The translations under genes were made by a program, and so were the position numbers. 64,000 nucleotides of DNA, taken from contig CAZYVD010000001.1 in assembly GCA_964651045.1 (NCBI GenBank), positions 87,144 to 151,143 of the forward strand, written 5' to 3'. The DNA comes from an uncultured bacterium. Lineage in GTDB: Bacteria > Zhuqueibacterota > QNDG01 > DSAB01. The notes beneath the pieces are model-generated. The model saw only the letters and a list, made by a program, of their open reading frames with translations, was not told where the DNA came from and ran no database searches. This document shows positions 1 through 64,000 of the stretch, one piece after another (positions within the stretch are counted from its first letter, which is position 1; every line of letters starts with the position of its first letter).

Positions 1-811
1 TGTAGAATGCTGTTGGGACATGCGGAAAACTTGTAGCACCGATTTCCTCTATAAGAGGCAGGACCTTCTGAGGAAGAATCAGATTGCGAACCAGCATCAT
101 CCTAGCACCGAGTGAGAGATATCCATGAACATGCGCCAGTCCAAAAAGCCTCGTTTGCGGAAGCGCGGTTAGTTCGCAGTCATCAATTGTAACTTCGCAC
201 TTCTCCATAATGTTCATGGCACTGACTACCAGATTTCTGTGAGTAAGGACAACCCCCTTCTGTTTCCCGGTCGTGCCTGTAGTATAAAGAAGAATCGCCC
301 ACTGTCCTGACGAGACAGATGGAAGCTCTTTGTCAACTCTATCACTTAATATTTCATCTATATTGACCACATCCCTATTAAAGAACCTTCCTTTTATCTT
401 AGTCGGATCGCCGCCGACCGCCATGAATTTTACAGGCGGCAGATCTGCCCTCGAGATCATTTCCCAGTGAGAAGAATCGAAAAGAAAAAATCGTGCAGCA
501 GTATCCCTCAGTTGATAGGAAAGATTCTTTGGAGCAATGAAATTATCTATCGGAACACTAACACCCCCGCTGCACATTGCTGCATAGTGTACTATTACAA
601 ACTCTATGCTGTTTGGGAAGAGAAATGCTACCCTGTCGCCAGGCCTGAGTCCAGCTTCGATAAGCCTGTTTGCCAGTGTTTTAACACGAGTATAGAATTC
701 ATTGTAACTTACCACTCCATTGATATCACGTAAGGCCTCTCTGTTTCCATAGAGCTTTGCGCTCTGCTCTATGAGGTCGGGCAGAGAAAATTCATGCTTA
801 TCACGATACAT
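1..811 (-). CDS. AMP-dependent synthetase/ligase (acyl-CoA / acyl-ACP ligase), 3' end beyond window
   Basis: Minus-strand reading frame starting ATG at 809-811 translates MYRDKHEFSLPDLIEQSAKLYGNREALRD...LYTTGTTGKQKGVVLTHRNL (AMP-binding motif). Overlaps the upstream ACP gene stop by 11 nt. Absent from the ORF track because no stop lies inside the window. Confidence 0.8.
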   Translation of the reverse strand, partial: MYRDKHEFSLPDLIEQSAKLYGNREALRDINGVVSYNEFYTRVKTLANRLIEAGLRPGDRVAFLFPNSIEFVIVHYAAMCSGGVSVPIDNFIAPKNLSYQLRDTAARFFLFDSSHWEMISRADLPPVKFMAVGGDPTKIKGRFFNRDVVNIDEILSDRVDKELPSVSSGQWAILLYTTGTTGKQKGVVLTHRNLVVSAMNIMEKCEVTIDDCELTALPQTRLFGLAHVHGYLSLGARMMLVRNLILPQKVLPLIEEIGATSFPHVPTAFY

Positions 812-1031
812 GACTCTTTAAAACCTCCTTTAAAGAAGCAATAGAATCGATTGTAGCAATCTCATCTACACTGAATTTTAATCCGAACTCCTCTTCAACA
901 GCATGAATCAGCGATACATGCCCCAAAGAATCCCATTGAGGAATCGATCCCGGAGCAACATCATCAAGAGACCTTTTATCATCGAGCTGAAATACCCTGC
1001 GTACTACCTCTTCAACCTTTCTATCAATCAT
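801..1031 (-). CDS. acyl carrier protein
   Basis: 76 aa with the DSLGHV phosphopantetheine-attachment serine motif; small acidic helical protein. Confidence 0.8.
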   Translation of the reverse strand: MIDRKVEEVVRRVFQLDDKRSLDDVAPGSIPQWDSLGHVSLIHAVEEEFGLKFSVDEIATIDSIASLKEVLKSHVS

Positions 1032-1045
1032 TCGACACTCCTAAT

Positions 1046-2119
1046 TTAAACATTATCAGAATCTCCATGCATGAATGACCAATTTTCTGGATCGTTCATT
1101 CGATCAAAATCCTTCATTTTAAGAACATCTCCTCCAAGAAGAAGATGATAACTTTTACTTCTTGTCAGGAAACCATACTTCTTAAAACCTCTATCAAGTT
1201 TTGTCTTTTTTATTACCCAGGAGGAGGCAAGAGCCGCACCCGAATCCTTTATTATTCCAAGCGATAGTCCAACCGCCTGCCTTATATTCTCATCACTGCT
1301 TTTGACTAACATTAGATCAACAATATGACCACATTTAATATTAAAATTTTCTGTAAATTTGATTACCGCATACCCTGCTATAGCTTCTCTATCTATTAGA
1401 AGATATACATTATATTTCTCTGGATTGTTAAAAAAACGGTAATCGAAATATTCCCTGCTTTTGAATATCGTAAATTCACATTCACTGCTGATCAATCTCC
1501 ATGCATCTTCCAGACGACTATCTGGTTGTGAGACTATTTCCATTCTCCAGGAAGATTGATCGGGCGTAAACGGCTGTGAATAAAATAATTTATAATATAA
1601 TGAAAATTTCCATGAAATCAAATAGGATAAATTCCCTAGCCTTGCTGCCTTTTTTAATATTGTTGTAAAATCAACAGGTGCTATTATGCTTCTGTATTCA
1701 AAAATCTTTTTAAATCCATACAGTCTGGTCCATATCTTCATAGTAACCATATTTGCCGTTGTATAATAGGATGTTATTCCCTGCTTACTCATCTCCTTAA
1801 ATGCAAGAGACACAAGCCTGTAAAATATTCCCTTTCCCTGATAATCCGGGTCAATATATGCATCACCTGTCTCTCCAATAATCAATCTTTTTTCACCTAT
1901 CTTCAGAGGTTTTGGAATGACACAAAAAAGCCCGACTATTTTAGAATCATCCTCGGCAACAAATACACCCGGTCTTCCCCATGGATTCTTTCTGTATTTC
2001 CAGATGTAATACTCAGGCTCGTGCGATCTGATCTGATCCTTAATATTCACAAGAAAACACCGCTTCATGAAGCTGCTTATTGCTTCTGCATCCTGCTCCT
2101 CATACTTTCTGACAATCAT
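1046..2119 (-). CDS. GNAT-fold FemAB-related acyl/aminoacyl transferase
   Basis: 357 aa with GNAT motif A (YQGKGIFYRLV) and a duplicated acetyltransferase-like fold. Sits between the ACP and AsnB-like genes as in exosortase-associated cassettes. Confidence 0.55.
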   Translation of the reverse strand: MIVRKYEEQDAEAISSFMKRCFLVNIKDQIRSHEPEYYIWKYRKNPWGRPGVFVAEDDSKIVGLFCVIPKPLKIGEKRLIIGETGDAYIDPDYQGKGIFYRLVSLAFKEMSKQGITSYYTTANMVTMKIWTRLYGFKKIFEYRSIIAPVDFTTILKKAARLGNLSYLISWKFSLYYKLFYSQPFTPDQSSWRMEIVSQPDSRLEDAWRLISSECEFTIFKSREYFDYRFFNNPEKYNVYLLIDREAIAGYAVIKFTENFNIKCGHIVDLMLVKSSDENIRQAVGLSLGIIKDSGAALASSWVIKKTKLDRGFKKYGFLTRSKSYHLLLGGDVLKMKDFDRMNDPENWSFMHGDSDNV

Positions 2120-4011
2120 ATGGTTGCTCCCCTGCCATATTTATCATACCAGGTTTCAAAAACCATGAGTGCCCATAGTTTATGGCTGTGGTTTTCAATG
2201 CCTCTTAAATGCTCATCTATCATATGGCTGATAAAATCAAAATTAAAAAACCCCTCCTCACGAATCCTCTTTTCATTGAGAAGATCCATCATCATTGGTC
2301 TCAGTTCTCCTCTTATCCAGTTCTTAATCGGAATACTGAAACCCTGTTTATCCCTTTTCTGCACCTCCTCAGGAAGATCGTTCCAGAATGTTTTCTTCAG
2401 AATATACTTTGTTTTGAGCCTCCTCATTTTCAACTCTGGAGGAAGCGAGAATGCAAACTCAACTATTCTGTGATCCAGATATGGCACTCTCGCCTCAAGA
2501 GAGGTTGCCATAGACATTCGATCCACCTTTACAAGTATATCGTCTACAAGGTAGGTCTTTAAATCTATATAACCAGATCTTGTAATATCATCCATACCGT
2601 CTGCCTCTATAGAGTAACGGTGAATAAAATCATAATGATCTGTAGATTTTATAACGTTCCATAAATCACCAGAAAATATTCTCTCCCTTTCCCACTCCTG
2701 TAGAAATGCCATCCATCTCGCATGATACAAAGAATCCGGCAGCATAGTACCCATCACATATCGCTTGAAACTGTTTATCGCACCCTTTTTTTTAGAAGTT
2801 GGGCGCAGGGCTGTAGCAGCCGACTCTATGATGGCTCTTCTTAAGACCCTTGGAATTCTGCTGTACACAATCCTGTCAAACATATGAGCCCTGTATGTAT
2901 CGTATCCAGCAAAAAGCTCATCCCCGCCATCTCCTGAGAGAGCAACGGTAACATAATCTCTGGCCATTTTGGAAACAAGATATGTCGGAAAAATCGAAAA
3001 ATCTCCAAAGGGCTCATCAAGATATGAGATCAGTTTTTCTGTTAGTTCAAGAACCTTAGGTTCAACGACAAATTCATGGTGTTCTGTTTCATATCTCCTG
3101 GCAACAGATCGGGCATATCTCAATTCGTTGTAGGAAGATTCTTTAAATCCTATAGAAAAAGTCTTCACAGGTGCATTAGCAATAAGTGCCATCTGTGAAA
3201 CCATTATTGAAGAATCTATCCCTCCAGATAGAAATGCACCAAGAGGCACATCTGATATGAGCCGCAGCCTCACAGAGTCTTTTAAAAGCTCTCTCAGATT
3301 CTCGGCAGCCTCCTCCTCACTCAATTTTCGTTGGTCTAAATTAAGCTTCCAGTAAGATTGAATGTGAATTCTGCCGTTCTTATATATGAGTAAATGACCA
3401 GGCATGAGTTTACGAATCTCTTTGAAAATCGATCTGGGTGCCGGAATATACTCAAAACTCAGGTAGTTGTTAAGGGCAACCGGATCTATATGTTTTTCAA
3501 TATCTGGCGATTTCAGAATGGCCTTTATCTCAGAACCGAACACCAGTTTTTCTTCATCTGTGTAATAATATAGCGGTTTGATTCCCAACCGATCCCTTGC
3601 AAGAACCAACACTCTCTCGCTGTTGTCCCACAGGGCAAAGCCAAACATTCCATTGAGTCGTGTGCAAACATCTACCCCCCATGATTCATATCCATGAACA
3701 ATGGTCTCTGTATCGCAGTTTGTTCTGAATCTGTGGCCAAGATCTTCGAGCACTCTTCTTATCTGTCGGTAGTTATATATCTCACCATTGAATACTATTG
3801 TTATAGACCCATCCTCATTTGACATTGGCTGGTGCCCGGTGAGTATATCTATTATTGAAAGTCGTCTCATCCCAAGCCCTGCCGATCCGATCACAACCTC
3901 GCCACCATCATCAGGTCCCCTGTGGAAAAGGGTGTCAGCCATTCTACTGAGCAGTTGCCGATCAGGCCCCCTTTTATTGTCCCTGTATACTATTCCGCAT
4001 ATTCCACACAT
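2116..4011 (-). CDS. asnB: asparagine synthase (glutamine-hydrolysing) family amidotransferase
   Basis: 631 aa beginning MCGICGI with the class-II GATase Cys2, followed by a PP-loop synthetase domain (SGGIDSS). Confidence 0.85.
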   Translation of the reverse strand: MCGICGIVYRDNKRGPDRQLLSRMADTLFHRGPDDGGEVVIGSAGLGMRRLSIIDILTGHQPMSNEDGSITIVFNGEIYNYRQIRRVLEDLGHRFRTNCDTETIVHGYESWGVDVCTRLNGMFGFALWDNSERVLVLARDRLGIKPLYYYTDEEKLVFGSEIKAILKSPDIEKHIDPVALNNYLSFEYIPAPRSIFKEIRKLMPGHLLIYKNGRIHIQSYWKLNLDQRKLSEEEAAENLRELLKDSVRLRLISDVPLGAFLSGGIDSSIMVSQMALIANAPVKTFSIGFKESSYNELRYARSVARRYETEHHEFVVEPKVLELTEKLISYLDEPFGDFSIFPTYLVSKMARDYVTVALSGDGGDELFAGYDTYRAHMFDRIVYSRIPRVLRRAIIESAATALRPTSKKKGAINSFKRYVMGTMLPDSLYHARWMAFLQEWERERIFSGDLWNVIKSTDHYDFIHRYSIEADGMDDITRSGYIDLKTYLVDDILVKVDRMSMATSLEARVPYLDHRIVEFAFSLPPELKMRRLKTKYILKKTFWNDLPEEVQKRDKQGFSIPIKNWIRGELRPMMMDLLNEKRIREEGFFNFDFISHMIDEHLRGIENHSHKLWALMVFETWYDKYGRGATI

Positions 4012-5180
4012 ATCTTCTCCATTGCTCTATTGAGTGCTTTTTTCAATTTTTCAACATAAACCGAATAGCTGTATTTTTCTTCTGCAACCCTCTTAGCATT
4101 TCTTCCGACTCTTGCCGCGACCCTTTTGTTTTTGAGCAGAAGAAGAATACCCTTACCAAAACTCTCTGGCGATGGTTCAGTAAGAAGTGCAGAATCTTGA
4201 TTCAGTACCTGTGTATGTGTAATGAGGTCTGTGGCAACGATTGGAACTCCTGACCGCATATAGGAATAGATCTTTAGAGGCGTGTTAGTACCAGACATCC
4301 TCGGCGAGAGCAGTATGTCGGCACACCTCACATAGCTATTTACCTCTTCAGGTAAAACCTGACCTGTAAAGATGAAGTGATCCTCTACTCCCTTCTCAAC
4401 GGCAATCTTTTTATAATGTTCTATCTGTTCGGGCCTGCCCCCAACCAAAACAAATACCACAGAATTAAATTCTGATAAAACACCAACGCTGCTTTCCAGC
4501 AGCAGATCAAGACCCTGATAGGGTTCAAATGTTCCTGTGTAGAGGGCCACCCTTCTCCCTTGAAGTCTTAGTGATTCTCTTATCTCGTCCGATCTATCGA
4601 TCTGTTTGAATATCATACCGTAATCAATGACATTTTCTATCATTACACTCTTTCCACCGAAACCAAGTCTTGTAACATAATTAAAAAGTTCGGGACATAT
4701 TGTGATAACACATGAAGAATTTTTAATCACCCACATCTCTATCATGTTAAAAATAGATACTACTATCTTCAAATTGGCAAATTGAAAATTCTTAAACTGC
4801 TGGGGCAGGCTTGAATGCATGTCATATATGTGCGGTATCTTAAAAATCTTTGAGAAGAGAGTACCCCAGAAGCAGGCCTCTTCATGAGTATGTATCAAAT
4901 CATAATCCTTTTTTAAAAGCATGATAAATGTTTTAACAAGTAGAAGAAGATCCAGAGGGATCTTTTCAAACGAGGGTCCTATCCTCACCTTCTTGATCCA
5001 GAATATTGGGGGGATACGCAATATACGAACGCCCTTTATCGAAACGTCCATGCCCATTGGATAAGTTACCAGATCGATTCTATGCCCAACATCAGAAAGC
5101 GCCTTTAAGCGTCCGACAACACTTAAAGGCGTTCCCCTAGGCTCAAATATCGGTTCTGGTGCGACCATTAATATATTCAT
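3990..5180 (-). CDS. glycosyltransferase family 1/4
   Basis: 396 aa with a GT-B fold C-terminal domain; EPS locus context. Confidence 0.75.
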   Translation of the reverse strand: MNILMVAPEPIFEPRGTPLSVVGRLKALSDVGHRIDLVTYPMGMDVSIKGVRILRIPPIFWIKKVRIGPSFEKIPLDLLLLVKTFIMLLKKDYDLIHTHEEACFWGTLFSKIFKIPHIYDMHSSLPQQFKNFQFANLKIVVSIFNMIEMWVIKNSSCVITICPELFNYVTRLGFGGKSVMIENVIDYGMIFKQIDRSDEIRESLRLQGRRVALYTGTFEPYQGLDLLLESSVGVLSEFNSVVFVLVGGRPEQIEHYKKIAVEKGVEDHFIFTGQVLPEEVNSYVRCADILLSPRMSGTNTPLKIYSYMRSGVPIVATDLITHTQVLNQDSALLTEPSPESFGKGILLLLKNKRVAARVGRNAKRVAEEKYSYSVYVEKLKKALNRAMEKICVEYAE

Positions 5181-5192
5181 AAGCTCTCTAAA

Positions 5193-6650
5193 CTACGCTG
5201 CACCATATCCTGTTATTACAACAAATATTGTCTTTATCAAAATCTTTATGTCAAGCCATAAAGAAAAATTGTCGATGTACTGCAAATCCATTTCCATCCA
5301 TTTTTCAAAATCGATTCTGTTTCTTCCACTTACTTGCCATATACATGTAAGGCCTGGCTTCATGCTCAGTCTTCTCCTCTGCCATGTTTCATACATGTCT
5401 ACCTCGACAGGTATCGGGGGCCTTGGACCCACTAAACTCATGTCACCTTTCAGTACATTCCACAACTGCGGCAGCTCATCGATGCTAAACCTTCGCATGA
5501 AACGGCCAAAACTTGTCACCCTCGGATCTCTTTTCATCTTGAACACAGGTCCATTCATCTCATTCTGGCGTTCAAGTTCCCTTTTTCGCATCTCTGCCCC
5601 CATATGCATCGAACGAAATTTGTAGAGAGTAAACTTTCGTCCATTCATGCCGCATCTGGTCTGCCGAAAGAAGATTGTACCCTTTGAAGTGAGCTTTATG
5701 CCAGCAATGGCAATCAGGAATATTGGAGAGAGAAGAATCAAAAGAACAAATGAAATAACTATGTCCAGAAGCCTCTTGATAAATAACTGCCACTCCTTTG
5801 CAGTAGATGTTTGAAATATGATCAGCGGTATGTCTGCAAAATTTGACTGACGAAGCTGACCGAGTCTTGGCTTATAAAGATCAACGGTAACTGCTGCAAC
5901 TACTCCCTCCATCTCACAGCTGTGTATTGCCTCCTCAATGCGATTCAACCACATTCTTGGAACAACAAAAATGACCCTGTCTATTACATTTTCCCTGAGA
6001 ATTCTGGGAATATCCCTTATGCGGCCAATGACCTCATACTCAAAAATCTTCTTACCAAGCAGTTTTGGATCATCGTCTACAAGTCCAACGATTTTAAGAC
6101 CCCAGTTAGAATGATCCTTTACAACCTCTATGAACTCCTGAGCACGTTTGCCCGTACCCACAATCAGAATATTGACCAGGTTGTGGCCCTGGCGAAATGA
6201 ATAATCGAGACCCAATATCCATACCGCCTTATCAAAAGAGAGGCCGAGGAAGGCTGTAAAGGCAAAGACAGCCACATATAACCTGCTGGTCAATGTCATC
6301 TTAAGCAAAAACACACCGCTTCCAAGAAACAGCACAGAAACTATTCCTGTCCGAAATACTCTCCAGAGTATCTCAATGTATTTCTTTGTCCTGAAGTCCT
6401 GATATATACCATCCAGAGACATGAGCTTAATCCAAACCGGGATGGTAATCAAAACAAGCCACAGATGATTCTGCAGAAAAAAGATAGCGCCTTCAAGACT
6501 GGAGGAAGGCGCAAAAGCAAGAGGTCCTAAATCAAGATATTCTCTGATACTTATAGTGATGAAATATGCTGCAATAAATGATACGGCTATCACAAATGCA
6601 TCAGTAATTTTCATCAATCGGATTATTAATCTCTCTTTCTCCCTTACCAT
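5193..6650 (-). CDS. undecaprenyl-phosphate sugar phosphotransferase (WbaP/EpsB-type initiating sugar transferase)
   Basis: 485 aa with N-terminal TM helices and a C-terminal bacterial sugar transferase domain (PGLTCIWQVSGRNR). Confidence 0.85.
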   Translation of the reverse strand: MVREKERLIIRLMKITDAFVIAVSFIAAYFITISIREYLDLGPLAFAPSSSLEGAIFFLQNHLWLVLITIPVWIKLMSLDGIYQDFRTKKYIEILWRVFRTGIVSVLFLGSGVFLLKMTLTSRLYVAVFAFTAFLGLSFDKAVWILGLDYSFRQGHNLVNILIVGTGKRAQEFIEVVKDHSNWGLKIVGLVDDDPKLLGKKIFEYEVIGRIRDIPRILRENVIDRVIFVVPRMWLNRIEEAIHSCEMEGVVAAVTVDLYKPRLGQLRQSNFADIPLIIFQTSTAKEWQLFIKRLLDIVISFVLLILLSPIFLIAIAGIKLTSKGTIFFRQTRCGMNGRKFTLYKFRSMHMGAEMRKRELERQNEMNGPVFKMKRDPRVTSFGRFMRRFSIDELPQLWNVLKGDMSLVGPRPPIPVEVDMYETWQRRRLSMKPGLTCIWQVSGRNRIDFEKWMEMDLQYIDNFSLWLDIKILIKTIFVVITGYGAA

Positions 6651-6652
6651 CT

Positions 6653-7603
6653 CTAATCCATCTTATTTTCATACCATGTTACAAATCTCGAGATCCCTTC
6701 TTCTATTGAAACAGAGGGCGAATATCCCAGCTCCTGTTTTGCCCTTGTTATATCTGCATAAGTCATTCGTACATCGCCTGGCTGCTCTGGAAGTCTGCGG
6801 ATTCTGGCCTCCTTACCTATCCGCTTCTCAAGAATTCTGATCAGCTCCATCAGTTCTGTTGTTCTTGACTCTCCCAGATTATAAATGCGAAAACCCTCAC
6901 ACTTTTCTATTGCCTTTTCAATACCATCTATAATATCCGTTATAAATGTATAATCTCTCTTGCTTGTTCCATCTCCAAATAGAGAGATCTCTTCTTCCTC
7001 GAATATGTGTTTTGTAAATTTATGAATAGCCATGTCTGGCCGCTGCCTTGGACCATAAACAGTAAAAAATCTCAAACAGAAAATAGAAATATCGTAAAGA
7101 TGGTGATAGGTAAAAGCCAGCAGTTCACACCCCTTCTTGGTAGCTGCATATGGTGAAATTGGAAAATCAACAGGATCTTCCTCTGAGAACGGCACCTTTT
7201 TGTTGTTTCCGTATACAGAAGAAGATGAGGCAAGGATAAATTTTTTTATTCCGAAAAGTCTGCTGAGTTCTAATAGATTTAATGTACCACCTAAATTTAC
7301 TCTTTGATACAAAAGCGGATTCTTTATGGATGGCCTTACACCGGCTCTGGCAGCCAGATGAATTACAGCATCAAATGAATTTTTTCTGAAAATCTCATTT
7401 AGAAAATCATAATCACAAATATCACCTTTGAACAATCTGAAACTGCTATTTTTCTCTATTCTGTGAATATTTTGTTTTTTGATTTCTGGGTCATAATAAT
7501 CATTAAAATCATCTATGCAATATACCTCATCCCCCCTCTTCAGTAATGTTTCAGATAAATGCGACCCAATGAATCCTGCCCCCCCTGTTACTAAAAATCG
7601 CAT
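6653..7603 (-). CDS. NAD-dependent nucleotide-sugar epimerase/dehydratase (SDR, UDP-glucuronate/GlcNAc 4-epimerase-like)
   Basis: 316 aa with GGAGFIGSHL Rossmann motif and YAATKKGCE catalytic YxxxK. Confidence 0.85.
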   Translation of the reverse strand: MRFLVTGGAGFIGSHLSETLLKRGDEVYCIDDFNDYYDPEIKKQNIHRIEKNSSFRLFKGDICDYDFLNEIFRKNSFDAVIHLAARAGVRPSIKNPLLYQRVNLGGTLNLLELSRLFGIKKFILASSSSVYGNNKKVPFSEEDPVDFPISPYAATKKGCELLAFTYHHLYDISIFCLRFFTVYGPRQRPDMAIHKFTKHIFEEEEISLFGDGTSKRDYTFITDIIDGIEKAIEKCEGFRIYNLGESRTTELMELIRILEKRIGKEARIRRLPEQPGDVRMTYADITRAKQELGYSPSVSIEEGISRFVTWYENKMD

Positions 7604-7614
7604 ACCCCTATTCC

Positions 7615-9921
7615 TTAGTAATGATAATAACTATAGCCTTCATGGGCTATTTCTACACCTGCTCCGTTGAGAATCACTCCAAGAATATTGGCCCGAACGC
7701 TCCTGAATAGTTCCAGCTTCTGCTTGATTTCATCCCTGCTTGTCCTGCCGGCCCTGACAAGAAATGCAACACCGTCTACAAGAGTACTGAGAATCACAAC
7801 ATCGGTTGCCGCTGCCATCGGTGGGGTGTCAAATATGATTATCTCAAACTCCCTTTTAATCTCTTCAATGAACTGCTTCATTCTATCTGATCCAAGAAGC
7901 TCTGAAGGGTTGGGCACAAGTGTTCCGCATGTTATCAATTTAAGATTCGGTATATAGGTCTCTCTTATCACATCATCCATCGAAGCCATGCCCATTAAAT
8001 GATTGGTTAGACCCGGCTTCTTTGGACAGTTGAATGTATTGTGTAGAACTCCCCGTCGAAGATCTGTATCAACAAGTAGTGTCCTTGATTTTTGCTGCGC
8101 CATTGTTATTGAAAGATTGGCAGCAGTAAATGATTTGCCCTCCTCTGGAAGCACGCTGCCAATAGCCAGTGTGCTTATCTCACCTATGCCCTTTGAAAAC
8201 AGGATGCTAGTACGAAGATATCGATATGCCTCGCCAACAGGGGTCGGAGAATAATCGTGAGTAACAATCTGCGAACTTATGCTCTTTGCCTTCTCTGAAT
8301 CCTGAATCTCATATTTATCGAACCTTACCTTTGGTATTATTCCCAAGATTGGCAGCCGCACATGACGCTTGATGTCCTGTTGAGTCTTTATGCTCTTGTC
8401 CATCTCCTCGATGACAATTACGATGCCTACACCAAGAACAAGACCTAAAAATATCCCGATGATCATCTTCTTACGTGTGTCTTTTGTGACAGGCTTATCT
8501 GGTGGAATTGCAGGATCAATTATCTTTGCACTCTCAGGCGTGGTCACCTCTGAAACCTCTGCCTCCTTAACCATTTTCAGAAGAGTCTTATAGATTTCTT
8601 CGTTAGCCTGTCTTTCTCTGTTTAATTCAATCTGCCGAATCTCCTCATCTGGAAGAACACTTAACTTTGCTTCCAGGTCTTTCTTCTGCTTTATCATGTC
8701 CTCAATTTGTCTGTCCAGTGCCTTTATTTTATCATTTGCCTTCTGATATATCTTGTTTTCAATCTCATGTATAGTTTCGATAAGCTCGCTTACCTTTGGA
8801 TTTTTTTCAGGCAAATTTTCATATTTAGTATCTTTTTCTCTTTTTGTGTCCATGAGCTGAGCCCTGAGTATGGCCATTTCATCATCATTCTCAAATATTG
8901 TCATTCTTGTAATCTGCTGATATATGTATGGAAGATAGTCATCATTCTTTACATCGAAGTCTTCTGAGGTAATGTCGAGTTGGTTTAGAAGCATGTTCAG
9001 TTCATTCTTGCTCAGTGTAAGCTGTCTGATCTGTCTGTCTATTAAATCTAATCGATTCACTACATCCTGGGTCTCCTGGTTCAATCCCTTTATATGTTTG
9101 TTTCTGAATGCTCTCAGGTTTGCATCGGATCTATTTAACTTCTTTTTTGCCTCCTCGAGTTGATTCTTGAGGAAGTTTAGCCTCATTCTTTTGCTCTCTC
9201 TTGTCATTTGCCTGGTCTTTTCGATAAATATGCTTGCAAGCATGTTTGCAGTCTGACTGGCAAGCTTTGGATTCCTGTCTCTCAGTGTTATCTTGATAAG
9301 AGTTCCAGTATTGTTTGCCCTTATGTCTTCCCTGGCAATCAAAGATTTCACAGTACTGATGAAATCTCTTACTAAAAATTTAACCTCAGAAGATCTCTTG
9401 ACGATCTCTGGATTAAGCGAAAAAAACAGGTTATTATAAGATACTGTATCATCAATAAATTTCTTTACATTCACACTATCCAGAAGCTTGCTCCCATAAT
9501 AGAATGCACACTGACCGGAAGGATAGAAACGTAAAGAATACCTTCCCGCAACCGGATTTTTTGTTGTTGAAAATAGCTTAAAAACATCATGGCTCATTAG
9601 AGTATCGCTCTGAATCGAAAGCACTAAACCCAGCTCTGCAGTGATCTCTTCTGCAAAACTTCTGCTTTTGAGTTCTCTTATCCTCCTGCCTATCAGATTA
9701 TTTGGAACATCGCGTGCCACATTTTCAAAGCTAATCCATGTTTCTGCCTCATATACAGGCGGCTGCTTTTTAAGATGCCATATCCACGGAACCGCCACTG
9801 CTGCTGTAACGATTCCAATCAACCAGAAGCGCCGTATCAGAGCCCTGATATAGTTCATAAAGTCAATACCGCTATCTTCCTGCAGTTGCTCATGGTGAAA
9901 ATCTTCTATAAATTTCTCCAT
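7615..9921 (-). CDS. polysaccharide chain-length determinant / tyrosine autokinase (Wzc/BY-kinase type)
   Basis: 768 aa with N-terminal Wzz-like TM and long coiled coil, C-terminal P-loop kinase (Walker A GKS) and a Tyr-rich tail YSYYHY. Confidence 0.85.
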   Translation of the reverse strand: MEKFIEDFHHEQLQEDSGIDFMNYIRALIRRFWLIGIVTAAVAVPWIWHLKKQPPVYEAETWISFENVARDVPNNLIGRRIRELKSRSFAEEITAELGLVLSIQSDTLMSHDVFKLFSTTKNPVAGRYSLRFYPSGQCAFYYGSKLLDSVNVKKFIDDTVSYNNLFFSLNPEIVKRSSEVKFLVRDFISTVKSLIAREDIRANNTGTLIKITLRDRNPKLASQTANMLASIFIEKTRQMTRESKRMRLNFLKNQLEEAKKKLNRSDANLRAFRNKHIKGLNQETQDVVNRLDLIDRQIRQLTLSKNELNMLLNQLDITSEDFDVKNDDYLPYIYQQITRMTIFENDDEMAILRAQLMDTKREKDTKYENLPEKNPKVSELIETIHEIENKIYQKANDKIKALDRQIEDMIKQKKDLEAKLSVLPDEEIRQIELNRERQANEEIYKTLLKMVKEAEVSEVTTPESAKIIDPAIPPDKPVTKDTRKKMIIGIFLGLVLGVGIVIVIEEMDKSIKTQQDIKRHVRLPILGIIPKVRFDKYEIQDSEKAKSISSQIVTHDYSPTPVGEAYRYLRTSILFSKGIGEISTLAIGSVLPEEGKSFTAANLSITMAQQKSRTLLVDTDLRRGVLHNTFNCPKKPGLTNHLMGMASMDDVIRETYIPNLKLITCGTLVPNPSELLGSDRMKQFIEEIKREFEIIIFDTPPMAAATDVVILSTLVDGVAFLVRAGRTSRDEIKQKLELFRSVRANILGVILNGAGVEIAHEGYSYYHY

Positions 9922-9935
9922 ATCCTCGTCTCCTT

Positions 9936-10667
9936 TTACCAGCCTCGTTTAAGTCGCAGATATAGTAATGCAAGGGAAGCAAAAAGATTTATTACCTGAA
10001 TAACTATCATAAAATTTATACCGCCTCTTTGAGGTGCGATTATCTGATCTCCAGATTCTATTCCTATCTCCTCAAGAGATTCTCCCCTCTCAAAACCGTC
10101 CAGCAATTTCTTTATAACGACTTCTCCTCCCCTCTCCACCCACATTTTATTTAAGTCGCACCCTCTTGTAGGTCCGCCCGCTATCCTAACAAGCTCCCAT
10201 AACGAACTTGCAGGATCGATATAATAGGAACCAGGACTGTTGAATGCTCCCTGCATGGTTACACGGATCAGGGGCCTCACATAAACATAGGGCCTCTCAA
10301 GATAGGCTTCATACTCCTTCTCTAACCTCTGGATCAACTCAAATGCTGTAAGTCCCTTTACCTTTATCTCGCCAATAAGAGGCAGTATTACAAATCCCTC
10401 GCTGTCAATAGGATAGTTGCGATTAAAATTGATGTTCCATTTGGTCTGCTGTGTGGTGGAAAGATCCCATATTGTAATTCGAACGGCATCGCCTGGTTGA
10501 AAAACAGTCAGCGATTCGGCGGTTTTAGGCCATCGATTTTGATATTTCTGCTGTGCAAGAGCGTCTTGTGGAAAGGATAGATTTAAGACTAAAAAAATAA
10601 GGATAAAACATTGAAAAACAACATTCCTTTCCGTTCTATTTCTTAATAACATACTCTCTCCATTCAT
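9936..10667 (-). CDS. polysaccharide export outer-membrane protein (Wza/EpsE family)
   Basis: 243 aa with signal peptide, polysaccharide-export (Poly_export) plus SLBB-like region; sits last in the EPS locus. Confidence 0.75.
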   Translation of the reverse strand: MNGESMLLRNRTERNVVFQCFILIFLVLNLSFPQDALAQQKYQNRWPKTAESLTVFQPGDAVRITIWDLSTTQQTKWNINFNRNYPIDSEGFVILPLIGEIKVKGLTAFELIQRLEKEYEAYLERPYVYVRPLIRVTMQGAFNSPGSYYIDPASSLWELVRIAGGPTRGCDLNKMWVERGGEVVIKKLLDGFERGESLEEIGIESGDQIIAPQRGGINFMIVIQVINLFASLALLYLRLKRGW

Positions 10668-10721
10668 GATGAGAATAATTAAATATCCAAATCATAATCG
10701 CAAATAGTATACCACCAAACA

Positions 10722-10750
10722 TATAAAAAAACATCCGTTACACGGATGAT
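10722..10750 (-). terminator. rho-independent terminator downstream of the STAS gene
   Basis: Minus strand reads catccgtgtaacggatg hairpin followed by a T7 run. Confidence 0.6.
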
Positions 10751-10784
10751 CTAATAAAACTTCTCAGTCATTTTTATGTTTCCT

Positions 10785-11486
10785 CTAACGCGAACGATAA
10801 TAACGATACCGTTTTTCTTTTGTGTCCAGTTCCAGTGTTTTTAAGATTGCCCTTAACTTAAAGAATCCCACTCTTACAAATCCATATCTTTCACTTCTAA
10901 GTTGTCTGCGTATCTTGCCAATCGAACTCAAAGGATTTTCAATTACAACTCTCTTAATTTTCTCAGTAAGTGGAAGATCCTTTAAAGAACCATCTTCACC
11001 AAAACTTAACTGGCTTGTTATTTCTTCTCTGTTTTGAGAAATGTTTGTAAGCCCCTCCCCTGCCGACCGTAGTAGCGGCCTCTTTGCAATACTCTCCTGC
11101 TCTATTCTTGTTATATCTATTCCTCGGATTATATCGAACTCATCGATAGCCTCCTCTATAGAGTCGTAATAATTGAGAACCTTGTTGAATTCGAGCATTT
11201 CAAATACTTCAAATACTTCTGGACTCATCTGAACAATCTTTAAATCTCCTCCCCGATCTCGAATATTTTTAATCTCTCCTACAAATACGCCCCATCCCGC
11301 ACTGCTTACATATGTAACTCCACCAAGATCGGCAATTATTTGAAAAAAGTTCTGTTTTATCAGGTCCTGTATAGTCTTAGTAAGTTCATGGCATGTTGTG
11401 GTATCAACATATCCAATTATTGTCAATAGAGCAATATCCATACGAGCACCAACATAATTAAGTGCTATCTTTATTCCCTGCATCAA
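10785..11486 (-). CDS. STAS-domain protein (anti-sigma-factor-antagonist fold) with ~120 aa C-terminal extension
   Basis: N-terminal ~110 aa match the SpoIIAA/STAS pattern (IIADLGGVTYVSSAGWGVFVGE...). Basic C-terminus KEKRYRYYRSR. Confidence 0.55.
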   Translation of the reverse strand: MMQGIKIALNYVGARMDIALLTIIGYVDTTTCHELTKTIQDLIKQNFFQIIADLGGVTYVSSAGWGVFVGEIKNIRDRGGDLKIVQMSPEVFEVFEMLEFNKVLNYYDSIEEAIDEFDIIRGIDITRIEQESIAKRPLLRSAGEGLTNISQNREEITSQLSFGEDGSLKDLPLTEKIKRVVIENPLSSIGKIRRQLRSERYGFVRVGFFKLRAILKTLELDTKEKRYRYYRSR

Positions 11487-11499
11487 CTTCCTCTATCAT

Positions 11500-12954
11500 T
11501 TATGAGTCAGAAGTATTTTTACTTCCAGCACACGATTCATATAATTCAAGATACTCTTTTGCAACAATTTGCCAGGAAAAATCCTCCTGCATTGTATTCT
11601 TAACAAACCGGCTCCAGAATTTTTTGTCTCTATATGAATTCAGAGCCCTCCTCAGGGTTTCGAGCAGATTCTTTCCATTCATTTTCTCAAAGAGAAACTC
11701 AAAAGCATTCCCGCTATCCATATCCAATTTTCCAAAAATTCCATTCTCCTTATCGCCAATACCTATTAAAGGTATTGTGCCGTACTTCAAACCAATGAAT
11801 GATCTAAGGCCGTCTTTCTCTGGAATTGCCGGTATGAGCAGAAAATCGGAACCAGCTATCACATTGTGCATCAGTTTATTATCGAGGGAGGGGCCTATTA
11901 CCATCTTTTCGGGATTTGCCTTTTGTATATTCATAAGTTTTTGATATATCTTTTTATCACTTGCACCAAATATCATTAAATAGATATCCTCTTTGATAAT
12001 TTCATCGAGGATACTTGTGACCAATTCAAATCCTTCCCTTCCCATCAAACTATCGATGATCGAAATCAGAGGAAAATCTTGATGTAGCTTCAGTCCGTTT
12101 TTTTCAAGTATATAGCGTTTGTTCTTCTCTTTTCCCTTGAGATCGTTGTTGTTGTAATGCTGAACTATAAACCTATCTTTCTCAGGACTCCATATATTGT
12201 AATCAATACCGTTCCTTATTGTATGAAAATTTAGTGGTGAAATGAATTTCTCGCCTATCTTTCTGTCAATCGTTGTTACTACATCTGCATTAACTATACC
12301 AGCCTTAAGAAAACTGCATTCACCCTTGTTGTTTAAAATCTTATCATTATACTCAAAATCACCGTTCAGTCCCATGTACGAGAGACATTCGGAGGGGAAA
12401 CTACCCTGAAAGTTACTATCATAAACTGTAAAGACTGAGGAAATGTTGTTAAAAAAATCATCTTTATTGTATAAGTATCTTAAAAAAAATGGGATTAGAC
12501 CCGTCTGCCAATCATGACAATGAACAATATCGGGCTGCCACTGCAAACGTATCAGTGTCTCCATTACACTCTTTGAAAACAAAATAAATCGCTTATCATT
12601 ATCCTTGAAATATCCACCACGCCTTGCATCCTTATAGAGTCCATTTTTTGAAAAGAATGGTCTGTAGTTTACAAAATAGACCTGAACCTTCGAATTTGGA
12701 ACAAATGCCGACTTAACATTTATCTTTACACTCTCCCGGCCAAGTGGAATCTCTATGTCCCTCAGTCTTATTACATCTCGAAGAATATATTTTCTTTCAT
12801 TAATAACATGATACTGCGGCGACACAACCCTTACATCATTACCTAAATCTTTTAAAACCTTTGGAAGAATGCCTCCTATATCACCAACCAGTCCTGTGCG
12901 CACAAAAGGTGCAATCTCAGGGAATACCATTAAGACTTTTAAATTCTTCCTCAT
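11500..12954 (-). CDS. glgA: glycogen/starch synthase (GT5)
   Basis: 484 aa with N-terminal KVLMVFPEIAPFVRTGLVGDIGG motif and GT-B fold. Confidence 0.85.
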   Translation of the reverse strand: MRKNLKVLMVFPEIAPFVRTGLVGDIGGILPKVLKDLGNDVRVVSPQYHVINERKYILRDVIRLRDIEIPLGRESVKINVKSAFVPNSKVQVYFVNYRPFFSKNGLYKDARRGGYFKDNDKRFILFSKSVMETLIRLQWQPDIVHCHDWQTGLIPFFLRYLYNKDDFFNNISSVFTVYDSNFQGSFPSECLSYMGLNGDFEYNDKILNNKGECSFLKAGIVNADVVTTIDRKIGEKFISPLNFHTIRNGIDYNIWSPEKDRFIVQHYNNNDLKGKEKNKRYILEKNGLKLHQDFPLISIIDSLMGREGFELVTSILDEIIKEDIYLMIFGASDKKIYQKLMNIQKANPEKMVIGPSLDNKLMHNVIAGSDFLLIPAIPEKDGLRSFIGLKYGTIPLIGIGDKENGIFGKLDMDSGNAFEFLFEKMNGKNLLETLRRALNSYRDKKFWSRFVKNTMQEDFSWQIVAKEYLELYESCAGSKNTSDS

Positions 12955-12987
12955 AATTTTTTCCGATCTATTAGTTTAGTGCAATCT

Positions 12988-13830
12988 CTATTTGATTTTA
13001 TCAAGAAAACGCCTCGCAATATTGACATATTCACTGGTGGGATAATTATCTATCAATTTTTGAAATTCTACCCTTGCCTTGGCAGTATCATTGAGCCGCA
13101 TATAACACAGTCCAAGCTTCAATTGTGCATCTGCATCTTTGTTTGATTGTCTAAACGAGAAAACCTTCTCGAATGCAACAATCGCCTCTTCATATTTACC
13201 CATTCCATAATAGGATTCTCCAATCCAGTATTGGCAATTATCTGAAAGGGGATTGGTAGAGCTTTCCATCAAAAGGGCTTCAAATTTCTGTATTGCTTCT
13301 CTGTACCGCCTTGCAAGATAGTCACGGCGAGCTTCCTGATAACGCTGTTCAAAAGGCAGTCTCTTCCAGCTCGCCACACTCTTTTCTTTTGATGTACTGC
13401 CGCTCTCTGCTTTCCGAAGTGCTTTCAGAGTACTGTCCTGTTCAGAAACCTTCTTTTTTAAATCTTCTGTCTTCTTTTCATATTCAGTGCTTCTGGTTGC
13501 TAACTCATGAACCGTACTGTCCAGTTGCGCTTTTTCCTGTCCGGCTGTAAGAGTGTCTACTGCTGTGGTTTTCTCCTCAACTCCAAGAAGTCGCAGCACA
13601 TCGTCTTCAGGAATAGTATCACTGCTTTCTTTTTGCTCTACCTTTTCCTCTGCGATTCCGAGTAGTTCATCAATATCTGCCACCCCTTCTCCTGCAGGCC
13701 TCTCCTGTTGATAAGCAGGACCAGTTGCTGCACATCCTGCTATGAATATTAATCCAACAGCCAGAAGAAGCCAGGCACCCATTCCCAATACTCTTAATTG
13801 CTTCATGACCCCTCCTCCTCTTTTTCTCAA
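12988..13830 (-). CDS. TPR-repeat periplasmic protein, YbgF/CpoB-like
   Basis: Signal peptide, central coiled coil, C-terminal TPR repeats (YWIGESYYGMGKYEEAI...). Confidence 0.6.
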   Translation of the reverse strand: MRKRGGGVMKQLRVLGMGAWLLLAVGLIFIAGCAATGPAYQQERPAGEGVADIDELLGIAEEKVEQKESSDTIPEDDVLRLLGVEEKTTAVDTLTAGQEKAQLDSTVHELATRSTEYEKKTEDLKKKVSEQDSTLKALRKAESGSTSKEKSVASWKRLPFEQRYQEARRDYLARRYREAIQKFEALLMESSTNPLSDNCQYWIGESYYGMGKYEEAIVAFEKVFSFRQSNKDADAQLKLGLCYMRLNDTAKARVEFQKLIDNYPTSEYVNIARRFLDKIK

Positions 13831-13869
13831 TCTAAATCTGATATAATTTATTGAAAATAATGAAAAAAA

Positions 13870-14685
13870 TCAAGATTTTTTAACACTACTACTTGCCCTT
13901 CCACTTAAAATTAAAAATATTGCAAGACCAGCTAAAAACATTAAGAATGAAATCAACTGATTTATTGTAAACCAAACTCCTATGAATGAAAACTTTACCG
14001 AGGGTTCATAGTATCTTACAAAGTCGACAAGAAAACGGAAGGTGCCATACATCATGAAAAATAGAGATAGAAAAAAACCATCAAAACGAACTCTTTTTTC
14101 AAGCACCAGAATCGTAACCAGAATTATCAGACCATAGAGTGACGAATACAGCTGTGTGGGATGAATAGCCACACCCTGAAGCGTAGAACCAGCAGGACTT
14201 GTGAGCGGAAAAACCATTGCCCATGGAAGATCACACTGTTTTCCAAAACAACATCCATTTAAAAAACATCCTATTCTAGTGATCGCTATACCAAGTGCAA
14301 TTGCAGGTGCCATTACATCCCCGAGCTTAAGGATCGAAACTTTTCTGATCCGACAAAAGATTGTCACCGCAATTATTGAGAGCACAACTCCACCGAGCAT
14401 TGTCAACCCTGCTATGCCGATCTCCCCAGAACTCTGAAAAGGATTAAAGGTGTCTATCCATCTTCCCTTGAACTCCTGAAGATGAGTCAAAACATAGAGC
14501 AACCTCGCACCTACTATTGAACTGATCACAACCATTATGGAGAGATCCATAATATCATTACGATTTATGCCCTTTCTCTCCCCCCTCTTAACAGACCAGA
14601 AAATTCCGATCAAAAAGGAAATGGCCAGAAGTAAGCCGTATGAATGAACCTCAAATCTTCCGATCTTAAACAGAATTGGATGCAT
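13870..14685 (-). CDS. lgt: prolipoprotein diacylglyceryl transferase
   Basis: 271 aa polytopic protein with the Lgt signature region RIGCFLNGCCFGK. Confidence 0.8.
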   Translation of the reverse strand: MHPILFKIGRFEVHSYGLLLAISFLIGIFWSVKRGERKGINRNDIMDLSIMVVISSIVGARLLYVLTHLQEFKGRWIDTFNPFQSSGEIGIAGLTMLGGVVLSIIAVTIFCRIRKVSILKLGDVMAPAIALGIAITRIGCFLNGCCFGKQCDLPWAMVFPLTSPAGSTLQGVAIHPTQLYSSLYGLIILVTILVLEKRVRFDGFFLSLFFMMYGTFRFLVDFVRYYEPSVKFSFIGVWFTINQLISFLMFLAGLAIFLILSGRASSSVKKS

Positions 14686-14712
14686 CGATCTTATCCTCCA
14701 TATTAATTAATA

Positions 14713-15933
14713 TTAATATTTATATTTATTCCCAGATATATTTGCTGCCAATCCAACCAATATCATTGAGACCAGCAAAGAAGAACCACCATAACTTAAA
14801 AATGGAAGCGGAAGCCCTGTTATTGGTACAAGGCCTACAGTCATTCCTATGTTTATGAAAAACTGAAATGTCAGAACAGAAAATGAACCCACTGCTACAA
14901 GAGTGTAGAATCTGTTCCTTGCCTTTCTTGCTATATCAAGAATCTTGACAAAGAGCATAAAAAAAAGTCCAAAGAGTATGATCACTCCAACAAATCCCAT
15001 CTCTTCTGCCAGAACAGTAAATATGAAATCTGTCTGCTGTTCTGGTAAAAATCTAAGCTGTGTCTGAGACCCATGAAGCAATCCCTTACCAATAATACCA
15101 CCAGAACCTACAGCTACTTTAGATTGAATAAGTTGATATGCCACGCCGTGTGGGTCGGACTTCATTCCAAGAAAAATGAGTATTCTCTGCTGCTGGTACG
15201 GTTCGAGTCTCGACCACAGGGCCGGAGCAATCAACCCGATAATAAAATTAACACCAGTCAGACTCAGGATCAAAGCCAATCTTTGTTTCAAAAAGACCAG
15301 TGTTACAATTAATATGAACATAAAAACTATAAATGTCAACTGAGAAAATCCTGCGGCAAAAGCAAATACAGGTATCAACATAAATATAATAATTCTCATC
15401 TCAATTCCAGCCCACACACAGATCGTAAGCCATATAAAAATAAAAACAAAAGATGTTCCAACATCTGGTTCTTTTAATATTAAAAGAAGAGGTGGAGATG
15501 CAAGAAGAAGCGAACCAAGAAATCTTTTCCATCTCAATCGAATCTCGTCTCCATCTGCTATATATCTTGAAACAGCTAGTATTGTCGATATCTTAGCAAG
15601 CTCAGAGGGCTGAAAGCCAAAACCACCCAATCTTATCCAGCGATGCACATCTCCAGAACCAAGAAAAAGTACTGCAACAAGGAGAGCAAGCGAAATTCCA
15701 TAAAGAATATATGAACTTCTATATAACACATTAATTGGAATATAGAGCACACCGATCAGGATCAAAAGGCCGAGTATGAACCACAAAATTTGCCTGCTGA
15801 ACTCACTGTTCATGACAGATTGATTGCTGCCTGCCGCGGTACTATAGAGACAGCAGGAGCCAACCACTATTAGTGCAAACATTACCATGAGCAGAGACCA
15901 GTCAACAGGAGGAGCCTTTAACCGCAGAATCAC
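14713..15933 (-). CDS. rodA: rod-shape determining SEDS glycosyltransferase RodA
   Basis: 406 aa FtsW/RodA/SpoVE family member; adjacent to mrdA-mreDCB so called RodA. Confidence 0.85.
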   Translation of the reverse strand: MILRLKAPPVDWSLLMVMFALIVVGSCCLYSTAAGSNQSVMNSEFSRQILWFILGLLILIGVLYIPINVLYRSSYILYGISLALLVAVLFLGSGDVHRWIRLGGFGFQPSELAKISTILAVSRYIADGDEIRLRWKRFLGSLLLASPPLLLILKEPDVGTSFVFIFIWLTICVWAGIEMRIIIFMLIPVFAFAAGFSQLTFIVFMFILIVTLVFLKQRLALILSLTGVNFIIGLIAPALWSRLEPYQQQRILIFLGMKSDPHGVAYQLIQSKVAVGSGGIIGKGLLHGSQTQLRFLPEQQTDFIFTVLAEEMGFVGVIILFGLFFMLFVKILDIARKARNRFYTLVAVGSFSVLTFQFFINIGMTVGLVPITGLPLPFLSYGGSSLLVSMILVGLAANISGNKYKY

Positions 15934-17699
15934 TCGAGACCTCCTCTGAAAAAATAGTATTTAAAGATACCTCTTGCAATCGGGGCAGCCACAATTCCGC
16001 CGCTTCCACCATTTTCAACAACAACTACAACAACAAGTTCCGGCCTATCAAGCGGGGCAAAACCTATAAACCATGCATGTGGCTTTCCATAGGGATTTTG
16101 TGCAGTACCAGTCTTTCCACATATATCTAATCCATCTACACTTGCTGCGATTGCCGTACCATCGCCGCAGTTTACTGCTCGATACATCCCCTCTTTGATT
16201 ATCCTGAAGCTCTCCCTATAAATTTTTTTAACATCTCTGGCCCGCTGTTCAGCCTCTTCCCATTTCCCTACATGGTCGTTAAATATAGATTTTACAACAT
16301 GAATAGATTGAATCTCACCTTCTAACGCAATTATTGAAGCAAGATTTGCCATCTGAATGGGCGTTACCAGAAGGTCTCCCTGACCTACAGATAGATTTAA
16401 AACCATTCCCTCAGACAATCCCTCTTGACCATATTTTCTATTTAAATAACGCTTCTGGGGAAGAAGTCCTCTGTTTTCATCCGGTAAATCGATACCTGTA
16501 AGATCTCCAATGCAAAGCATTCTGCCGTATCTAATTATGTTATCGAGACCTATCATTAAACCAAGATTAAAAAAATAGATGTTGCAGGATACTCCTAATG
16601 CCTCTATCATATTCACACTACCATGACCATCAGACCTCCAGCAGTGAAACAAACGATCTCCAAACCAGAAGTATCCATTACAAAAAATTTCTCTCCTCTG
16701 ATCTATTATCCCCTCCTCCAATGCTGCTGCGGCCAATATCAATTTGAAGACCGATCCAGGTGGAAGCTGGGCCTGGATAGCCCTGTTGATAAGGGGTTTA
16801 TCAGGATCATTCTTTAATCTGGTCCACAAATCAACACTCAAACCCTTTACAAAAAGCTCTAAAGGGAAATCGGGCATGCTGACCATGGCAAGAATCTCAC
16901 CATTTCGCGGATCGAGTACAACGGCAGCACCCTTAACATCTTTCATTAAATTCTCAACTCTCCTCTGAAACTCAACATCAATTGTAAGCATGATATTTTT
17001 CCCCGGAACCGGATCGACATCCCGCTTGCCGTTGAAATTACCCACAACCCTTCCCAGTACATCAATCTCTAAATATCTATATCCCTTTCGGCCTCTCAGC
17101 ACATGATCATAGCTCTTCTCAACTCCACTCTTGCCTACTATATCACCCCTGTCTATATAAGGAGTACTAACTTTTTCTAAATCTCTCATGTCTGCCTCAC
17201 CGGTATATCCTATCAGATGGGAAAGTGAAACTGGCGATGGATATACTCTCACAGGCTCAGCCTGATAGTATATTCCTGGAAGGTCGAGCTTATTCTCCTC
17301 GAGATTTGAAAGCGCTAAAAAGTTGATATCTCTTCTGATTCTCACAGGTGTAAAAAGACCGCCTCCTGCTCTTTCTATCCTTTCTTCAATCTCTTTTTTT
17401 GATATTCCTAAAAGGGATGATAATCTCTCCGGTGTTATTTTGGCTTCCCTGAATTCTCGGGGTATGACAAAGAGTGAATAGCTCGGACGATTCTCAACAA
17501 CTACTCTTCCGTTTCTATCAAAAATAATTCCACGCGGTGGAATTACGGGTATTCTCCTTATTCTGTTGCGCTCAGACAATCTCTTATAAACAGAACTCTG
17601 CAGTATCTGAAGCTGAAATATTCGAACTATAAGCACAAAAAAAATGGCCATCATTGCCCATCTGAAAAATCTAACACGGCTGGTGTCAACCATTTCCAT
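15930..17699 (-). CDS. mrdA: penicillin-binding protein 2 (elongasome transpeptidase)
   Basis: 589 aa with PBP dimerisation domain and transpeptidase SVFK (SxxK) motif. Confidence 0.85.
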   Translation of the reverse strand: MEMVDTSRVRFFRWAMMAIFFVLIVRIFQLQILQSSVYKRLSERNRIRRIPVIPPRGIIFDRNGRVVVENRPSYSLFVIPREFREAKITPERLSSLLGISKKEIEERIERAGGGLFTPVRIRRDINFLALSNLEENKLDLPGIYYQAEPVRVYPSPVSLSHLIGYTGEADMRDLEKVSTPYIDRGDIVGKSGVEKSYDHVLRGRKGYRYLEIDVLGRVVGNFNGKRDVDPVPGKNIMLTIDVEFQRRVENLMKDVKGAAVVLDPRNGEILAMVSMPDFPLELFVKGLSVDLWTRLKNDPDKPLINRAIQAQLPPGSVFKLILAAAALEEGIIDQRREIFCNGYFWFGDRLFHCWRSDGHGSVNMIEALGVSCNIYFFNLGLMIGLDNIIRYGRMLCIGDLTGIDLPDENRGLLPQKRYLNRKYGQEGLSEGMVLNLSVGQGDLLVTPIQMANLASIIALEGEIQSIHVVKSIFNDHVGKWEEAEQRARDVKKIYRESFRIIKEGMYRAVNCGDGTAIAASVDGLDICGKTGTAQNPYGKPHAWFIGFAPLDRPELVVVVVVENGGSGGIVAAPIARGIFKYYFFRGGLE

Positions 17700-17705
17700 A
17701 TCAGG

Positions 17706-18194
17706 CTAATCTCCCCTCTTCTTTTTCTTCCACAATTCTATCGACCCATACACTGCTACACCAACAACCATTGTATAAAATGAAGAGGGAATAAGATACC
17801 TCAAAACAAGTGAAAGATAACCACCTGCAGAGTGAAGAGATGTAAACACAGAATAAATCATTTGATGAATAAACACAGTGATAAAAAGCGTGAAAATCAA
17901 TAATATGAAAGGAATACTCTTTTTGTTCCGCATTATATATCCTGCAAAGAAACATGCAATAGACTTTGATAGTGAATAGATACCCATGATTGTTGCCTGA
18001 ACAAGATCCTGTATGATTCCACCGACAAATCCAGCAATAACTCCCTTATAACTTTCTCTTCTTACAGACCAATATACCAGATAAATCAAAATAATATCTG
18101 GGCCGACACCCAATATCTGAATAAGTGGTGCAAGAGTAAAATGTATTACAACAACTATCAGTAAAAACAGAAAAAATATCAGGCTTTCATACAT
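17706..18194 (-). CDS. mreD: rod shape-determining protein MreD
   Basis: 162 aa polytopic membrane protein immediately downstream of mreC. Confidence 0.7.
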   Translation of the reverse strand: MYESLIFFLFLLIVVVIHFTLAPLIQILGVGPDIILIYLVYWSVRRESYKGVIAGFVGGIIQDLVQATIMGIYSLSKSIACFFAGYIMRNKKSIPFILLIFTLFITVFIHQMIYSVFTSLHSAGGYLSLVLRYLIPSSFYTMVVGVAVYGSIELWKKKKRGD

Positions 18195-18197
18195 CTG

Positions 18198-19004
18198 TTA
18201 CTGTCTACCATTGTCAAATTTCTTTTTTACAACCAGCACCTCTTCGAGCCTTGAAAAGTCTACTGCTGTCTTTATCAGAATCTTTTTAAAAAGACCGCTG
18301 CTTTCATCTGAAACCTCGACAACCCTTCCAATCTCCACTCCACCTGGATATATCTGACTGTATCCAGAGGTTACGATACAGTCTCCAACCTCTACATCTG
18401 CCCCCACAGAAACTCCGTCCATAGAACATAGATTCCCATAAAGCCATCGAACTATACCCACGACTCTGCTACGCTTAATCCTTCCGCTTATACGAAAATT
18501 TGCATCTGTCATGATGTGGCCAATCGATGTGGTCGTATTTACCAAAATGATCTTACCCACAACCCCCTCAGGAGTAACAATCGCCATGTTTTTTCTACAT
18601 CCATCCCTCAACCCAACATTGAGATGAATCGATCCTGGCAGGCCGCCAACTCCTGCTCCAATTACCTCTGCAGGAATTACATCATACTCAACCTCCTTTT
18701 TCAGTCCAAGAAGGTCTCTCAGTCTAATATTTTCCTGAACGACCTCCTCATATCGGCTGTAGTCGAGTAATAGTCTCCCCAATTGCCTCTTTAGGATCCT
18801 GTTTTCTCTCTTAGCCTCAAACAGAGCAGGAACATATGAGGCAGCCTCTTCCATGGATCCAACTATTAATGATGCACCACTCCTCATGTAGCCAATAAAA
18901 AGAGAATCATTCAAGGCCATCAGGATAAACGAAATGATAACAGCCGTTCCAAGTACAAGATAATCCCTGTATCTGTGCCAGAATCTCGAAATTCCATATT
19001 GCAT
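18198..19004 (-). CDS. mreC: rod shape-determining protein MreC
   Basis: 268 aa with N-terminal TM, coiled coil and MreC beta domain. Confidence 0.8.
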   Translation of the reverse strand: MQYGISRFWHRYRDYLVLGTAVIISFILMALNDSLFIGYMRSGASLIVGSMEEAASYVPALFEAKRENRILKRQLGRLLLDYSRYEEVVQENIRLRDLLGLKKEVEYDVIPAEVIGAGVGGLPGSIHLNVGLRDGCRKNMAIVTPEGVVGKIILVNTTTSIGHIMTDANFRISGRIKRSRVVGIVRWLYGNLCSMDGVSVGADVEVGDCIVTSGYSQIYPGGVEIGRVVEVSDESSGLFKKILIKTAVDFSRLEEVLVVKKKFDNGRQ

Positions 19005-19012
19005 GCCTGCCT

Positions 19013-20050
19013 CTATCTTCTGGTCCGAATGTTCAGGATCTTCTTATACTTTTCCAAATCCTCAAGCACGATTCCAACACCCTTCACAACTGCAGTCATT
19101 GGATCCTCCGCAAGATTCACTGGAACATTGGTCTCTATTCTAAGCCTTTCGTCAAGCCCTCTGAGCATTGCACCTCCCCCAGTCATTATTATTCCTCTTT
19201 CGAGTATATCCGGCGATAGTTCTGGAGGTGTCTTCTCAAGAGCAAGGAGCACTGCCTCTACTATGGCACGCACAGGTTCTTCTAAAGCCTCCTGGATTTC
19301 TCTGCTTGATACTTCAACGGTACGTGGAATTCCTGCTATCAGGTCCCGTCCCTGAACGCTTATTCTCTTATCTTCCTTAAAAGGTCTTGTAGAGCCCGAT
19401 TCAATCTTGATCCTCTCGGCCATCATTTCACCAAGAAGAAGATTATGGTTCTTCTTGAAATATGTCACAATAGCCTCGTTCATTTCGTCACCAGCTATCC
19501 GTATGGATATCTTTGTTACTATACCAGACATGGCAACGACTGCAATCTCTGTGGTACCACCACCTATATCGACAACCATGCTTCCCACAGGTTCTTCAAT
19601 AGGAAGCCCTACTCCAATTGCTGCTGCCATGGGCTCCTCTACAAGAAAGACATCCCTAGCGCCTGCCCGTTCCCCAGAATCCCTTACTGCTCGCCTCTCT
19701 ACCTCTGTTATGCCAGATGGTATTGAGATAGTCATTAGAGGATGAAAAAATTGTTTTACCTGTACCTTTTTAATGAATCTCTTTATCATCATTTCTGCAA
19801 GATCAAAATCGGCAATTACACCATCCTTCATTGGACGAACAGTTATGATCTCCTCAGGTGTCTTTCCCCACATCTCTCTTGCCTCCTGCCCCACTGCCAG
19901 AATTGTGTTGTCTGCTCTTCGGACTGCAATCATCGAAGGCTCATTTAGTAAAATGCCCTTGCCCTTCACATGAATCAGTGTATTTGCAGTTCCTAAATCG
20001 ATAGCAATATCATTGCTGAAAAAACTCCATATTGAAAATCCCATATTCAC
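19013..20050 (-). CDS. mreB: actin-like rod shape-determining protein MreB
   Basis: 345 aa actin/Hsp70 fold (DLGTANTLIHVKGKG, DIGGGTTEIAV). GAGGTGA Shine-Dalgarno precedes the ATG. Confidence 0.9.
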   Translation of the reverse strand: MNMGFSIWSFFSNDIAIDLGTANTLIHVKGKGILLNEPSMIAVRRADNTILAVGQEAREMWGKTPEEIITVRPMKDGVIADFDLAEMMIKRFIKKVQVKQFFHPLMTISIPSGITEVERRAVRDSGERAGARDVFLVEEPMAAAIGVGLPIEEPVGSMVVDIGGGTTEIAVVAMSGIVTKISIRIAGDEMNEAIVTYFKKNHNLLLGEMMAERIKIESGSTRPFKEDKRISVQGRDLIAGIPRTVEVSSREIQEALEEPVRAIVEAVLLALEKTPPELSPDILERGIIMTGGGAMLRGLDERLRIETNVPVNLAEDPMTAVVKGVGIVLEDLEKYKKILNIRTRR

Positions 20051-20052
20051 CT

Positions 20053-21735
20053 CTAATGTCGAAAATGTCTAAGACCCGTAAAAACCATTGCCATTCCCAA
20101 TTCATTGCATGCACTGATAGAATCAGCGTCTCTCTTCGAACCACCAGGCTGAATTATATACTTAATTCCAAACTCAGATGCAAAGCGCACAGTATCATCA
20201 AATGGGAAAAAAGCATCCGATGCAAGTACCATCTTGCCGAATTGATTTCTACAATAATCATCGAATGTTTCGCCTGGATTAATCCGATCATACTCAATCT
20301 GAAGATTTTCCATGGCCTTGGTAACGGCTAACTTCCTGAGGGAATCGACCCTGTTTGGCTGGCCCGCCCCCATTCCTATTACCTGGTAATAACCAGGCCT
20401 GTATTCTCTTGCAAGTACAATTGCATTAGATTTTGTATGCTTGCACGCCTTATAAGCAAATTCGGCAAGTCCCTTTTTGCTTTCATCAAACTCTTTCTCT
20501 GTAACGGTTTCAAACCTTTCCATTAACTTAAGGTCTCTCTCCATCTCCAGCATACCGCCAGTTATCTTTCTATAAGTCTTGAGTTCTCTTGTCCCACTCT
20601 TTAATTGCGAAACCTTAATAAGGCGCAGCGATTTTGTTTTTGAAAGAAGATCTAATGCCTCTTCTGAATAATCGGGAGCAATTATTACCTCCACAAATTT
20701 CGATGGAACCTCCTGAGGAACAAGCCTGCCCTTTTCGATTATATATCCAAAGTGTTTCTCACTTTTCCCCTTTAGAAACTCGGCAAAACCCAGGTCTACT
20801 TTAGAGTTTACCGCAATTACCGAGCCAAATGCAGATACTGGATCACCTTCCCATGCCCTCTCCAAAGCCTCTCTTGGAGTTGCCCCAGTAGCATATCCGC
20901 ATGGATTTGTATGTTTAATGACCGCCACTCCTATCTGACCCTCCAGCTCTTTTACGGCCTCCAGCGCGGCATCGCTGTCCACATAGTTGTTGTAAGACAT
21001 CGATTTACCGTGTAGGAGTTCACCATTAGCAACAGAAGATTCCTGACACGAGCTGTCTATGTAAAAAGTTGCCCTTTGATGGCTGTTCTCTCCGTATCGC
21101 AGACCAGTCCCCCCGCTGAATCTGAGCCTCAGAACATCCTCATTTAAAAATTGAGCAGATAAATATCTCTCTATTGCAGAATCGTAATCAGCAGTACGCT
21201 GGAAAACTTTAACAGCGAGTCTTTCCCTCATCTTCAGGGAAATTTCTCCTGTTTCATTAATCTCGTGTACAATCTCATCGTAATCGGCTGGATCTATTAC
21301 CACGGCAACATATCGATAGTTCTTTGCAGCACTTCTAAGCATTGTGGGACCGCCGATGTCTATATTTTCAATTGCCTCTTCTACCGATACCCCCTCACGT
21401 GCAACAGTATTTTCAAATGGATAAAGATTCACGACTACAAGATCTATCCACTCTATGCCGTGCTGTTTGGCCTGATGAACATGTTCAGGATTGTCTCTGA
21501 CACCAAGAATACCGCCGTGAATCATTGGATGGAGTGTCTTAACACGTCCATCCATTATCTCCGGGAAACCAGTAACATCTCTAATGGGGATCACATTAAT
21601 CCCATTCTCCTTTAGAACTTTTGCAGTACCTCCAGTGGAAATTATTTCAACCCCCTCCTCAGAAATCCTCCTCGCAAACTCCACTATACCGCTCTTATCT
21701 GAAACACTTATTATTGCTCGCCTAATTCTAGACAC
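20053..21735 (-). CDS. purH: bifunctional AICAR transformylase / IMP cyclohydrolase
   Basis: 560 aa with MGS-like N-terminus (ISVSDKSGIVEFAR) and AICARFT domain. Confidence 0.9.
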   Translation of the reverse strand: MSRIRRAIISVSDKSGIVEFARRISEEGVEIISTGGTAKVLKENGINVIPIRDVTGFPEIMDGRVKTLHPMIHGGILGVRDNPEHVHQAKQHGIEWIDLVVVNLYPFENTVAREGVSVEEAIENIDIGGPTMLRSAAKNYRYVAVVIDPADYDEIVHEINETGEISLKMRERLAVKVFQRTADYDSAIERYLSAQFLNEDVLRLRFSGGTGLRYGENSHQRATFYIDSSCQESSVANGELLHGKSMSYNNYVDSDAALEAVKELEGQIGVAVIKHTNPCGYATGATPREALERAWEGDPVSAFGSVIAVNSKVDLGFAEFLKGKSEKHFGYIIEKGRLVPQEVPSKFVEVIIAPDYSEEALDLLSKTKSLRLIKVSQLKSGTRELKTYRKITGGMLEMERDLKLMERFETVTEKEFDESKKGLAEFAYKACKHTKSNAIVLAREYRPGYYQVIGMGAGQPNRVDSLRKLAVTKAMENLQIEYDRINPGETFDDYCRNQFGKMVLASDAFFPFDDTVRFASEFGIKYIIQPGGSKRDADSISACNELGMAMVFTGLRHFRH

Positions 21736-21775
21736 GATCTCCTCCTCTATATGTTATCTTCCTAAATTATGGTTA

Positions 21776-22420
21776 TCATTCCCTGATCACAACCTTACCA
21801 CCAACAAACTCGACCCTTCCCTCTGCAAAGAGTTGAATTGCCTGCGAATAGAGCTCATGTTCAACCCTTAAAACTCTGGCCGCAAGTGTCTCTGGGGTAT
21901 CTCCTTCCTTAACAGCTACACACCTCTGAGCAACTATAGGCCCATGATCATATATCTCATCAACTATATGGACTGTTACGCCTGTGACCTTGCATCCCAT
22001 ATCGAGAACAGCCTGATGAACATGTTTCCCATACATTCCTCTTCCACCAAATGCAGGAAGAAGTGCAGGATGAATGTTCACGATTCTGTTTCTATACCGG
22101 CTGATCACCTCGGCTGGAACCTTTTTCATATATCCTGCAAGTGCAATAAAATCGACTCTGTGTGCCTCCAGCACAGAAAGGATTGCCTCTACAAAACAAT
22201 CTCTAGTTTTAAAATCCTTTTTGGAAATTATAACAAAATCAATTCCATTCCTCTTTGCAATCCTCAACGCACCCGCCTCTTGATTGTTCGTAATTAACAG
22301 TTTAACATCTGCACTTAGGGACCCTCTCTTAATGTTCTTAACAATTGCCTCAAAGTTTGATCCCCTCCCGGATGCAAAAACTCCCAACCTGAGCCTCTTC
22401 AATTTAGTACCCCCTTTCAT
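21776..22420 (-). CDS. purN: phosphoribosylglycinamide formyltransferase
   Basis: 214 aa formyl-transferase fold (GSNFEAI, HPALLPAFGG). Confidence 0.85.
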   Translation of the reverse strand: MKGGTKLKRLRLGVFASGRGSNFEAIVKNIKRGSLSADVKLLITNNQEAGALRIAKRNGIDFVIISKKDFKTRDCFVEAILSVLEAHRVDFIALAGYMKKVPAEVISRYRNRIVNIHPALLPAFGGRGMYGKHVHQAVLDMGCKVTGVTVHIVDEIYDHGPIVAQRCVAVKEGDTPETLAARVLRVEHELYSQAIQLFAEGRVEFVGGKVVIRE

Positions 22421-23721
22421 TCTACAGCCTCACTTAGAAGATCATATTCGGAACTTGCAGTTATCTTTACATTTACTATCCCGCCAATCTTTGCCTTCCC
22501 CTTTATCCATACTCTTTGATCCACCTCAGGAGCATCTCCCTGAGTTCTTCCAAAAAACAATTTCTCGTTCTCATCATATCCATCTACTATTACTGGAAGA
22601 CTCTTAGACTCAAGAGATCTATTTATCTCGGCAGATATCTCCCTCTGGGTATTCATGATGATATGATAACGCTCTTCAGCAACATTTCTTGGAACCGCAG
22701 GCCTCATACGATAAGCTGCTGTTCCTTCCTCTGGAGAATAAATAAATGCCCCCATACGTTCAAAACGAATATGTTTGACAAAATCTACAAGTTCCTGAAA
22801 CATCGTATCTGTTTCACCGGGAAAACCAACAATAAAGGTTGTCCTTATAACAATATTTGGAATCCTATTCCTGAGTTTAGATATTAGAAGCTCAATAGAT
22901 TCTTTTCTGCTTTTTCTCCCCATTGATCTTAATATAGAATCAGAAATGTGTTGAAAGGGAATGTCCAGGTACTTACATATCTTATCTTCATGGGATATAA
23001 GATCAATGAGTCTATCGTTTACACTATCAGGAAATGCATACATTATTCGAATCCAGCGGAGATCGCTGATCGAAACAAGCCTCTCCAGCAGACAGATCAG
23101 ATCGGTTCCGTTTCTTTGATCTGAGCCGTATGCCGTTGTATCCTGTGCTATTAGAATAAGCTCCTTTACACCTCTATCTACAAGGCTTTGTGCCTCATCT
23201 ATTACACTATTAATTGAGCGACTTCTGTATGGTCCTTTAATCATTGGAATAGCACAAAAACTGCAGCCATGATTACAACCATCTGCAATTTTTAGATATG
23301 CAGTATGGGGTAAGGTCGAAAGTATGCTGCGGTTTAGCTTCTTTTCATTCCAGGAGTATGAAGGGCCTAATATAAAAGAGCCTATCTCATTAAAAGACTC
23401 AACACCAAAGTATGCATCGACTTCTGGTATTTCCTGCTCAAGCCTTTCCTTATATCGCTGTGAAAGACAGCCGCAAACAACTATCTGTCTATCTCTTCCA
23501 TCCTTTTTAAGTTTGACTGCCTTAAGAATTGTATCTATTGATTCCTTTTTTGCTGCCTCTATAAATCCACATGTATTTATAATAATGGTATCTGCCTCTT
23601 TTTCATTGCCGACAAGAATCACTCCTCCCCTTACCAATTCACTTGCAATTACCTCTGAATCCACCTGATTTTTCGGACAGCCGAGTGTAATAATAGAGAT
23701 TTTTTTGTTAGATTTGATCAA
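22417..23721 (-). CDS. rimO: ribosomal protein S12 methylthiotransferase RimO (radical SAM MTTase)
   Basis: MTTase N-domain, radical-SAM CxxxCxxC (CNHGCSFC) and C-terminal TRAM. ORF-track start at 23787 reads through repeat A (encoding GGLGG from the CCCCCCAAGCCCCCC hairpin). A TTG at 23719-23721 giving LIKSNKKISIITLGCPKNQ is the more plausible start. Confidence 0.8.
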   Translation of the reverse strand: MIKSNKKISIITLGCPKNQVDSEVIASELVRGGVILVGNEKEADTIIINTCGFIEAAKKESIDTILKAVKLKKDGRDRQIVVCGCLSQRYKERLEQEIPEVDAYFGVESFNEIGSFILGPSYSWNEKKLNRSILSTLPHTAYLKIADGCNHGCSFCAIPMIKGPYRSRSINSVIDEAQSLVDRGVKELILIAQDTTAYGSDQRNGTDLICLLERLVSISDLRWIRIMYAFPDSVNDRLIDLISHEDKICKYLDIPFQHISDSILRSMGRKSRKESIELLISKLRNRIPNIVIRTTFIVGFPGETDTMFQELVDFVKHIRFERMGAFIYSPEEGTAAYRMRPAVPRNVAEERYHIIMNTQREISAEINRSLESKSLPVIVDGYDENEKLFFGRTQGDAPEVDQRVWIKGKAKIGGIVNVKITASSEYDLLSEAVE

Positions 23722-23725
23722 ATTA

Positions 23726-23985
23726 AATCCCCCCAAGCCCCCCACTTTTTCAAAGGAGGGGACTTGGTGACCGTTTGATAATAGCAATAACCTCTCTCTT
23801 ACTCCTTACTCCTTATTCCCTACTTCCAACTTTTAAGTTCGAAGTTCGAAGTTCGAACTTCGGACTTTCAACTTTCAACCCCCTCATCCCTTTCCCCAAT
23901 ATCCCCCTTTTTCAAAAGGGGGATTATAGTGGGACTTCCTGCCTGCACCCTGTACCCAATTCCACTACAATCCATAAATAAATTG
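23726..23985. repeat. repeat element copy A (hairpin-bearing, CT-rich heptamer and TTCGAA microsatellite core)
   Basis: Direct nucleotide comparison with copies B and C. Contains CCCCCCAAGCCCCCC..GGAGGGGACTTGG hairpin, tandem TACTCCT and GTTCGAA heptamers, CCCCCTTTTTTCAAAAGGGGG palindrome and a conserved GGGACTTCCTGCCTGCACCCTGTACCC tail. Confidence 0.8.
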
Positions 23986-24016
23986 CGTTCCACTATTCTA
24001 AGAAAAAAGCTTTCAA

Positions 24017-24424
24017 TCAACTTATGTCCGGTTCAGAAACCATTTTTTGCATTGTTCTTTCTGCTTCCTCAACGAACTTTCTTGCTCTTTTGATTTGTGT
24101 CTCGGCTTCTTCTTTTGTAATCACTACAAAATCACCGTAATCAGCATCCTCCCTGATATCCTTAGCCTTTGGTAGAAACTTACTAATTTCTTTTGGGAAA
24201 AGCTCCATTCTAGTAATATATTGATTAAATAATGCAATTACACCAGAGTGTTTGCTGGAATCCATCTCCTTTAATGCTAGAAGAGCTCTTGCTGAAGTAA
24301 ACATAGCATAATAACTTCTGTTAACCGAAAGTCCATAATGTTTCTGAGCAAGATTGTCTTCCGCTTCAGTTAGAATTTCTTTTGCCTTCTTTATTCTGTA
24401 CATTGCTAATTTCAGCCTACCCAT
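24017..24424 (-). CDS. HEPN domain protein (HEPN/MNT toxin-antitoxin-like module)
   Basis: 135 aa matching the HEPN PF05168-type pattern NRSYYAMF..ARALLALKE...KHSGVIALF...REDADYG. Overlaps the MNT gene by 8 nt. Confidence 0.8.
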   Translation of the reverse strand: MGRLKLAMYRIKKAKEILTEAEDNLAQKHYGLSVNRSYYAMFTSARALLALKEMDSSKHSGVIALFNQYITRMELFPKEISKFLPKAKDIREDADYGDFVVITKEEAETQIKRARKFVEEAERTMQKMVSEPDIS

Positions 24425-24764
24425 AAAGCAGAACTCCTTCTTTTTCTACTTGCTCGAAGAAAAACGAACCCAATCTTTTATTCTCTTTATACTCAAATAG
24501 GCTGTAAACTACGGGGGATATTGGAACATTATATTCAAAAAAATAATTTGCTGCTATATCACTTATCTTATCTCTAACATCCCCTTTTTCCTTAACCAGA
24601 ATGAATAAATCTACATCGGAATCTTTTTCAAAATCACCTCTTACTTTAGAACCAAATAACCGAATGGCCACAATATAATCACCCAACTTGTCCTTCAGTT
24701 CCTTTACAAAAGAATTTATCACTTTTTCTTCTGTTTTACTCAGGTATTGTAATTTTTTTATCAT
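24417..24764 (-). CDS. minimal nucleotidyltransferase (MNT) domain protein
   Basis: 115 aa with Pol-beta-type NTase motif LFGSKVRGDFEKDSDVDL. AAGGAGG Shine-Dalgarno is supplied by repeat B. Confidence 0.8.
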   Translation of the reverse strand: MIKKLQYLSKTEEKVINSFVKELKDKLGDYIVAIRLFGSKVRGDFEKDSDVDLFILVKEKGDVRDKISDIAANYFFEYNVPISPVVYSLFEYKENKRLGSFFFEQVEKEGVLLYG

Positions 24765-24912
24765 TACTCCCTCCTTTTCCCTTACTCCCTACTTTTAACT
24801 CTTCACTTCCGCTTCCGTTCTCTCCAATATCCCCCTTTCCAAAAAGAGGATTATAAGGTGATTTCCTGCCTGCTCCCTGTACCCAATTTCACCAGCAATC
24901 TATAAATTAAAT
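24765..24912. repeat. repeat element copy B (5'-truncated)
   Basis: Shares the CT-rich core, CCCCCTTTCCAAAAAGAGG palindrome and TTCCTGCCTGCTCCCTGTACCCAATTTCACC tail with copies A and C; lacks hairpin 1. Confidence 0.75.
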
Positions 24913-24927
24913 GGATATAAAAAGATT

Positions 24928-25282
24928 TCATAATCGATCGTGAATACTACTAACAACCCCTTCAATATTTTTAAGAACATCAATATTAGAAAACCTTAAA
25001 ACTTTAAGACCCAAACTACGAAGATAAAGATCCCGAACTCTATCTTTCTTCATACCTTCTTCTAAATAATGCTGGCCCCGTCTATTTCAATAACTATCTT
25101 CCTGGCAGGACAGTAAAAATCAACAATTTAATTCCCTATGGGTTTCTGTCTGTAAAACTGAACTCCCTTAAGCTGCTTTCTTCTAATCTTCGAACAGAGA
25201 AGCTTCTCAGCCTCTGTCATATTTTTCCGCAATTCTCTGGATATGGTTTTTAATCTCTTGTTATAGAGTAACAATATCGAAT
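24928..25282 (-). pseudogene. decayed DUF559 (Vsr-like endonuclease domain) gene
   Basis: Minus-strand translation gives RELRKNMTEAEKLLCSKIRRKQLKGVQFYRQKPIGN*IVDFYCPARKIVIEIDG, then a -1 frameshift before GQHYLEEGMKKDRVRDLYLRSLGLKVLRFSNIDVL. One in-frame stop where Tyr is expected, one missing G in a G-run, and no intact start (upstream stop lies in repeat C). Confidence 0.65.
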
Positions 25283-25490
25283 CCCCCCAAGCCCCCCTTT
25301 TTCAAAGGGGAGCTTAGCGACCTTTCGATAATAGCAATAACCTCTTTCTTACTTCTTACTCCTTATTTCCTACTTCGAACTTTCAACCCCCTCATCCCTT
25401 TCCCCAATATCCCCATTTTTCAAAAGGGAGATTATAGTGGGACTTCCTGCCTGCACCCTATACCCTTCACAACCCCGCAATCAATAAAAA
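25280..25490. repeat. repeat element copy C
   Basis: Near-identical to copy A over hairpin 1 and the AATAGCAATAACC spacer, the CT-rich heptamers, the CCCCATTTTTCAAAAGGGAG palindrome and the conserved tail; lacks the GTTCGAA expansion. Confidence 0.8.
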
Positions 25491-25582
25491 GATTACACCT
25501 CGGAAAGATCAACACTACCTCTTTTCTGTCAAACTTCATTCATAATTTATGATTCAAAACTCTGAATTCAAAATTGTCTATA

Positions 25583-26500
25583 TCACCCTAACATTCCCTC
25601 AACAAAAGCCTCTGCATCAAATGGGACAATATCCTCCAATCCCTCACCCAACCCTACCCATTTTACTGGAATTCCCAGTTCCTGATAGATCGATACTACT
25701 ATCCCGCCACGTGCAGTACCATCGAGCTTTGTGAGGACTATACCAGACACATCAACAGTCTCGGCAAACAATCTGGCTTGATTGAGACCATTCTGTCCTG
25801 TAGTAGCATCTATGACCAGAAGAACTTCATGAGGAGCAGTATCGCTCTTTTTCCTCAAGACCCTAAATATCTTCCCGAGCTCTTCCATTAAATTTACCTT
25901 TGTATGAAGTCTGCCCGCAGTGTCTATTATCAATATATCAACCCTACGTGCTATTGCTGCCTCTAAAGCATCAAATGCAACGGATGCAGGATCTGCTCCT
26001 GCACTCTGCCTGATTAGATCCGCACCAGCTCTCCTGCTCCATTCTTCTAGTTGTTCAGCAGAAGCTGCGCGAAATGTATCTGCACATGCAAGAAGTACCT
26101 TCTTATCTCTTTTCTTATACATATAAGCAAGTTTGCCAATTGTAGTGGTCTTTCCAGTACCATTAACCCCAACAATCAGGACTACATACGGCCTGTGTGT
26201 ACTATTGAGCTGCTCCCACTCAGATCGCACTCTTTCAATAAGAGTCTCTTTTAAAATTTCTCTCACTCCCTCCTCTGTAAATTTTCTGCCCTGCCTCATT
26301 CTCTGTCTGATCTGTTCTATTATATCCAGCGTAGTTTTTACACCTATGTCGCTTTCGATGAGTATCCTTTCCAGCTCATCAAGCATATCATCACTTATTC
26401 TTTTTCTACCTGCAAATAGACCGGCAATTTTCCCCAACACCCCTCCTCTTGTCCTTGCCAGTCCCTTCTCCCATAGTCTATCAGTATTCATCACTTTCAC
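25583..26500 (-). CDS. ftsY: signal recognition particle receptor FtsY
   Basis: 305 aa SRP54-type GTPase (GVNGTGKTTTIGKLA, DTAGR). Confidence 0.9.
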   Translation of the reverse strand: MKVMNTDRLWEKGLARTRGGVLGKIAGLFAGRKRISDDMLDELERILIESDIGVKTTLDIIEQIRQRMRQGRKFTEEGVREILKETLIERVRSEWEQLNSTHRPYVVLIVGVNGTGKTTTIGKLAYMYKKRDKKVLLACADTFRAASAEQLEEWSRRAGADLIRQSAGADPASVAFDALEAAIARRVDILIIDTAGRLHTKVNLMEELGKIFRVLRKKSDTAPHEVLLVIDATTGQNGLNQARLFAETVDVSGIVLTKLDGTARGGIVVSIYQELGIPVKWVGLGEGLEDIVPFDAEAFVEGMLG

Positions 26501-27063
26501 AAACTCTTCTCTTTTTCTTTTTCAATTCTTTTTAAAAATTCTCTTAAATATATGATACTCGAATATACAGTCAACATTAGTGCCGCATAGAGTGCAATCC
26601 ATGCAAGGGGTTGAACATTAAATATAAACAGTATTACTACAACGCCATTTGCAAAGGCAGAATTTTTTCCAGCCCTGTTGGACTCCATCACAATCTTCCT
26701 CTTTCTTATTACTAAGAGACCCCCAAGCAGTATTAATAGTTCACGCAAAAGAACCACTAAAAAATACCACAGGGGAAAATAGTAATCGGGACTTAATAGC
26801 AAGAAGACCAGAACTATCAATACATCAAGTTTATCAACAATTGGATCCAGAATGCGGCCAAAATCTGACTTCTGGTTAAACCGCCTTGCAATCCAACCAT
26901 CAAGAAAATCGCTTGCAACACCTGCCAGCATCCATACAAAGGCCAGAAGTTTTTGGCCACTGCTTAGATTTATTATGATAGGAAACACCACGCCAAAGCG
27001 AAATAGAGTCAATAAATTTGGTAAAGTCCACACCTTCATCTTTTCTTTCACCAATTTCCTCAT
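26497..27063 (-). CDS. CDP-alcohol phosphatidyltransferase family protein
   Basis: 188 aa polytopic protein with a perfect CDP-OH-P motif DGWIARRFNQKSDFGRILDPIVD (D-G-x2-A-R-x8-G-x3-D-x3-D). Confidence 0.8.
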   Translation of the reverse strand: MRKLVKEKMKVWTLPNLLTLFRFGVVFPIIINLSSGQKLLAFVWMLAGVASDFLDGWIARRFNQKSDFGRILDPIVDKLDVLIVLVFLLLSPDYYFPLWYFLVVLLRELLILLGGLLVIRKRKIVMESNRAGKNSAFANGVVVILFIFNVQPLAWIALYAALMLTVYSSIIYLREFLKRIEKEKEKSL

Positions 27064-28232
27064 ATGAATACCTTTGCCGCTTCTATCATTAATTTAGGAT
27101 GTCTCAACAGTGCTACTTTGAATATGCGCAGTGCACTCCTCTTCTCGGGTGGTATCTGGAGAAGTGTATCTGCTATCTTGTTAAGATCACTGTCCGAAAA
27201 TCTATCGATGACTCTTTTTATCTTATATGATATCTCATTATTCTTTCCTTCTGCCTTGTACCACTCCCTTTGATAAATCGAAAGCCTCTTTCGTGAAACA
27301 TCACCCTCTTTTACTGCTTCTGCGGCCACTTTGCCTGCAATTCGGCCTGCTATCATAGCATTTACTATTCCTCCTCCAGACATCGGGTTTGCCTGATGTG
27401 CAGCGTCTCCAACGAGCATCAGCCCATCAGAAACAATCTCTTTCATTGTTGGGATGAGAGGAACTCCTCCAGTAATAATATTGAGGATCGAATATTTCTT
27501 ATATTTTCGTCTAATAAATTCTTCAAGATACGAGATTGGTCTTTTTTTCTTGGGATATTTTCCAGACATGCCTAATCCAACATTAGCACTATTCTGACCC
27601 TTTGGGAATACCCATAAATAACCTTCTGGTGCTACATCCTTACCAAAATAAAACTCAACTACTTCAGGATCTACTTCAATACCAGTCAGCCTCATCTGAA
27701 CACAGGAAGCCATGCATTCAACTGAAGTCCTGGTATTCAATCCTGCCCAACGCCCAACTCTCGACTCAACACCATCGGCTCCAATTACAACCGAACATTT
27801 AATCTTATATTCTTTCCCTAAATGGAGCACTCTTACACCATGTATAGATCTATCATCAATTAAAAGTCCACATACATAAGCTTTTGTAGCTATCTCTCCG
27901 CCGCATTCTGAGACCATAGATGCCAGATCTTTTTCAAAAAGCTCGCGATGAAGTATGAATCCAGAATCATCAGGATATGATACAACCTCTGTCCCATTCG
28001 GTGCAACCAGTTTTGCACCTCTTATACGCACGGCAATCCAGTGCTCCCTGAGATCGATAACACTTTTTATGCCATCCTCAGAAACTCCCTCTGCACAGCG
28101 TACTGGAATCCCAATTTCGCGATCCTTTTCTAAAACCAGAACAGATGCACCTCTCTCTGCTGCATGCTTTGCTGCCCACAATCCCCCCGGGCCCCCGCCA
28201 ACAACTATTATGTCATATCGCTCTTTCATTAC
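27060..28232 (-). CDS. geranylgeranyl reductase family FAD-dependent oxidoreductase
   Basis: FAD dinucleotide-binding motif DIIVVGGGPGG at the N-terminus; ~390 aa GGR-family length and pattern. Likely start is MKERYD at 28232 (ATGA overlap with the upstream ferredoxin stop) rather than the ORF-track start at 28271. Confidence 0.75.
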   Translation of the reverse strand, partial: VMKERYDIIVVGGGPGGLWAAKHAAERGASVLVLEKDREIGIPVRCAEGVSEDGIKSVIDLREHWIAVRIRGAKLVAPNGTEVVSYPDDSGFILHRELFEKDLASMVSECGGEIATKAYVCGLLIDDRSIHGVRVLHLGKEYKIKCSVVIGADGVESRVGRWAGLNTRTSVECMASCVQMRLTGIEVDPEVVEFYFGKDVAPEGYLWVFPKGQNSANVGLGMSGKYPKKKRPISYLEEFIRRKYKKYSILNIITGGVPLIPTMKEIVSDGLMLVGDAAHQANPMSGGGIVNAMIAGRIAGKVAAEAVKEGDVSRKRLSIYQREWYKAEGKNNEISYKIKRVIDRFSDSDLNKIADTLLQIPPEKRSALRIFKVALLRHPKLMIEAAKVFI

Positions 28233-28405
28233 AAAATCTCCACAGCTCCTATTGGACAGACGTCTCTGCATTCACCGCATAGGATACATTTTTTGGTGTC
28301 TATAGCTATATCCGACTCTCTTAATTCAATTGCATCTTCGCTGCACACCGCAACACATGCACCACAAAAGTCACACCTGTTAATATCTATTATAACCTTG
28401 CTCAT
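28229..28405 (-). CDS. 2x[4Fe-4S] ferredoxin
   Basis: 58 aa, below the ORF-track cut-off. Minus-strand translation: MSKVIIDINRCDFCGACVAVCSEDAIELRESDIAIDTKKCILCGECRDVCPIGAVEIL, with two CxxCxxCxxxCP clusters. Its stop overlaps the start of the reductase. Confidence 0.75.
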   Translation of the reverse strand: MSKVIIDINRCDFCGACVAVCSEDAIELRESDIAIDTKKCILCGECRDVCPIGAVEIL

Positions 28406-28418
28406 ATTGTAAACCTCT

Positions 28419-29342
28419 TCAAGAAACTCTTAGACTTGGATATTCAAAATTAAAACGTTTTTTGTAGTACCATCTTGAAAAGAAAAAGATAAAAACGAGC
28501 AGAACCAGATAGTACGGTGCAACAACACAAATACTTAATGCTAATGCAGCTATTGACAATTTTGTACATAGCATAATTTTTGAAACTGAAGTGTCAAAAA
28601 CACTCATTATAAAAAATGGAAAGGCTATCAGTGCAGGAATAAAGAGTATCCACTCTCGCATGAAAAACGATGTTACAACCACAGCCGCCTCAAATATAAG
28701 AGCCCATAAGGCTGTACTTTTAACCCCAAATCGAACAGGAAATGTTATCTTTCCAGCCTTTTTATCTCCTTTTATATCCGGCACCGTTGTATTGAGATAA
28801 ACCGATACTCCTGCAAAAGTATATGGAAGCACCAAAAGAGGCAGTCCCTTCCCTCCTCCTGCACTCCAACCGATTAAATAGATCAACATGCCTCCTGTTC
28901 CATTGGTTATTAAGCCCATTATTGGCTTATTCTTCCACATAAAAGGGGAATAATTATAGAGTAGACCCGACAGAATGAAAAGCAGTATAAATAAAATTCC
29001 AATTATTGTACTCATCAAAAATCCCCAAACTATTGCAATCGATGCAAAGATAGCTGCCTCAAGATATGCAGACCTCTTGGAGACAATCCCATTAGCAACA
29101 AGAAATAATTTTCCATTTAACCGATCTGTCTCGACATCCTGAATCTGGTTTATAATAAATATGCTGCCCATTAAAATAGTAAGTTGAAATATTACTGCTA
29201 ACGGTATGTTTAAAAATGAATTACTGCTGTTGGAAAAATGTGTGCCTCCAAACCACCCCGCAAGAAAAAAAGTCCATATTGGATAAAATAGTATCGGCCT
29301 GGTGAGAAAAAAATAATCAAGAATTTCAATTCCTCTTTTCAA
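28419..29342 (-). CDS. UbiA-family prenyltransferase (digeranylgeranylglyceryl-phosphate synthase-like)
   Basis: 307 aa polytopic protein with UbiA Asp-rich motifs NQIQDVETD and DIKGDKKAG. Confidence 0.75.
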   Translation of the reverse strand: MKRGIEILDYFFLTRPILFYPIWTFFLAGWFGGTHFSNSSNSFLNIPLAVIFQLTILMGSIFIINQIQDVETDRLNGKLFLVANGIVSKRSAYLEAAIFASIAIVWGFLMSTIIGILFILLFILSGLLYNYSPFMWKNKPIMGLITNGTGGMLIYLIGWSAGGGKGLPLLVLPYTFAGVSVYLNTTVPDIKGDKKAGKITFPVRFGVKSTALWALIFEAAVVVTSFFMREWILFIPALIAFPFFIMSVFDTSVSKIMLCTKLSIAALALSICVVAPYYLVLLVFIFFFSRWYYKKRFNFEYPSLRVS

Positions 29343-30757
29343 ACGATCTCCTGCACGATTTCTTCATTCTGAATCTTTGTCGACATATTCTTTATCGGCA
29401 CAGGATAGTTGCCGTCAAAACAGGCTGTACAATAACCCTCTCCCTTTTTAGGAACAGCACTTCTGAGCCCATCGAGCGAGAGATACCCAAGGCTGTCCAC
29501 CTGAAGATGCTCCCTGATTCTCTCAACAGACATCGAAGATGCTATCAACTCCTTCTTTGTCGGGAAATCCATTCCATAAAAACATGGATATCGAATCGGT
29601 GGAGAGCTGACTCTTATATGTACCTCCTCTGCACCAGCCTTTCTGATGAGTTGAGTCAGAATCTTTAATGTTGTGCCCCTCACTATAGAGTCCTCAACCA
29701 CGACTACCTTCTTCCCTTTTAAAACTCCTCCAACTGTATTGAATTTTAGCTTAACATTAAAATGCCTTATTGTCTGCTGAGGTTGAATGAATGTGCGGCC
29801 GATATAGTGATTACGGATTAGTCCAAGTTCATAAGGAATCTTTGCAGTTTGTGCATAACCCAATGCAGCGGTATTGCTCGAGTCTGGAACAGAAATTACT
29901 ATGTCTGCATCTGCAGGATGCTCCTCTGCCAGCCTCTTTCCCAATTTTCTTCTTGTCTTATCAACATACTCTCCAAAAATTCTACTGTCTGGACGGGAAA
30001 AGTAAATGAATTCAAAAATACAATGTGCCTTCTGGTTTGAGCTCTTAATTCTTTCAGATTCTATACCTCTCTTATCTATAACGATCAGCTCACCAGGCTC
30101 TATGTCCCGTATATAATGGGCACCGAGCAGATCCATTGCACACGTCTCTGAAACTACTACATATGACCCTTCACCCAATGCTCCAAGAGACAGAGGACGA
30201 AAACCATAGGGATCTCTTGCTGCAATAATCTGATCTCTTGTAAGGATGACAAGAGAATAAGCGCCCTTAACCTTCATCAACGCATCTTTTATTCGATCTA
30301 CAATACTCTTCTTCTTTGATCGTGCAATAAGGTGAACAATGATTTCACTATCAGTTGCACTCTGAAAAATTGAACCCTCGCTCTGCAGCCTGTCTTTCAG
30401 CTCTCTCGAATTAACAAGATTACCATTGTGTCCCAATGCAAGAGGCCCTTCTTTTGAATTCACAAGTATTGGCTGTACATTATTTTCGCTGTCAGATCCT
30501 GTTGTTGAATATCTATTATGGCCTATTGCTATGTTTCCCTTTAATTTGCCGATTGTCTCTGCAGAAGAAAACACATCATTGACCAGTCCCCTTCCCAGAT
30601 GAACATAGACCTTACTCCCGTCTGATGAAACTATACCGGCACCCTCCTGACCCCGATGCTGCAAAGCATAAAGACCCAGATATGCCATCTCAGATGCCTC
30701 TGGATGGCCCCATACACCTATTATACCACATGACTCTTTTATCTTCTCTGACTTCAT
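29339..30757 (-). CDS. purF: amidophosphoribosyltransferase
   Basis: 472 aa with N-terminal Ntn Cys (SCGIIGVWG), PRTase domain and C-terminal Fe-S cysteine motifs. Confidence 0.9.
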   Translation of the reverse strand: MKSEKIKESCGIIGVWGHPEASEMAYLGLYALQHRGQEGAGIVSSDGSKVYVHLGRGLVNDVFSSAETIGKLKGNIAIGHNRYSTTGSDSENNVQPILVNSKEGPLALGHNGNLVNSRELKDRLQSEGSIFQSATDSEIIVHLIARSKKKSIVDRIKDALMKVKGAYSLVILTRDQIIAARDPYGFRPLSLGALGEGSYVVVSETCAMDLLGAHYIRDIEPGELIVIDKRGIESERIKSSNQKAHCIFEFIYFSRPDSRIFGEYVDKTRRKLGKRLAEEHPADADIVISVPDSSNTAALGYAQTAKIPYELGLIRNHYIGRTFIQPQQTIRHFNVKLKFNTVGGVLKGKKVVVVEDSIVRGTTLKILTQLIRKAGAEEVHIRVSSPPIRYPCFYGMDFPTKKELIASSMSVERIREHLQVDSLGYLSLDGLRSAVPKKGEGYCTACFDGNYPVPIKNMSTKIQNEEIVQEIV

Positions 30758-30769
30758 TTTAATTCCGCC

Positions 30770-31867
30770 TTATTCTATGATTACTATTGGGTTAGAATAT
30801 ATCCATCCTCTCCTTTTTCTAAATATCTCGACCCTGTAGACACCAGCTTTGCCACTTTCAAAAACAAGCTCTCTGCCTCTTAGTTTTTTAATAATCTTTC
30901 CGTTCAAAAGAAGCGATATATCTCCGGAGAGAGGTGAATGGATTTTAAAGCGCAACCTTTTCTCCCTCCTTATCCTGCTTCCCATCTCATATGTTCCCCT
31001 TTCTCCCTCTGCTGAAAATCGAAATCCTCTTGCATCTCCACACCTATAATTTGAAACAAAACATCTTCCATCTCTCAATGCTCCAAACACCTCTGCCTCT
31101 GCCTCTCTAAATGAGAGTCTCTTCTCACCACTTACCAAATGATTCTTAATCAGCAAATGGGTGCGGATAGACTTAAATTGTACTTTATATGGATAAATTT
31201 CCCATGGGATGATCTTAAATATCTTAATACGATAGGCATGTACATCAATTCCTCCTATGCCCACAACACGTCTTTTACGGTTTAAATCGTCCCATCTTTC
31301 AAGTGTCTCCCATACTGGAAATTTTATTGACCGAAGCGGATGAATTATTCTCCATGCAATGTTTCTACGTGTTATTCCTTCCATCCATTCAGACATCTGA
31401 TTCCATATCTCTATCCCATCAAATCCCTCTGCCTCCCATGCTGTCCATGGATATGGCGGGTATGCGTCAGAAAAATTCCGCTTCTCTGAAGGATGAGCAA
31501 TAATTCCAAAACCTCCGGCTCTCTTTACACTCCTCACATAATCTGCCGCATTCTTGTTAGTATCTACTTCTCTGTCGATCTGAAATGCAAGATAATGATT
31601 TCTCTCATCACTGTCGTTTATCTCGCACCCTATTATTACAAGCACATTTCCATACCACCCCTCCAGACCATGACGCTTAGGTTCTAATGTGTTATGATCC
31701 GTAAACATCAGGAAATCGAGGTCTGTTGTGTTTGCAATAGCAGCAATCTCAGAAATTGAGAGCGAACCATCCGAATAATTAGAGTGAAGATGAACGGCCC
31801 CAACAATCTCACTATAATCTGTTTTTCTCTCCTCTACCACCATCCCAGTAATAGTGCTCCCAAACAA
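30770..31867 (-). CDS. PHP-domain metal-dependent phosphoesterase with uncharacterised C-terminal domain
   Basis: 365 aa with N-terminal PHP motifs (HLHSNYSDG ... FTDHN). Confidence 0.65.
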   Translation of the reverse strand: MFGSTITGMVVEERKTDYSEIVGAVHLHSNYSDGSLSISEIAAIANTTDLDFLMFTDHNTLEPKRHGLEGWYGNVLVIIGCEINDSDERNHYLAFQIDREVDTNKNAADYVRSVKRAGGFGIIAHPSEKRNFSDAYPPYPWTAWEAEGFDGIEIWNQMSEWMEGITRRNIAWRIIHPLRSIKFPVWETLERWDDLNRKRRVVGIGGIDVHAYRIKIFKIIPWEIYPYKVQFKSIRTHLLIKNHLVSGEKRLSFREAEAEVFGALRDGRCFVSNYRCGDARGFRFSAEGERGTYEMGSRIRREKRLRFKIHSPLSGDISLLLNGKIIKKLRGRELVFESGKAGVYRVEIFRKRRGWIYSNPIVIIE

Positions 31868-32220
31868 ATTCCAATCAAATCTGCAATTATGTCTTTCCAG
31901 CTAAATGTACCACTATGTCTCTTTCTATCGACCGATTCCTTTGCAATGCCTAAGAAGAGGACCGTTCCTGCACCCATAAATATATTATCAGGACTTTTTT
32001 GTTCAAAACGATTCTTAATTATCCAACTCATTGCACCTGTCAAAATAAAACTTCCAATAAGATGCCTGGCCTTATCCCTCCCAAACCAGAAATCGGATTC
32101 CTGTTTTCTATTAAGAGTCAGAGATACCCTCAAATCCGAATGTTCATCTGTATCTGCTTCCACAACGACTGGAAACGCTGCAAATATTGTTAAAAAAGTT
32201 GCGATTATGAGTTTTCTCAT
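31834..32220 (-). CDS. hypothetical lipoprotein/membrane protein (DUF2279-like)
   Basis: 128 aa with signal peptide and conserved DKARH ... GIAKE pattern. Confidence 0.4.
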   Translation of the reverse strand: MRKLIIATFLTIFAAFPVVVEADTDEHSDLRVSLTLNRKQESDFWFGRDKARHLIGSFILTGAMSWIIKNRFEQKSPDNIFMGAGTVLFLGIAKESVDRKRHSGTFSWKDIIADLIGICLGALLLGWW

Positions 32221-32778
32221 CTAAAGTCCAAGATCTTTATCAATTTCTTGCATTGCGGTAAGAGCAAGTTCAATAAAATCGTGCAGCGAAATCCCAAACT
32301 CTTCACACGTTTTGATCTGATCTCTGTTAGCACCAGCCGCAAATCTTTTTTCTCTGAAACGCCTCTCAACAAAATCGGAATCCACATTTTTCAACTTCTT
32401 TGTTGGATGCATTAGAGCAGCAGCAACTATCAAGCCTGTTATTGGATCCACGGCATACAGGGCCTTGTCAAGCAAACTCTTACGTGGAAAGTGACCGGGA
32501 TGACTCTTAATCGCATAAATAGCCTCTTCACAGATATCTTTATCTTCAAGCATTTCTGCACTCATCAATCCATGTCTCTGTGGATTATCGAATGTCTGAT
32601 CATAATCCAGGTCGTGAAGAAGTCCTGTGAGCCCCCATAGGTCTTCATCCTGATCAAATCTTCTTGCAAGAGCACGCATAACAGCCTCTGTTGCAAGCAT
32701 GTGCTTCCTTAGATTTTTATTTGAGACATTCTCTTCAATAAGCTTTAAAGCATCTTCTCTGTTCATTTCATGCTCCAA
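32221..32778 (-). CDS. HD-domain phosphohydrolase
   Basis: 185 aa with HD motif (LLHDLDYD). Confidence 0.7.
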   Translation of the reverse strand: MEHEMNREDALKLIEENVSNKNLRKHMLATEAVMRALARRFDQDEDLWGLTGLLHDLDYDQTFDNPQRHGLMSAEMLEDKDICEEAIYAIKSHPGHFPRKSLLDKALYAVDPITGLIVAAALMHPTKKLKNVDSDFVERRFREKRFAAGANRDQIKTCEEFGISLHDFIELALTAMQEIDKDLGL

Positions 32779-32787
32779 TATAGTGTT

Positions 32788-33294
32788 TTAAAATTTCCAG
32801 CTAAAACAAAACATAACTCCTCTACCCTCTAAAACTCTACCCTCAAAAGATAGGTCCTCACTCACATCAAAGTCCGACAGATATGCATCTACAAATGCAT
32901 CGAGTATGTTAAGAAGATAGACGGCGCCAAACCACCATAAATACAGACTCTTGTTATTGTAATAAAACTCCCGTTCATATTCGGTCTTACTTGCCACAAA
33001 TTTCTGGTTAAAATAGATCGCATTTGCCATTAATCCTGCCTCCACACCAAACACAAATAGTGCCTTGAGTTTCTTGCCGTTGTACCACTGCCCCCATCCT
33101 GGCAGGAGAGCCGATCTTATCATTGCCGTTTTTGTTGATTTTACCTCATGATTGACCTTCTCGCTTGAAGAAACAACCCGGGTTGAATCTATATCCTGCC
33201 TCGCATAAAGAGGTAAGTTACATATTATCAGAAAAAACCATAAAAGGGGAATCAGCAATTCTTCCCCTTTGAATAATTTAAATGAACATTTCAT
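32788..33294 (-). CDS. DUF5683-like signal-peptide protein
   Basis: 168 aa with signal peptide and conserved LLPGWGQWYNGK segment typical of the FCB-group DUF5683 family. Confidence 0.5.
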   Translation of the reverse strand: MKCSFKLFKGEELLIPLLWFFLIICNLPLYARQDIDSTRVVSSSEKVNHEVKSTKTAMIRSALLPGWGQWYNGKKLKALFVFGVEAGLMANAIYFNQKFVASKTEYEREFYYNNKSLYLWWFGAVYLLNILDAFVDAYLSDFDVSEDLSFEGRVLEGRGVMFCFSWKF

Positions 33295-33298
33295 CTTA

Positions 33299-33688
33299 CT
33301 ATGTTATGTAAGCAATACATTCAATCTCTACCATGGCCCCCTTGGGAAGCCGGCTAACCTCTACTGCTGATCTAGCAGGGGGATTTTCAGTAAAATATTT
33401 TTTATAGACCTCATTCATCTTTGTAAAATCATTCATGTCTTTTAAAAAAACAGTTGTTTTTACTACATGGGACATATCTGTACCTGCAGCCTCCAGTACC
33501 GACTTAAGATTCTCAAGTGCCTGTTTAGTCTGGACTTCTATATCACCTTCTGCCATCTTCCCTGTATTTGGATCTAATGGTATCTGGCCTGCAGTAAAGA
33601 CTATTTTTGCAGCATCAATCACGACTCCCTGGCTGTATGGCCCCACCGCAGCAGGCGCTTTATCCGTCTTAATTATTCTCTTTGACAT
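33299..33688 (-). CDS. ridA: RidA/YjgF family reactive-intermediate deaminase
   Basis: [20 protein letters not shown]... The ORF-track start at 33724 is probably 12 codons too long. Confidence 0.8.
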
Positions 33689-33720
33689 GCTACCTCCAAT
33701 CTTCTTATTTGAAAAATGAT

Positions 33721-33903
33721 TCAATCACTTTCATCATCGATATCCTCAAACCGAGCATCTTCCACTTCTGAATCCTTAAGGTCGAGAGGAGGAACCTTCT
33801 GCCTTCCCTCCACCTTTTGGCTGCTCTGATAATTAACAATCACTCCTCGAACTATCCTGTATACAATATAGAATAAAAGAACTGTAATGAAAAATCTAAG
33901 CAT
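33721..33903 (-). CDS. small membrane protein (DUF4834-like)
   Basis: 60 aa with one TM helix and an acidic C-terminus. Confidence 0.4.
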
Positions 33904-33917
33904 GAGTTCTATCTCGT

Positions 33918-34556
33918 CTATTTTCTCGGTATATAGTATTTCATTCCTGTCGGTGGATTTAACACCTGTTTAATCAAATCGTCCAGATCTTCCTCATTAT
34001 CCACAAAATCGATCTCTGAAGTGTTTATTACTAAAAGCGGAGTCTGTCTGTAGTGAAAGAAAAAATCGTTATATGCTTCATTCAACCTTCTGATATAATC
34101 GATCGAGATGTTCCTTTCATATTCTTTATTTCTCTTTTTAATATTGGCAAAAAGTTTTTCTGCTGTGGACTGAAGATATATGACAAGATCTGGCTTGGGA
34201 ATCTCCTTTTCCAGGAATCTGGTTACCTTTTCATATAAAATATAATCCCTCTCTTCCAAATTTATTTGTGCAAAAATCTTATCCTTTGCAAATATATAAT
34301 CTGCAATTAGATATGGATAGAATAAATCCTTCTGCGGCAGACTCAACAGTTGACGATATCTGCTGATTAAAAAGAAAAGCTGTGTTTGAAATGCATACCT
34401 TTGAGGATTCCTGTAAAAGTCTTTTAAATAGGGATTGGATTCTGAATCTTCCAGAAGCAACATCCCCTCGAGTCTCTCTGCCATAAGCTTGGCAAGACTG
34501 GTCTTCCCTACTCCGATTACACCCTCAATTGCTATGTAATAAATACTCTTCAACAA
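33918..34556 (-). CDS. deoxynucleoside kinase
   Basis: 212 aa with P-loop IEGVIGVGKTSL; dNK/dCK/dGK family. Confidence 0.8.
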   Translation of the reverse strand: MLKSIYYIAIEGVIGVGKTSLAKLMAERLEGMLLLEDSESNPYLKDFYRNPQRYAFQTQLFFLISRYRQLLSLPQKDLFYPYLIADYIFAKDKIFAQINLEERDYILYEKVTRFLEKEIPKPDLVIYLQSTAEKLFANIKKRNKEYERNISIDYIRRLNEAYNDFFFHYRQTPLLVINTSEIDFVDNEEDLDDLIKQVLNPPTGMKYYIPRK

Positions 34557-34568
34557 AAATCCCTTAAA

Positions 34569-35096
34569 TCATGCAGTGAAAATTTCTACTCTTCCACCAT
34601 CCCTGCATTCCTTGAGAGCATTCTGAACCGATTTCCCATATCCTGGTATTATAAAATCTCGTGCTATCTCATTAAGTGGAACCAATATGAACCTGCGCTG
34701 CCTCAGGCATGGATGTGGAATCTTTAATTCATCATTATCTATCATATATCTATCATATATCAGAATATCAATATCGATCCTTCTTGGCCCCCATCTCTTC
34801 TCCTCTTTTTTCACACGACCAATATTTTTTTCTATTGCCTGACATTTTGTAAGCAGCTTCTCTGGTGTAAGTCTAGTGGCGACCTCGATCACCTGGTTTA
34901 GAAACGGCCTCTGAGACTTTCTTCCCCACGGCTCTGTTTCATAAATCGATGAGATTTTCAAAATCCTGTTCTCTTCTATGTCGTTAATATGGCCTAAAGC
35001 TTCTTTTAGATAGCTCTCCCTGTCTCCAACATTCGAACCAAGACTCAAAAAGGCTATCAAGATATTTTCACTCCGGAAGTTAACAGAATTGATCAA
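34569..35096 (-). CDS. folK: 2-amino-4-hydroxy-6-hydroxymethyldihydropteridine pyrophosphokinase
   Basis: 175 aa HPPK fold (LSLGSNVGDRESYLKEAL; RWGPRRIDIDIL). Confidence 0.85.
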   Translation of the reverse strand: MINSVNFRSENILIAFLSLGSNVGDRESYLKEALGHINDIEENRILKISSIYETEPWGRKSQRPFLNQVIEVATRLTPEKLLTKCQAIEKNIGRVKKEEKRWGPRRIDIDILIYDRYMIDNDELKIPHPCLRQRRFILVPLNEIARDFIIPGYGKSVQNALKECRDGGRVEIFTA

Positions 35097-35154
35097 TGTT
35101 TAGATAGTGAATATATCAAATATCCCTTAAATTGTCAACTAAAAACATCACAGC

Positions 35155-36048
35155 CTATTTACAGGGATTTTTCAAAAGATGAAGACGAACTCTTATTACC
35201 GATACATCTCTAAGAATCTCTCCATACTGATCGTTATAATCCTTAAATACTATTCTATTTTCACTCTTATTTATTATCTTAAGATAAGGATCAAGATTCT
35301 TTCCCAGATTAGTGAAGATAGTTCTGGCACTATTTTCATCATGATATTGTATATTTATCAAAGTCGTCCTGTGTGATTGTGAATCGATGTAATCGGCAGC
35401 AACTCCAAATACTCCACCACCTAGTCTTAATATGTTCCCTTCACCGAATGTATACACCGACTCTGTAGAATACTGACCAGCAATAATAATTTCTGTCCCC
35501 TTTACACGGCCTTTTTGTGGTAGCCTTCTTAACAGATCTACCTTCTTCCCCTCTGGTATTGTTAAAATTATTCTGTTTATTAAACTTATCACAACTCTCT
35601 TTATATCTTCTGATCCACTGGTGTTTGTGACAACAATAAAATATCTGTTCTTTACGGCAATGCACTGAAAAGGAGTTGCAGAATTGCGTGTTAAGATTTC
35701 CGGGTATGGGGTCTCTTCTCCCTTTTTAATAAGATATATTCCCAGAGCAGCTACCGTACTCTTCATTCGGTAGATTTCTAAAGTTATCTCCTCTGTGCCA
35801 TTCCCATACAGCTGAACATTGAGCTCTTCAAATCCAAATTCATTGAAAAGTTCGGCGCCACCATCTATATAATTAAATAGATCATGCCCCTTATATATTC
35901 TGAGTCTTCCTACACGCCTCCAGCCAGGACTAAAATTATTCCCCGGAATGTCTACTGCTACGGAATCTGACTTGGTATGGACTGCAAATATTAATGAAGG
36001 TAAAATAAAGATGAGTCCGATAAATGAGAATAAGTATAGAATCTTCAT
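35155..36048 (-). CDS. hypothetical secreted protein
   Basis: 297 aa with signal peptide; no recognisable domain. Confidence 0.4.
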   Translation of the reverse strand: MKILYLFSFIGLIFILPSLIFAVHTKSDSVAVDIPGNNFSPGWRRVGRLRIYKGHDLFNYIDGGAELFNEFGFEELNVQLYGNGTEEITLEIYRMKSTVAALGIYLIKKGEETPYPEILTRNSATPFQCIAVKNRYFIVVTNTSGSEDIKRVVISLINRIILTIPEGKKVDLLRRLPQKGRVKGTEIIIAGQYSTESVYTFGEGNILRLGGGVFGVAADYIDSQSHRTTLINIQYHDENSARTIFTNLGKNLDPYLKIINKSENRIVFKDYNDQYGEILRDVSVIRVRLHLLKNPCK

Positions 36049-36070
36049 ATGGTTTTATTATTCCATCACT

Positions 36071-37288
36071 TCACACAATTATACGGTTTATTCGCTCCAG
36101 ATGGCCAATACCGAGCCCTAACCTCTCCCCATAACGGAGATATTCAGCATATATCGGATGTTCATTAACTCTTATCTTCATCTCCTTCCTCTTTTTAACT
36201 ATTAAATCGTGACAGAGTCTGTCGAGTGCAATAGGATCTGTAGCAAAGAATAATCTGTTAAAATTATATTGGAACTTTACATTTGCTGCTGGGCCACCTT
36301 CATACTGGCCAATAAGGCCATCTACAATATTTATCATTAATTTATCACGGATTACAGGAAACGCCATTACCTCAGTACAGACATCAAAGAACAGAGGACG
36401 ATGGAGCCTGTTTGTATTGCAAATCGATCCATATCCGATATTTTTTGTAGCCATGGAGATACCATTTCCCGTATTTTTAAATACTGCAACATTAATAATC
36501 TTAGTTAACTTCTGCGTTAGAAGTTTTCCAAAATATGAATACTTGCCGTTAAATACATGCTGGTTGAGATACGGAAGATCTTTCGGCCCCTCTACATCTG
36601 CCCAGTAGTAAACATTCTTATCAAAATTGGACTCACTCACATGGTGACCATTTTTATCAAGCCATCTGCTGTTATCTATATCTCTATTATTTCTTGCTGC
36701 AGCGGCTGCATTCTCATCCATTGTTTGCAGGCCTTCAATCTTAATTCCCGGGTATCTTTCTGGTGTAAATCCAGCATCCTTCAGCATATAATCAAAACGA
36801 TCCCATATTACAATGCTGCTCCTCTTGACCCCATTTCTTAAAAGCCAGTCGATTATACCACTAACTACCTCTGTATGTGTCGATATCAATCCTCCACCAA
36901 CCGGATTAACCTTGATGCCTATTACATCACTTTTGCTAAAAAACATTTTAAAACTTCTATTTAGATCCTTACCTGTAAGATTTGTGATTCCCTTCTCTAT
37001 CATCCTGTTAACAATATCGGGATCCGGCCTTCGCCCCTTTAAAACTCCAGAATCGTGTACCTCAACTACTTTGCCTGGAAATGGTCCAGGAATAGAATAC
37101 CGCATGCGAGGTATCGATAAAACATCTTCTATATTGGTCTTTATCCTCTGCCTCTCCTTTTTCTCACCAGACCAGATCGGCGGTGTGCCAAGAATTATTC
37201 CAGCACCCACACCACATCCAATCTTTAAAAACTTTCGCCTGCAGAGTTCTGTCCCGTCCTTCCTAGAAACATATCCATCTATTCCCAT
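36071..37288 (-). CDS. twin-arginine-signal protein, DUF362-like
   Basis: 405 aa with Tat motif RRKFLKIGCGVGAG at the N-terminus. Confidence 0.45.
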   Translation of the reverse strand: MGIDGYVSRKDGTELCRRKFLKIGCGVGAGIILGTPPIWSGEKKERQRIKTNIEDVLSIPRMRYSIPGPFPGKVVEVHDSGVLKGRRPDPDIVNRMIEKGITNLTGKDLNRSFKMFFSKSDVIGIKVNPVGGGLISTHTEVVSGIIDWLLRNGVKRSSIVIWDRFDYMLKDAGFTPERYPGIKIEGLQTMDENAAAAARNNRDIDNSRWLDKNGHHVSESNFDKNVYYWADVEGPKDLPYLNQHVFNGKYSYFGKLLTQKLTKIINVAVFKNTGNGISMATKNIGYGSICNTNRLHRPLFFDVCTEVMAFPVIRDKLMINIVDGLIGQYEGGPAANVKFQYNFNRLFFATDPIALDRLCHDLIVKKRKEMKIRVNEHPIYAEYLRYGERLGLGIGHLERINRIIV

Positions 37289-37472
37289 TTCAACCTCCTT
37301 TCGCGAAAAGTTATTTTTCAGTCTAAATTAACAATTATTATTCTTTTTATAAAGCGATTTCTTTTATGGTAAAAATTTTCTTGACTAAAATATAATCTCT
37401 TGTTACCTTAAACGTAAATTTAACTTTGAGGTTTGAGTATTTCTATCCCATCTTAAAAATGGAGGAAAAAAG

Positions 37473-38174
37473 ATGAAGAGACTTTCGATAGTACTCATTG
37501 TTTTGGCTCTTTTGAGTACAGCAGCTTTTGCAAAAGTCGGATTCCAGGGAAGACCGATTACCAATAACCTTATGATACCAACAGCAAATACTCTCAATGA
37601 AAGTGAAATATTAATAGGTATAGGACCGATCGGTTACGGAATTAGCGACAACATTCAGGTTGGTACGAATATTCTGCTCTTCCTGTTTCAGGATTACAAC
37701 TTTAACATCAAGCTCAGTCTCATCAATTCTAAAAAGTTTGTCTTTGGTGCCGGTCTGCGTGTAGATTATTTTAATCTCTCCGCACTTACGGGAGATGAGG
37801 ATAAAATGGGTTTTACATTTCTTTCGCCTTTTGCAGTCATAACCACAAGATTAAATAAAAAACTCGCATTTCATATAGGCGGTCAGTACAGCTATATTAC
37901 TGGCGAGGGTGACATCGAAGATGCCAAAGTCACCTCTTCACTCTCTGGCACAAGAATATTTGCTGGCCTGGAACACAGCATGTCATATAAAACAAAATTT
38001 CTTATTGATGGAGGATATGATATCGAATTCGAAGGTCTCTTTGTCGGAAGCGGTTTACTGATGGGATGGGAAAAATTTAGGCTGAAATTCGGAGTAACAT
38101 ATTACAATCCTAAGGGAGCAAACTCTGGTTTTGCACTCCCCAACATAGGGCTGTGGTGGAGATTCAAGGCATAA
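37473..38174 (+). CDS. outer-membrane beta-barrel protein
   Basis: 233 aa with signal peptide, alternating amphipathic beta pattern and aromatic C-terminus WWRFKA. GGAGG Shine-Dalgarno lies 8 nt upstream. Confidence 0.65.
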   Translation: MKRLSIVLIVLALLSTAAFAKVGFQGRPITNNLMIPTANTLNESEILIGIGPIGYGISDNIQVGTNILLFLFQDYNFNIKLSLINSKKFVFGAGLRVDYFNLSALTGDEDKMGFTFLSPFAVITTRLNKKLAFHIGGQYSYITGEGDIEDAKVTSSLSGTRIFAGLEHSMSYKTKFLIDGGYDIEFEGLFVGSGLLMGWEKFRLKFGVTYYNPKGANSGFALPNIGLWWRFKA

Positions 38175-38190
38175 ATAAACTATGAGTTAA

Positions 38191-38226
38191 AAATGGCCGT
38201 TATTTATTTAACGGCCATTTTTTTAA
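38191..38226 (+). terminator. rho-independent terminator
   Basis: AAATGGCCGTT / AACGGCCATTT 11-bp stem followed by a T7 run. Confidence 0.75.
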
Positions 38227-38239
38227 ACACATTTAAAAC

Positions 38240-40384
38240 TTAAACCGGATAGGGCCTCTCAGAAGGCCCTTTATATTTCGCAAGTGCAAAGTCGATACGC
38301 CTCATCTGAGGTTGTGTTGTTATCTCCTCAAAATAATGAGCCGAAAGTCCGCAGATCCTTCCAAATATAAACAGTGCCTTGGCAATCCTTGGAGAAAGAT
38401 CCATGTCTGCAATGATAGCTCCTATCACCCCATCTACATTTACCGGAAGATTAATGCCTCTTACCTGCCTTAACAATTCACTGGCCATCTTTGATATTGC
38501 CACACAATCACCAGCCACACCATTCTCCTCAGCAATCGTCCACAGTACGTCACGCCGTGGATCTTTTGTGTGAATCCTGTGTCCCATCCCTTCAATTCTT
38601 CTTCCACTTTTGATATATTCTGTCATGATCTTAATAGTTGCCTCTTTTAAAGATATCGCCTCTCTCTTTGATAAATCAACACACTCCCTGAAGAAGATTG
38701 CAGCCCTTTCCCCCGCACCTCCATGAACATCTGTAATTGCCCCAATTCCATGAGCAATTGCAACTTCATATGATGCCCTAACAGAAGCAGCAATTAGTGT
38801 GGCCTGAGCAGAAGGAGGAGTAACCCCGTGATCAATGGAAGCAACTATCATCGATTCGATCATTCTCGAATGTGACTTCTCTATTTGTCTATTCCCTAAA
38901 AAGGCTCGACATATAAGCAAGGAAAATCTATCTTTTAAACTGGATTTTTTAAATGTGGATTCATTACCGAAAATATTACCAATATATGCCGTAAACCGTC
39001 CAAGCATGAATATGGTTTTTTCAATATTTGCTTTTTCTCCCGATCTGGAAAACTCTGCTATCTCCCTATCATTAAGAATGTGTCTGACAATTGATTTTGA
39101 AATATCTTCATCTTTAATAAAATCAATAGAAGGCACGGGCCTGAGAGTAGCCTCTACAGCAACAGTGTTTAACTCTTCCAAAATATTTTTATCCGGCAGC
39201 TCTCCTCCCACAATCAAACAGGCAGCAGATATTAGATCGCCATATTCAATGATCTGCTCGATTTTATATCCACGCACAACAATACTGTTGGGCTCGATCT
39301 TTGTTATCATTGTGCCCCATGTTGGTTTTGGTGGAGGTGCCTCCCAGATCCTCCTCATTCTTTCATAATATCTTTTTGGATCAAAATATCTCTTTCCATT
39401 TAGCCTCTTTTGCACGACCTCGATAAGGTCGTACTGGCTATTTACCACAGATACACCCGCATCTTCAAGCGCCTTCTTTTTTGATATATATGTTCCCATC
39501 TCCTGCCCCGGAGCTATTATTGCACCAGCATGTCCCATTGTCTTGCCCTCTGGAGCATTTGCCCCTGAAATCAGTGCCACGATTGGTTTTGGATATTTTT
39601 CCGGGTTATTCTTAATATCCTCTGCCAGCATCTCTTCCTGGCAACCTCCAATCTCCCCTGCAATAATGACAAGATCTGTCTTATCATACTCCATTACCAG
39701 AGGTACAACATCCCTGAAGGCTGATCCTACAGCACCATCCCCACCTATACCGATAACACCATTCTGAGCAATTCCTACACTTGCCATTGCATCTGACATG
39801 TGGTACAGAATTGCACCACTTCGTGATATTATGGTAACACCACTTGAGCCGATCCTTCCTGGCTGTCTTTCTTCAGGATAAAAAATGTCAGGGAGCATCC
39901 CGATCTTTATTCTTTCTGGTGGGAATATGAGTCCTGGTGTGTTGCCTCCTATGAGAAGTGTATTATGGTTTCTTGCTGCCACAATTATGTCTCTGACATC
40001 TTTTAAAGGAATATTTTCTGTTATTAAAACTACAATTGGAATTCCCGCTTCTACAGTCTCTATTGCTGCATCTCTTGCTGTTGCATAATGACGCCATATG
40101 CTGGCCGCCACGATGTCTGGATGTTCCTTAAGAGCCTCTTCTACAGTATTGTATACAGGAATCGTCTCGTGAACGCGGCTTCCCCCTCTGCCTGGTGCAA
40201 CTCCTGCCGCAACATCCGTCCCAAACTCGTTCATCAATCCCGCATGTTTTGATCCCTGTCCACCAAGACCGACTATCAACGTTTCGAGTTTGTTTTTCTC
40301 CTTTATTTTTCTTGCAAGATCTGGGCGTATATTTTTTATTATATGATACAGCAGACCATCGTGAGCATCTATTCTGTCTTTCAT
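38240..40384 (-). CDS. aclA: ATP-citrate lyase alpha subunit (CoA-binding/ligase domain fused to citrate-synthase-like citryl-CoA lyase domain)
   Basis: 714 aa with N-terminal SucD-like CoA-binding region and C-terminal citrate synthase signature GMGHRIHTKDPR. Confidence 0.7.
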   Translation of the reverse strand: MKDRIDAHDGLLYHIIKNIRPDLARKIKEKNKLETLIVGLGGQGSKHAGLMNEFGTDVAAGVAPGRGGSRVHETIPVYNTVEEALKEHPDIVAASIWRHYATARDAAIETVEAGIPIVVLITENIPLKDVRDIIVAARNHNTLLIGGNTPGLIFPPERIKIGMLPDIFYPEERQPGRIGSSGVTIISRSGAILYHMSDAMASVGIAQNGVIGIGGDGAVGSAFRDVVPLVMEYDKTDLVIIAGEIGGCQEEMLAEDIKNNPEKYPKPIVALISGANAPEGKTMGHAGAIIAPGQEMGTYISKKKALEDAGVSVVNSQYDLIEVVQKRLNGKRYFDPKRYYERMRRIWEAPPPKPTWGTMITKIEPNSIVVRGYKIEQIIEYGDLISAACLIVGGELPDKNILEELNTVAVEATLRPVPSIDFIKDEDISKSIVRHILNDREIAEFSRSGEKANIEKTIFMLGRFTAYIGNIFGNESTFKKSSLKDRFSLLICRAFLGNRQIEKSHSRMIESMIVASIDHGVTPPSAQATLIAASVRASYEVAIAHGIGAITDVHGGAGERAAIFFRECVDLSKREAISLKEATIKIMTEYIKSGRRIEGMGHRIHTKDPRRDVLWTIAEENGVAGDCVAISKMASELLRQVRGINLPVNVDGVIGAIIADMDLSPRIAKALFIFGRICGLSAHYFEEITTQPQMRRIDFALAKYKGPSERPYPV

Positions 40385-41670
40385 CTATTCCACCCTCTCA
40401 TTTTAAATGCCTTCTCAACTCCTTCTCTAATTATCTCTGCCATTATTTTCCTGTTGCCAACCGTTATTTCCATATCTTTCAATTCTTCGGGAGTCTCTCT
40501 TTTAGATCTTTCCAAATAATCTCTCGCACTTGGCAGATCTGTTCCCACCATTCTTCCATATACTGGTACTATCCTCTTACCATTTTTATAACGATTTCTA
40601 AAACAGCTTACCAATCCACGAATGAATGTATCACACGATGATATCCCACCAAACCGAGATGTAATTATAATATCGACTATTTCATAATCCATAAGAAGAT
40701 GAAACATCTCTTCAACCCTTTTCTGTGACGGCCCTCCGCCAGAATCCATAAAATTTACTGGAATGACTCTTCCTTCAAAGAATCTGTTGCCGACATTTAC
40801 AGTTTCATCAATAGAAAATATTCCATATCCTGCACCTCCGGGCACCAAACCAACATATAGTTTATCACTATCTTTTTTATGATCTTCTGGCAGAAGATCC
40901 ACATATGGAAATCCTGCACTCCTTGCGCGAATCTCATTTCTTGTTGGTTCTGATACATCGTGTCTTATTTCCTTTATTTCTAAACTGCCTAGTAAATCTC
41001 CCTGCCTGAAAAGACCATTATCGTCCAGCACAATCTTGGCATCTGCAGCAATCGGGCCTTTGTTTGATATCATTAATGGATTTATCTCTGTCACCTTACA
41101 GTCATACTTCTGGTATATTTCGTAAATCTTTGAAATAACAAATCTTATCTCTTTAAAATATTCCCTTAATAAACCCTTGCTCTTTATTAAAAAGTTAACA
41201 AGACTATCTGCCAGCTCTTCTGGCAGAAATTTCTCATTCTCTTTTAATTCTATTTTAAATATCGACTCTGGGCTCTCCTCGGCTATTCTCTCTATTTCAA
41301 CTCCCCCTGCTGCACTTACCATTATAATATTGTTAAATGTCGATGGATTCATTGTTACACCTATATAACAAGAAGCAACTTCTTCAACAACCTCTTCAAC
41401 CAAGATCCTCTCCACTATGTATCCTTTTATATTCATTCCCAACATATCATCTAAAATCCTCACCGCCTCGTCACGATCTCTTGCTATCTTTACTCCTCCT
41501 GCCTTTCCCCTTCCTCCCACCAGTACAAGAGATTTCATTATGATTGGGAATTTTGAATCTCTAATACACTCCTCAACATCATCTCTGTTTTTAATTATTC
41601 CATACCGATCTGGAATCTTGATTCCTTCAAGCTCAAACACTCTCTTTGCTTCATCTTCATAGAGTCTCAT
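40381..41670 (-). CDS. aclB: ATP-citrate lyase beta subunit (ATP-grasp, SucC-like)
   Basis: 429 aa ATP-grasp succinyl-CoA-synthetase-beta-like protein. Overlaps the aclA start (ATGA). Confidence 0.7.
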   Translation of the reverse strand: MRLYEDEAKRVFELEGIKIPDRYGIIKNRDDVEECIRDSKFPIIMKSLVLVGGRGKAGGVKIARDRDEAVRILDDMLGMNIKGYIVERILVEEVVEEVASCYIGVTMNPSTFNNIIMVSAAGGVEIERIAEESPESIFKIELKENEKFLPEELADSLVNFLIKSKGLLREYFKEIRFVISKIYEIYQKYDCKVTEINPLMISNKGPIAADAKIVLDDNGLFRQGDLLGSLEIKEIRHDVSEPTRNEIRARSAGFPYVDLLPEDHKKDSDKLYVGLVPGGAGYGIFSIDETVNVGNRFFEGRVIPVNFMDSGGGPSQKRVEEMFHLLMDYEIVDIIITSRFGGISSCDTFIRGLVSCFRNRYKNGKRIVPVYGRMVGTDLPSARDYLERSKRETPEELKDMEITVGNRKIMAEIIREGVEKAFKMRGWNR

Positions 41671-41679
41671 GAAAACCTC

Positions 41680-42171
41680 TCAATTTAAATTTTTCTCTTT
41701 TAATTTCTTTCTTGTATATTCCAACAGTCCACCCGACTCGATTATCTTCATAACCTCTTTTGGAAATGGAGGAAATTTAAAAACTTTCTCAGCGATCTTG
41801 ATTATTCCTTTCTCAGCTACTATCTCAACAAAATCTCCTTCTTTATAACTCTCTACAGCTCTAGGACACTCTATTAAAAGCAAACCCTGATTTATCGAAG
41901 ATCTGTAAAATATTCTTGCAAAGCTCTTAGCAACTACTGCAGCAATCCCGACAGCCTTAAGACCTACTACTGGTTGTTCACGCGAACTTCCACACCCAAA
42001 ATTTTTACCTGCAATTATTATATCTCCACTTCTTACATTCAAAGCAAATTGCGGATCCAGATCTTCAAGAAGATGCGGCTTGATCTCATCTGGTGTCGAA
42101 CATGTATATGTATATTTTCCAGGAAAAAGCATGTCTGTATTTATGTCATCACCATATTTCCATACTCTCAT
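41680..42171 (-). CDS. aconitase-family small subunit (LeuD-type)
   Basis: MRVWKYGDDINTDMLFPGKY... swivel domain. Start overlaps the large-subunit stop; the ORF-track start at 42267 is inside the upstream gene. Confidence 0.75.
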   Translation of the reverse strand: MRVWKYGDDINTDMLFPGKYTYTCSTPDEIKPHLLEDLDPQFALNVRSGDIIIAGKNFGCGSSREQPVVGLKAVGIAAVVAKSFARIFYRSSINQGLLLIECPRAVESYKEGDFVEIVAEKGIIKIAEKVFKFPPFPKEVMKIIESGGLLEYTRKKLKEKNLN

Positions 42172-43436
42172 CCCCTTACCTCCTTCCTTGGATCTACTAT
42201 TTTCCCATGAATAGCCGATGCAGCAACAGTTGCCGGACTTGCCAGATAAATCTCTGCCTCTTTGCAACCCATTCTTCCCTTGAAATTTCTATTTGCCGTA
42301 CTCAGGCATCTCTCCCCAGGTGCCAAAACTCCCTGATGCGCACCAAGGCAGGGACCGCATCCAGGTGGGAGCACTGTTCCACCTGCTTCAAGAAAAATAT
42401 TGATTATCCCCTCCTTCACTGCCTTCATTAGGATCGAACGAGATGCCGGCAGAATAAGCAGCCTTGATCCTCCTGCCACTCTCTTACCTTTTAATATTTT
42501 TGCCGCCTCTCTTAAATCGCTCAATCGGCCATTTGTACATGTGCCTATCAAAAATTGATCGATATCCACTCCCTCAACCTCTTCTACATTCTTTACATTA
42601 TCCACCTTATGAGGTAATGCAACTACTGGCTCTATCTTGTTCATCTGGTAATCCAGCTCCTTCAAATATTCGGCATCTTTATCGGGTATTATTTCCCTGT
42701 ACATTTCTTTATATATTCCACATCCCATTAAAAATTCTCTTGTCACCCCATCTACAGGAAAAATTGCAGCCTTTGCCCCCATCTCAACACCCATGTTTGC
42801 AATTGTGAACCTCTGATCCATTGAGAGGCTTTCAATATCTCCATGAAATTCAACCACGCAGTAGTTTGCACCATCAGAACCAATATCACCTATTATTTGT
42901 AATATAAGATCTTTTGCCGACACTCCAGGCTTTAGACTGCCTGTAAGATTTATTTTTATTGTTTGTGCAACCTTAAGCCATGTCTGACCCGATAATAGCA
43001 GTGCTGCAGCCTCTGTTCGATCAATCCCTGTAGCGAGAGCACCAACTGCCCCATATGAGCATGTATGTGAATCACTGCCCAACACTATTGTCCCAGGCAA
43101 TGCTAATCCCTTTTCATACACAATTTGATGACAAATTCCTTCTCCTATGTCATAAAAGTTTTTTATTCCAAACCTTCCTACAAACTCTCTTATCTTCTTG
43201 TGACCTGCAGCATTTTTCTCGCTTGCTGCAGGAATTACATGATCCAGGACGATCACTGGAAGTTCAGGGTCAACCACACCATACCTATTAAGCTCACCAT
43301 CGATCTTCTGTATTATTGCCGATGTATTATCGTGAGTCAGGAGGTGGTCTGGTTTTATAGTAACTATCTCTCCAACTTCTACAGTATCTTTTCCAGATTT
43401 GGTTGCAATTATCTTTTGGATAAATGTCATTCCCAT
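42168..43436 (-). CDS. aconitase-family large subunit (LeuC-type)
   Basis: 422 aa with Fe-S ligand cysteines (GTCTNGR, PGCGPCLG). Confidence 0.8.
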   Translation of the reverse strand: MGMTFIQKIIATKSGKDTVEVGEIVTIKPDHLLTHDNTSAIIQKIDGELNRYGVVDPELPVIVLDHVIPAASEKNAAGHKKIREFVGRFGIKNFYDIGEGICHQIVYEKGLALPGTIVLGSDSHTCSYGAVGALATGIDRTEAAALLLSGQTWLKVAQTIKINLTGSLKPGVSAKDLILQIIGDIGSDGANYCVVEFHGDIESLSMDQRFTIANMGVEMGAKAAIFPVDGVTREFLMGCGIYKEMYREIIPDKDAEYLKELDYQMNKIEPVVALPHKVDNVKNVEEVEGVDIDQFLIGTCTNGRLSDLREAAKILKGKRVAGGSRLLILPASRSILMKAVKEGIINIFLEAGGTVLPPGCGPCLGAHQGVLAPGERCLSTANRNFKGRMGCKEAEIYLASPATVAASAIHGKIVDPRKEVRG

Positions 43437-43509
43437 AATTCTGCTCCAGAGTTATCGATGATTTTTGTCTCTAAATATAATAAAAATATGTTAATTTCAA
43501 AATACGATT

Positions 43510-43562
43510 TTTTTTGAATTTTAACCTAAAATTAAGGCCCGCTCTCTAACTCAAGCGGGCCT
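43510..43562 (-). terminator. rho-independent terminator after the fused aconitase-family gene
   Basis: GGCCCGCT / AGCGGGCC stem followed by a T-rich tract on the minus strand. Confidence 0.55.
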
Positions 43563-43584
43563 TTAATCGATCTTTTCTTGATAT

Positions 43585-45393
43585 CTACAGCAATCCTCCC
43601 CTTTGATATAGCTCCATCTGAATCTCGAAGAATGGTTCACACTCTACAACCTCACCAGTCTCGATCCTCTCTATTATTCCTTTTTTTAGATCAATCTTTA
43701 TTTTCTCACCATCCTTTATATCTCTTTCTATCAAATCACTTACTACGATTGGAAAACCTGAATTAATAGCATTACGCTCATATATTGCTCCAAACGATTT
43801 TGCCACAATTGCCTGTATCCCAAGACCGATAAAACAATCAACAGCCTGCTGTCGAGAGGACCCTGCTCCAAAGTTTTTTCCTGTTACAATAATATCACCT
43901 TTCTTTGCCTTTTCTGGAAAGTCCTCCCATCCTTCTATGTTATTCAATGCATATCTCGCCATCTCTTTTGCATCTGTTATTGTCAAATATCTATTATGAA
44001 ATATCATGTCTGTATCGATATTATCTATTCTTATGACCCAGATCCTGCCTATTAATTCTATGGGCCTTCTGGGTCTTCTTACATTTATGCTCTCATGTCT
44101 CCTTGGCCTTCTCTTTATCTTTTTATCAACAACAAATATAACTGGTTTTTTTAAAATTTTATCTTCCGATACTATCACTCCGCTAATTGCCGAAGCTGCT
44201 ACTGTTGCAGGAGAGGCTAAATATACATCTCCCTTACCCTGCTTTCCTACAAAATTTCTGTTTCCTGTGCTTATTGTAACCTCGCCGGGTCCATTCTGCC
44301 CAATCTGACCTGCTGCACATCCTGCACAACCGGGATTTCCGACTAAAGCCCCTGCCTTTATGAATGTCTCTATTATGCCCTCATCAAGGCACCTCTTCCA
44401 TATCTCTCTTGTTGATGGAACTATCTTAAGTACTACACCTGGTGCAACTCTTTTACCTTTTAATATTTTTGCTGCTGTCTTCATGTCTTCAAATCTTCCA
44501 TTTGTACAAGATCCAATAAACGCAGAATCGATTTTAATTCCTTCTACTTTCTCAACATCTACTACATCCTCAGGATGGCCTGGCCTGGATATCAATGGAC
44601 GAATTTTGGAAATATCGATCTCAACCTCTCTTTCATACTCTGCATCCATATCCGGTAATATTTTCTCTATCTTGTCTCTCGATATTATATTGAAATGAGA
44701 TAGAATATTCTTATTCGGACGGAAGAGTATTATTATTCCACCCATCTCTGTTGCCATCGATGCAATGGTGATTCTTTCATCCAGTGTCATATCCTCTGTC
44801 CATTCACCATAAATCTCTGCTGCATAACCCAGCAGTCCAGATGCTCCAAAATTTTTAAGTAAATTCAATACAACATCCTTAGCATAAATCTTCTCAGATG
44901 GTCTACCCTTCAGGATTATTTTTATTGTTTTTGGAACTTTAAACCATATCTTTCCAAATGCCCATGCAGCCGCAATGTCTCTATCACCCATTCCCTGTCC
45001 AAATGCACCAACAGCCCCTAGGATATTGGCATGCGAATCTGTTGAAATCAATGTCCCACCAGGTTTTATTATTCCTTCATCTATCGCAATGTGAGTTCCA
45101 ATTCCTGAATTAATGTCATAGACTTTGATTCCTCTTTCCCTTGCAAACCTGCGGCATATTTGTTGATTGGTTGTATATTTTTGATCAGAGCCAGTTGGAT
45201 TGCAGTCGAATGTAAAATATGTTTTCGAAGGATCATCTATGAATAAGTCATTATCTAATATATTTTTTACTACATTTGCTCCGCCAAAATCCCTTGCAAT
45301 CCTGACATCGATTCCAACTTCTACTATTTCGCCTGCCTTTACTGTTCTCTGGCAATGAGCCGAGATTATTTTCTCTATCATCGTTCGATTCAT
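43585..45393 (-). CDS. fused aconitase-family protein (large+small domains in one polypeptide)
   Basis: 602 aa with LeuC-like N-terminus (cysteine ligands GSCTNGR, PGCAGCAAG) and LeuD-like C-terminus. Confidence 0.75.
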   Translation of the reverse strand: MNRTMIEKIISAHCQRTVKAGEIVEVGIDVRIARDFGGANVVKNILDNDLFIDDPSKTYFTFDCNPTGSDQKYTTNQQICRRFARERGIKVYDINSGIGTHIAIDEGIIKPGGTLISTDSHANILGAVGAFGQGMGDRDIAAAWAFGKIWFKVPKTIKIILKGRPSEKIYAKDVVLNLLKNFGASGLLGYAAEIYGEWTEDMTLDERITIASMATEMGGIIILFRPNKNILSHFNIISRDKIEKILPDMDAEYEREVEIDISKIRPLISRPGHPEDVVDVEKVEGIKIDSAFIGSCTNGRFEDMKTAAKILKGKRVAPGVVLKIVPSTREIWKRCLDEGIIETFIKAGALVGNPGCAGCAAGQIGQNGPGEVTISTGNRNFVGKQGKGDVYLASPATVAASAISGVIVSEDKILKKPVIFVVDKKIKRRPRRHESINVRRPRRPIELIGRIWVIRIDNIDTDMIFHNRYLTITDAKEMARYALNNIEGWEDFPEKAKKGDIIVTGKNFGAGSSRQQAVDCFIGLGIQAIVAKSFGAIYERNAINSGFPIVVSDLIERDIKDGEKIKIDLKKGIIERIETGEVVECEPFFEIQMELYQRGGLL

Positions 45394-45410
45394 TTTCTAT
45401 CCCTTATCAT

Positions 45411-45986
45411 CTATTCTATTAACAGTCCTTTCTCCTTCAATACTAAAGGGTTAAACGTGGCAAAATCTGCCTGGTGTATGAAAATCGTCTCTACTACTTG
45501 TGGCCTTCCCTCGCCCTCCTTTGAATGGCATGCAATTATGTTTATTACCTCTTCTGGCACTCCGCATTCCGCTGCCAGTATCGCTCCTGATATTGGATGC
45601 CTGGTTAATTTTCCCGCTCTGCTCTTTCTATATCCTCCCTTTCCATCACTTTCTATCTCGATCAGTTTTCCAACATCATGAAGCAGCCCCCCTGCATATA
45701 GATAATCGATATTTATTTCATAAACCATTTTACTGTATGACCTTATCTGAGCCTTTGCCATTTCGACAGCCATCTCCGTTACTGCAATAGTATGTTCTAT
45801 TAGATTGATCCCACGAGACTCTGTAAGTAAAGAAAATGGAATCTTCTTCAATTCATCTACCTTCTTCCAATTTCCCCTCCTGCATCCCTCCACCCACACC
45901 TCCACAACCTTTTTTCTCAATTCTTTATTTTTAATATTTTCTAACTGTCTTTTAAACAAATCTGAAATCATCTTACTATCTATCAT
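45411..45986 (-). CDS. HDIG-domain phosphohydrolase
   Basis: 191 aa with HD motif (LLHDVGK). Confidence 0.7.
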   Translation of the reverse strand: MIDSKMISDLFKRQLENIKNKELRKKVVEVWVEGCRRGNWKKVDELKKIPFSLLTESRGINLIEHTIAVTEMAVEMAKAQIRSYSKMVYEINIDYLYAGGLLHDVGKLIEIESDGKGGYRKSRAGKLTRHPISGAILAAECGVPEEVINIIACHSKEGEGRPQVVETIFIHQADFATFNPLVLKEKGLLIE

Positions 45987-46002
45987 ATATACCCCCTCTA
46001 TT

Positions 46003-46034
46003 CTGTTATTAAAAATGCCGAGCTAACCCGGCAT
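46003..46034 (-). terminator. rho-independent terminator after the lipoprotein gene
   Basis: AAATGCCG / CGGCATTT stem followed by a T5 run on the minus strand. Confidence 0.6.
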
Positions 46035-46069
46035 TTAATTTAATATGTTTCTATATTTCATATTCTTTA

Positions 46070-46594
46070 CTATTTTTCTTCAATTTTTACGTTGTATTTT
46101 TGTATTCCAGTATCATACTCAAGTTTTATCCTGCTTCTTATCTTCTCAAAGTATTTATATGCTTGATCTGTCATTGGCATTGTTACCCACTCTTCGCTAC
46201 CCTGCACCTGTACCTGACTTTCGCCTGTCATCCTTACAACCCACTCTGTTGCACCTGGTGCCATATATTGGGTTCTCGGCAGTGCCCTGATTATTATCCT
46301 TGTCCTTGCGCTCACTATGCCCATTCGTCTTTCATCCTCGAATGGACTTCTGTACAGATAGTTTGTTTCTATATATATCTCATTCTCTGTCTGTTCTCTT
46401 CTTATTATATTATATTGATATCTATTCTGCAGCAGTTTTAATGTTTTTTCATAAAAATCTATTGCGGTTACATTCCCAATCCTTTTTGAATATCTGCTTG
46501 GATTACTCCTTTCTCCTTTTGTTCTAGTGGATGAACAGCCCCAGCTAAAAATCAAGAATGTCGCTAATATACAAATAAATAATCTCCTCATCAT
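46070..46594 (-). CDS. lipoprotein
   Basis: 174 aa with signal peptide plus lipobox FSWGCSS; lies downstream of SusD. Confidence 0.6.
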   Translation of the reverse strand: MMRRLFICILATFLIFSWGCSSTRTKGERSNPSRYSKRIGNVTAIDFYEKTLKLLQNRYQYNIIRREQTENEIYIETNYLYRSPFEDERRMGIVSARTRIIIRALPRTQYMAPGATEWVVRMTGESQVQVQGSEEWVTMPMTDQAYKYFEKIRSRIKLEYDTGIQKYNVKIEEK

Positions 46595-46617
46595 TTTCCT
46601 ATCCCCTATTCTAAAAT

Positions 46618-46666
46618 TTAATTATAAAAGGTAGGCCACCCCTTATTAGAGATGACCTACCTTTTT
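46618..46666 (-). terminator. rho-independent terminator after the SusD-like gene
   Basis: AAAAGGTAGG / CCTACCTTTT 10-bp stem with T-runs on both sides. Confidence 0.6.
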
Positions 46667-46693
46667 AATTCAAACTACAATTGCATGGATCTG

Positions 46694-48289
46694 TTACTGC
46701 CTGGGCGGAAGCACTGTCCTTCGAATATTAAACTTGGGAGCAGCATATTCTCCACTTCCTCCAAATGTGTAGTTATCCATCATAAGAAGTTCTAGCTCTG
46801 CCCCAGGAATTGGAAACTGCAGAGGTGTGCCTTTTGGCAACTCCTGCCATCCTCTTCTATCAGTTAAGGGTATCCCAAATGCTTCAGCCACAGTCTCCAT
46901 TCCCTTCTCATACTTCAGCATTGCCCACAGGCTTCCATTCCATTTCCTCTCATCAGTAACAGCTCCAACATTTGCAGTTGTTGCTGCAGGAAGTTCACCA
47001 ATCGTTGTTCTGGTCTTGTTGATCAGATCCGCAGCTGCCTGGGCATTACCGAGTCTCAGTTCAGCCTCTGCCTTGAGTAAATCCAGCTCTCTCGTACTTA
47101 GTAATGTCACCCATCCAGTACCAGTATCATGAACGTTTAAAGTCTTTTTACAGTTATATCGACTGAAGTGATAAGTACCTCTCGATATTCTAAAAAAAAC
47201 ATCTGGAGTATAGTAGAAATACTTACCATCTGCATGAGGATCACCAGCAGGATGGACCCTTCTGTCGTAAGACAGTACATCAAAAACATTTCTTTGCTGT
47301 ACATCCGTTGCTAACCATGCATCATATGCACCCGAGGTATCCGCAGGACCGATCAACCTATAGTCAACCTTCATCCATGATTGATCTGCTATCATCCACT
47401 GAAGTCCCCAACTAACCCACCATATTTGCCAGTCATTATATACACCAAAATCATCCTGAATACCTTTTTCAGCATTCGTCTTTACTGAGCTCCAATCAAC
47501 AGCATCGCGCTCTGTCTTGTTGCGTGCAACTGCTGCTGTGAAACGTGCAATATAAGAGTAGCAGAGCCTTTTCAGCCTGTCCTGATCGATCACAGCATGG
47601 CCACCGCCGCTCTGTGGAGCCCAATCATCAGGAATAGTAAATGTATTTGCAGAGCAGATGTTAATACAATCATTCAGCTTCTTAATGGCAAAATCTAATA
47701 CCTCTTTATACCCAGAAGCTGGAATGTCGCCTTCAAGATCTGTGTCCTCATCCACAAGAAATGCCTTGTCAATAAGCAGACTGAGCCATCCATAGGCAAT
47801 ACCCTGCATGAATTTTGCCCACGCCTTGTTTCTATTAGTATTGTAAACCGTATCGCCTGTAGAAGATACTTCATAGAATTTCATTCCATCTTTGATCGAT
47901 ATCAGCATATCGTTAGCAGAAGATATGGCTCCATACATGTCATCCCAGAAATACTTCAAAGCATATGCATAAACGTATGATGGATCGTTGTTCCATGCTA
48001 CTCTCGGTTCAGATGACATGTCACGCATTCCTGAGTTGCCCCACGAGCTTGAACCATAGTCAGCCATTGTTGTAAGCATCATTCCGGCACCATCATAAGT
48101 GGTCAATGCATAATAAAAAGACTTGAATGAGCTCACCAGAAGTTTTTCAACATCACCGGGATTTCTCAGTGCACGCGCTCTGTCAGGAGCATTCAGATTC
48201 TTAATTGCCAAATCGATATGACATCCTGATATCAGCACAACAATTAAAATGAGGGCGGCGCAGCTCGTAAATAATTTTGATAATTTCAT
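46694..48289 (-). CDS. SusD/RagB-family nutrient-binding outer-membrane lipoprotein
   Basis: 531 aa with lipobox LISGC and SusD-like TPR-rich fold; sits immediately downstream of SusC. Confidence 0.8.
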   Translation of the reverse strand: MKLSKLFTSCAALILIVVLISGCHIDLAIKNLNAPDRARALRNPGDVEKLLVSSFKSFYYALTTYDGAGMMLTTMADYGSSSWGNSGMRDMSSEPRVAWNNDPSYVYAYALKYFWDDMYGAISSANDMLISIKDGMKFYEVSSTGDTVYNTNRNKAWAKFMQGIAYGWLSLLIDKAFLVDEDTDLEGDIPASGYKEVLDFAIKKLNDCINICSANTFTIPDDWAPQSGGGHAVIDQDRLKRLCYSYIARFTAAVARNKTERDAVDWSSVKTNAEKGIQDDFGVYNDWQIWWVSWGLQWMIADQSWMKVDYRLIGPADTSGAYDAWLATDVQQRNVFDVLSYDRRVHPAGDPHADGKYFYYTPDVFFRISRGTYHFSRYNCKKTLNVHDTGTGWVTLLSTRELDLLKAEAELRLGNAQAAADLINKTRTTIGELPAATTANVGAVTDERKWNGSLWAMLKYEKGMETVAEAFGIPLTDRRGWQELPKGTPLQFPIPGAELELLMMDNYTFGGSGEYAAPKFNIRRTVLPPRQ

Positions 48290-48304
48290 GTTTCCTCCTA
48301 AAGA

Positions 48305-51300
48305 TTATAGTTCGATTTCGACTACACCGGTGATTTGTCTGAAGTGCGGATATACATAGTTATCGACTCTCTGCTCTACATTTCCGACTTCAGGATCGAA
48401 CCCAGAGTATTTTGTTAATGTTATGAGGTTTCTTCCTCTTACACCAAATGTAATCGCATGGAATATATTGCCAAATATTCCACCGGCAAAGCCGGAAAGT
48501 GCCTTCTTGTCGAACCTGTAATTGATGGAAAGTTCTCTGAGCTTTACATATGTTCCATTCTCTACAAATTCGCTGTTGACATCATTTGTATCGTAGAGTA
48601 TATCATAATAGGCCATGGGTTTTTTCTCGTAATACTTTTTCCCTCTCTGATCATGTGTTTCCCAGCGATACTCACGATATGTCCACTGTCTTGTCTCGTT
48701 ATAGATGTCTCCGCCTATCTGAGAATCTATTACCATATAGATAGAAAGCCCTTTCCACCTGAAGTTAGATGTCAGCCCTACAGTAAAATCAGGAATTACA
48801 TTACCGATTACTACAAAATCGCTTCCTTCATCATCTACATACTTGATCGGCATTCCCCAGTCAAGCTCGATGTCGTTTCCGTCAGCATCCTTGCCAACAA
48901 CAACATCTGTACCCCAGTACTTGATCGTTCCATCTGAATTCAATCCATCTTTCCATGTATTTCCTTCACCGACAGGTACCAAATAACCATCATCGTTTTT
49001 GTCGAATGCATCTTTGTTGTAGTTTTCTGGAAGTTCACTATATTTGGTTATCCATCTGTGACCATACATTCTTCCATGAACCTCTCCCTCTTTGAAGTAG
49101 AATGCATCTAATGCTCCACCTCTCCATGGAGGACGATCCAGCTTTGTGATCTCCTCACGAATTCTTGAGAAGTTTGCACCGATCGACCAGCTCATGTCTC
49201 TTTTCTGAATCACGAATGCCTGAAGCTCGGCTTCAATTGTTGATGACTTGAGATCACCGGCATTGGCTACCTCATTCGAGTATCCCATATATCCTGCAAG
49301 TGGTACTGTCAGGATCTGATCCTTTGTATCCTTTGTTGAATAGGTAATCTCAAAGGAGAAACGATCGAGAAATGCCATCTCTACACCAACCTCTAATTCC
49401 CTTGCAAATGCAGGTTTCAGCTTGGAGTTTCCGAGCCTTCCCTTTGAGATTGCTCCGCCTCCGACATTAAAGGTCTCATACTGATCGTAAAAACCGGGCC
49501 TCGATCCTGCTGTTCCATAAGAAGCCCTCAGCTTGAACTCATTGATCTTGTCTGTAAACCAGAACGGCTCTTCACTCACGCGCCATGCCACACTTCCACG
49601 ATAGTAGAGATGATACCTTTCATCTTCACCAAACAGCGAGCTTCCATCATAGCGAAGCAGCAAGCTTCCAATATACTTCTCTTTATAATCGAGGTGTGTG
49701 GATGCATAGTATCCGATAGCCCTTACTTCTGTCTGCGTGGAATTAACATACCTCATATCAGGATTAACATTGGAAAGGTCTTCTACACCTGCAACAATAA
49801 GGCTGTCGCCACCTGCATAAGTATATTGATACTGTGACTCTTCATAGTGAATATGTAGGTCGGTCTTTGTCGAAAGATCTTTGAAGCTCTTAAGAAAAGA
49901 AACTGTAAAATCACCATTCAAACCTTCTGTAAAAGAATGGTTCCTATAATATCCACCAAAATTTGTTGGGTCACTAAGCATGGTTTTATAGCCTATCTTA
50001 TAGTAGGTCCAATTAAATGTGCTGGATCTATCATAGCCAAAACTTATTTCAGCATTGAACCAGTTGGTAGGAGAATAGAGCAGGTTAAAATTACCCATTA
50101 ACCTTCTTCTATAGTCACGGTCTTTTAAATACTTAGCAGGATAAAGCGGATTCTCCTGATTTGATCTCGGATCCGGTGCTATCAGGAGTTCTCCATTCTC
50201 ATCTTCTGCCTCAAGGTTTGTATAAGGTGCCATGAAGAAAAAGTCATATAAAGGACCACTATCTCCAAATGGACTGTGCCTCCATGATGTCATGAAGTAT
50301 GCACCAACATTGAGGCTCAAATCGTCCCTCAATTTGTTGTCGATATTAATTCTTACATTCTGCCTGCCGTAACCCTTTAGGTATTTCATAATACCTGGCT
50401 CTTTTAAGTTGCTGATACTCAATCTGAAGTTTGAACCAGGCATGTTTCTCGAAAGAGTCACAGTATTTCTGAAATACTGTCCAGGACGATAGAACTGCTT
50501 AAGGTGATCATAAGTCTTTATAGAGGAAGGATACTTTTTATCGATAAATGTCCTCTCTACCGGCAATCCTTCACCGCTCGGATCGAGATCATCAAGAGCA
50601 AGATTAGGATCCTCTATTCCGCATGAGTCACCATTTGTATTTACAAAGTAGGTTCCTGTTGGATCGACCTTGTATTGATGACTCTCGTTTCTGTATGGCT
50701 TGAAATGCGGCAATTCAAAACCATACTCGTTCCTTAAAATGATTCTTGTCTGCCCCTGGGCCAGAAAACTTCCTCTCTTTGTCTTGATGTTTATCACACC
50801 AGTAGCAGCACGCGAACCATAGAGAGCTGCTGCTGCAGGTCCCTTGACAAGCTCCATGCTCTCAACGTCAAGACCATCGATATCGACCTGCGATGCATTC
50901 AGGATGACTCCATCTACTATGACGAGTGGGCTGTTTCCCGTACCGATATTTGTAGATCCTCTAAGCCTTATGTCGAGTCCACTTCCTGGCCGGCCGCTTC
51001 CTTTTACTACTGATACACCAGCAACCTTACCCTGAAGGTTCTCTATCGGGTTCTCTTTGGGATCCATCTGGATATCCTCTTCCGCTACCCTCTTTACAGT
51101 AAACGGAAGAAGTTTCTTCGGAGTACTCTTTGTCACACCTGTCACAACAACAGCATCCATTTCAAGAACATCCTGTTTAAGCGAAAAGTCTTTTGTAATC
51201 GTACCAGGTGAAAGTACAATCTTCTCCTTCCCAGTATGATATCCAATAAATTCGGCTGTCAGTTCAACCTCCTGTCCGCTCATAAAACGTGCAGGAACTA

Positions 51301-51499
51301 TGAACCGATAGACACCATTCTCGTCAGACGATGCTCCGAGTTTATATTCTTTGATAGTCACATTCGTTCCAGGCAATGGATTGCCCTCTTCGTCTGTAAC
51401 CTTACCAGAAATAATTAGTCCTCTCTGTTGAGCAGAAGCAAGTATTGGAATCAAAATCAGTACAAGGGACAAAAGAGCAATTAAAATTCTCTTCATCAC
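48305..51499 (-). CDS. SusC/RagA-family TonB-dependent outer-membrane transporter
   Basis: 1064 aa with signal peptide, carboxypeptidase-regulatory-like N-domain, TonB plug and 22-strand barrel; C-terminal aromatic residue. Confidence 0.85.
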   Translation of the reverse strand: MMKRILIALLSLVLILIPILASAQQRGLIISGKVTDEEGNPLPGTNVTIKEYKLGASSDENGVYRFIVPARFMSGQEVELTAEFIGYHTGKEKIVLSPGTITKDFSLKQDVLEMDAVVVTGVTKSTPKKLLPFTVKRVAEEDIQMDPKENPIENLQGKVAGVSVVKGSGRPGSGLDIRLRGSTNIGTGNSPLVIVDGVILNASQVDIDGLDVESMELVKGPAAAALYGSRAATGVINIKTKRGSFLAQGQTRIILRNEYGFELPHFKPYRNESHQYKVDPTGTYFVNTNGDSCGIEDPNLALDDLDPSGEGLPVERTFIDKKYPSSIKTYDHLKQFYRPGQYFRNTVTLSRNMPGSNFRLSISNLKEPGIMKYLKGYGRQNVRINIDNKLRDDLSLNVGAYFMTSWRHSPFGDSGPLYDFFFMAPYTNLEAEDENGELLIAPDPRSNQENPLYPAKYLKDRDYRRRLMGNFNLLYSPTNWFNAEISFGYDRSSTFNWTYYKIGYKTMLSDPTNFGGYYRNHSFTEGLNGDFTVSFLKSFKDLSTKTDLHIHYEESQYQYTYAGGDSLIVAGVEDLSNVNPDMRYVNSTQTEVRAIGYYASTHLDYKEKYIGSLLLRYDGSSLFGEDERYHLYYRGSVAWRVSEEPFWFTDKINEFKLRASYGTAGSRPGFYDQYETFNVGGGAISKGRLGNSKLKPAFARELEVGVEMAFLDRFSFEITYSTKDTKDQILTVPLAGYMGYSNEVANAGDLKSSTIEAELQAFVIQKRDMSWSIGANFSRIREEITKLDRPPWRGGALDAFYFKEGEVHGRMYGHRWITKYSELPENYNKDAFDKNDDGYLVPVGEGNTWKDGLNSDGTIKYWGTDVVVGKDADGNDIELDWGMPIKYVDDEGSDFVVIGNVIPDFTVGLTSNFRWKGLSIYMVIDSQIGGDIYNETRQWTYREYRWETHDQRGKKYYEKKPMAYYDILYDTNDVNSEFVENGTYVKLRELSINYRFDKKALSGFAGGIFGNIFHAITFGVRGRNLITLTKYSGFDPEVGNVEQRVDNYVYPHFRQITGVVEIEL

Positions 51500-51765
51500 T
51501 TTCTCCTCCAGTTTAGTTTCTGATTAAATTGTTACCCCAGAATAAAAAATTAACCTACTTTCTCTCCACCACCTCCTTTCAAAAGGTTACTTGAAATAAT
51601 TTAATTGATTAACTTTTAAATTTTCTCGATATAAGACCCTCCCATCTTAGATGGTCTTCAAAAAATATCAATAGAGCAAAAAGGTAAGTCTTGATAAATC
51701 AGGAAGGTACACATAACTGCTTCTCTCCTCCTCAATCTAAATATAAAAATCTATTTGAATTTGTC

Positions 51766-51792
51766 AAGTATTTTTTATTAAAAAAATACTTT
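51766..51792. promoter_or_regulatory. perfect 12-bp inverted repeat in the susC/MBOAT divergent intergenic region
   Basis: AAGTATTTTTTATTAAAAAAATACTT; candidate operator. Confidence 0.3.
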
Positions 51793-51857
51793 TATTTTAA
51801 ATTTATTTCTATTATATTTTTCAATCTCATATCATTGAAAAATTTATATATATACAT

Positions 51858-53348
51858 ATGCTTTTCAATTCAATCAAATTCCTTTTATTCTTCCCTGCTG
51901 TCATGACACTCTACTTTGTTATTCCACACAGGTTCAGGTGGACGCTTCTCCTTGGTGGTAGTTACTATTTCTATATGTGCTGGAGACCCGACTATATATT
52001 TCTTATTATTGTCTCAACAATTACAGCCTACTCCACTGCAATTTTGATGTCACGACATGATAAAAAATCAAAGAAAAGAAAATATCTTATTCTCAGTCTG
52101 GTAGTAAATTTAGGTCTTCTCTTTTTCTTTAAATACTACAACTTTTTAAATGAATCGGTCACTCTGTTACTTAACAGGATTGATCTGCAAAATCCTTTAC
52201 CCGCACTTAATGTTGTTCTTCCCGTAGGGATCTCCTTTTATACATTTCAGACTCTCAGCTACACTATCGATGTCTATCGAGGCCAGAAGAGATGCGAAAA
52301 ACACCTTGGAATTTTCGCTCTCTATGTCTCCTATTTTCCGCAACTGGTAGCCGGTCCAATAGAGAGATCGAAGCGTCTTCTTCCACAATTTTTTGAAAAG
52401 CACTACTTCGACTACTGCCGTGTAACCGACGGCCTGAAATTAATGGCATGGGGATTCTTTAAAAAAATGGTGATCGCAGATCGTCTGGCACTATATGTAA
52501 ATGGAGTATACAACAATCCTAGTAATTTCCATGGATTTGCCGTAATAGTTGCAACATATTTTTTTGCATTCCAAATATACTGCGACTTCTCTGGATATTC
52601 GGATATTGCTATTGGAGCGGCTCAAGTAATGGGATTCAGGTTGATGGAAAATTTCAAACGGCCATATTTTTCAAAATCTCTATCAGATTTCTGGAATCGC
52701 TGGCACATATCACTCTCAACATGGCTAAGAGACTATCTTTTCCTCCCATTTGCATACTCTATATCCCGCCATATAAAAAAAGATAAACTCTTTTATATAA
52801 AAGCAGAAGATTGGGCTTATTGTGCAGGAATTTCTATAACCATGTTGCTCGGAGGACTCTGGCATGGAGCAAACTGGACATTTGTAATCTGGGGTATACT
52901 GCATGGAACCTATCTTGTCTTCGGCCGCATGACAAGAAAACCAAGAAAAAATATATTAAAAAAGATTGGTCTTATAAAGCGGCATTCCATACACAATCTG
53001 ATAAGGATTTTTTTTACTTTTCATCTAATATGTTTTGCATGGATCTTTTTCAGGGCAAATTCCATCTCCGATGCATTTGTCATCATAAAAAATATGTTTA
53101 CCAACATCCAAATACATCATCCCGGAATAGACTCGGTTGCACAATTCAGCAAACCCGAAATCCTGATAAGCATAATTGGAATAATGATACTCGTACTGGT
53201 CCAGTTATTCCAAAGTCGCTATAGTATAAGAAAGAAACTATCAACTCAACCTGTCTTTATAAGATGGAGTCTTTATCTCGGAATAATACTATCTATAATT
53301 ATATTTGGTAATTTTAGTGGACAGGAGTTCATCTACTTTCAGTTTTAA
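51858..53348 (+). CDS. MBOAT-family membrane-bound O-acyltransferase (AlgI/DltB/PatA-like)
   Basis: 496 aa polytopic protein with conserved His (WHISLSTWLRDY) typical of MBOAT. Confidence 0.8.
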   Translation: MLFNSIKFLLFFPAVMTLYFVIPHRFRWTLLLGGSYYFYMCWRPDYIFLIIVSTITAYSTAILMSRHDKKSKKRKYLILSLVVNLGLLFFFKYYNFLNESVTLLLNRIDLQNPLPALNVVLPVGISFYTFQTLSYTIDVYRGQKRCEKHLGIFALYVSYFPQLVAGPIERSKRLLPQFFEKHYFDYCRVTDGLKLMAWGFFKKMVIADRLALYVNGVYNNPSNFHGFAVIVATYFFAFQIYCDFSGYSDIAIGAAQVMGFRLMENFKRPYFSKSLSDFWNRWHISLSTWLRDYLFLPFAYSISRHIKKDKLFYIKAEDWAYCAGISITMLLGGLWHGANWTFVIWGILHGTYLVFGRMTRKPRKNILKKIGLIKRHSIHNLIRIFFTFHLICFAWIFFRANSISDAFVIIKNMFTNIQIHHPGIDSVAQFSKPEILISIIGIMILVLVQLFQSRYSIRKKLSTQPVFIRWSLYLGIILSIIIFGNFSGQEFIYFQF

Positions 53349-53357
53349 TAAAGCAAA

Positions 53358-54302
53358 ATGAAGATTAAAGAGAAAAAAAATATTCTCAGATTTCTAAAAA
53401 GGTTTTCATTACTATTAATCCTGCTTTTAATAATTTTAGAAATCACAAATTTTATATTTAGCAGGATAATGACGACCCATTACAGACCTACCTACAAAGA
53501 GCTCTTTACTCCATCGGTCTGTGCAGAAACAGTGATATTTGGTTCATCGAGCAGTGTACATGGGATAAATCCAAAATATCTCGATAGAGATTTTAACCGC
53601 TTCTTCAACTTCTCATTCAATGGAACCAATCCGAAATTTTACTATAAATGGTATACTCATATATTTAGAAAATATTACCCAAGGCCTTCATGTATAATAT
53701 ATGCTATCAACTGGTACATGTTTGATGATGACTGGATGTCAAGAAAATTTGAAGACGATGCAGAATTCTGGCCATTCAAACTATTTATATCTGAACTGTT
53801 TAATAACAATAATAGAAAAAGAATTCTTCTCACACGATTCCCGATCCTGAAATACCACGACCGATTTATCAAGATGAGCTTTAAAGAGCCACGCATTGTA
53901 ATCGAGAAGTATTATCACGGTTATGTGCCAATAATAAAAAGGCCCGAACTATCATTTCGTATTGTCAAGGCCACTGATAGAGAAAAACAGAAAACATTCT
54001 TTGAAAAATTATTGAAAGAATTCAAAAGAGATTCCATCCCTGTAGTAGCGATTCAGATGCCAGAATATCTTCCTGGAAGGGATAATAAAGACCAAAACAG
54101 AAAATTTTTTATTGATATTTTTTCTAAGTACAACTTTCCATACCTTGATTATAACGGAGATAGGATAACGGAAATAAACTATGACTCTACTGCATTCCTC
54201 GACTGGGGACATCTCAGCGAGGCAGGAGCCATAAAGTTTTCAAAAATGCTCGGCAACCAACTCCAAGAAGTGCTAAAATCATATAAAATCAGAATCCATT
54301 GA
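53358..54302 (+). CDS. AlgJ/AlgX/DltD-like SGNH-type partner of the MBOAT protein
   Basis: 314 aa with N-terminal TM anchor and C-terminal DWGHLSEAG motif resembling the AlgJ/AlgX DxHW..G signature. Confidence 0.5.
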   Translation: MKIKEKKNILRFLKRFSLLLILLLIILEITNFIFSRIMTTHYRPTYKELFTPSVCAETVIFGSSSSVHGINPKYLDRDFNRFFNFSFNGTNPKFYYKWYTHIFRKYYPRPSCIIYAINWYMFDDDWMSRKFEDDAEFWPFKLFISELFNNNNRKRILLTRFPILKYHDRFIKMSFKEPRIVIEKYYHGYVPIIKRPELSFRIVKATDREKQKTFFEKLLKEFKRDSIPVVAIQMPEYLPGRDNKDQNRKFFIDIFSKYNFPYLDYNGDRITEINYDSTAFLDWGHLSEAGAIKFSKMLGNQLQEVLKSYKIRIH

Positions 54303-54796
54303 ATCTGTGCCTTAAAGCAAGACGTGGCATGAGACGCTCTCTTGGTACATACGCACCAGCCTTACATCTGGTTCCCAAACTCCTGTTTGGAAACCCAGAT
54401 GTGTTAAAAACTCTGTTTTGATTGAGCACTACTTTTGGACGGAGGCGCATCAGCGTCGCTTTTAAAAGCTGCAACATGCTCGCGCAATCCATAAAAAGAG
54501 AATGCCTATATTTTTGTTCGTACTGAGCAGTGGATTTATATTTCTTCAAGGAATTATATTTTGGATGATAAACCTGTTATTAAGGTTAATAAAAGTTTGG
54601 TTATTTGATATGTAGAAACAGAGTTTCTTTTCAGAGTAGCGTTCTTAAACTGAAGTTTGGGAACGAAGAGAAAGTCGGCTGCCAGTTTCTGAATGATTGC
54701 TTTTTTGGTGTTCTTAGATTTCAGACGCTTCATACCGTAGTTATGTTTTACATCTACAATAGAGATTCTCCTTGATAATTTTGACTCTTCTATCAA
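54289..54796 (-). pseudogene. IS200/IS605-family tnpB (OrfB) C-terminal remnant
   Basis: Minus-strand ORF contains RRISIVDVKHNYGMKRLKSKNTKKAI...LQFKNATLKRNSVSTYQ, which aligns to the TnpB RuvC-II/linker region (vIvvEdLnvkGMlkn.klakai...leYKa...gk.v..v...yTSq). Split into two short frames and lacks the N-terminal two-thirds. Confidence 0.5.
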
Positions 54797-54845
54797 ATAT
54801 ATGAATTCTTATGGTCATATGCACTAAAGTTAAATACAGATCTTC

Positions 54846-55838
54846 TCATTTCTCAATCCCCCCGTCTTCTTCTCTCCTCAGGCGATTTAGGAATTCTTTT
54901 AACTTTTGCTCTACTTCAATCGGGTCTTCGAGTCTGAAAACCTCACCACGAACACAACTACTTCCAGGCATACCCTTAAGATACCAGCCTATATGTTTTC
55001 TCATCTCTCTCACACCTCTGTATTCACCTGCAATCTTCAGCGCCAGCCTGTAGTGATCCAAACAGATCTCTACTCGTCTGCTATATGACGGCTCTGCTAT
55101 TAATATGCCCTTCTCCAGATATGTGTTAACAAGCCTGAATATCCAGGGCCTGCCCATTGCACCCCTTCCAATCATGACAAAATCACAACCTGTCTCCTCT
55201 ATCATTCTTCTCGCATCTTCTGGTGAAAAAACATCACCGTTGCCAATCACGGGTATAGAGACAGCCTGCTTTACCTCCCCTATTATTTTCCAGTCGGCAT
55301 CTACTCCAAACTTCATGCTCTTTGTTCTTGCATGTATGGCAACTGCACTGGCCCCCTCACTTTCAAATATCTGTGCAGCATCCCTGGCAACTATTCTGTT
55401 CTCATCCCATCCACTCCTCATCTTTACAGTGACAGGTACAGAGACAGCAGAAACAACACATCTTACAATCTCCCTCAACTTTCTAAGATCATTCAAAAGC
55501 GCGGCCCCTGCTCCTCTCTTTACTACTTTTCTTGCGGGACATCCGAAATTAAGATCTATCAGATTGGGCTTTACCGACTCAACAATATGAGCAGCCTCTG
55601 CCATTATCACAGGATCGCTTCCAAAAAGCTGTATTCCAATCGGACGTTCCTCAGGAAAAATTTTTATCATGCGAAGACTCTTCTCACTCTTCCTAACTAT
55701 TCCATCACTACTTATCAATTCAGTAAACACAAGCGAAGCACCGTGCAACCTCGCAATCATCCTGAAGGCGCTGTCTGTAACACCAGCCATCGGTGCAAGG
55801 ACCGATCTTCCATCTATTTTAAGGCCTGCTATATCCAA
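54846..55838 (-). CDS. dusB: tRNA-dihydrouridine synthase
   Basis: 330 aa TIM-barrel Dus family (DLNFGCPARKV). Confidence 0.85.
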   Translation of the reverse strand: MDIAGLKIDGRSVLAPMAGVTDSAFRMIARLHGASLVFTELISSDGIVRKSEKSLRMIKIFPEERPIGIQLFGSDPVIMAEAAHIVESVKPNLIDLNFGCPARKVVKRGAGAALLNDLRKLREIVRCVVSAVSVPVTVKMRSGWDENRIVARDAAQIFESEGASAVAIHARTKSMKFGVDADWKIIGEVKQAVSIPVIGNGDVFSPEDARRMIEETGCDFVMIGRGAMGRPWIFRLVNTYLEKGILIAEPSYSRRVEICLDHYRLALKIAGEYRGVREMRKHIGWYLKGMPGSSCVRGEVFRLEDPIEVEQKLKEFLNRLRREEDGGIEK

Positions 55839-55899
55839 AACATTAAAATATACAATCCGACTTAAATAGATACAAGAATAAATACAACAATTTATTTAT

Positions 55900-55928
55900 C
55901 TTGCATTTTAACCTATTTTTTTGTATAA
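55900..55928 (+). promoter_or_regulatory. sigma70-type promoter of rpmB
   Basis: TTGCAT - 17 bp - TATAAT. Confidence 0.6.
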
Positions 55929-55965
55929 TTATTGTCAAAAATAATATATAGTTGATGGGGAAGAT

Positions 55966-56160
55966 ATGGCAAAAAAATGTGAAATCTGCGGCAAGGGTCC
56001 GATTGTTGGAAACAATGTGAGTCATGCTCACAATCTAACAAAACGGCGCTGGCTTCCCAACCTTCAGCGAGTTCGTATCAAAGTAAACGGCCAGACCCGC
56101 AGAATACGTGTATGCACAAGATGCATCCGTTCGGGTAGTTTAGAGAAACTCTCTTCATAA
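55966..56160 (+). CDS. rpmB: 50S ribosomal protein L28 (zinc-ribbon form)
   Basis: [34 protein letters not shown]..., with CxxC...CxxC. Confidence 0.9.
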
Positions 56161-56165
56161 AAATC

Positions 56166-56198
56166 GGGTGCCCGAAATGGGCATCCCTCTCTTTTTTT
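56166..56198 (+). terminator. rho-independent terminator after rpmB
   Basis: GGGTGCCC-GAAAT-GGGCATCCC hairpin followed by CTCTTTTTTT. Confidence 0.6.
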
Positions 56199-56222
56199 CC
56201 TTCCATTTTAAAGAGGTGAGCA

Positions 56223-57719
56223 ATGAAAAGAATAAACTTTTCGCTTAAAGCGGTCTTGATTCCGCTTATACTCACTCTCGTCCTCCCTAATACTCTACTA
56301 TCAAAACAGCAAACTTCGGCTTCAAGAAAACTTCTCTTTAAGGATGCAGACAGGGCAAAACAGGTTGCCGATTCACTAATGGCAGAAATACTCTCCCCTG
56401 ATAACTACAGCAGTGCCTTAAAGTATTACAACCAGGCCGATAAGGAGTATAAAGGGGGAGGAGCAGTTACTAAAATAAAAGAAAGACTGAAGTCGGCAGA
56501 GGAGTTTTTCCTTAAAGCAGCAGAGAGTGCAAGACTCTTCAGAATAAATCTTCCTGAATGCCTTGAGGCCAGAAAGAGTGCAGAGAGAGAGAGGGCAGAA
56601 AAATATTGCAGGGAAAAGTGGAATACTGCAGAAAGGTCGCTTATAAAGGCTGCAAGGATTCTGGAAAGGGGTAATCTAAAGGATGCTGTTGAGAAATCGA
56701 AAATGATAGGTGGTCTCTATAAAAAGGCAGAATCTGAAGCAATCAAGGCACGCATCCTCAATGAAGTGAAGCAGCTGGTCTCAGAGGCTGAAACAAGGGA
56801 TGTGAGCAAGAGGGCACCTGCCACACTGAATAAGGCAAAAGAGCTCTTAAGGGAAGCAGAGACCGTTCTGAATAAAAACTGTTATGATACACTCAGGGCC
56901 CGGACACTATCCGATGAGGCAAAATATTGTGTGAAACATGCTCTCTATCTTTCAAATTATATTAAAGGACTCGATAAAAATCAGACCATAGAAACACTAC
57001 TTCTTTCCAGTGAAAAACCATTAGAAAGAATCGGAAGTGAGCTAAATATCAAAGTGCCTGTTCACCAGGGCAGGGACAGTGCAACAGAAATAATAATAGA
57101 TAAAATTCGATCTCTGAAAAAAGAGAATGAATCATTGAAAGAGGAAGTTTCAAAAAAAGATGATGAAATTGCATCTCTCCAAGAGAGGCTCTCTTCTGTT
57201 TCGTTAAAACTTTCAGATTTAGAATCCCAAATAGGAGATCTGAAGTCGAGTGAGGCAGAGTTGAAAAAATATAAGGAAGAGCAGCAGAGAATAAAAAACA
57301 AGTTTGCCAAAATAGAAAATTCTTTCACAAGAGAGGAAGCGGCAGTACTCAGAGCAAGTGATCGAATCATAATCAGGCTGTACGGACTGAACTTTCCTGT
57401 TGGAAAATCTGTTATAGAACCAAAATACTTCGGGCTGCTCAGCAAGGTTGTATCTGCCATTGAACAATTTCCTGAATCCAGAATAACCATTGAGGGACAT
57501 ACAGACTCAAGAGGAAGCGAGAGCGTAAACCAGAAACTCTCAGCAAAGAGGGCAATGGCAGTCTATCAGTACTTCATTGCAACAGCGGGCATAGATTCTT
57601 CACGAATAGAAGCAATAGGATATGGAGAATCAAAACCAATAGCATCGAACGAAACAAAAGAGGGAAGAGAGAAGAACCGGCGTATCGATATTATAATTCA
57701 TACAGAAGAGCACAGATAA
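56223..57719 (+). CDS. OmpA-family protein with long coiled-coil region
   Basis: 498 aa with signal peptide, long coiled-coil region and C-terminal OmpA peptidoglycan-binding domain (IEGHTDSRGS...NRRIDI). Confidence 0.8.
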   Translation: MKRINFSLKAVLIPLILTLVLPNTLLSKQQTSASRKLLFKDADRAKQVADSLMAEILSPDNYSSALKYYNQADKEYKGGGAVTKIKERLKSAEEFFLKAAESARLFRINLPECLEARKSAERERAEKYCREKWNTAERSLIKAARILERGNLKDAVEKSKMIGGLYKKAESEAIKARILNEVKQLVSEAETRDVSKRAPATLNKAKELLREAETVLNKNCYDTLRARTLSDEAKYCVKHALYLSNYIKGLDKNQTIETLLLSSEKPLERIGSELNIKVPVHQGRDSATEIIIDKIRSLKKENESLKEEVSKKDDEIASLQERLSSVSLKLSDLESQIGDLKSSEAELKKYKEEQQRIKNKFAKIENSFTREEAAVLRASDRIIIRLYGLNFPVGKSVIEPKYFGLLSKVVSAIEQFPESRITIEGHTDSRGSESVNQKLSAKRAMAVYQYFIATAGIDSSRIEAIGYGESKPIASNETKEGREKNRRIDIIIHTEEHR

Positions 57720-57883
57720 ATCATTTTATTAGCAAGAGAAATAGAGCGTGTGCAATTAATATTGCATCTCTAACATGATATTCGAAGAAAAATAGATCAA
57801 TTTGTTTTAATGCAGGTCATTCGAGTGCGTGGCGGCAATCTTACCGCAATTTTAATTAACCACTACCTTCTTACTCATCCACT

Positions 57884-60619
57884 TCATCTCAAATGCTTTT
57901 TCCTGTATTCTGAGGGCCTCATGCCAGCAAATTTTTTGAATGCTTTATTAAAAACAGATTTGGAATAGAATCCCGCATCAAACATTATCTCAAGGATTGA
58001 CTTCCCTCTGCAACCAGGATCAGAGAGTAACTTCATTGCCTCCTCTATTCTGTACCTATTGATAAAGTCGTTAAAGTTCAAACCAAAACGATCATTAATT
58101 ATATATGAAAGATAGTTGTAATGAATCCTTATCCTTTTTGACAGCATCTTAAGGGTAAGATCTGGATTTAAAAAAAGTTTTTCATCCTCCATTACTCTTT
58201 TAAGTTCTGCAACTGCCTCATCTATTCTCTCTTGTCCTAAAACACTCGATTTTTTTCTATCTCTAATTCTCCTTGTTTTTTCTTTATTATATATAAATAC
58301 AAAAAAGAATACAGCAAATAGAATCATAACGGATACGAAAACATAGATTATTATTTTTTTATTCTGTAGACTTGTTATCTTGAATTTATAGATTACCTGA
58401 TTGTCGCTCCAGACACCGCTGCTGTTTGCCGCCATTACAACGAATCTGTACTCACCAGGTTTGAGACCTGCATACCTTGCAATACGAGAAGAACCTGAAG
58501 GAAGATAGGTGAAATCGGAATCATACCCCTCGAGTTTGTATAAAAATTTTATCTTATCAGGAGCGGAAAAATCGAAGGCAGTAAAACGAAACTCGATCAT
58601 CTTCAATCCGCCAAGATTGTGATCGCTGCCATTCAAAACCTGAGGTTTGCCATCGACTAATACCTCGTCAATAACGACATCGGGCGGCAGCATCTTTCTG
58701 GTCAGTAAGAGCGGGTCAAATATTGAAATTCCCTTTATTGTGGGATAGTAAATCTTACCAGAAAAAGATGCCCAGCATGATGGCTTGCTATCACCAACAC
58801 ATTGAGAGCTTATCATTCCATCCGACTCGTTGTAATAGACAGATGTAATCAGGGGGACAAGCCCACGAGAATAATCATCAACATTTTTCATGTTTATCCA
58901 AAAAACGCCTCGATTACAGCTCATCCAGAGATTCCCAATCCTATCCTCAACAATGCTCAGAATATAATTACTGAAGAGTCCCTCCATCTCTGTATACAAC
59001 ACGAGATTCCCATTAAAAAATCTAAACAGTCCATTACCATTTGTTCCAATCCACACGACCCCATCACTATCTTCATAGAGAGAAATTACATCCACACCTT
59101 TGCAGATCTTTTCGAATCTATTGCCCTTATGCATATACAATCCATCTGCTGTACCGATAAAAATCCTTCCAATCCTGTCCTCGAGCAGCACATTAATTTC
59201 CTGGCTATCCAGATCTGGCTCCAACTCGATGCTGTGTATCTCTTGACCCTTGAGTATGTTTAATCCTTTATCTGTTCCTATCCAGTATGTTCCTCTTCTG
59301 TCTTTTATTACTGCAGATACATTATCCGATTTCAACCCATCCCTCTTTGAGATAACACTGATAACCCCATTCTCCATCCTGACCAGTCCACATTCAGTTC
59401 CTATCCAAAGAATTCGACCATCATCTTCATAGATTACTCCTATTTTATTGCTCGGCAGGCCACTTTCTTTATCAAATATATCCACAACCTCTCTGTTAAT
59501 AATTCTTAAAAGACCACTCTCCTTTGTTCCAATCCACAGAGATCCCTTGCTGTCCTCCAATATGGAATTAACGATTGTGTTTGAAAACTCTTCACTCATT
59601 GTGATATTTTCGACCGCTGCCTTCTCTATCCTGACAAGTCCCTCCCTAACAGTCGCAGCCCATATGTTGTGACTCCTATCTATTGCCATGGAGTTGATAT
59701 GAGACCTCATCAGAGTCGTATCGGATAGGAGATCAACAAATTCTCCGTGGTCTATCACTTTTATGCCACTGGAGATTGTTCCAATAAGAATCACGCCTGG
59801 TTTAAATTCCATTATAGATGATATCTGGAGCCATTTCTCAATATAGTGGGGGTCAACAAATTCCTCTCCCCTTCTGAGCACATAAAGGCCACCGAGCGTT
59901 CCTATCCATACATTTCCAACATTATCGCAGCAGATAGAAACAACCGACATGTTTGTGAGGCCATCCTCATATCCGTAGGCTCTTATTGTTCCATCGTCTA
60001 ATTTAGCAATTCCGCCTCTTAGAGTACCTATCCACAGATCGCCCCAGTTGTCTGTTGATAGTGATGTTATTATATTATCATACAATCCGTCATCTGTTGT
60101 ATAGTGTTTAAAACCCTCATCTGTCAGACAATTAAGCCCATAATCTGTTCCAACCCAAAGATTTCCCCACCAATCACCACTTATTGCTCTTATGTTGTTG
60201 TTTGTTAATCCATTCTCCGTTGTATATCTTTCCCATTTCTTATTTGCATAAGAGTAGAGGCCTCCGTCTCTTGTGCCGATCCAGAGAACACCTCTATAGT
60301 CTTCATATAGAGCCTGTATCTCTTCACTCTCAAGGATTGGAGTGTTTAATCTGTTAAATGTTTTAAACTCAACTCCATCAAAGCGTACCAGACCAGATGG
60401 AGTACCGATCCACATGTATCCAGCTTTTGTTATTATGACTGTGTTGAGGCTGTTTGCAGGAAGGCCATCCTCCACTCCCCACTTCTTAATCATATAGTCA
60501 TCAAAAATCTGCGTCCTATTCTTTGCAAAGAGTGAAGAGACCGATGTAGAAAAGAAGAGAAAAACAACAGAATGAGCAAAAACAGTTCTCTTAAAAAGGT
60601 TAAAATTTTTAAATATCAT
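57884..60619 (-). CDS. one-component sensor-regulator: periplasmic two-component-regulator-propeller + Y_Y_Y domain, single TM helix, C-terminal AraC-type HTH
   Basis: 911 aa with signal peptide, repeated beta-propeller blades (WIGT..GL motifs), [24 protein letters not shown], and AraC HTH at the C-terminus. No histidine-kinase or receiver domains. Confidence 0.7.
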
Positions 60620-62604
60620 TTCACAACTATTTCATCACAAAATATCCATGCCTTACCACCAGACCCTGGATGCCAATCAGGACATTTTCCTATGTTCTCT
60701 GCTATTACTTTTACATATCTGGCTTTAACATAAGATCCGATCTCTGCAGTAAACTCTTTTATCGATGCATAGGGATTTAGCCCTGCCCCTTTCTCTTTTC
60801 TGAATTTTTTGACTGTCCTGAAAGAGTCCCCATCCGCAGATAGGGCAATCTCTACCGACCGAGGAAAGAAAATCCAACTAATCTGGTCCTCAAGAAAACC
60901 ACAACTGATTTTTCGGATCTTCCTGACTCTGCCGAGATCAACAACTGCTTCAAGATCTATTCCCTCAAAACCCTGCCATAGACCATCCCGAAAATTCTTT
61001 GTGCCCCTCAAACCATTGATAAGTCCATTCTCTCCACCTCCTGGATAAGAAGGACTGTACATATTCTTTAAAACAATCTTCTTCCCAACAGCAAGATGGT
61101 GAACCTTTTCCCCAATCGATCTTTTGGAAACTCTTCCTGGTTCTCTTACATTCTTACCTGCCCGGCCTGTAAGGGTATCGCCAAGATCCTCACGGGCCCT
61201 TTCTGCTATCTTCTCGAGTCTCTCCACTACATCAGGATGTTCTGCAGACACATCCCTCCTCTCACCGACATCATTCTTAAGATCATACAACTCCAGGCCG
61301 CATTCCCCCCTTGCATATGCACCTGGATAACCGTTTTTTCCAGGTTCTACCCCACTGTATGATCTGTATTTATGAGGGAACACAAGCTTCCACCTCCCCT
61401 GACGAACCGCCCGCAACTGGCCACCATAATAATAGTAGTAGTACTTACGCGGATTGGCATTCCTATCACCTCTAAGAAGACTCACAATGCTAACACCATC
61501 TATCTTCTTCGCAGGTCGAGGTGCCCCTGCAAGCTCTACAATTGTCGGAAGTATGTCTATCGTAGCTGCCATCTTCCTGCATACAGATCCAGCCCTGATG
61601 TGGCTAGGCCACCACATTATACATGGGACCCTGGCTCCTCCCTCCCACATCGTTCCCTTTCCCTCCCGCAGAGGAAGTGCAGAACCTGCATGGTTTCCGA
61701 AATTGAGCCATGGACCATTGTCACTTGTAAAGATCACCAGAGTATTTTTTTCTAGTCCATATTTCCTGAGCGCCTCCAGGATCTTTCCGACAGACCAGTC
61801 AATTTCCATTATCACATCACCATAAAGACCCTGCCTGCTCTTTCCCTTAAATCTGTCGGAAACTCCAAGAGGCACATGAGGCATTGAATGGGGTAAATAG
61901 AGAAAAAATGGCCTCTCTTTATTCTTTTCAATAAAATCAATGGCCTTTTGTGTGTATAGCGTGGTCAGCTTTGCCTGATCCTCGAGAGTTCTGATCTCAC
62001 CCACCTTCTCATTATTTTCAATCAATGGCAGAGGCGGATAACGAAGCTTCCACGGTCTTGACCCTGGATTATCTGACGAAAGAGGTGTTCCATCAAAATC
62101 TACAGGCCACATGTCATTGGAATAGGGTAGACCAAAATATTCGTCGAATCCATGTTGTAGTGGAAGAAACTTTTTGTGGTGCCCAAGATGCCACTTGCCA
62201 AATATTGCTGTTTTGTATCCTCTCCTCTTCAATAGTTCGGCTATCGTCTCTTCATTTGAATTCAATCCAACCATTGACCATGAAGTTAGTGCACCCCTTA
62301 TTCCAACCCTTTCAGCATAACAACCAGTCAATAGTGAGGCACGAGACGCACTGCATACTGCCTCTGAAACATAGAAATCAGTAAACCTTACTCCTTCAGA
62401 GGCCATTCTGTCAAGATTCGGGGTCTCGAATCCTTTTGCACCATAACAGCCCGCATCACAATACCCCTGATCATCTGTAAATATTATTATGAAATTCGGC
62501 CCCCTTCTACCTCTGCATAAATAAAAAGGAGTGGTTATGCCAAATGCAATGCTGCTTAGTGCTGCTCTTCTCAACCACTCCCTTCTGGAAATTTCCATCT
62601 TCAT
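60616..62604 (-). CDS. sulfatase (formylglycine-dependent) with C-terminal F5/8 type C (discoidin) domain
   Basis: Tat signal [10 protein letters not shown]; sulfatase motif [11 protein letters not shown] (Cys-x-Ala-x-Arg variant); C-terminal ~150 aa discoidin-like domain. Confidence 0.8.
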
Positions 62605-63404
62605 TGTTGTTGCCTACTCTTATATATCTTTATACTACCATTTACAGTGCGCAGTTTTATCAGACTTCCACCACCATTTATTGAACCATTTATTCTCTTG
62701 CTGTTAAATTTCCCTTTTACCTGAAGCGGAAAATCTGTCGAAATTCCTCCATTCACAGTGGATGCTTCTACATCTGCCTGAATTTTATCAGGCAGACTCA
62801 ATTTAATCCCACCGTTTGTAGTAGATATAGAAACCTGAGCACCTCTGTTGAAACCAACCATCTCAACCCTAATGCCACCATTTGTAGTACGTGCATATAC
62901 AGAGCCTTTCAGATTCTCCGCATCAATAACTCCGTTTGTTGTCTTAAACTTTTGATCTCCTTCTACACCATCCACCACAACTCTGCCATTAACAGATTTC
63001 AAATCGAGGTTTACCTTACGAGGAACCAATACATTAAACCGAATAGTTACGTTTGGTCTTCTTCTCCCAAATATCCAATCAAGAATCGAATTTCCACCTC
63101 TGACTTTTGGATAATCGGGTTCAATCTCAAGATTCCTGCCCATTCGATTGACCACGATCTCAACCTGGTCTAAAAACTCTTTAGCATCTCTGGAGCTTCT
63201 AGATTTCACCTCGATCAGTGCCTCCACCCTTACAGAGTCTTTTTCCCAGACATCCACATTAATGCTTCCATTGATGCTCTTTATCGATACATTGCTTCCC
63301 TCAATAAAGTTAAATCCTTTTCTAAAATGTTTAGTAACTATTGATGCATTGACAAAACTAGCCCAAATTATGATAATCAAAAATACAAACAAACTTCTCT
63401 TCAT
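62601..63404 (-). CDS. DUF4097 (putative adhesin beta-helix) protein
   Basis: 267 aa with signal peptide and repeated GSI.V...G strands. Confidence 0.55.
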
Positions 63405-64000
63405 CGTCTTTTCTCCTCTATTTTTTGAATTGTTATTCCCCAGTGCAACCTATCCATAGGAGGATCTTCATTCCATCCATCAAATGAATGAGAACCATCT
63501 GTCTTATAATGAACATAGTATCTTCCTGAATCGAGCCGAACTATGCTATTTACCATCCTATTCTTTGCCGCACCACCGGCATGCTGAGTATTCTCATACC
63601 TCATCTCCCATACGATATTTCCAGAATCATCCTCAATCCAGCTATAATCGAACATTTCATTATCTTCGCCCTCGCCCAAAGAGTAGATCCTCAAGCTGTC
63701 AGGCCTTGATAATACGAGACTTTTTATTTTATGTTCTCTATTACCTACCCTGATGATTTGAAGGAGAATATCATCATCTCCTGGTTCACTATAGGGTTTA
63801 ATATATTCTGAAATGCTACCTGTATTCTCTATCAACAACCGCATACCCCACGAAGCTGGATCGTATGGAGGAGAACTATTCCACTGCAAATAGGAATGAG
63901 AACCATCGCTGGCATAATATACTAAATACTTTCCTGGTTTTAAGGTAATGATTCCATTGAACAGTCTGTTTTTGGCAGCTCCTCCTGCGTGAGAACTGGA
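63401..64000 (-). CDS. secreted protein with tandem ~130-aa repeats (N-terminal part beyond window)
   Basis: Nucleotide and peptide repeat: 63440-63600 is similar to 63890-64000 (HAGGAAKNR..V.Y..DGSHS..W). The reading frame stays open through the 63889 ATG to the window edge, so the ORF-track start is probably internal. Confidence 0.5.
   Translation of the reverse strand, partial: SSSHAGGAAKNRLFNGIITLKPGKYLVYYASDGSHSYLQWNSSPPYDPASWGMRLLIENTGSISEYIKPYSEPGDDDILLQIIRVGNREHKIKSLVLSRPDSLRIYSLGEGEDNEMFDYSWIEDDSGNIVWEMRYENTQHAGGAAKNRMVNSIVRLDSGRYYVHYKTDGSHSFDGWNEDPPMDRLHWGITIQKIEEKRR

Follow-up and report, generated by a model that had tools for sequence, protein, structure and literature searches.

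Core-gene-flanked hotspots hold defence and toxin-antitoxin islets at fixed junctions. Within mycobacterial operons, gaps are filled by MIRU repeats, tandem units of 46-101 bp found at about 40 loci with small ORFs overlapping the flanking genes, an arrangement compatible with continued transcription and with translation of the next gene. Non-coding sequences that precede non-homologous genes and resemble one another (at least 80% identity across 50 nt or more) have been described as putative mobile promoters (Matus-Garcia, Nijveen & van Passel 2012; PMC3575422), while duplication with promoter capture represents a documented route for the activation of transferred genes (PMC6614815).

In the window, the whole 64 kb stretch of DNA analysed here, ftsY, a frameshifted DUF559 gene, an MNT-HEPN pair and rimO follow one another on the minus strand, separated by three diverged direct copies of a non-coding module of about 165-310 bp, designated E:

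25583-26500, minus strand: ftsY (Pfam SRP54), conserved upstream flank of the insertion hotspot
25275-25582, minus strand: copy C of E, full length, filling the space from the ftsY stop to the TTG start of DUF559
24928-25274, minus strand: cargo 1, DUF559 (endonuclease-like) pseudogene, by Pfam
24765-24927, minus strand: copy B of E, running from the DUF559 stop to the MNT ATG, without spacer box, H1 and G6 run
24017-24764, minus strand: cargo 2, MNT-HEPN toxin-antitoxin pair, with MNT at 24417-24764 (NTP_transf_2) overlapping HEPN at 24017-24424
23722-23995, minus strand: copy A of E, immediately preceding the TTG start codon of rimO
22417-23721, minus strand: rimO, 434 aa with TTG start at 23721, conserved downstream flank, identical to database protein P0001

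The 1861 bp filling the ftsY-rimO junction (23722-25582) thus comprise two mini-cassettes, namely the DUF559 gene and MNT-HEPN, and three copies of E, one before each gene unit. A preliminary description had recognized three same-orientation repeat copies before minus-strand genes, which are present in the sequence, with repeat families and motif counts in agreement, and had named rimO, MNT/HEPN and a DUF559 remnant as the flanking genes, which was confirmed by Pfam (UPF0004, Radical_SAM and TRAM in the case of rimO).

Among the relatives compared, the ancestral gene string reads UbiA-Fer4-GGR-pgsA-ftsY-rimO-purN..., with only 12 bp separating ftsY and rimO in L043, which has pgsA and GGR upstream as in the window, and 29 bp in L045, where pgsA is likewise upstream. 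As these relatives retain ftsY-rimO as an operon junction of 12-29 bp, ~1.86 kb has been inserted in the window, and the copies of E bracket a true island, as had been proposed. The same junction in L044 holds a different island, with three copies of its own intergenic repeat, which is unrelated to E; this island adjoins a Y1 transposase (Y1_Tnp) and REP-like hairpins. Filled differently in the window and L044, and empty in L043 and L045, the ftsY|rimO junction is an insertion hotspot. No tRNA or tmRNA genes were found, indicating that the island is not integrated at an RNA gene. The source genome is very compact, with a gene string of ~50 kb on one strand, and exact-protein matches were obtained from the same strain only, where the contigs break at the repeats. 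FtsY relatives in GTDB genomes proved uninformative as a comparison (best at most 54% identity, no synteny).

Both mini-cassettes are horizontally acquired. The DUF559 gene is a pseudogene, as its two fragments, covering Pfam profile positions 2-43 and 69-107, sit in different frames. The MNT-HEPN pair shares 74-76% nucleotide identity with RadC-MNT-HEPN operons on unrelated contigs without E. MNT homologues are abundant and, since their operons carry no E, E does not travel with the MNT cassette. The homology to MNT operons elsewhere begins at the ATG or up to 18 nt before it, where those other operons have GAGGGGAAAAGGG. The AAGGAGG in the last ~18 nt of copy B (GGGAAAAGGAGGGAGTA), which had been taken for a ribosome-binding site supplied by the repeat, does precede MNT, but probably belongs to the imported MNT cassette and not to E, and its proposed role is weakened accordingly.

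Within E, the following parts can be distinguished in copies A, B and C:

'ext', minus strand: ~25495-25574 (C)
5' box, minus strand: 23968-23978 (A), 24896-24906 (B), 25478-25488 (C)
Tail, minus strand: 23930-23957 (A), 24857-24884 (B), 25438-25465 (C, G-rich and conserved)
TATAAT, minus strand: 23923-23928 (A), 24850-24855 (B), 25431-25436 (C)
Palindromic unit H2, minus strand: 23901-23924 (A, extended palindrome ~23896-23935), 24829-24851 (B, with two G.U pairs), 25409-25432 (C)
G-tract run, minus strand: 23879-23907 (A)
Period-7 array, minus strand: 23798-23879 (A, including GTTCGAA x3), 25346-25376 (C)
Box, minus strand: 23777-23791 (A), 25327-25341 (C, GATAATAGCAATAAC)
Palindromic unit H1, minus strand: 23733-23767 (A), 25287-25317 (C)
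G6 run, minus strand: 23729-23734 (A), 25283-25288 (C)

All the parts described previously (hairpins, spacer, heptamers, palindrome, tail, TATAAT and AAGGAGG) are present. The three copies stand with adjusted limits, A now spanning 23722-23995, B 24765-24927 and C extending to ~25574/25582, while the CT-rich heptamers and the GTTCGAA/CTTTCAA expansion, listed as separate parts, form one continuous period-7 array. A repeat search recovered a three-copy family (23838-23957, 24765-24884 and 25346-25465; 100, 64 and 86%) and a second family of 79 nt common to copies A and C (86%). Overall, the copies are mutually 65-88% identical. For copies A and C the identity is 86% in both the 79-nt and the 120-nt stretch and 87-88% across 150 shared columns; for copies A and B it is 79% across 124 nt. 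The tail motif TTCCTGCCTGCWCCCTRTACCC occurs three times in the window (0.00 expected), the spacer box twice (0.06 expected) and the palindrome context twice (0.00 expected). Read on the coding strand, copy C reaches ~85 nt further upstream, to ~25574, and this 'ext' is also kept in the relative L040.

H1 (33-35 nt) and H2 are homologous sub-repeats, with the H2 arms (CCCnCTATAATCCCCCTTT/AAAGGGGGATATTGGGG, 17 nt) being 82% complementary in L040, and are imperfect palindromes of the ~20-40 nt size that characterizes REP/BIME building blocks. The period-7 arrays, confirmed in copies A and C and in L040, differ in length between copies and are purine-rich on the sense strand, where TAAGGAG combines a stop with a Shine-Dalgarno motif. 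The G6 run stands before the TTG start, and the junction G6-ATTyrAT(A)-TTG recurs before rimO of two species and before DUF559. No variation in heptamer-array copy number was seen between samples. A candidate G-quadruplex sequence (GGGGGAUAUUGGGGAAAGGGAUGAGGGGG) was also noted in E, together with a candidate outer helix UCCCA/UGGGG.

E was rejected as coding DNA, its sense strand having stops in every frame. That the antisense frames stay open reflects only the pyrimidine-rich composition of that strand. The six-frame translations of all copies, concatenated into one pseudo-peptide and used as a query to detect mis-called ORFs in other copies, gave no match, and a profile of the antisense pseudo-ORFs retrieved only unrelated repeat proteins from 1.84 billion representatives. 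An extension of RimO from the in-frame TTG at GTTATTG (22 aa here, 12 aa in L040) was judged coincidental, as it is not conserved, passes through H1 and is unused by gene callers.

A homologue of E is located directly upstream of rimO in L040/L041 (blastn: 70.6% over 252 nt; E = 2e-29; nhmmer: 8e-36), so that E adjoins the rimO start codon both in the window and in this relative. It stands there behind prmA, not ftsY, and E with 'ext' keeps the same 5' boundary behind both genes. E is absent from L042, a closer relative of L040 (RimO 82% amino acid, flanks ~82% nucleotide identity) with a prmA-7 bp-rimO junction, as well as from L043 and L045. Between species the E core is 73-74% identical, while RimO of the same species shows 72% identity in the protein, 57% at third codon positions and 51% at four-fold-type sites. 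An identity of ~74% against ~51% at synonymous sites, well above that level, suggests that E is either constrained or recently transferred. As a discrete module reused before non-homologous genes and conserved across species above the neutral level, it is not ordinary intergenic DNA, in line with the preliminary description. We consider it unlikely that E is functionless, in the sense of intergenic DNA passively duplicated or hitch-hiking through successive recombination at the hotspot and tolerated for want of terminators. The confinement of the copies to one locus, the truncation and divergence of copy B, the decay of one cargo gene to a pseudogene and the fact that L042, L043 and L045 manage without E would fit such an origin, but the cross-species identity, through constraint or recent transfer, and the blocks invariant across copies (5' box, TATAAT, H2 stem, ATATTGG and AAGTAGGGAATAAGGAGTAAG) argue against it.

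Further copies of E were found neither in ~73 kb of the source genome (the 64 kb window and 9.4 kb of adjoining contig, from a genome of probably several Mb) nor in the relative (20 kb), in ~450 kb from relatives or in the ~520 kb compared with nhmmer --max, and the E hairpins do not recur elsewhere in the 64 kb window. The tail motif had 0 matches in GTDB species genomes, a scan of low sensitivity that was too specific because the single known homologue does not keep the motif, while in JGI metagenome contigs it matched the source contig and, by chance, high-GC coding DNA of two others (L008, L009) only. Two core motifs had 0 matches in viral contigs, and E had no blastn match among plasmids and phages. 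As far as the data reach (~73 kb), E is thus confined to one locus in the window genome, and the dispersal implied by its earlier likening to a MITE/REP-type mobile element found no counterpart in the source genome, the relative or the public scans. Nor do its ends suggest such mobility, as copies A and C and the L040 copy have no terminal inverted repeats of the MITE kind, only internal palindromes (H1, H2 and the GTTCGAA array), and no target-site duplication is apparent, with no repeated flank beyond 2-3 nt of G between L040 and L042 or between the window and L043/L045.

The gene-repeat-gene-repeat order could alternatively mean that a cassette-capturing system, either integron- or CALIN-like or of RAYT/IS200 type acting on the palindromic units, uses E as its recombination site, with the recombinase encoded elsewhere and the array consisting of repeated cargo plus E. 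The small, promoterless and precisely bounded cargo is typical of cassettes (toxin-antitoxin, nuclease), the same architecture is found at the L044 junction beside a Y1 transposase with REP-like hairpins, and H1 and H2 are REP-sized imperfect palindromes. We nevertheless regard this as very unlikely: no recombinase, transposase (Y1_Tnp/RAYT) or integron integrase was found among the ~17 of roughly 55 window genes scanned with Pfam, there is no attC-like fold, with neither end-to-end complementarity nor a single long hairpin, GTTRRRY is missing at the cassette boundaries and R''/R' ends (RYYYAAC/GTTRRRY) are absent, and E measures 163-308 bp against 57-141 bp for attC. Furthermore, the copies are 65-88% identical rather than near-identical, as those of an active array should be, and MNT-HEPN relatives occur elsewhere without E.

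The TATAAT had been proposed to act as an outward promoter. It is invariant in all four E copies, including the diverged copy B, but no -35 precedes it in any of them and it stands inside the extended palindrome of H2, which weakens the proposal. In a consensus scan, the coding strand of E showed no promoter of sigma-70 type, and promoters elsewhere in the source genome read TTGACA-17-TATAtT. A sigma-54 promoter, a Bacteroidetes-type promoter and a dif/Xer-like site were rejected by eye, their defining motifs being missing. No terminator-like site was found in 23600-25700; genuine terminators of this genome consist of a GC hairpin followed by a T run. In its fullest form, the promoter explanation holds that E is a mobile promoter/operator cassette, in which TATAAT is the -10, transcription starts inside the H2 5' arm, the perfect ATCCCCCTTTT/AAAAGGGGGAT palindrome over -10/+1 is the operator of a dimeric repressor, and E was duplicated by promoter capture to switch on each cassette and give rimO its own promoter. 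The invariance of TATAAT is consistent with this explanation, as is the common 5' boundary that E and 'ext' keep behind both ftsY and prmA, which would be expected of a self-contained regulatory region. Copies A and C also surpass the published threshold of at least 80% over at least 50 nt before non-homologous genes (PMC3575422), with copies A and B borderline, and duplication-based promoter capture is a documented way to activate transferred genes (PMC6614815). Moreover, the sole polymorphism inside E changes TATAAT to TATATT, still a good -10, yet breaks a stem pair. However, in genuine promoters of this genome TTGACA stands at a spacing of 17 nt, a start after TATAAT would drop the H2 5' arm from the RNA although the substitutions in this arm keep RNA pairing, and, the ancestral junction being operonic, no promoter is required between ftsY and rimO. 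On balance, the promoter/operator cassette appears rather unlikely.

At the RNA level, a structured small RNA had also been envisaged, which the data do not bear out: Rfam gave 0 matches in the whole window at the gathering score and chance-level matches only at E <= 10 in 23600-25650, folding yielded robust local hairpins only, and RNAalifold on four sequences detected two-sided change in 1/17 pairs (covariation term -0.19 kcal/mol). The hairpins are always more stable as sense than as antisense RNA (H2_B -9.5 vs -3.7, H2_C -7.7 vs -4.5, H1_C -25.0 vs -14.3 and H1_A -22.9 vs -17.5 kcal/mol). Of the ten H2 pairs in four sequences, seven are invariant, three show a one-sided C->U change giving G.U and none changes on both sides; two C->U differences in H1 also give G.U pairs, whereas a G->U in H2 of copy C breaks one pair, leaving 97.5% of H2 cells paired. 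This G.U asymmetry rests on five substitutions and may reflect C->T mutation bias. E is associated with rimO in two species, has ~11 GGA motifs and, in the sense orientation of copies A and C, shows a canonical G-tract run (GGGGG-N5-GGGG-N3-GGG-N4-GGGGG), so that it might be taken to encode an independent small RNA, or else a rimO-specific leader that senses a ligand or protein (riboswitch-like, CsrA-binding or G-quadruplex-based). This seems highly improbable, given the lack of an Rfam match even at E <= 10, the weak sense-fold z-scores (-2.3, -2.8 and -0.8), the degradation of the G-tract run in copy B and its imperfection in L040, the location of copies before unrelated genes and the absence of any leader in most relatives.

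Our preferred explanation, held tentatively and at somewhat less than an even chance, is that E is a lineage-specific mosaic intercistronic linker or leader, portable and reused at the insertion hotspot. E would be transcribed within a minus-strand polycistronic mRNA, containing neither an intrinsic terminator nor a convincing promoter. Its two REP-like palindromic units may form RNA stem-loops influencing segment stability or processing, the period-7 purine array would provide TAA stops in three frames and TAAGGAG Shine-Dalgarno motifs, and the G6 run, 7-8 nt before the TTG, may restart translation of the next gene. Promoterless cargo could thereby be accommodated in an essential operon without causing polarity. 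As to origin, recombination is the most likely source of the copies, through duplication and capture or exchange of E between related strains at the hotspot, rather than transposition. The empty junctions and synteny, the hotspot in L044, the L040 homologue, the constraint, the lack of terminator and sigma-70 promoter, the substitution pattern in the stems and sense-strand hairpin stability, the confirmed period-7 arrays, the shared G6-TTG junction and the non-dispersal all count in favour of the linker. Against it, the invariance of TATAAT, including its non-pairing positions, fits a promoter or protein site equally, and any 200-nt non-coding stretch is expected to show stops in all frames.

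If E is such a linker, a reusable non-coding adaptor lets a compact genome take up foreign toxin-antitoxin and nuclease genes mid-operon, with the essential downstream genes rimO, purN, purH, mreBCD and rodA not silenced by the insertion. If it is instead a promoter, it would provide a clear example from nature of a promoter being reused and captured to serve horizontally acquired genes. Either way, with no terminator, stops in three frames and Shine-Dalgarno motifs in tandem, E is a small natural building block of possible interest for operon engineering, and the ftsY|rimO junction is defined as an insertion hotspot in an uncultivated lineage, which is testable by population metagenomics.

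On present evidence, E represents neither a new mobile-element class nor a new RNA class. It resembles putative mobile promoters in being a similar non-coding sequence before non-homologous genes, shared with another species and belonging to no Rfam family or mobile element, but differs in that its putative promoter lacks a -35 and its copies are clustered between operon cassettes, not scattered. With REP/BIME and their RAYTs and the pneumococcal BOX (boxA-boxB(n)-boxC), it shares a mosaic of ~35-40 nt imperfect palindromes and boxes, an internal module of variable copy number, an extragenic position inside operons, the lack of a terminator tail and plausible RNA hairpins. Unlike these elements, the known copies (3 + 1) are all at the rimO junction, the palindromic units are direct and not inverted, no RAYT was found among the scanned genes, there is no sequence similarity, and the variable module is a 7-nt array as opposed to the 45-nt boxB. 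The locus is reminiscent of integron cassette arrays and CALINs (clusters of attC without integrase) in its co-oriented, promoterless small cargo (toxin-antitoxin, nuclease) split by a repeat. E is, however, longer than attC, lacks its symmetry, R'/R'' cores and single long hairpin, has no integrase among the scanned genes, stands before each gene and also supplies ribosome-binding context. A far-reaching conjecture, to which we give little credence, is that E and, independently, the unrelated L044 triple repeat mark an undescribed, integrase-independent stacking of promoterless cassettes in an essential operon, in which a portable linker of the form 'stop + hairpin + Shine-Dalgarno' would double as a recombination substrate capturing cargo at ftsY|rimO and as a device keeping downstream essential genes expressed, a functional analogue of integrons with a different site and mechanism. 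MIRUs are likewise intercistronic operon repeats, whereas E, a mosaic of 165-310 bp, occupies a single locus. Finally, the ftsY|rimO junction resembles core-gene-flanked hotspots in being a conserved junction with different cargo per lineage (the window and L044; empty in L043 and L045), but differs from the usual ones in lying inside an operon and in that, in two lineages, each inserted gene has its own copy of a lineage-specific repeat.

The ftsY-rimO interval of the window holds three direct copies (A, B and C) of a non-coding mosaic element, designated E, together with a DUF559 pseudogene and an MNT-HEPN toxin-antitoxin pair. Local genes all lie on the minus strand, on which E is also read, in the order pgsA-like gene, ftsY, copy C, DUF559, copy B, MNT, HEPN, copy A, rimO and purN. 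The features listed in the preliminary description were all found in the sequence, with the boundaries of the copies refined as follows:

26497-27063, minus strand, pgsA-like gene
25583-26500, minus strand, ftsY
25275-25582, minus strand, E copy C, with an extra upstream segment ("ext") of ~85 nt
25274-24928, minus strand, DUF559 gene, split over two frames
24765-24927, minus strand, E copy B
24764-24417, minus strand, MNT, overlapping HEPN
24424-24017, minus strand, HEPN, overlapping MNT
23722-23995, minus strand, E copy A
23721-22417, minus strand, rimO, TTG start

A repeat search yielded one three-copy family and one 79-nt family common to A and C. Three diagnostic motifs of E occur 3, 2 and 2 times in the window, versus 0.00-0.06 expected from shuffles, and none lies outside the locus within the 64 kb. 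The surrounding ~50 kb (1046-51499) carry genes nearly all on the minus strand and spaced a few bases apart. Two intervals that lack a listed ORF of at least 150 aa are predicted to encode a 4Fe-4S ferredoxin-like peptide, as in the relative L043 (28272-28418), and ribosomal protein L28 (rpmB; 55839-56222, plus strand).

RimO homologues and their contigs were compared, and five states of the junction were distinguished (percentages are RimO identity to the window):

L043 (64%): UbiA-Fer4-GGR-pgsA-ftsY, 12 bp, rimO; the order of the window without the island
L045 (63%): pgsA-ftsY, 29 bp, rimO
L044 (62%): ftsY, FGE-sulfatase, Y1 transposase, rimO; repeats in three gaps
L040/L041 (72%): prmA, 327-bp gap, rimO; gap homologous to E, including "ext"
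L042 (73%): prmA, 7 bp, rimO; without E

The ftsY-rimO stretch of 1861 bp in the window thus represents an insertion into an operon junction, which is a hotspot. The L040/L041 gap aligns with copy C at 70.6% identity over 252 nt (nhmmer 8e-36), while L042, which shares 82% RimO identity and ~82% flanking DNA identity with L040, lacks E. The element is thus tied to the rimO start in two species and dispensable in others. The gene directly following rimO is purN in the window; a GWxTD-domain gene intervenes in L040, L044 and L045 and has apparently been lost in the window lineage, and an unidentified gene occupies this position in L042 and L043.

In L044 (Ga0172362_10004871; 2850-5150) the junction holds three copies of a 132-nt intergenic repeat (87% and 69% identical), unrelated to E, and 13 REP-like hairpins (GCATrAArGCnnCGCAGTCC); both are confined to the junction, and the Y1 transposase is RAYT/IS200-like. 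This parallel, and the cassette architecture of the window locus, would suit a reading in which a cassette-capturing or RAYT-type system recombines at E. We consider this very unlikely, as no recombinase was found among the ~17 of roughly 55 window genes scanned with Pfam, attC features are absent and the copies have diverged. As to structure, we regard it as very probable that E is a conserved mosaic, present in triplicate around two cassettes that were inserted at a hotspot.

On the coding strand, from 5′ to 3′, E comprises the following parts, in which H1 and H2 are REP-like palindromic units:

Part 1: "ext", AT-rich, with a 7-nt periodicity of its own in the relative
Part 2: 5′ box, TTTATnGATTG
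Part 3: G-rich block, GGGTAYAGGGTGCAGGCAGGAAGTCCC
Part 4: H2, with outer helix UCCCA/UGGGG and inner 10-bp stem AUCCCCCUUU/AAAGGGGGAU
Part 5: G-tract run, GGGGGATATTGGGGAAAGGGATGAGGGGG
Part 6: degenerate period-7 array (TTGAAAG, TTCGAAC, TAAGGAG and similar)
Part 7: box, GTTATTGCTATTATC
Part 8: H1, homologous to H2; found in A and C only
Part 9: G6 run, 7-8 nt ahead of the TTG start codon

The H2 helices enclose CUAUAAU and AUAU, both invariant. The array counts ~12 units in A (23798-23879), ~5-6 in C and ~16 in the relative, and copy B ends within it. A canonical four-tract G-quadruplex motif (GGGGG-ATATT-GGGG-AAA-GGG-ATGA-GGGGG) is present at 23879-23907 and 25387-25415 (minus strand), lost in copy B and imperfect in L040; its first G-tract is the 3′ arm of H2, so that hairpin and quadruplex would compete. 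In both rimO-adjacent copies (23787-23722; L040:8698-8733) the TTG within a GTTATTG box is open and in frame with rimO. Starting there would lengthen RimO by 22 aa in the window or 12 aa in L040, but the added sequence is not conserved and the extension is probably a coincidence.

Over the ~150 columns common to all four copies, A and C share 87-88% identity, and 73-74% with the L040 copy. Divergence is greatest for copy B, whose blastn identity is 79% with A, 73% with C and 75% with L040. RimO of the two species is 72% identical as protein and 75% as nucleotides, falling to 57% at third codon positions and 51% at four-fold-type synonymous sites. Intergenic DNA evolving neutrally would have lost any alignment by such a distance, so E was either kept by purifying selection or transferred after the species split. 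This conservation across species also makes it quite improbable that the copies are functionless hitch-hiking duplicates. In the 5′ part, an insertion (GTGrAATTGG) is common to A and B, while AGGGTATAGGG and "ext" are common to C and the copy of L040, so that simple recent duplication from one another does not account for the three window copies. Both the 197-kb source contig (k141_144813, adjoining part L049) and L041 (k141_311678) derive from sample ERZ27248458, so the two species co-occur and horizontal exchange of E between them is possible.

Robust folds in E are limited to H1, H2 and, in copy A only, the GTTCGAA palindrome, with modest sense-strand z-scores (-2.3, -2.8 and -0.8). In every copy H1 and H2 are more stable in the sense (minus-strand) RNA than in the antisense. 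The gap is widest in the diverged copies (H2 of B, -9.5 vs -3.7; H2 of C, -7.7 vs -4.5; H1 of C, -25.0 vs -14.3 kcal/mol). All three one-sided changes in H2 yield G.U pairs, and copy C has two C->U differences in H1 with the same outcome; one transversion breaks a pair in H2 of copy C, and 97.5% of H2 cells are paired. Since a G.U pair corresponds to an A.C mismatch on the opposite strand, these five substitutions in four sequences favour hairpins that work at the mRNA level. The small structured RNA envisaged earlier gained little from covariation, which is two-sided in 1/17 pairs with a term of -0.19 kcal/mol across four sequences only, and no Rfam family matched. A dedicated sRNA, riboswitch, CsrA-binding or G-quadruplex leader appears extremely unlikely. 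No tRNA or tmRNA gene was detected, and E as a coding sequence was rejected for lack of coding potential.

A mobile promoter or operator cassette is unlikely, although the TATAAT is invariant, a discrete 5′ boundary follows two different upstream genes, E fits the sequence criterion that has been published for putative mobile promoters (PMC3575422), and promoter capture has been reported (PMC6614815). The proposed TATAAT is present, but it lacks a -35 in any copy and no sigma-70-type promoter was found on the coding strand of E, in contrast to the TTGACA-17-TATAtT of three clear promoters at other places in the window. Hairpins acting in mRNA would moreover require transcripts that begin before the TATAAT, a point against its being the only promoter. 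The sole between-sample polymorphism inside E (23925) changes TATAAT to TATATT on the coding strand in L002, a 4.2-kb contig from another sample, keeping a -10-like hexamer and breaking one H2 stem pair; the other five differences are all in ftsY.

The AAGGAGG ahead of MNT is present, but is probably the cassette's own ribosome-binding site rather than part of E as had been proposed, because homology to related operons elsewhere starts with the ATG or as far as 18 nt ahead of it, and those operons carry GAGGGGAAAAGGG there. MNT homologues (70-79% identity) are common and located in RadC-MNT-HEPN operons without E.

The proposed MITE-like mobility was not borne out. Neither terminal inverted repeats nor a target-site duplication were found at E, nor an attC-like single long hairpin, and it fails both MITE and attC membership on these defining features. 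Searches of the window, the 9.4 kb of contig that adjoin it, 20 kb from the relative and ~520 kb of DNA including relatives (profile HMM, maximum sensitivity) brought up no further copy, and viral contigs, plasmids and phages had none either. Scans of GTDB species genomes and JGI metagenome contigs, using a tail motif that is not retained in the only homologue known, returned the source contig and two chance matches only. Two protein-level searches for mis-called ORFs within other copies gave no match. So far, E is a single-locus phenomenon. A 543-bp gap at 54303-54845, without Pfam or Rfam assignment, contains a sequence that agrees with the 5′ box of E at 16/17 positions (TCTTTTTATGGATTGCG, ~54483-54499, minus strand) and a long, near-perfect inverted repeat (ACATCTGGGTTTCCAAAC-AGGA-GTTTGGGAACCAGATGT).

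Tentatively, E may function as a portable intercistronic linker or leader. No intrinsic terminator was found in E, the genuine terminators of this genome being GC hairpins followed by T runs, and RNA polymerase would read through it when transcribing the extended minus-strand operon. The REP-like stem-loops of E could set local mRNA stability or processing, TAAGGAG-type heptamers would put a stop in each frame beside Shine-Dalgarno motifs, and translation would restart on the following gene by means of the G6 run and TTG, permitting promoterless cargo within an essential operon. That E is an integrase-independent device for stacking cassettes inside operons seems a long shot. The copies probably arose by recombination, whether duplication and capture or exchange between copies of co-occurring relatives, and transposition is an unlikely origin.

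E is a real, conserved and neatly organised repeat, so far from one locus and known by sequence, on which it is assignable to no described family. The closest kinds are the putative mobile promoters of promoter reuse and the mosaic intergenic elements of REP/BIME or BOX type, while integron cassette arrays resemble E in architecture only.

Follow-up and report, generated by a model that had tools for sequence, protein, structure and literature searches.

A UbiA-superfamily prenyltransferase linked to a ferredoxin and an archaeal-type GGR in FCB-group bacteria: a candidate module for saturated isoprenoid membrane lipids

Archaeal-like isoprenoid lipid genes are already known from FCB bacteria; what is new here is the variant in which a distinct UbiA clade is joined to a ferredoxin and a geranylgeranyl reductase (GGR). 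The closest described system, the GGGPS/DGGGPS/GGR set of Ca. Cloacimonetes (Villanueva et al. 2021, PMC7852524), resembles our locus in its FCB hosts, in combining a UbiA-superfamily enzyme with Euryarchaeota-like GGRs, and in making head groups via bacterial CdsA and PgsA with no CarS; bacterial PgsA was found to accept CDP-archaeol (PMC7852524). The two differ in the prenyltransferase. The DGGGPS of Ca. Cloacimonetes is co-localised with GGGPS and was described as close to the DGGGPS of TACK archaea (PMC7852524), whereas the UbiA protein studied here belongs to a separate, very divergent clade, is linked to a ferredoxin and GGR, and has no GGGPS nearby.

In Methanosarcina acetivorans a small 2x[4Fe-4S] ferredoxin (MA1485) is encoded beside the GGR MA1484, as at our locus (Isobe 2014, as cited in PMC7852524), and archaeal loci likewise place a ferredoxin directly upstream of GGR (PMC10821996). 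ChlG and ChlP likewise couple a prenyltransferase to a reductase of the GGR family, and ChlG is the third-best reference for our UbiA protein (56-59 bits); unlike that system, the hosts here are non-phototrophs and the reductase lies nearer to the archaeal lipid GGRs than to ChlP/BchP.

Gene order at the locus and in related genomes

Within the window, the 64,000-nt stretch of DNA that was analysed, six co-directional ORFs occupy the minus strand in the order purF, UbiA, ferredoxin, GGR, CDP-alcohol phosphatidyltransferase and ftsY. JGI's gene calling, made independently on an identical contig, agrees with these ORFs in length (472, 307, 58, 389, 188 and 305 aa), and the ORFs, Pfam and NCBIfam matches together confirm the six-gene content and the domain calls of the preliminary description. 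That description also had every junction as a 4-nt overlap of the ATGA type. Such an overlap is present at three of the five junctions only, namely purF/UbiA (TTGA, with a TTG start of UbiA that is read from the sequence and backed by an alignment of homologues, A1), GGR/CDP-alcohol phosphatidyltransferase (ATGA, the one literal case) and CDP-alcohol phosphatidyltransferase/ftsY (GTGA). UbiA and the ferredoxin gene do not overlap and are separated by the 13-nt spacer agaggtttacaat, and the supposed ATGA at 28229/28232, between ferredoxin and GGR, is in fact TAATG with an overlap of 1 nt at 28229. As 4-nt overlaps are found at 11 of the 52 same-strand neighbour pairs of the window, 8 of them outside the cluster, they prove little, and the view that they mark a dedicated operon is not borne out. 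The corresponding junctions of related genomes are frequently open gaps; at one such locus GGR and the CDP-alcohol phosphatidyltransferase gene lie 95 nt apart.

Synteny is the stronger evidence for a module. The order purF-UbiA-ferredoxin-GGR-(PgsA-like)-FtsY-RimO is repeated across species genomes from KSB1, Calditrichota, Marinimicrobia, Fidelibacterota and related groups. Of 60 assessable loci, 50 have ferredoxin and GGR after UbiA; in 8 of the 60 genomes UbiA and PgsA are retained and the ferredoxin-GGR pair is absent from the cluster. The UbiA loci of Zixibacteria have no GGR nearby, and no Cloacimonadota were among the genomes recovered with the UbiA family. The linkage of UbiA, a TPR-like gene in some cases, ferredoxin and GGR is also found in Fibrobacterota, where purF and ftsY are missing: in four Fibrobacterota-type contexts UbiA, ferredoxin and GGR stay together between wholly different flanks. 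This indicates that the link between the three genes is functional and goes beyond inherited gene order.

The flanking genes are a different matter. purF (29339-30757, minus strand; TIGR01134 528 bits, cutoff 350) immediately precedes UbiA in 61 of 70 genomes, and ftsY, for the SRP receptor (25583-26500, minus strand; TIGR00064 358 bits, cutoff 260.7), lies downstream in 54 of 60. Both had been listed in the overlapping operon; they are flanks, outside the module, in a long housekeeping synteny block that runs folK-dNK-RidA-DUF5683-HD-(PHP)-purF-UbiA-ferredoxin-GGR-PgsA-FtsY-RimO-purN-purH-mreB. At our locus the co-directional array continues upstream past purF, with small gaps, into PHP, HD, DUF5683, RidA, dNK and folK. 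The first of these, a PHP-domain metallohydrolase of the CehA/McbA family (30770-31867, minus strand; NF038032 87 bits, cutoff 80), recurs upstream of purF-UbiA in tblastn matches from the close lineage, Marinimicrobia and Fidelibacterota, and in a single context of the Fibrobacterota type it is the gene directly before UbiA. A role as accessory phosphoesterase is possible but unproven.

The reductase, its ferredoxin and the phosphatidyltransferase

The GGR-family flavoprotein (27060-28229, minus strand) scores 218.1 bits on TIGR02032 (cutoff 158.8) and 97.5 on PF22578 GGR_cat (cutoff 27). Judged by subtype models it is clearly of the archaeal-lipid type, as had been suggested, rather than ChlP/BchP or MenJ: NF041160 gives 246 bits, BchP-ChlP TIGR02023 127 and MenJ 68. 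It matches the GGR of Thermoplasma acidophilum (3OZ2), a member of the same reductase family, with 238.7 bits over residues 3-381 and the Sulfolobus GGR with 87-90 bits. Compared with 3OZ2 its motifs are intact, including PVRCAEG (RCAEG, with the catalytic Cys), GYLWVFPKG, in which YxWxFP is kept, and MLVGDAA. JGI labels its homologues digeranylgeranylglycerophospholipid reductase. Unlike the archaeal GGRs, the enzyme has a bacterial host, and its best score of 246 bits stays below the archaeal GGR equivalog cutoffs (780 and 580).

Immediately upstream, as also in 50 of 60 assessable genomes and in the Fibrobacterota clusters, lies the gene for the 58-aa ferredoxin (28229-28405, minus strand; Fer4, Fer4_10 and Fer4_7 matches), which carries two CxxCxxCxxxC(P/S) motifs. 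The proposal of a dedicated 2x[4Fe-4S] ferredoxin beside GGR thus holds at the level of gene content, and from the adjacency of the two genes we presume that the ferredoxin serves GGR as electron donor.

The CDP-alcohol phosphatidyltransferase (26497-27063, minus strand; PF01066 115.8 bits) contains the signature DGx2ARx8Gx3Dx3D. It reaches 96.8 bits on TIGR00560 pgsA, just below the cutoff of 109.1, whereas archaeal head-group synthase models give at most 37 bits and every other head-group synthase model falls far below pgsA. By sequence it looks to be of the bacterial PgsA type. As 42 of 60 genomes have a PgsA-like gene within the cluster and 18 do not, and as the genome also encodes Lgt, an enzyme that requires phosphatidylglycerol, it is probably a housekeeping PGP synthase and not the dedicated part of the module that it had been taken for. 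It could also serve CDP-activated isoprenoid lipids.

A discrete clade of UbiA-superfamily proteins

The prenyltransferase (28419-29342, minus strand; PF01040 81 bits) is a member of a discrete, uncharacterised FCB-group clade of about 400 clusters, an exhaustive search for homologues having returned 407 clusters at E<=1e-30. Its motifs are N65-Q66-x2-D69-x3-D73, Y129...K137 and D189-x3-D193, and alignment A1 shows little or no variation at N65, D69, D73, Y129 and K137. The family has in addition an extra helix at the C-terminus, and its conserved tail reads WYYKKRFxxxYP. In both Foldseek (AF2 model, pLDDT 92.8) and HMM searches of the PDB the matches rank AfUbiA, then MjDGGGPS, then ChlG.

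AfUbiA from Archaeoglobus fulgidus (PDB 4TQ3-4TQ6) is the best match, with 83-86 bits, a Foldseek E of 1e-7 and 22% identity. Both proteins have a second motif of the type xxxxD-x3-D-KKAG and lack the extra upstream Asp; AfUbiA differs in having neither the extra C-terminal helix nor the YYKKRFxxxYP tail. MjDGGGPS (PDB 6M31) shares the UbiA fold of several TM helices and a cytoplasmic cap, with Foldseek matches to 6M31 and 7BPU at E ~5e-6 and TM 0.64-0.69, but is only 19% identical and has no counterpart of the added helix and tail.

The Asp motifs had been called DGGGPS-like, which is correct in part. By the published motif definition (PMC9385802), motif 1 (N-x3-D-x3-D) and motif 2 (Y...K) are present and align to those of the Mj enzyme, and two of the three Asp residues of motif 3 are kept (D189 for Mj D183 and D193 for Mj D187), whereas the third, Mj D180, is replaced by Thr186, which is nearly invariant across the family. 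No NCBIfam equivalog model was reached by the UbiA protein. A recognisable DGGGPS was considered and rejected, every DGGGPS equivalog model being missed by a wide margin: PRK12882 gave 36.8 bits (cutoff 296), PRK12883 34.6 (353) and PRK12884 43.6 (269), whereas a partial MjDGGGPS, run as a control, gave 258 on PRK12882 and 233 on PRK12884, and even E. coli UbiA scored 81 on PRK12884.

Proposed function and its alternatives

Based on these data we tentatively propose that UbiA, ferredoxin and GGR form a single functional module for a saturated isoprenoid-chain membrane lipid, a reading that we consider quite possible and stop short of calling probable. The prenyltransferase would bind a prenyl diphosphate, of which GGPP (C20) is the likeliest, via Mg2+ at N65/D69/D73 and D189/D193, and would move its chain to a membrane-bound acceptor, most likely a glycerol-phosphate lipid hydroxyl, in a DGGGPS-like reaction; candidate acceptors are GGGP, from a GGGPS whose gene lies elsewhere, or a glycerolipid of the lyso type. 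The FAD reductase would then hydrogenate the double bonds of the chain with electrons from the co-encoded ferredoxin, a role assigned to it by homology, and the adjacent PgsA-type enzyme could add a phosphatidylglycerol head group to the CDP-activated product. The acceptor, and with it the ether-lipid product, we infer by elimination alone. The ether-lipid module first suggested is supported in part: the linked trio and the archaeal-type GGR stand, whereas a DGGGPS identity, a dedicated role for PgsA, purF and ftsY, and the argument from overlaps are not borne out.

Against this reading we count the missed DGGGPS cutoffs, the Thr at D180, the lack of a nearby GGGPS, the genomes with no ferredoxin-GGR pair in the cluster, the closest solved relative, AfUbiA, having no known acceptor, and the lipids of Chitinispirillum. 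Chitinispirillum alkaliphilum is a carrier of a paralogous cluster, and ornithine and phosphoglycerol lipids and fatty acids are described for it, isoprenoid ethers not being reported (PMC4814513). We detected no GGGPS, G1PDH or GGPP synthase in the window and its flanks (~79 kb), by Pfam annotation of size-appropriate ORFs, or in 1.45 Mb of related loci; phmmer with a validated PcrB sequence, a scan that is weak for group II enzymes, found nothing either. This agrees with the earlier statement that the window holds no GGGPS/PcrB-like or G1PDH gene.

It is conceivable, if unlikely, that the clade is an ether-lipid synthase of the FCB group that has so far escaped recognition, is passed on vertically and differs from canonical DGGGPS, and that it makes saturated isoprenoid glycerolipids with GGR and ferredoxin. 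The tandem paralogues of Fibrobacterota might then perform both prenyl transfers with no need of a GGGPS of the PcrB type. If true, the membranes of KSB1, Calditrichota, Marinimicrobia and related groups would contain saturated isoprenoid glycerolipids constitutively.

Alternatively, UbiA might prenylate a non-lipid head group (aromatic, quinol, chromanol or tetrapyrrole-like). GGR would then play the part of ChlP, or of a reductase for menaquinone prenyl chains, and leave a side chain of the phytyl type; a cofactor, and not a bulk lipid, would be formed. ChlG/ChlP and MenA/MenJ are known pairs of this kind, AF_0648, a GGR paralogue of A. fulgidus, is a menaquinone-specific prenyl reductase (PMC10821996), the top structural match has no known acceptor, and ChlG and homogentisate phytyltransferase models match 34-35 of 35 family members, about equal to the DGGGPS models. 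We nevertheless regard it as improbable. With reference sequences validated beforehand, the family profile gave 85.6 bits on AfUbiA, 62.4 on MjDGGGPS and 58.8 on ChlG, and only 25.6 on EcMenA and 13.2 on EcUbiA, which places the protein outside the UbiA/MenA quinone prenyltransferases, as had been supposed; its best match to a MenA model is local (residues 178-247, 44.6 bits, cutoff 264). Furthermore, GGR is much nearer to the lipid GGRs than to BchP/ChlP or MenJ, the carrier phyla are non-phototrophic, the conserved neighbourhood holds no quinone, tocopherol or chlorophyll genes, and C. alkaliphilum has no respiration genes (PMC4814513), which argues against a quinone product.

Less probable still is that UbiA works as a phosphoribosyltransferase on polyprenyl phosphate, like Rv3806c/DPPR synthase. 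From PRPP, a substrate that its conserved neighbour purF would share, it would make a precursor of an envelope glycan, carried on a polyprenyl chain that is saturated in part. DPPR-synthase models match 29 of 35 family members, Rv3806c structures are among the Foldseek and HMM matches, purF stands immediately upstream in 61 of 70 genomes, and archaeal GGR paralogues have been implicated in polyprenol saturation (PMC10821996), yet the Rv3806c match is a local one of 40.8 bits over profile positions 47-132 and ranks below AfUbiA, DGGGPS and ChlG, and the frequent purF neighbour belongs to the housekeeping block with purN and purH and is missing from the Fibrobacterota clusters.

About as improbable is that UbiA and ferredoxin-GGR act in separate pathways and are neighbours merely through housekeeping gene order inherited in compact genomes, as the conserved folK-to-mreB block, the common 4-nt overlaps and the Zixibacteria loci would allow, since the trio stays intact in the four Fibrobacterota-type contexts with entirely different flanks.

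In favour of the proposed module, FCB phyla that carry the UbiA family have been reported to possess GGGPS and 'DGGGPS' homologues together with Euryarchaeota-like GGRs (PMC7852524; PMC6431249). The 'DGGGPS homologues' ascribed to KSB1, Calditrichaeota and Zixibacteria (PMC7852524) may be this same UbiA clade.

Gene order around the locus and the Fibrobacterota variant

Six closely packed genes on the minus strand (25583-30757) encode PurF (29339-30757), a 307-residue UbiA-family prenyltransferase (28419-29342), a 58-residue ferredoxin (28229-28405), a GGR-family flavoprotein reductase of 389 residues (27060-28229), a 188-residue CDP-alcohol phosphatidyltransferase (26497-27063) and FtsY (25583-26500), and JGI annotation of a metagenome contig with identical sequence has these six products too, at equal lengths. 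PurF and FtsY are clean equivalogs in Pfam and NCBIfam, and the co-directional array runs on upstream past purF. Read from the sequence, the junctions are TTGA (a 4-nt overlap) between purF and the UbiA gene, a 13-nt spacer before the ferredoxin gene, TAATG (a 1-nt overlap) before the reductase gene, ATGA before the CDP-alcohol transferase gene and GTGA before ftsY. The preliminary description, in which every junction was a 4-nt overlap, was thus right for the first and the last two but not for those flanking the ferredoxin gene, and the reductase start that it placed at 28232 is at 28229. Its argument from translational coupling we reject as evidence of function: a 4-nt overlap joins 11 of the 52 pairs of same-strand neighbours in the window, eight of them outside the six-gene cluster, so that the overlaps weigh little, and in related genomes the same junctions are often open gaps. 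An Rfam scan of the window returned no match, and a scan for promoters and terminators gave background level only.

Relatives of the window UbiA, here called the family, were collected by a pattern scan of one genome per species, the pattern being taken from the narrower family alignment A2, as the full 35-sequence alignment held no stretch conserved enough. The family is encoded in 159 genomes, and the 80 loci fetched come from KSB1, Calditrichota, Marinimicrobia (Neomarinimicrobiota), Fidelibacterota, Latescibacterota, Zixibacteria, Zhuqueibacter and unclassified MAGs. Searching with the window proteins (tblastn) placed purF immediately upstream of the UbiA gene in 61 of 70 loci. The downstream counts are confined to the 60 loci that extend 3.5 kb or more downstream; there the UbiA gene is followed by genes for GGR (50), ferredoxin (50), a PgsA-like CDP-alcohol transferase (42) and FtsY (54); GGR and PgsA occur together in 34, GGR only in 16, PgsA only in eight and neither in two. 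ORF clustering set the trio of UbiA, ferredoxin and GGR inside a long conserved housekeeping block in the order folK, dNK, RidA, DUF5683, HD, (PHP), purF, UbiA, ferredoxin, GGR, PgsA, FtsY, RimO, GWxTD, purN, purH, mreB. The place of the trio in this core block in several candidate phyla suggests that its function is constitutive and ancient and not newly transferred; synteny within a housekeeping block, taken alone, could be inherited gene order.

Distant family members in Fibrobacterota, including the cultured Chitinispirillum alkaliphilum, have wholly different flanks. In Fibrobacterota/Chitinispirillaceae the cluster reads UbiA(-UbiA), a TPR-like protein of ~335 residues, ferredoxin and GGR (for example 9021-13319 in locus L004 and 9024-13292 in L086), the conserved ~335-residue protein having a lipoprotein-like N-terminus and faint TPR matches only. 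Persistence of the trio in such different surroundings is the strongest evidence that UbiA, ferredoxin and GGR would work together. The preliminary description had listed purF and ftsY in the operon that it called a lipid module; we exclude them as genes of the housekeeping block that the Fibrobacterota clusters lack. The CDP-alcohol transferase that it also included does carry the family signature, and yet this PgsA-like gene is optional in the cluster, being absent from 18 of the 60 loci, and appears to be of the bacterial PgsA type. In the Fibrobacterota cluster the family is represented by a single UbiA gene or by two tandem paralogues, and the tandem paralogues could perform two successive prenyl transfers.

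The source organism is known from metagenome contigs only (JGI 3300021468 and, at 197 kb, one in ENA ERZ27248458). Its closest relatives among the genomes of the collection are unclassified MAGs, with UbiA identity of at most 55%.

The prenyltransferase and its partner enzymes

The window UbiA is a genuine member of the UbiA superfamily (PF01040) and yet falls below every NCBIfam equivalog, its best scores being 36-45 bits against cutoffs of 205-353; 35 family members scanned one by one likewise reached no NCBIfam equivalog level. For calibration, partial MjDGGGPS (6M31) scored 258 and 233 bits on DGGGPS-type models and E. coli UbiA reached 81 bits on PRK12884, so that the cross-hits of the family to DGGGPS models reflect superfamily-level similarity only. 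At E<=1e-30 an exhaustive profile search of 1.84 billion representatives recovered 407 clusters, a number that rose to 3303 at 1e-10 and to 14993 at 1e-3, and the top 150 matches listed all lie inside the family. Judged in this way from sequence profiles, the family is a discrete clade. Its affinities, taken from profile bit scores against reference sequences (the typed references being validated) rather than from phylogeny, are highest to AfUbiA (83-86 bits), whose own physiological acceptor is not known, followed by MjDGGGPS (62-64), ChlG (56-59), Rv3806c (41, a local match only), EcMenA (25.6) and EcUbiA (13.2). Foldseek with an AF2 model (pLDDT 92.8) ranks the references in the same order.

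With motifs defined as in PMC9385802, the family keeps N65, D69 and D73 of the first Asp motif as well as the Y/K motif. The last motif retains D189 and D193, but the residue matching Mj D180 is a Thr, conserved in the family and shared with AfUbiA. The DGGGPS-like character proposed at the outset is seen in the first Asp motif; by its equivalog scores and this substitution the window UbiA is not recognisably a DGGGPS. Specific to the family are an N-terminal signature, LDYxFxLRPxLFxPVW, and, beyond the end of MjDGGGPS (residues 277-307; 28419-28500), an extra predicted helix (277-297) followed by the tail YYKKRFxxxYP, in which Y292, R296, Y301 and P302 are invariant. With ten helices, as modelled, this basic tail would be on the side of the cytoplasm and the active site.

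Assignment of the reductase to the archaeal GGRs held up. It passes TIGR02032 (218 bits, cutoff 158.8), scores 246 bits on the Thermoplasmatales digeranylgeranylglycerophospholipid reductase model versus 127 on BchP/ChlP and 68 on MenJ, and aligns over residues 3-381 with Thermoplasma GGR (3OZ2; 238.7 bits), the catalytic Cys (RCAEG), YLWVFP and LVGDAA being intact. The ferredoxin is annotated in Pfam/NCBIfam with two CxxCxxCxxxC motifs. Ferredoxin genes adjoin archaeal lipid GGRs (PMC10821996), and the Methanosarcina GGR/ferredoxin pair, as referenced in PMC7852524, is a counterpart of the window pair. By this analogy the pair is best explained by ferredoxin-driven saturation of prenyl chains. 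The CDP-alcohol transferase scores 96.8 bits on PgsA (cutoff 109.1) and at most 37 bits on archaeal head-group synthase models, so in sequence bacterial PgsA appears to be its closest match by a wide margin. Lgt is encoded in the window as well, and as it uses phosphatidylglycerol, a housekeeping PgsA is expected in the genome.

Prenyl acceptor and published systems

Archaeal-like isoprenoid lipid genes of FCB bacteria are central to the 'lipid divide' debate. To our knowledge, homologues of GGGPS and DGGGPS were the focus of earlier published work, which demonstrated activity in Cloacimonetes only. The present locus contributes a distinct prenyltransferase clade, linked physically with an archaeal-type reductase and the ferredoxin of that reductase; no description of a purF-UbiA-ferredoxin-GGR operon came up in a literature search.

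The coherent reading that remains is that the UbiA protein acts on a glycerolipid acceptor in DGGGPS-like ether formation, and we hold it tentatively, giving it somewhat less than an even chance. It is supported by the archaeal lipid type of the reductase, by reports of GGGPS, 'DGGGPS' homologues and Euryarchaeota-like GGRs in these phyla (PMC6431249; PMC7852524) and by the ability of bacterial CdsA and PgsA, described in the latter, to process archaeol-type intermediates. Caution is called for because the window UbiA is far from validated DGGGPSs in profile scores, because neither the ~79 kb around the locus nor 1.45 Mb from related loci yielded a GGGPS, a G1PDH or a GGPP synthase, in agreement with the preliminary description, which had seen no GGGPS or G1PDH in the window, and because the only lipids reported for Chitinispirillum are ornithine and phosphoglycerol lipids and fatty acids, two polar lipids being unidentified (PMC4814513). 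For GGGPS, the loci were all scanned by phmmer with PcrB and gave no match, the Bacillus PcrB query being weak for group II enzymes (31.8 bits on that of F. johnsoniae). A quinone product is disfavoured, since the family has weak affinity to MenA and UbiA, lying outside the quinone enzymes in which a placement had been taken to count against the lipid proposal, and since Chitinispirillum, which carries the paralogous cluster, has no respiration genes, either aerobic or anaerobic (PMC4814513). Chlorophyll or tocopherol do not fit, the carriers being non-phototrophic anaerobes.

Archaeal-like isoprenoid lipid genes in FCB bacteria, GGR included, are a published theme, and 'DGGGPS homologues' are listed for KSB1, Calditrichaeota and Zixibacteria (both in PMC7852524). 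The validated Cloacimonetes DGGGPS is described there as co-localised with GGGPS and near TACK DGGGPS; going by that description rather than by sequence comparison, the window clade is much more divergent, and it is linked to ferredoxin and GGR instead of GGGPS. Cloacimonadota were not among the genomes recovered by the family scan. Chitinispirillum alkaliphilum, a cultured organism with a related cluster, is a place to seek the product.

Other features of the window

Across the window, 21776-37288 corresponds to ~15 genes whose order is fixed across several candidate phyla (loci L006-L085), namely folK, dNK, RidA, DUF5683, HD, purF ... FtsY, RimO, purN, purH, mreBCD, PBP2, RodA and Lgt, a depth of conservation that is unusual. 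A PHP-domain metallohydrolase of the CehA/McbA family (30770-31867) lies upstream of purF-UbiA in the close lineage, Marinimicrobia and Fidelibacterota, and, in one contig of Fibrobacterota type, directly upstream of UbiA; it may serve as an accessory phosphoesterase. The genes for FtsY and RimO are neighbours in relatives, whereas here ~1.8 kb (23838-25465) is inserted between rimO (22417-23787) and ftsY, with a HEPN/nucleotidyltransferase toxin-antitoxin-like pair (24017-24424 and 24417-24764), a DUF559 pseudogene (~24930-25222) with an in-frame TAA, and three copies of a ~120-nt repeat (23838-23957, 24765-24884 and 25346-25465), each with the hairpin CCCCxTTTTTCAAAAGGGG. One JGI contig terminates within this region.

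An ATP-citrate-lyase-like pair of 429 (ATP-grasp_2, Citrate_synth_N) and 714 residues (CoA_binding, Ligase_CoA, Citrate_synt) adjoins three aconitase-family genes at 38240-45393 on the minus strand, which hints at a reductive TCA cycle. The minus strand carries almost all genes of the window (1-64000), and of its 32 2-kb bins 31 have a negative GC skew, consistent with one replichore and a strong leading-strand gene bias. An exopolysaccharide-type cluster (1046-12954) encodes Wzz/GNVR tyrosine-kinase-like, Poly_export, sugar epimerase, Bac_transf, glycosyltransferase, asparagine-synthase-like and GNAT proteins, and a related contig extends it past the window with carrier-protein, AMP-ligase, methyltransferase and deacetylase genes.

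Follow-up and report, generated by a model that had tools for sequence, protein, structure and literature searches.

This locus raises the question of which reaction is catalysed by the products of two adjacent genes that combine succinyl-CoA synthetase (SCS)-like and citrate synthase (CS)-like parts, next to two sets of aconitase-family genes. The original prediction named the pair aclB-aclA, i.e., an ATP-citrate lyase (ACL), and placed it in a citrate/isocitrate module.

Organisation of the gene cluster

The five open reading frames of that prediction are all present on the minus strand of the window, i.e., the whole 64-kb stretch of DNA analysed, and since their Pfam E-values range from 1e-10 to 1e-102, they do not represent chance reading frames. 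In the order of transcription, they encode AcnF, a fused aconitase-family protein of 602 aa (43585..45393; Pfam Aconitase and Aconitase_C), a LeuC/HacA-type large subunit of 422 aa (42168..43436; aconitase large-subunit type in Pfam, NF001614), a LeuD/HacB-type small subunit of 163 aa (41680..42171; Pfam Aconitase_C, TIGR02087), a beta subunit of 429 aa with a SucC-like ATP-grasp domain and a CoA-ligase domain (40381..41670; Pfam ATP-grasp_2), and an alpha subunit of 714 aa (38240..40384; Pfam CoA_binding, Ligase_CoA and Citrate_synt). The LeuD-like frame probably starts later than the TTG listed for it at 42267; in the JGI gene call, as in homologs, the first residues are MRVWKYGDD. The LeuC-like and LeuD-like genes overlap by 4 nt, 9 nt separate the LeuD-like gene from the beta gene, and the beta and alpha genes overlap by 4 nt, a spacing that supports co-transcription.

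Two features were absent from the original prediction. An HD-domain (HDIG) protein of 191 aa is encoded 17 nt upstream of the AcnF gene, likewise on the minus strand (45411..45986; Pfam HD, 5.8e-13, and NCBIfam HDIG), and belongs with the five frames as a sixth gene. The 148-nt gap between the AcnF and LeuC-like genes holds a strong terminator-like hairpin (43534..43563, minus strand; a pattern match only), with an 11-bp stem containing 7 GC pairs followed by an AT-rich spacer. The window also encodes a SusC-like receptor, a sulfatase and a hybrid two-component regulator, from which heterotrophy and affiliation with the FCB group (Fibrobacterota-Chlorobiota-Bacteroidota) are plausible. A reductive TCA cycle, originally suggested as one of two options, is not demonstrated by the 64 kb, which contain neither 2-oxoglutarate:ferredoxin oxidoreductase nor fumarate reductase, nor any other TCA genes.

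The alpha and beta subunits and their closest relatives

In the alpha subunit, a SucD-like CoA-binding and phosphohistidine domain is fused to a lyase domain of citrate-synthase length. The GHAGA motif with the phosphohistidine, His285 (residues 284-288; 39521..39535, minus strand), aligns with the SucD phosphohistidine loop, and the citrate-synthase signature GMGHRIHTKDPR with His602 and Arg610 (residues 599-610; 38555..38590, minus strand) aligns with GHR..DPR of citryl-CoA lyase (CCL) and archaeal citrate synthases. Both motifs are invariant across 53 homologs, and all catalytic and oxaloacetate-binding positions of the CS/CCL family are kept (the His of DH, HGGA, GHR..DPR, NVD, FGR, and MRR). 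The AF2 model of alpha (pLDDT 85) has Chlorobium ACL alpha (6hxj_B) as its top whole-chain Foldseek match, and also matches Methanothrix and human ACL. PGAP names the protein "citrate/2-methylcitrate synthase".

The two-subunit domain architecture of ACL is supported, but the aclB-aclA label is not. The N-terminal part of alpha scores 212 bits with SucD vs 116 with both CcsB and AclA, and among PDB sequences beta scores 160 bits with SucC, 70 with CcsA, and 55 with AclB. The lyase part reaches 113-116 bits with Hydrogenobacter CCL vs 46-48 with the Chlorobium ACL lyase module. By these bit scores, the synthetase parts are far nearer to SCS than to citryl-CoA synthetase (CCS) or ACL, and the lyase part is nearer to CCL than to ACL, which points in part to the grouping with SCS or CCS/CCL that would speak against the original label. 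Beta matches Pfam ATP-grasp_2 with 141 bits, the ACL ATP-grasp profile PF24948 with 43.6 (gathering cut-off 83), and NCBIfam sucCoAbeta with 230 (cut-off 375.6); both subunits are below the NCBIfam SCS cut-offs, and alpha is below those of all CCL models (top score 200.6 vs 245). The substrate loop of beta, GGISSCD, is nearer to GGIVRCD of SucC than to GGSIANFT of human ACLY, and the citrate-binding Arg379 of ACLY is replaced by Met in the alignment. GGISSCD, GRMVGTD and several insertions are specific to the family.

Compared with type I ACL (Chlorobium AclB/AclA, Methanothrix ACL, and human ACLY; PDB codes 6hxj, 6hxi, and 6hxh), the gene pair has the same layout, with an ATP-grasp subunit first and then a subunit in which a CoA-binding/phosphohistidine part is joined to a citryl-CoA lyase module, and it retains the phosphohistidine motif as well as the lyase's catalytic His and Asp. 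However, identity is just 19-22%, the lyase domain exceeds that of type I ACL by about 105 residues, alpha carries a 33-residue N-terminal extension, and a conserved HD-domain partner gene is present. Hydrogenobacter thermophilus CCS and CCL (PDB codes 6hxq and 6hxp) would share the two-step chemistry, and CCL is the best solved relative of the lyase domain, but the counterparts of CcsB and CCL are fused here, and CCL lacks the N-terminal CS-like segment. SucCD is the top match of beta and of the N-terminal half of alpha (39-45% identity, TM 0.90), with identical Pfam domains in the synthetase parts; the pair differs from SucCD by the altered substrate loop, the insertions, and the lyase fusion.

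The alpha family is compact, with members of about 714 aa that are more than 58% identical and occur in bacteria and archaea. By its sequences it belongs apart from type I ACL as a biochemically uncharacterised family, and it is probably the fused ccsB-ccl form noted in Planctomycetes DG20 (Thiel et al. 2017, PMC5459899). Together with the postulated "type II ACL" of Magnetococcus (Mmc1_3638/3639) and tubeworm symbionts (Hugler & Sievert 2011), that form resembles our pair by description, a SucC/CcsA-like small subunit and a CcsB-CCL fusion, and by identical source annotations ("succinyl-CoA synthetase alpha/beta" and "citrate synthase"); both are putative and uncharacterised. None of 120 family members contains the peptides specified by the tubeworm primers for type II ACL, and the literature examined on type II ACL and ccsB-ccl describes neither HD nor aconitase-family partners. 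Split relatives also exist (P0129, L029, and stand-alone CS-like proteins), and in these the SucD-like and CS-like genes stay adjacent.

Conserved neighbours and the aconitase-family proteins

Gene neighbourhoods were compared at 23 related loci that span phyla and include both bacteria and archaea, many of them from uncultured anaerobes, and they agree with the originally proposed citrate/isocitrate module. Beta and alpha are adjacent in all 21 loci that include the region upstream of alpha. The HD gene, the first of the cluster, is their most regular partner, adjacent in 21 of the 22 loci whose flanks are long enough; its product is 62-69% identical among bacterial and archaeal MAGs, and the AF2 model (pLDDT 90.8) matches generic HD folds only. 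AcnF adjoins beta/alpha in 13 other loci, and the LeuCD-like pair does so in 5 of the 23, with LeuC-like orthologs of 65-70% identity placed likewise in L004, L012, and L025; all five genes recur as a cluster in a Planctomycetota MAG, at 52-65% identity. An Iso_dh-like gene lies upstream in L004, L012, L022, and L025, a divergently transcribed GTP-PEPCK gene is found in L008 and L009, and a PrpD/MmgE-family dehydratase gene is adjacent in L018, L020, L021, and L023. L003 has a citF-like citrate CoA-transferase and a stand-alone CS-like lyase directly downstream. In L012, bona fide sucCD directly follow the beta/alpha genes, which implies that the pair is not the SCS of the cell.

The suggestion that these aconitase-family genes differ from ordinary leuCD is borne out: they fall short of the LeuC/LeuD and HacA/HacB equivalog cut-offs and have specificity loops of their own. 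The LeuC-like protein passes NF001614 (548.6 bits, cut-off 385) but fails the LEU2 (470 vs 610) and HacA_Meth (469 vs 550) equivalogs, and the LeuD-like protein passes TIGR02087 (183.9, cut-off 109) but fails the leud equivalog (171.6 vs 245.9). AcnF, with large and small domains in one chain, passes NCBIfam at the subfamily level only (NF001614, 422 bits, cut-off 385) and scores 306 with the aconitate hydratase model PRK07229 (cut-off 612). As in the archaeal-type LeuCD/HacAB of the same subfamily (M. jannaschii isopropylmalate isomerase, 4kp1/3vba, and homoaconitase, 4kp2/2pkp), the proteins retain the cysteines that ligate the Fe-S cluster and the catalytic Ser-Arg; in AcnF these include the three Cys ligands, DSH, and GSSR. 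The AcnF active site is a variant in which the Asp-His motif is Asp-Cys (FDCNP) without exception and His-Asp is Arg-Asp. Loss of the His from the otherwise conserved Asp-His motif leaves it doubtful whether AcnF is an active aconitase. None of the characterised enzymes compared has the small-subunit specificity loops seen here. The LeuD-like loop NTDMLFPGKYTYT, kept in orthologs, is unlike that of the M. jannaschii isomerase (ARYLV-YT) and homoaconitase (GPYLRTT); the core is YTYT in the split pair and (Y/H)L(T/A/S)(I/V) in the fused proteins (YLTI in the window), vs YLV-Y and YLRT in the known enzymes.

Proposed citrate cleavage and alternative readings

From the domain content, the catalytic residues, the distinctness of the family and its conserved neighbourhoods, we assign a probability of roughly 0.6 to beta and alpha being a two-subunit ACL-like enzyme of its own lineage, in a citrate/isocitrate operon with HD and aconitase-family proteins. 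The cluster is most likely a reversible module for ATP-dependent citrate cleavage and isomerisation. In an assembly that we infer between the subunits, the beta ATP-grasp domain would bind ATP, His285 of alpha would be phosphorylated, and citrate, the presumed substrate, would be activated and converted to the CoA thioester, citryl-CoA, which the fused CS-like domain would cleave to acetyl-CoA and oxaloacetate. Such an enzyme would derive from synthetase subunits of the SCS type and a CS/CCL-like lyase of full length, and would not be a type I ACL. The partner hydro-lyases (AcnF and, in some genomes, the LeuCD-like pair with an isocitrate dehydrogenase-like protein) would convert citrate, cis-aconitate, and isocitrate into one another and so connect 2-oxoglutarate/isocitrate with acetyl-CoA and oxaloacetate. 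Taken as a whole, the reaction of beta and alpha would be near equilibrium and could run in either direction, with cleavage slightly favoured as the physiological one. The delta-G'm of ACL is about -8 kJ/mol for cleavage (PMC13147460, Table 1), and the similarly annotated fused genes of DG20 were read as a citrate-cleaving enzyme (PMC5459899). Counted against the ACL-like reading are synthetase parts that resemble SCS more than they do any enzyme proven to activate citrate, the Met at Arg379 and the SucC-like substrate loop, the AcnF active site and unmatched specificity loops, the window without other TCA genes, and an HD protein without an explained role.

The same chemistry could, as a tentative alternative, serve as a citrate synthase that conserves ATP (acetyl-CoA + oxaloacetate + ADP + Pi -> citrate + CoA + ATP) and supplies an oxidative branch in fermentative heterotrophs, with aconitase and isocitrate dehydrogenase leading to 2-oxoglutarate. 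The lyase domain aligns with residues 27-370 of a 377-aa archaeal CS, the aconitase-like and Iso_dh-like neighbours recall CS-Acn-IDH operons, the host resembles a polysaccharide-degrading heterotroph, and ACL operates in the synthetic direction in Desulfobacter postgatei. However, oxaloacetate pools are usually low, synthesis would cost about +8 kJ/mol with 1 mM reactants (PMC13147460), and the PEPCK, citF, and acetyl-CoA/acetate enzyme neighbours suit cleavage at least equally. It is unlikely that the compound activated and cleaved by the enzyme is instead an analogue of citrate, such as 2-methylcitrate, homocitrate, or an acid of the citramalate type, which the divergent aconitase-like and Iso_dh-like proteins would then process. 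Such a substrate would fit with all components being below the equivalog cut-offs of their canonical families, the novel loops and AcnF active site, the PrpD-family neighbours, and the PGAP name, but all CS-family positions for binding the oxaloacetate moiety are conserved, a citF-like gene adjoins the stand-alone lyase homolog in L003, and no neighbourhood examined has a methylisocitrate lyase or LeuA/NifV-type synthase.

We consider it very improbable that alpha joins an SCS paralog to a true citrate synthase, as two independent TCA activities in one polypeptide without channelling of citryl-CoA. SCS is the top sequence and structure match of the synthetase parts, and the C-terminal domain has the length and catalytic triad of CS, but the missed SCS cut-offs, the altered succinate-site motif with family-specific insertions, the genuine sucCD in L012, the retained adjacency in split relatives, and the whole-chain fold match to ACL all argue otherwise. 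Least probable is a leucine-pathway isomerase that lies beside the citrate genes by chance. The top PDB matches of the LeuC/LeuD-like pair are the M. jannaschii isopropylmalate/citramalate isomerase subunits, but the LEU2 and leud cut-offs are missed, the loop is YTYT rather than YLVY, neither leuA nor leuB is present in the 64-kb window, the pair is translationally coupled to beta/alpha, and the gene order is also kept in Planctomycetota and other MAGs.

Layout of the gene cluster

The five minus-strand open reading frames claimed at 38240–45393 by the original prediction are all present as listed. They encode a fused 602-residue aconitase-family protein (AcnF, 43585–45393; Pfam Aconitase and Aconitase_C), a LeuC/LeuD-like pair of 422 residues (42168–43436; Aconitase) and 163 residues (Aconitase_C), the latter with its true start MRVWKYGDD at 42171, the 429-residue ATP-grasp protein beta (40381–41670; ATP-grasp_2), and the 714-residue fusion protein alpha (38240–40384; CoA_binding, Ligase_CoA, and Citrate_synt). 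The start at 42171 is that of the JGI gene call on contig Ga0190360_1000223, which is identical to the window, as is a 197-kb NCBI contig. The cluster genes are close-set, overlapping by 4 nt or standing 9 or 17 nt apart. Two elements had been missed: a gene for an HD-domain protein (45986–45411, minus strand), located 17 nt upstream of the AcnF gene, and a strong terminator-like hairpin 3′ of the AcnF gene (43534–43563, minus strand), GC-rich, 11 bp long, and with a T-rich tail. The hairpin lies inside the 148-nt spacer between the AcnF and LeuC-like genes, is followed by a 100-nt AT-rich spacer, and may serve as a terminator or attenuator that separates HD–AcnF from LeuCD–beta–alpha. Terminator-like sites are enriched, with 12 compared with 4.9 in shuffled sequences, and one of them is convincing. 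A sigma-70 promoter scan gave no excess (26 sites versus 25.4 in shuffles), and an Rfam search of 37900–46800 returned no RNA element above chance.

Relation of the beta/alpha pair to known enzymes

Our main interpretation, to which we assign a probability of about 0.6, is that beta and alpha form a putative reversible, ATP-dependent citrate-cleaving enzyme of a distinct lineage derived from succinyl-CoA synthetase (SCS), accompanied by dedicated citrate/isocitrate hydro-lyases. According to Pfam, alpha joins the CoA-binding, phosphohistidine, and citryl-CoA lyase modules in a single chain, as in the large subunit of type I ATP-citrate lyase (ACL). The AlphaFold model of alpha (pLDDT 85) has Chlorobium ACL alpha (6hxj_B, 723 columns) as its best whole-chain Foldseek match, followed by Methanothrix ACL and human ACLY. 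The catalytic phosphohistidine and the lyase His/Asp of type I ACL are shared by alpha (His285 in GHAGA, His602 in GHR, and Asp651 in NVD), and all three are invariant in 53 sequences. In Chlorobium AclA, the catalytic residues of the lyase are H491 and D543 (PMC13147460).

Despite this layout, the label aclB-aclA, i.e., type I ACL, is not supported, as the subunits are nearer to SCS. The N-terminal half of alpha is 39–45% identical to SucD and scores 212 bits, compared with 115.6 bits for CcsB, the corresponding subunit of citryl-CoA synthetase (CCS), and about 116 bits for AclA, the AclA value being a sum over both domains. For beta, the scores are 160 bits for SucC, 70.5 bits for CcsA, and 55 bits for AclB, and with values so far under those for SucC and SucD, the synthetase subunits do not group with CcsA/CcsB. 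Furthermore, beta reaches 43.6 bits against the ACL ATP-grasp profile PF24948, where the gathering score is 83, but 141 bits against the SucC-type profile ATP-grasp_2. The PF24948 cut-off together with the relative similarity (SucD/SucC above AclA/AclB) thus rules out a canonical type I ACL. A plain SCS would account for the nearest relatives of the synthetase modules, but both subunits fall below the NCBIfam cut-offs for SCS, beta with 229.9 versus 375.6 (sucCoAbeta) and 228.5 versus 370 (PRK00696), and alpha with 223.1 versus 353.2 (sucCoAalpha) and 225.5 versus 336 (PRK05678). In addition, a related locus, L012, carries canonical sucC (386 residues) and sucD (290 residues) genes immediately downstream of alpha; with the cut-offs, this argues against a plain SCS as well. 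All six NCBIfam citryl-CoA lyase models also score alpha below cut-off, the best being NF004866 (200.6 versus 245). With the two-subunit layout of ACL and no ACL ATP-grasp, SCS, or CCL profile passed, the pair is ACL-like in design and lies outside all curated families.

The lyase domain of alpha aligns with residues 27–370 of a 377-residue archaeal citrate synthase, and includes about 105 residues (roughly 400–505 in alpha, confident helices in the model) that are absent from the 268-residue citryl-CoA lyase (CCL) and from the ACL lyase module. Its nearest solved relative is the Hydrogenobacter citryl-CoA lyase (6hxp_A, 116.5 bits); the next hit is a citrate synthase at 55.9 bits, and the ACL lyase module scores 48. 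The His of DH, HGGA, GHR..DPR, NVD, FGR, and MRR, which we take to be catalytic or oxaloacetate-binding positions of citrate synthase, all occur in alpha and do not vary across 53 homologs; the same is true of the phosphohistidine motif GHAGA.

The acid-binding site of beta was compared with that of human ACLY by aligning ACLY residues 1–424 (100% identical to 3mwd_A) with the beta family and genuine SucC. The citrate-binding residues of ACLY domain 5 are presumably Asn346, Thr348, and Arg379, a list that reportedly comes from Sun et al. 2010. Beta fails to match these residues: the position of Arg379 is occupied by an invariant Met in the beta family (GRMVGTD) and by Leu in SucC, and the Gly-rich substrate loop reads GGISSCD in the beta family, GGIVRCD in SucC, and GGSIANFT in ACLY. 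There are also three insertions in the beta family relative to SucC. As judged from this alignment, the acid-binding site of beta is SCS-like with changes of its own. Since the ACLY-type citrate site is not matched, citrate as the substrate is deduced from the lyase domain and the gene context, and not from the synthetase site.

Conserved neighbours and distribution of the family

Six proteins from the window were mapped by tblastn onto 23 other loci with a family member; the metagenome scan yielded mainly ordinary SucD loci, and its family members are L013–L029 only. Beta and alpha are adjacent in 21 of 21 loci that cover the region upstream of alpha (L023 begins within alpha). The most constant neighbour of the pair is the HD protein, which adjoins it in every locus with sufficient flank except L003 (21 of 22), a count from which L019 was left out as it begins too far in. 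AcnF is adjacent in 13 loci, with a split form in L022, and the LeuC/LeuD-like pair is found in L004, L012, L022, and L025. In all four loci with both aconitase sets, an Iso_dh-like gene that stays below all NCBIfam cut-offs is located upstream of the HD gene. The fullest cluster, at 3146–14538 in L012, comprises Iso_dh-like, HD, AcnF, LeuC-like, LeuD-like, beta, alpha, sucC, and sucD genes, and a multihaem cytochrome gene is situated close to it.

Other neighbours are GTP-dependent PEPCK in L008 and L009, and a PrpD/MmgE-family dehydratase that adjoins the module in L018 (4225–5568), L020, L021, and L023. In L003 (12130–14881), from a MAG labelled Thermoplasmata, a citF-like citrate CoA-transferase (499 bits against a cut-off of 501) comes directly after beta and alpha, and beside it is a stand-alone 353-residue citrate synthase-like lyase; together, the transferase and this lyase would provide an ATP-independent route for citryl-CoA cleavage. 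The sucCD, GTP-PEPCK, citF-like, and PrpD/MmgE neighbours point to tricarboxylate (citrate) metabolism, and the neighbouring genes, including the genuine sucCD in L012, argue that the beta/alpha pair is not the SCS of the cell. L003 also has, close by, a Pta-like gene as well as acetyl-CoA synthetase genes of both the AMP- and the ADP-forming type. The PrpD/MmgE-family protein is divergent, scoring about 100 bits with models for 2-methylcitrate dehydratase, well short of their cut-offs, and the loci that carry it lack AcnF, L020 alone having a LeuCD-like pair, itself divergent.

The original prediction saw more aconitase-family dehydratases here than leucine synthesis would require, and in HMM classification neither gene set passes an equivalog model for LeuC/LeuD, HacA/HacB, or aconitate hydratase. 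Both AcnF and the LeuC/LeuD-like pair pass subfamily-level models only (NF001614, TIGR01343, and TIGR02087). The pair falls below the LeuCD equivalogs (TIGR02083 LEU2, 470.2 versus 610.7; TIGR02084 leud, 171.6 versus 245.9) and below the homoaconitase models (HacA_Meth, 468.6 versus 550; HacB, 157 versus 230). AcnF is likewise below the aconitate hydratase models (PRK07229, 305.7 versus 612; TIGR01342, 273 versus 719), and the AcnA and AcnB models give less than 130 bits. The split small subunit has the specificity loop NTDMLFPGKYTYT, which is kept in orthologs, with GKYTYT at the loop, and the AcnF loop reads DTDMIFHN(R/K)(Y/H)L(T/A/S)(I/V)T. Both differ from Methanocaldococcus jannaschii isopropylmalate isomerase, which has ARYLV-YT at the loop, and neither small domain has the loop Arg of the M. 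jannaschii homoaconitase (GPYLRTT). A plain leuCD is excluded by the NCBIfam cut-offs and these loops.

The three Fe-S cysteine ligands, DSH, and the catalytic Ser-Arg of GSSR are retained in AcnF as well as in the LeuC/LeuD-like pair. However, AcnF and all its orthologs have Asp-Cys (FDCNP) in place of the Asp-His of isopropylmalate isomerase and homoaconitase, a position where aconitase likewise has Asp-His (Asp100-His101). Arg-Asp for His-Asp and GIGTH for G(V/I)CHQ are further changes in AcnF and its orthologs, in the segments at residues about 60–66 and 98–102, and AcnF also has GKQG for GRxG. Because of the failed equivalogs and the distinct loops and active site, AcnF and the LeuC/LeuD-like pair are regarded as dedicated subfamilies and not ordinary leuCD, with putative substrates. 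Two aconitase-family enzymes that divide labour have a precedent in homocitrate isomerisation, and by analogy, we hypothesize that AcnF and the LeuC/LeuD-like pair could do the same.

The HD protein is 62–69% identical across bacteria and archaea, i.e., conserved as much as the enzyme, and its homologs occur on the same contigs as alpha matches. It carries the usual H..HD..H..H..D residues, and its model (pLDDT 90.8) retrieves generic HD matches only, e.g., YhaM and YfbR, with no sequence relative found in the PDB.

More than 600 database proteins match alpha, and the best 120 all have 705–723 residues and 62–71% identity; the full-length family has a single representative in the library clustered at 50% identity. 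The next relatives are stand-alone citrate synthase-like proteins (357–370 residues, 47–48% identity), one stand-alone SucD-like protein (69%), and three remoter SucD–lyase fusions (33–38%). Among the source names are Krumholzibacteriota and Planctomycetota in the case of alpha, and Aminicenantes, Latescibacteria, and Thermoplasmatota in that of the HD partner. Several loci represent archaeal neighbourhoods, with NucS and AcnX/UbiD-type mevalonate genes, and the family is plentiful in sediment and subsurface MAGs from several phyla and from Thermoplasmatota-type archaea. Thiel et al. 2017 described genes with the annotations SCS alpha, SCS beta, and citrate synthase, which are separate in a thermophilic Planctomycete but joined in Planctomycetes DG20; they read these as encoding a citrate-cleaving enzyme and placed it between CCS/CCL and a postulated type II ACL (PMC5459899). 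The window pair shares the layout of the type II ACL/DG20 fused ccsB-ccl, i.e., a SucC/CcsA-like small subunit and a CcsB–CCL fusion (PMC5459899), and a Planctomycetota MAG locus (L004) holds an orthologous cluster. The window family fits that description, the likeness being one of description and architecture only. The tubeworm type II ACL primer (PMC3522073) peptides VAKEEWF and NGFEAIA are absent from 120 family members with two mismatches allowed, which is a weak test.

Reaction direction and genomic setting

The direction of the proposed reaction can be argued both ways. Cleavage has a slight edge from thermodynamic considerations (PMC13147460) and from the contexts with PEPCK and citF, whereas a heterotrophic host and an operon layout resembling citrate synthase–aconitase–isocitrate dehydrogenase favour citrate synthesis with ATP conservation. 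As for the citrate/isocitrate module of the original prediction, the genes are confirmed, and the interpretation stands in part: the ACL-like layout and citrate-type neighbours support it, but the type I ACL label is not supported, and nothing in the window supports reductive TCA autotrophy. A broader and rather unlikely interpretation is that HD, beta, and alpha with its citrate synthase portion constitute an uncharacterised three-component citrate-cleaving or -forming system, with the HD protein as a new subunit that would serve regulation or proofreading. ACL-type chemistry would then have arisen independently from SCS, with a full-length citrate synthase fold, and the system would have spread horizontally among anaerobic heterotrophs, both bacterial and archaeal, and recruited its own LeuCD-type ‘aconitases’ (one with Asp-Cys) and an isocitrate dehydrogenase-like enzyme.

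The ACL and CCS/CCL genes are standard genomic markers of the reductive TCA cycle. If the three-component interpretation is true, marker surveys that use Chlorobium ACL or Hydrogenobacter CCS/CCL references would consistently overlook or mislabel the system. If the family cleaves or makes citrate with ATP, carbon-flow reconstructions of the host organisms would change, and a defined operon of three to six genes would be available for expression. It would also offer an intermediate form for the proposed evolutionary series from citryl-CoA lyase over ACL to citrate synthase, because its lyase module is citrate synthase-sized. Biochemical work has good targets in the family, the HD partner, and the Asp-Cys aconitase-like protein, the latter two as concrete unexplained leads.

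Other reductive TCA genes are absent from the rest of the 64-kb window, where the remaining genes relate to housekeeping, envelope, and polysaccharide use. Polysaccharide-utilisation-type genes at 46694–51499 and 57884–62604 (minus strand) include a SusC-like TonB-dependent receptor (CarboxypepD_reg and Plug), whose 531-residue partner matches no family, as well as a sulfatase carrying an F5/8 type C domain and a hybrid two-component regulator (Reg_prop/Y_Y_Y/HTH_18). Such genes would fit a heterotroph from the FCB group (Fibrobacterota-Chlorobiota-Bacteroidota). In a search with PurH, the best match other than the window itself has 75% identity, and relatives bearing a name are listed from 72%. 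At 26497–29342 (minus strand), the gene for a CDP-alcohol phosphatidyltransferase forms a cluster with those for a geranylgeranyl reductase family protein and a UbiA prenyltransferase. The reductase has archaeal digeranylgeranylglycerophospholipid reductase as its best equivalog, below cut-off, and the prenyltransferase is weakly similar to DGGGP synthases. A bacterial gene cluster for isoprenoids or ether lipids is a possibility here. Nearly all genes in the window are on the minus strand, 31 of 32 2-kb bins have a negative GC skew, and the cumulative skew falls steadily, and the window therefore appears to lie inside one replichore.
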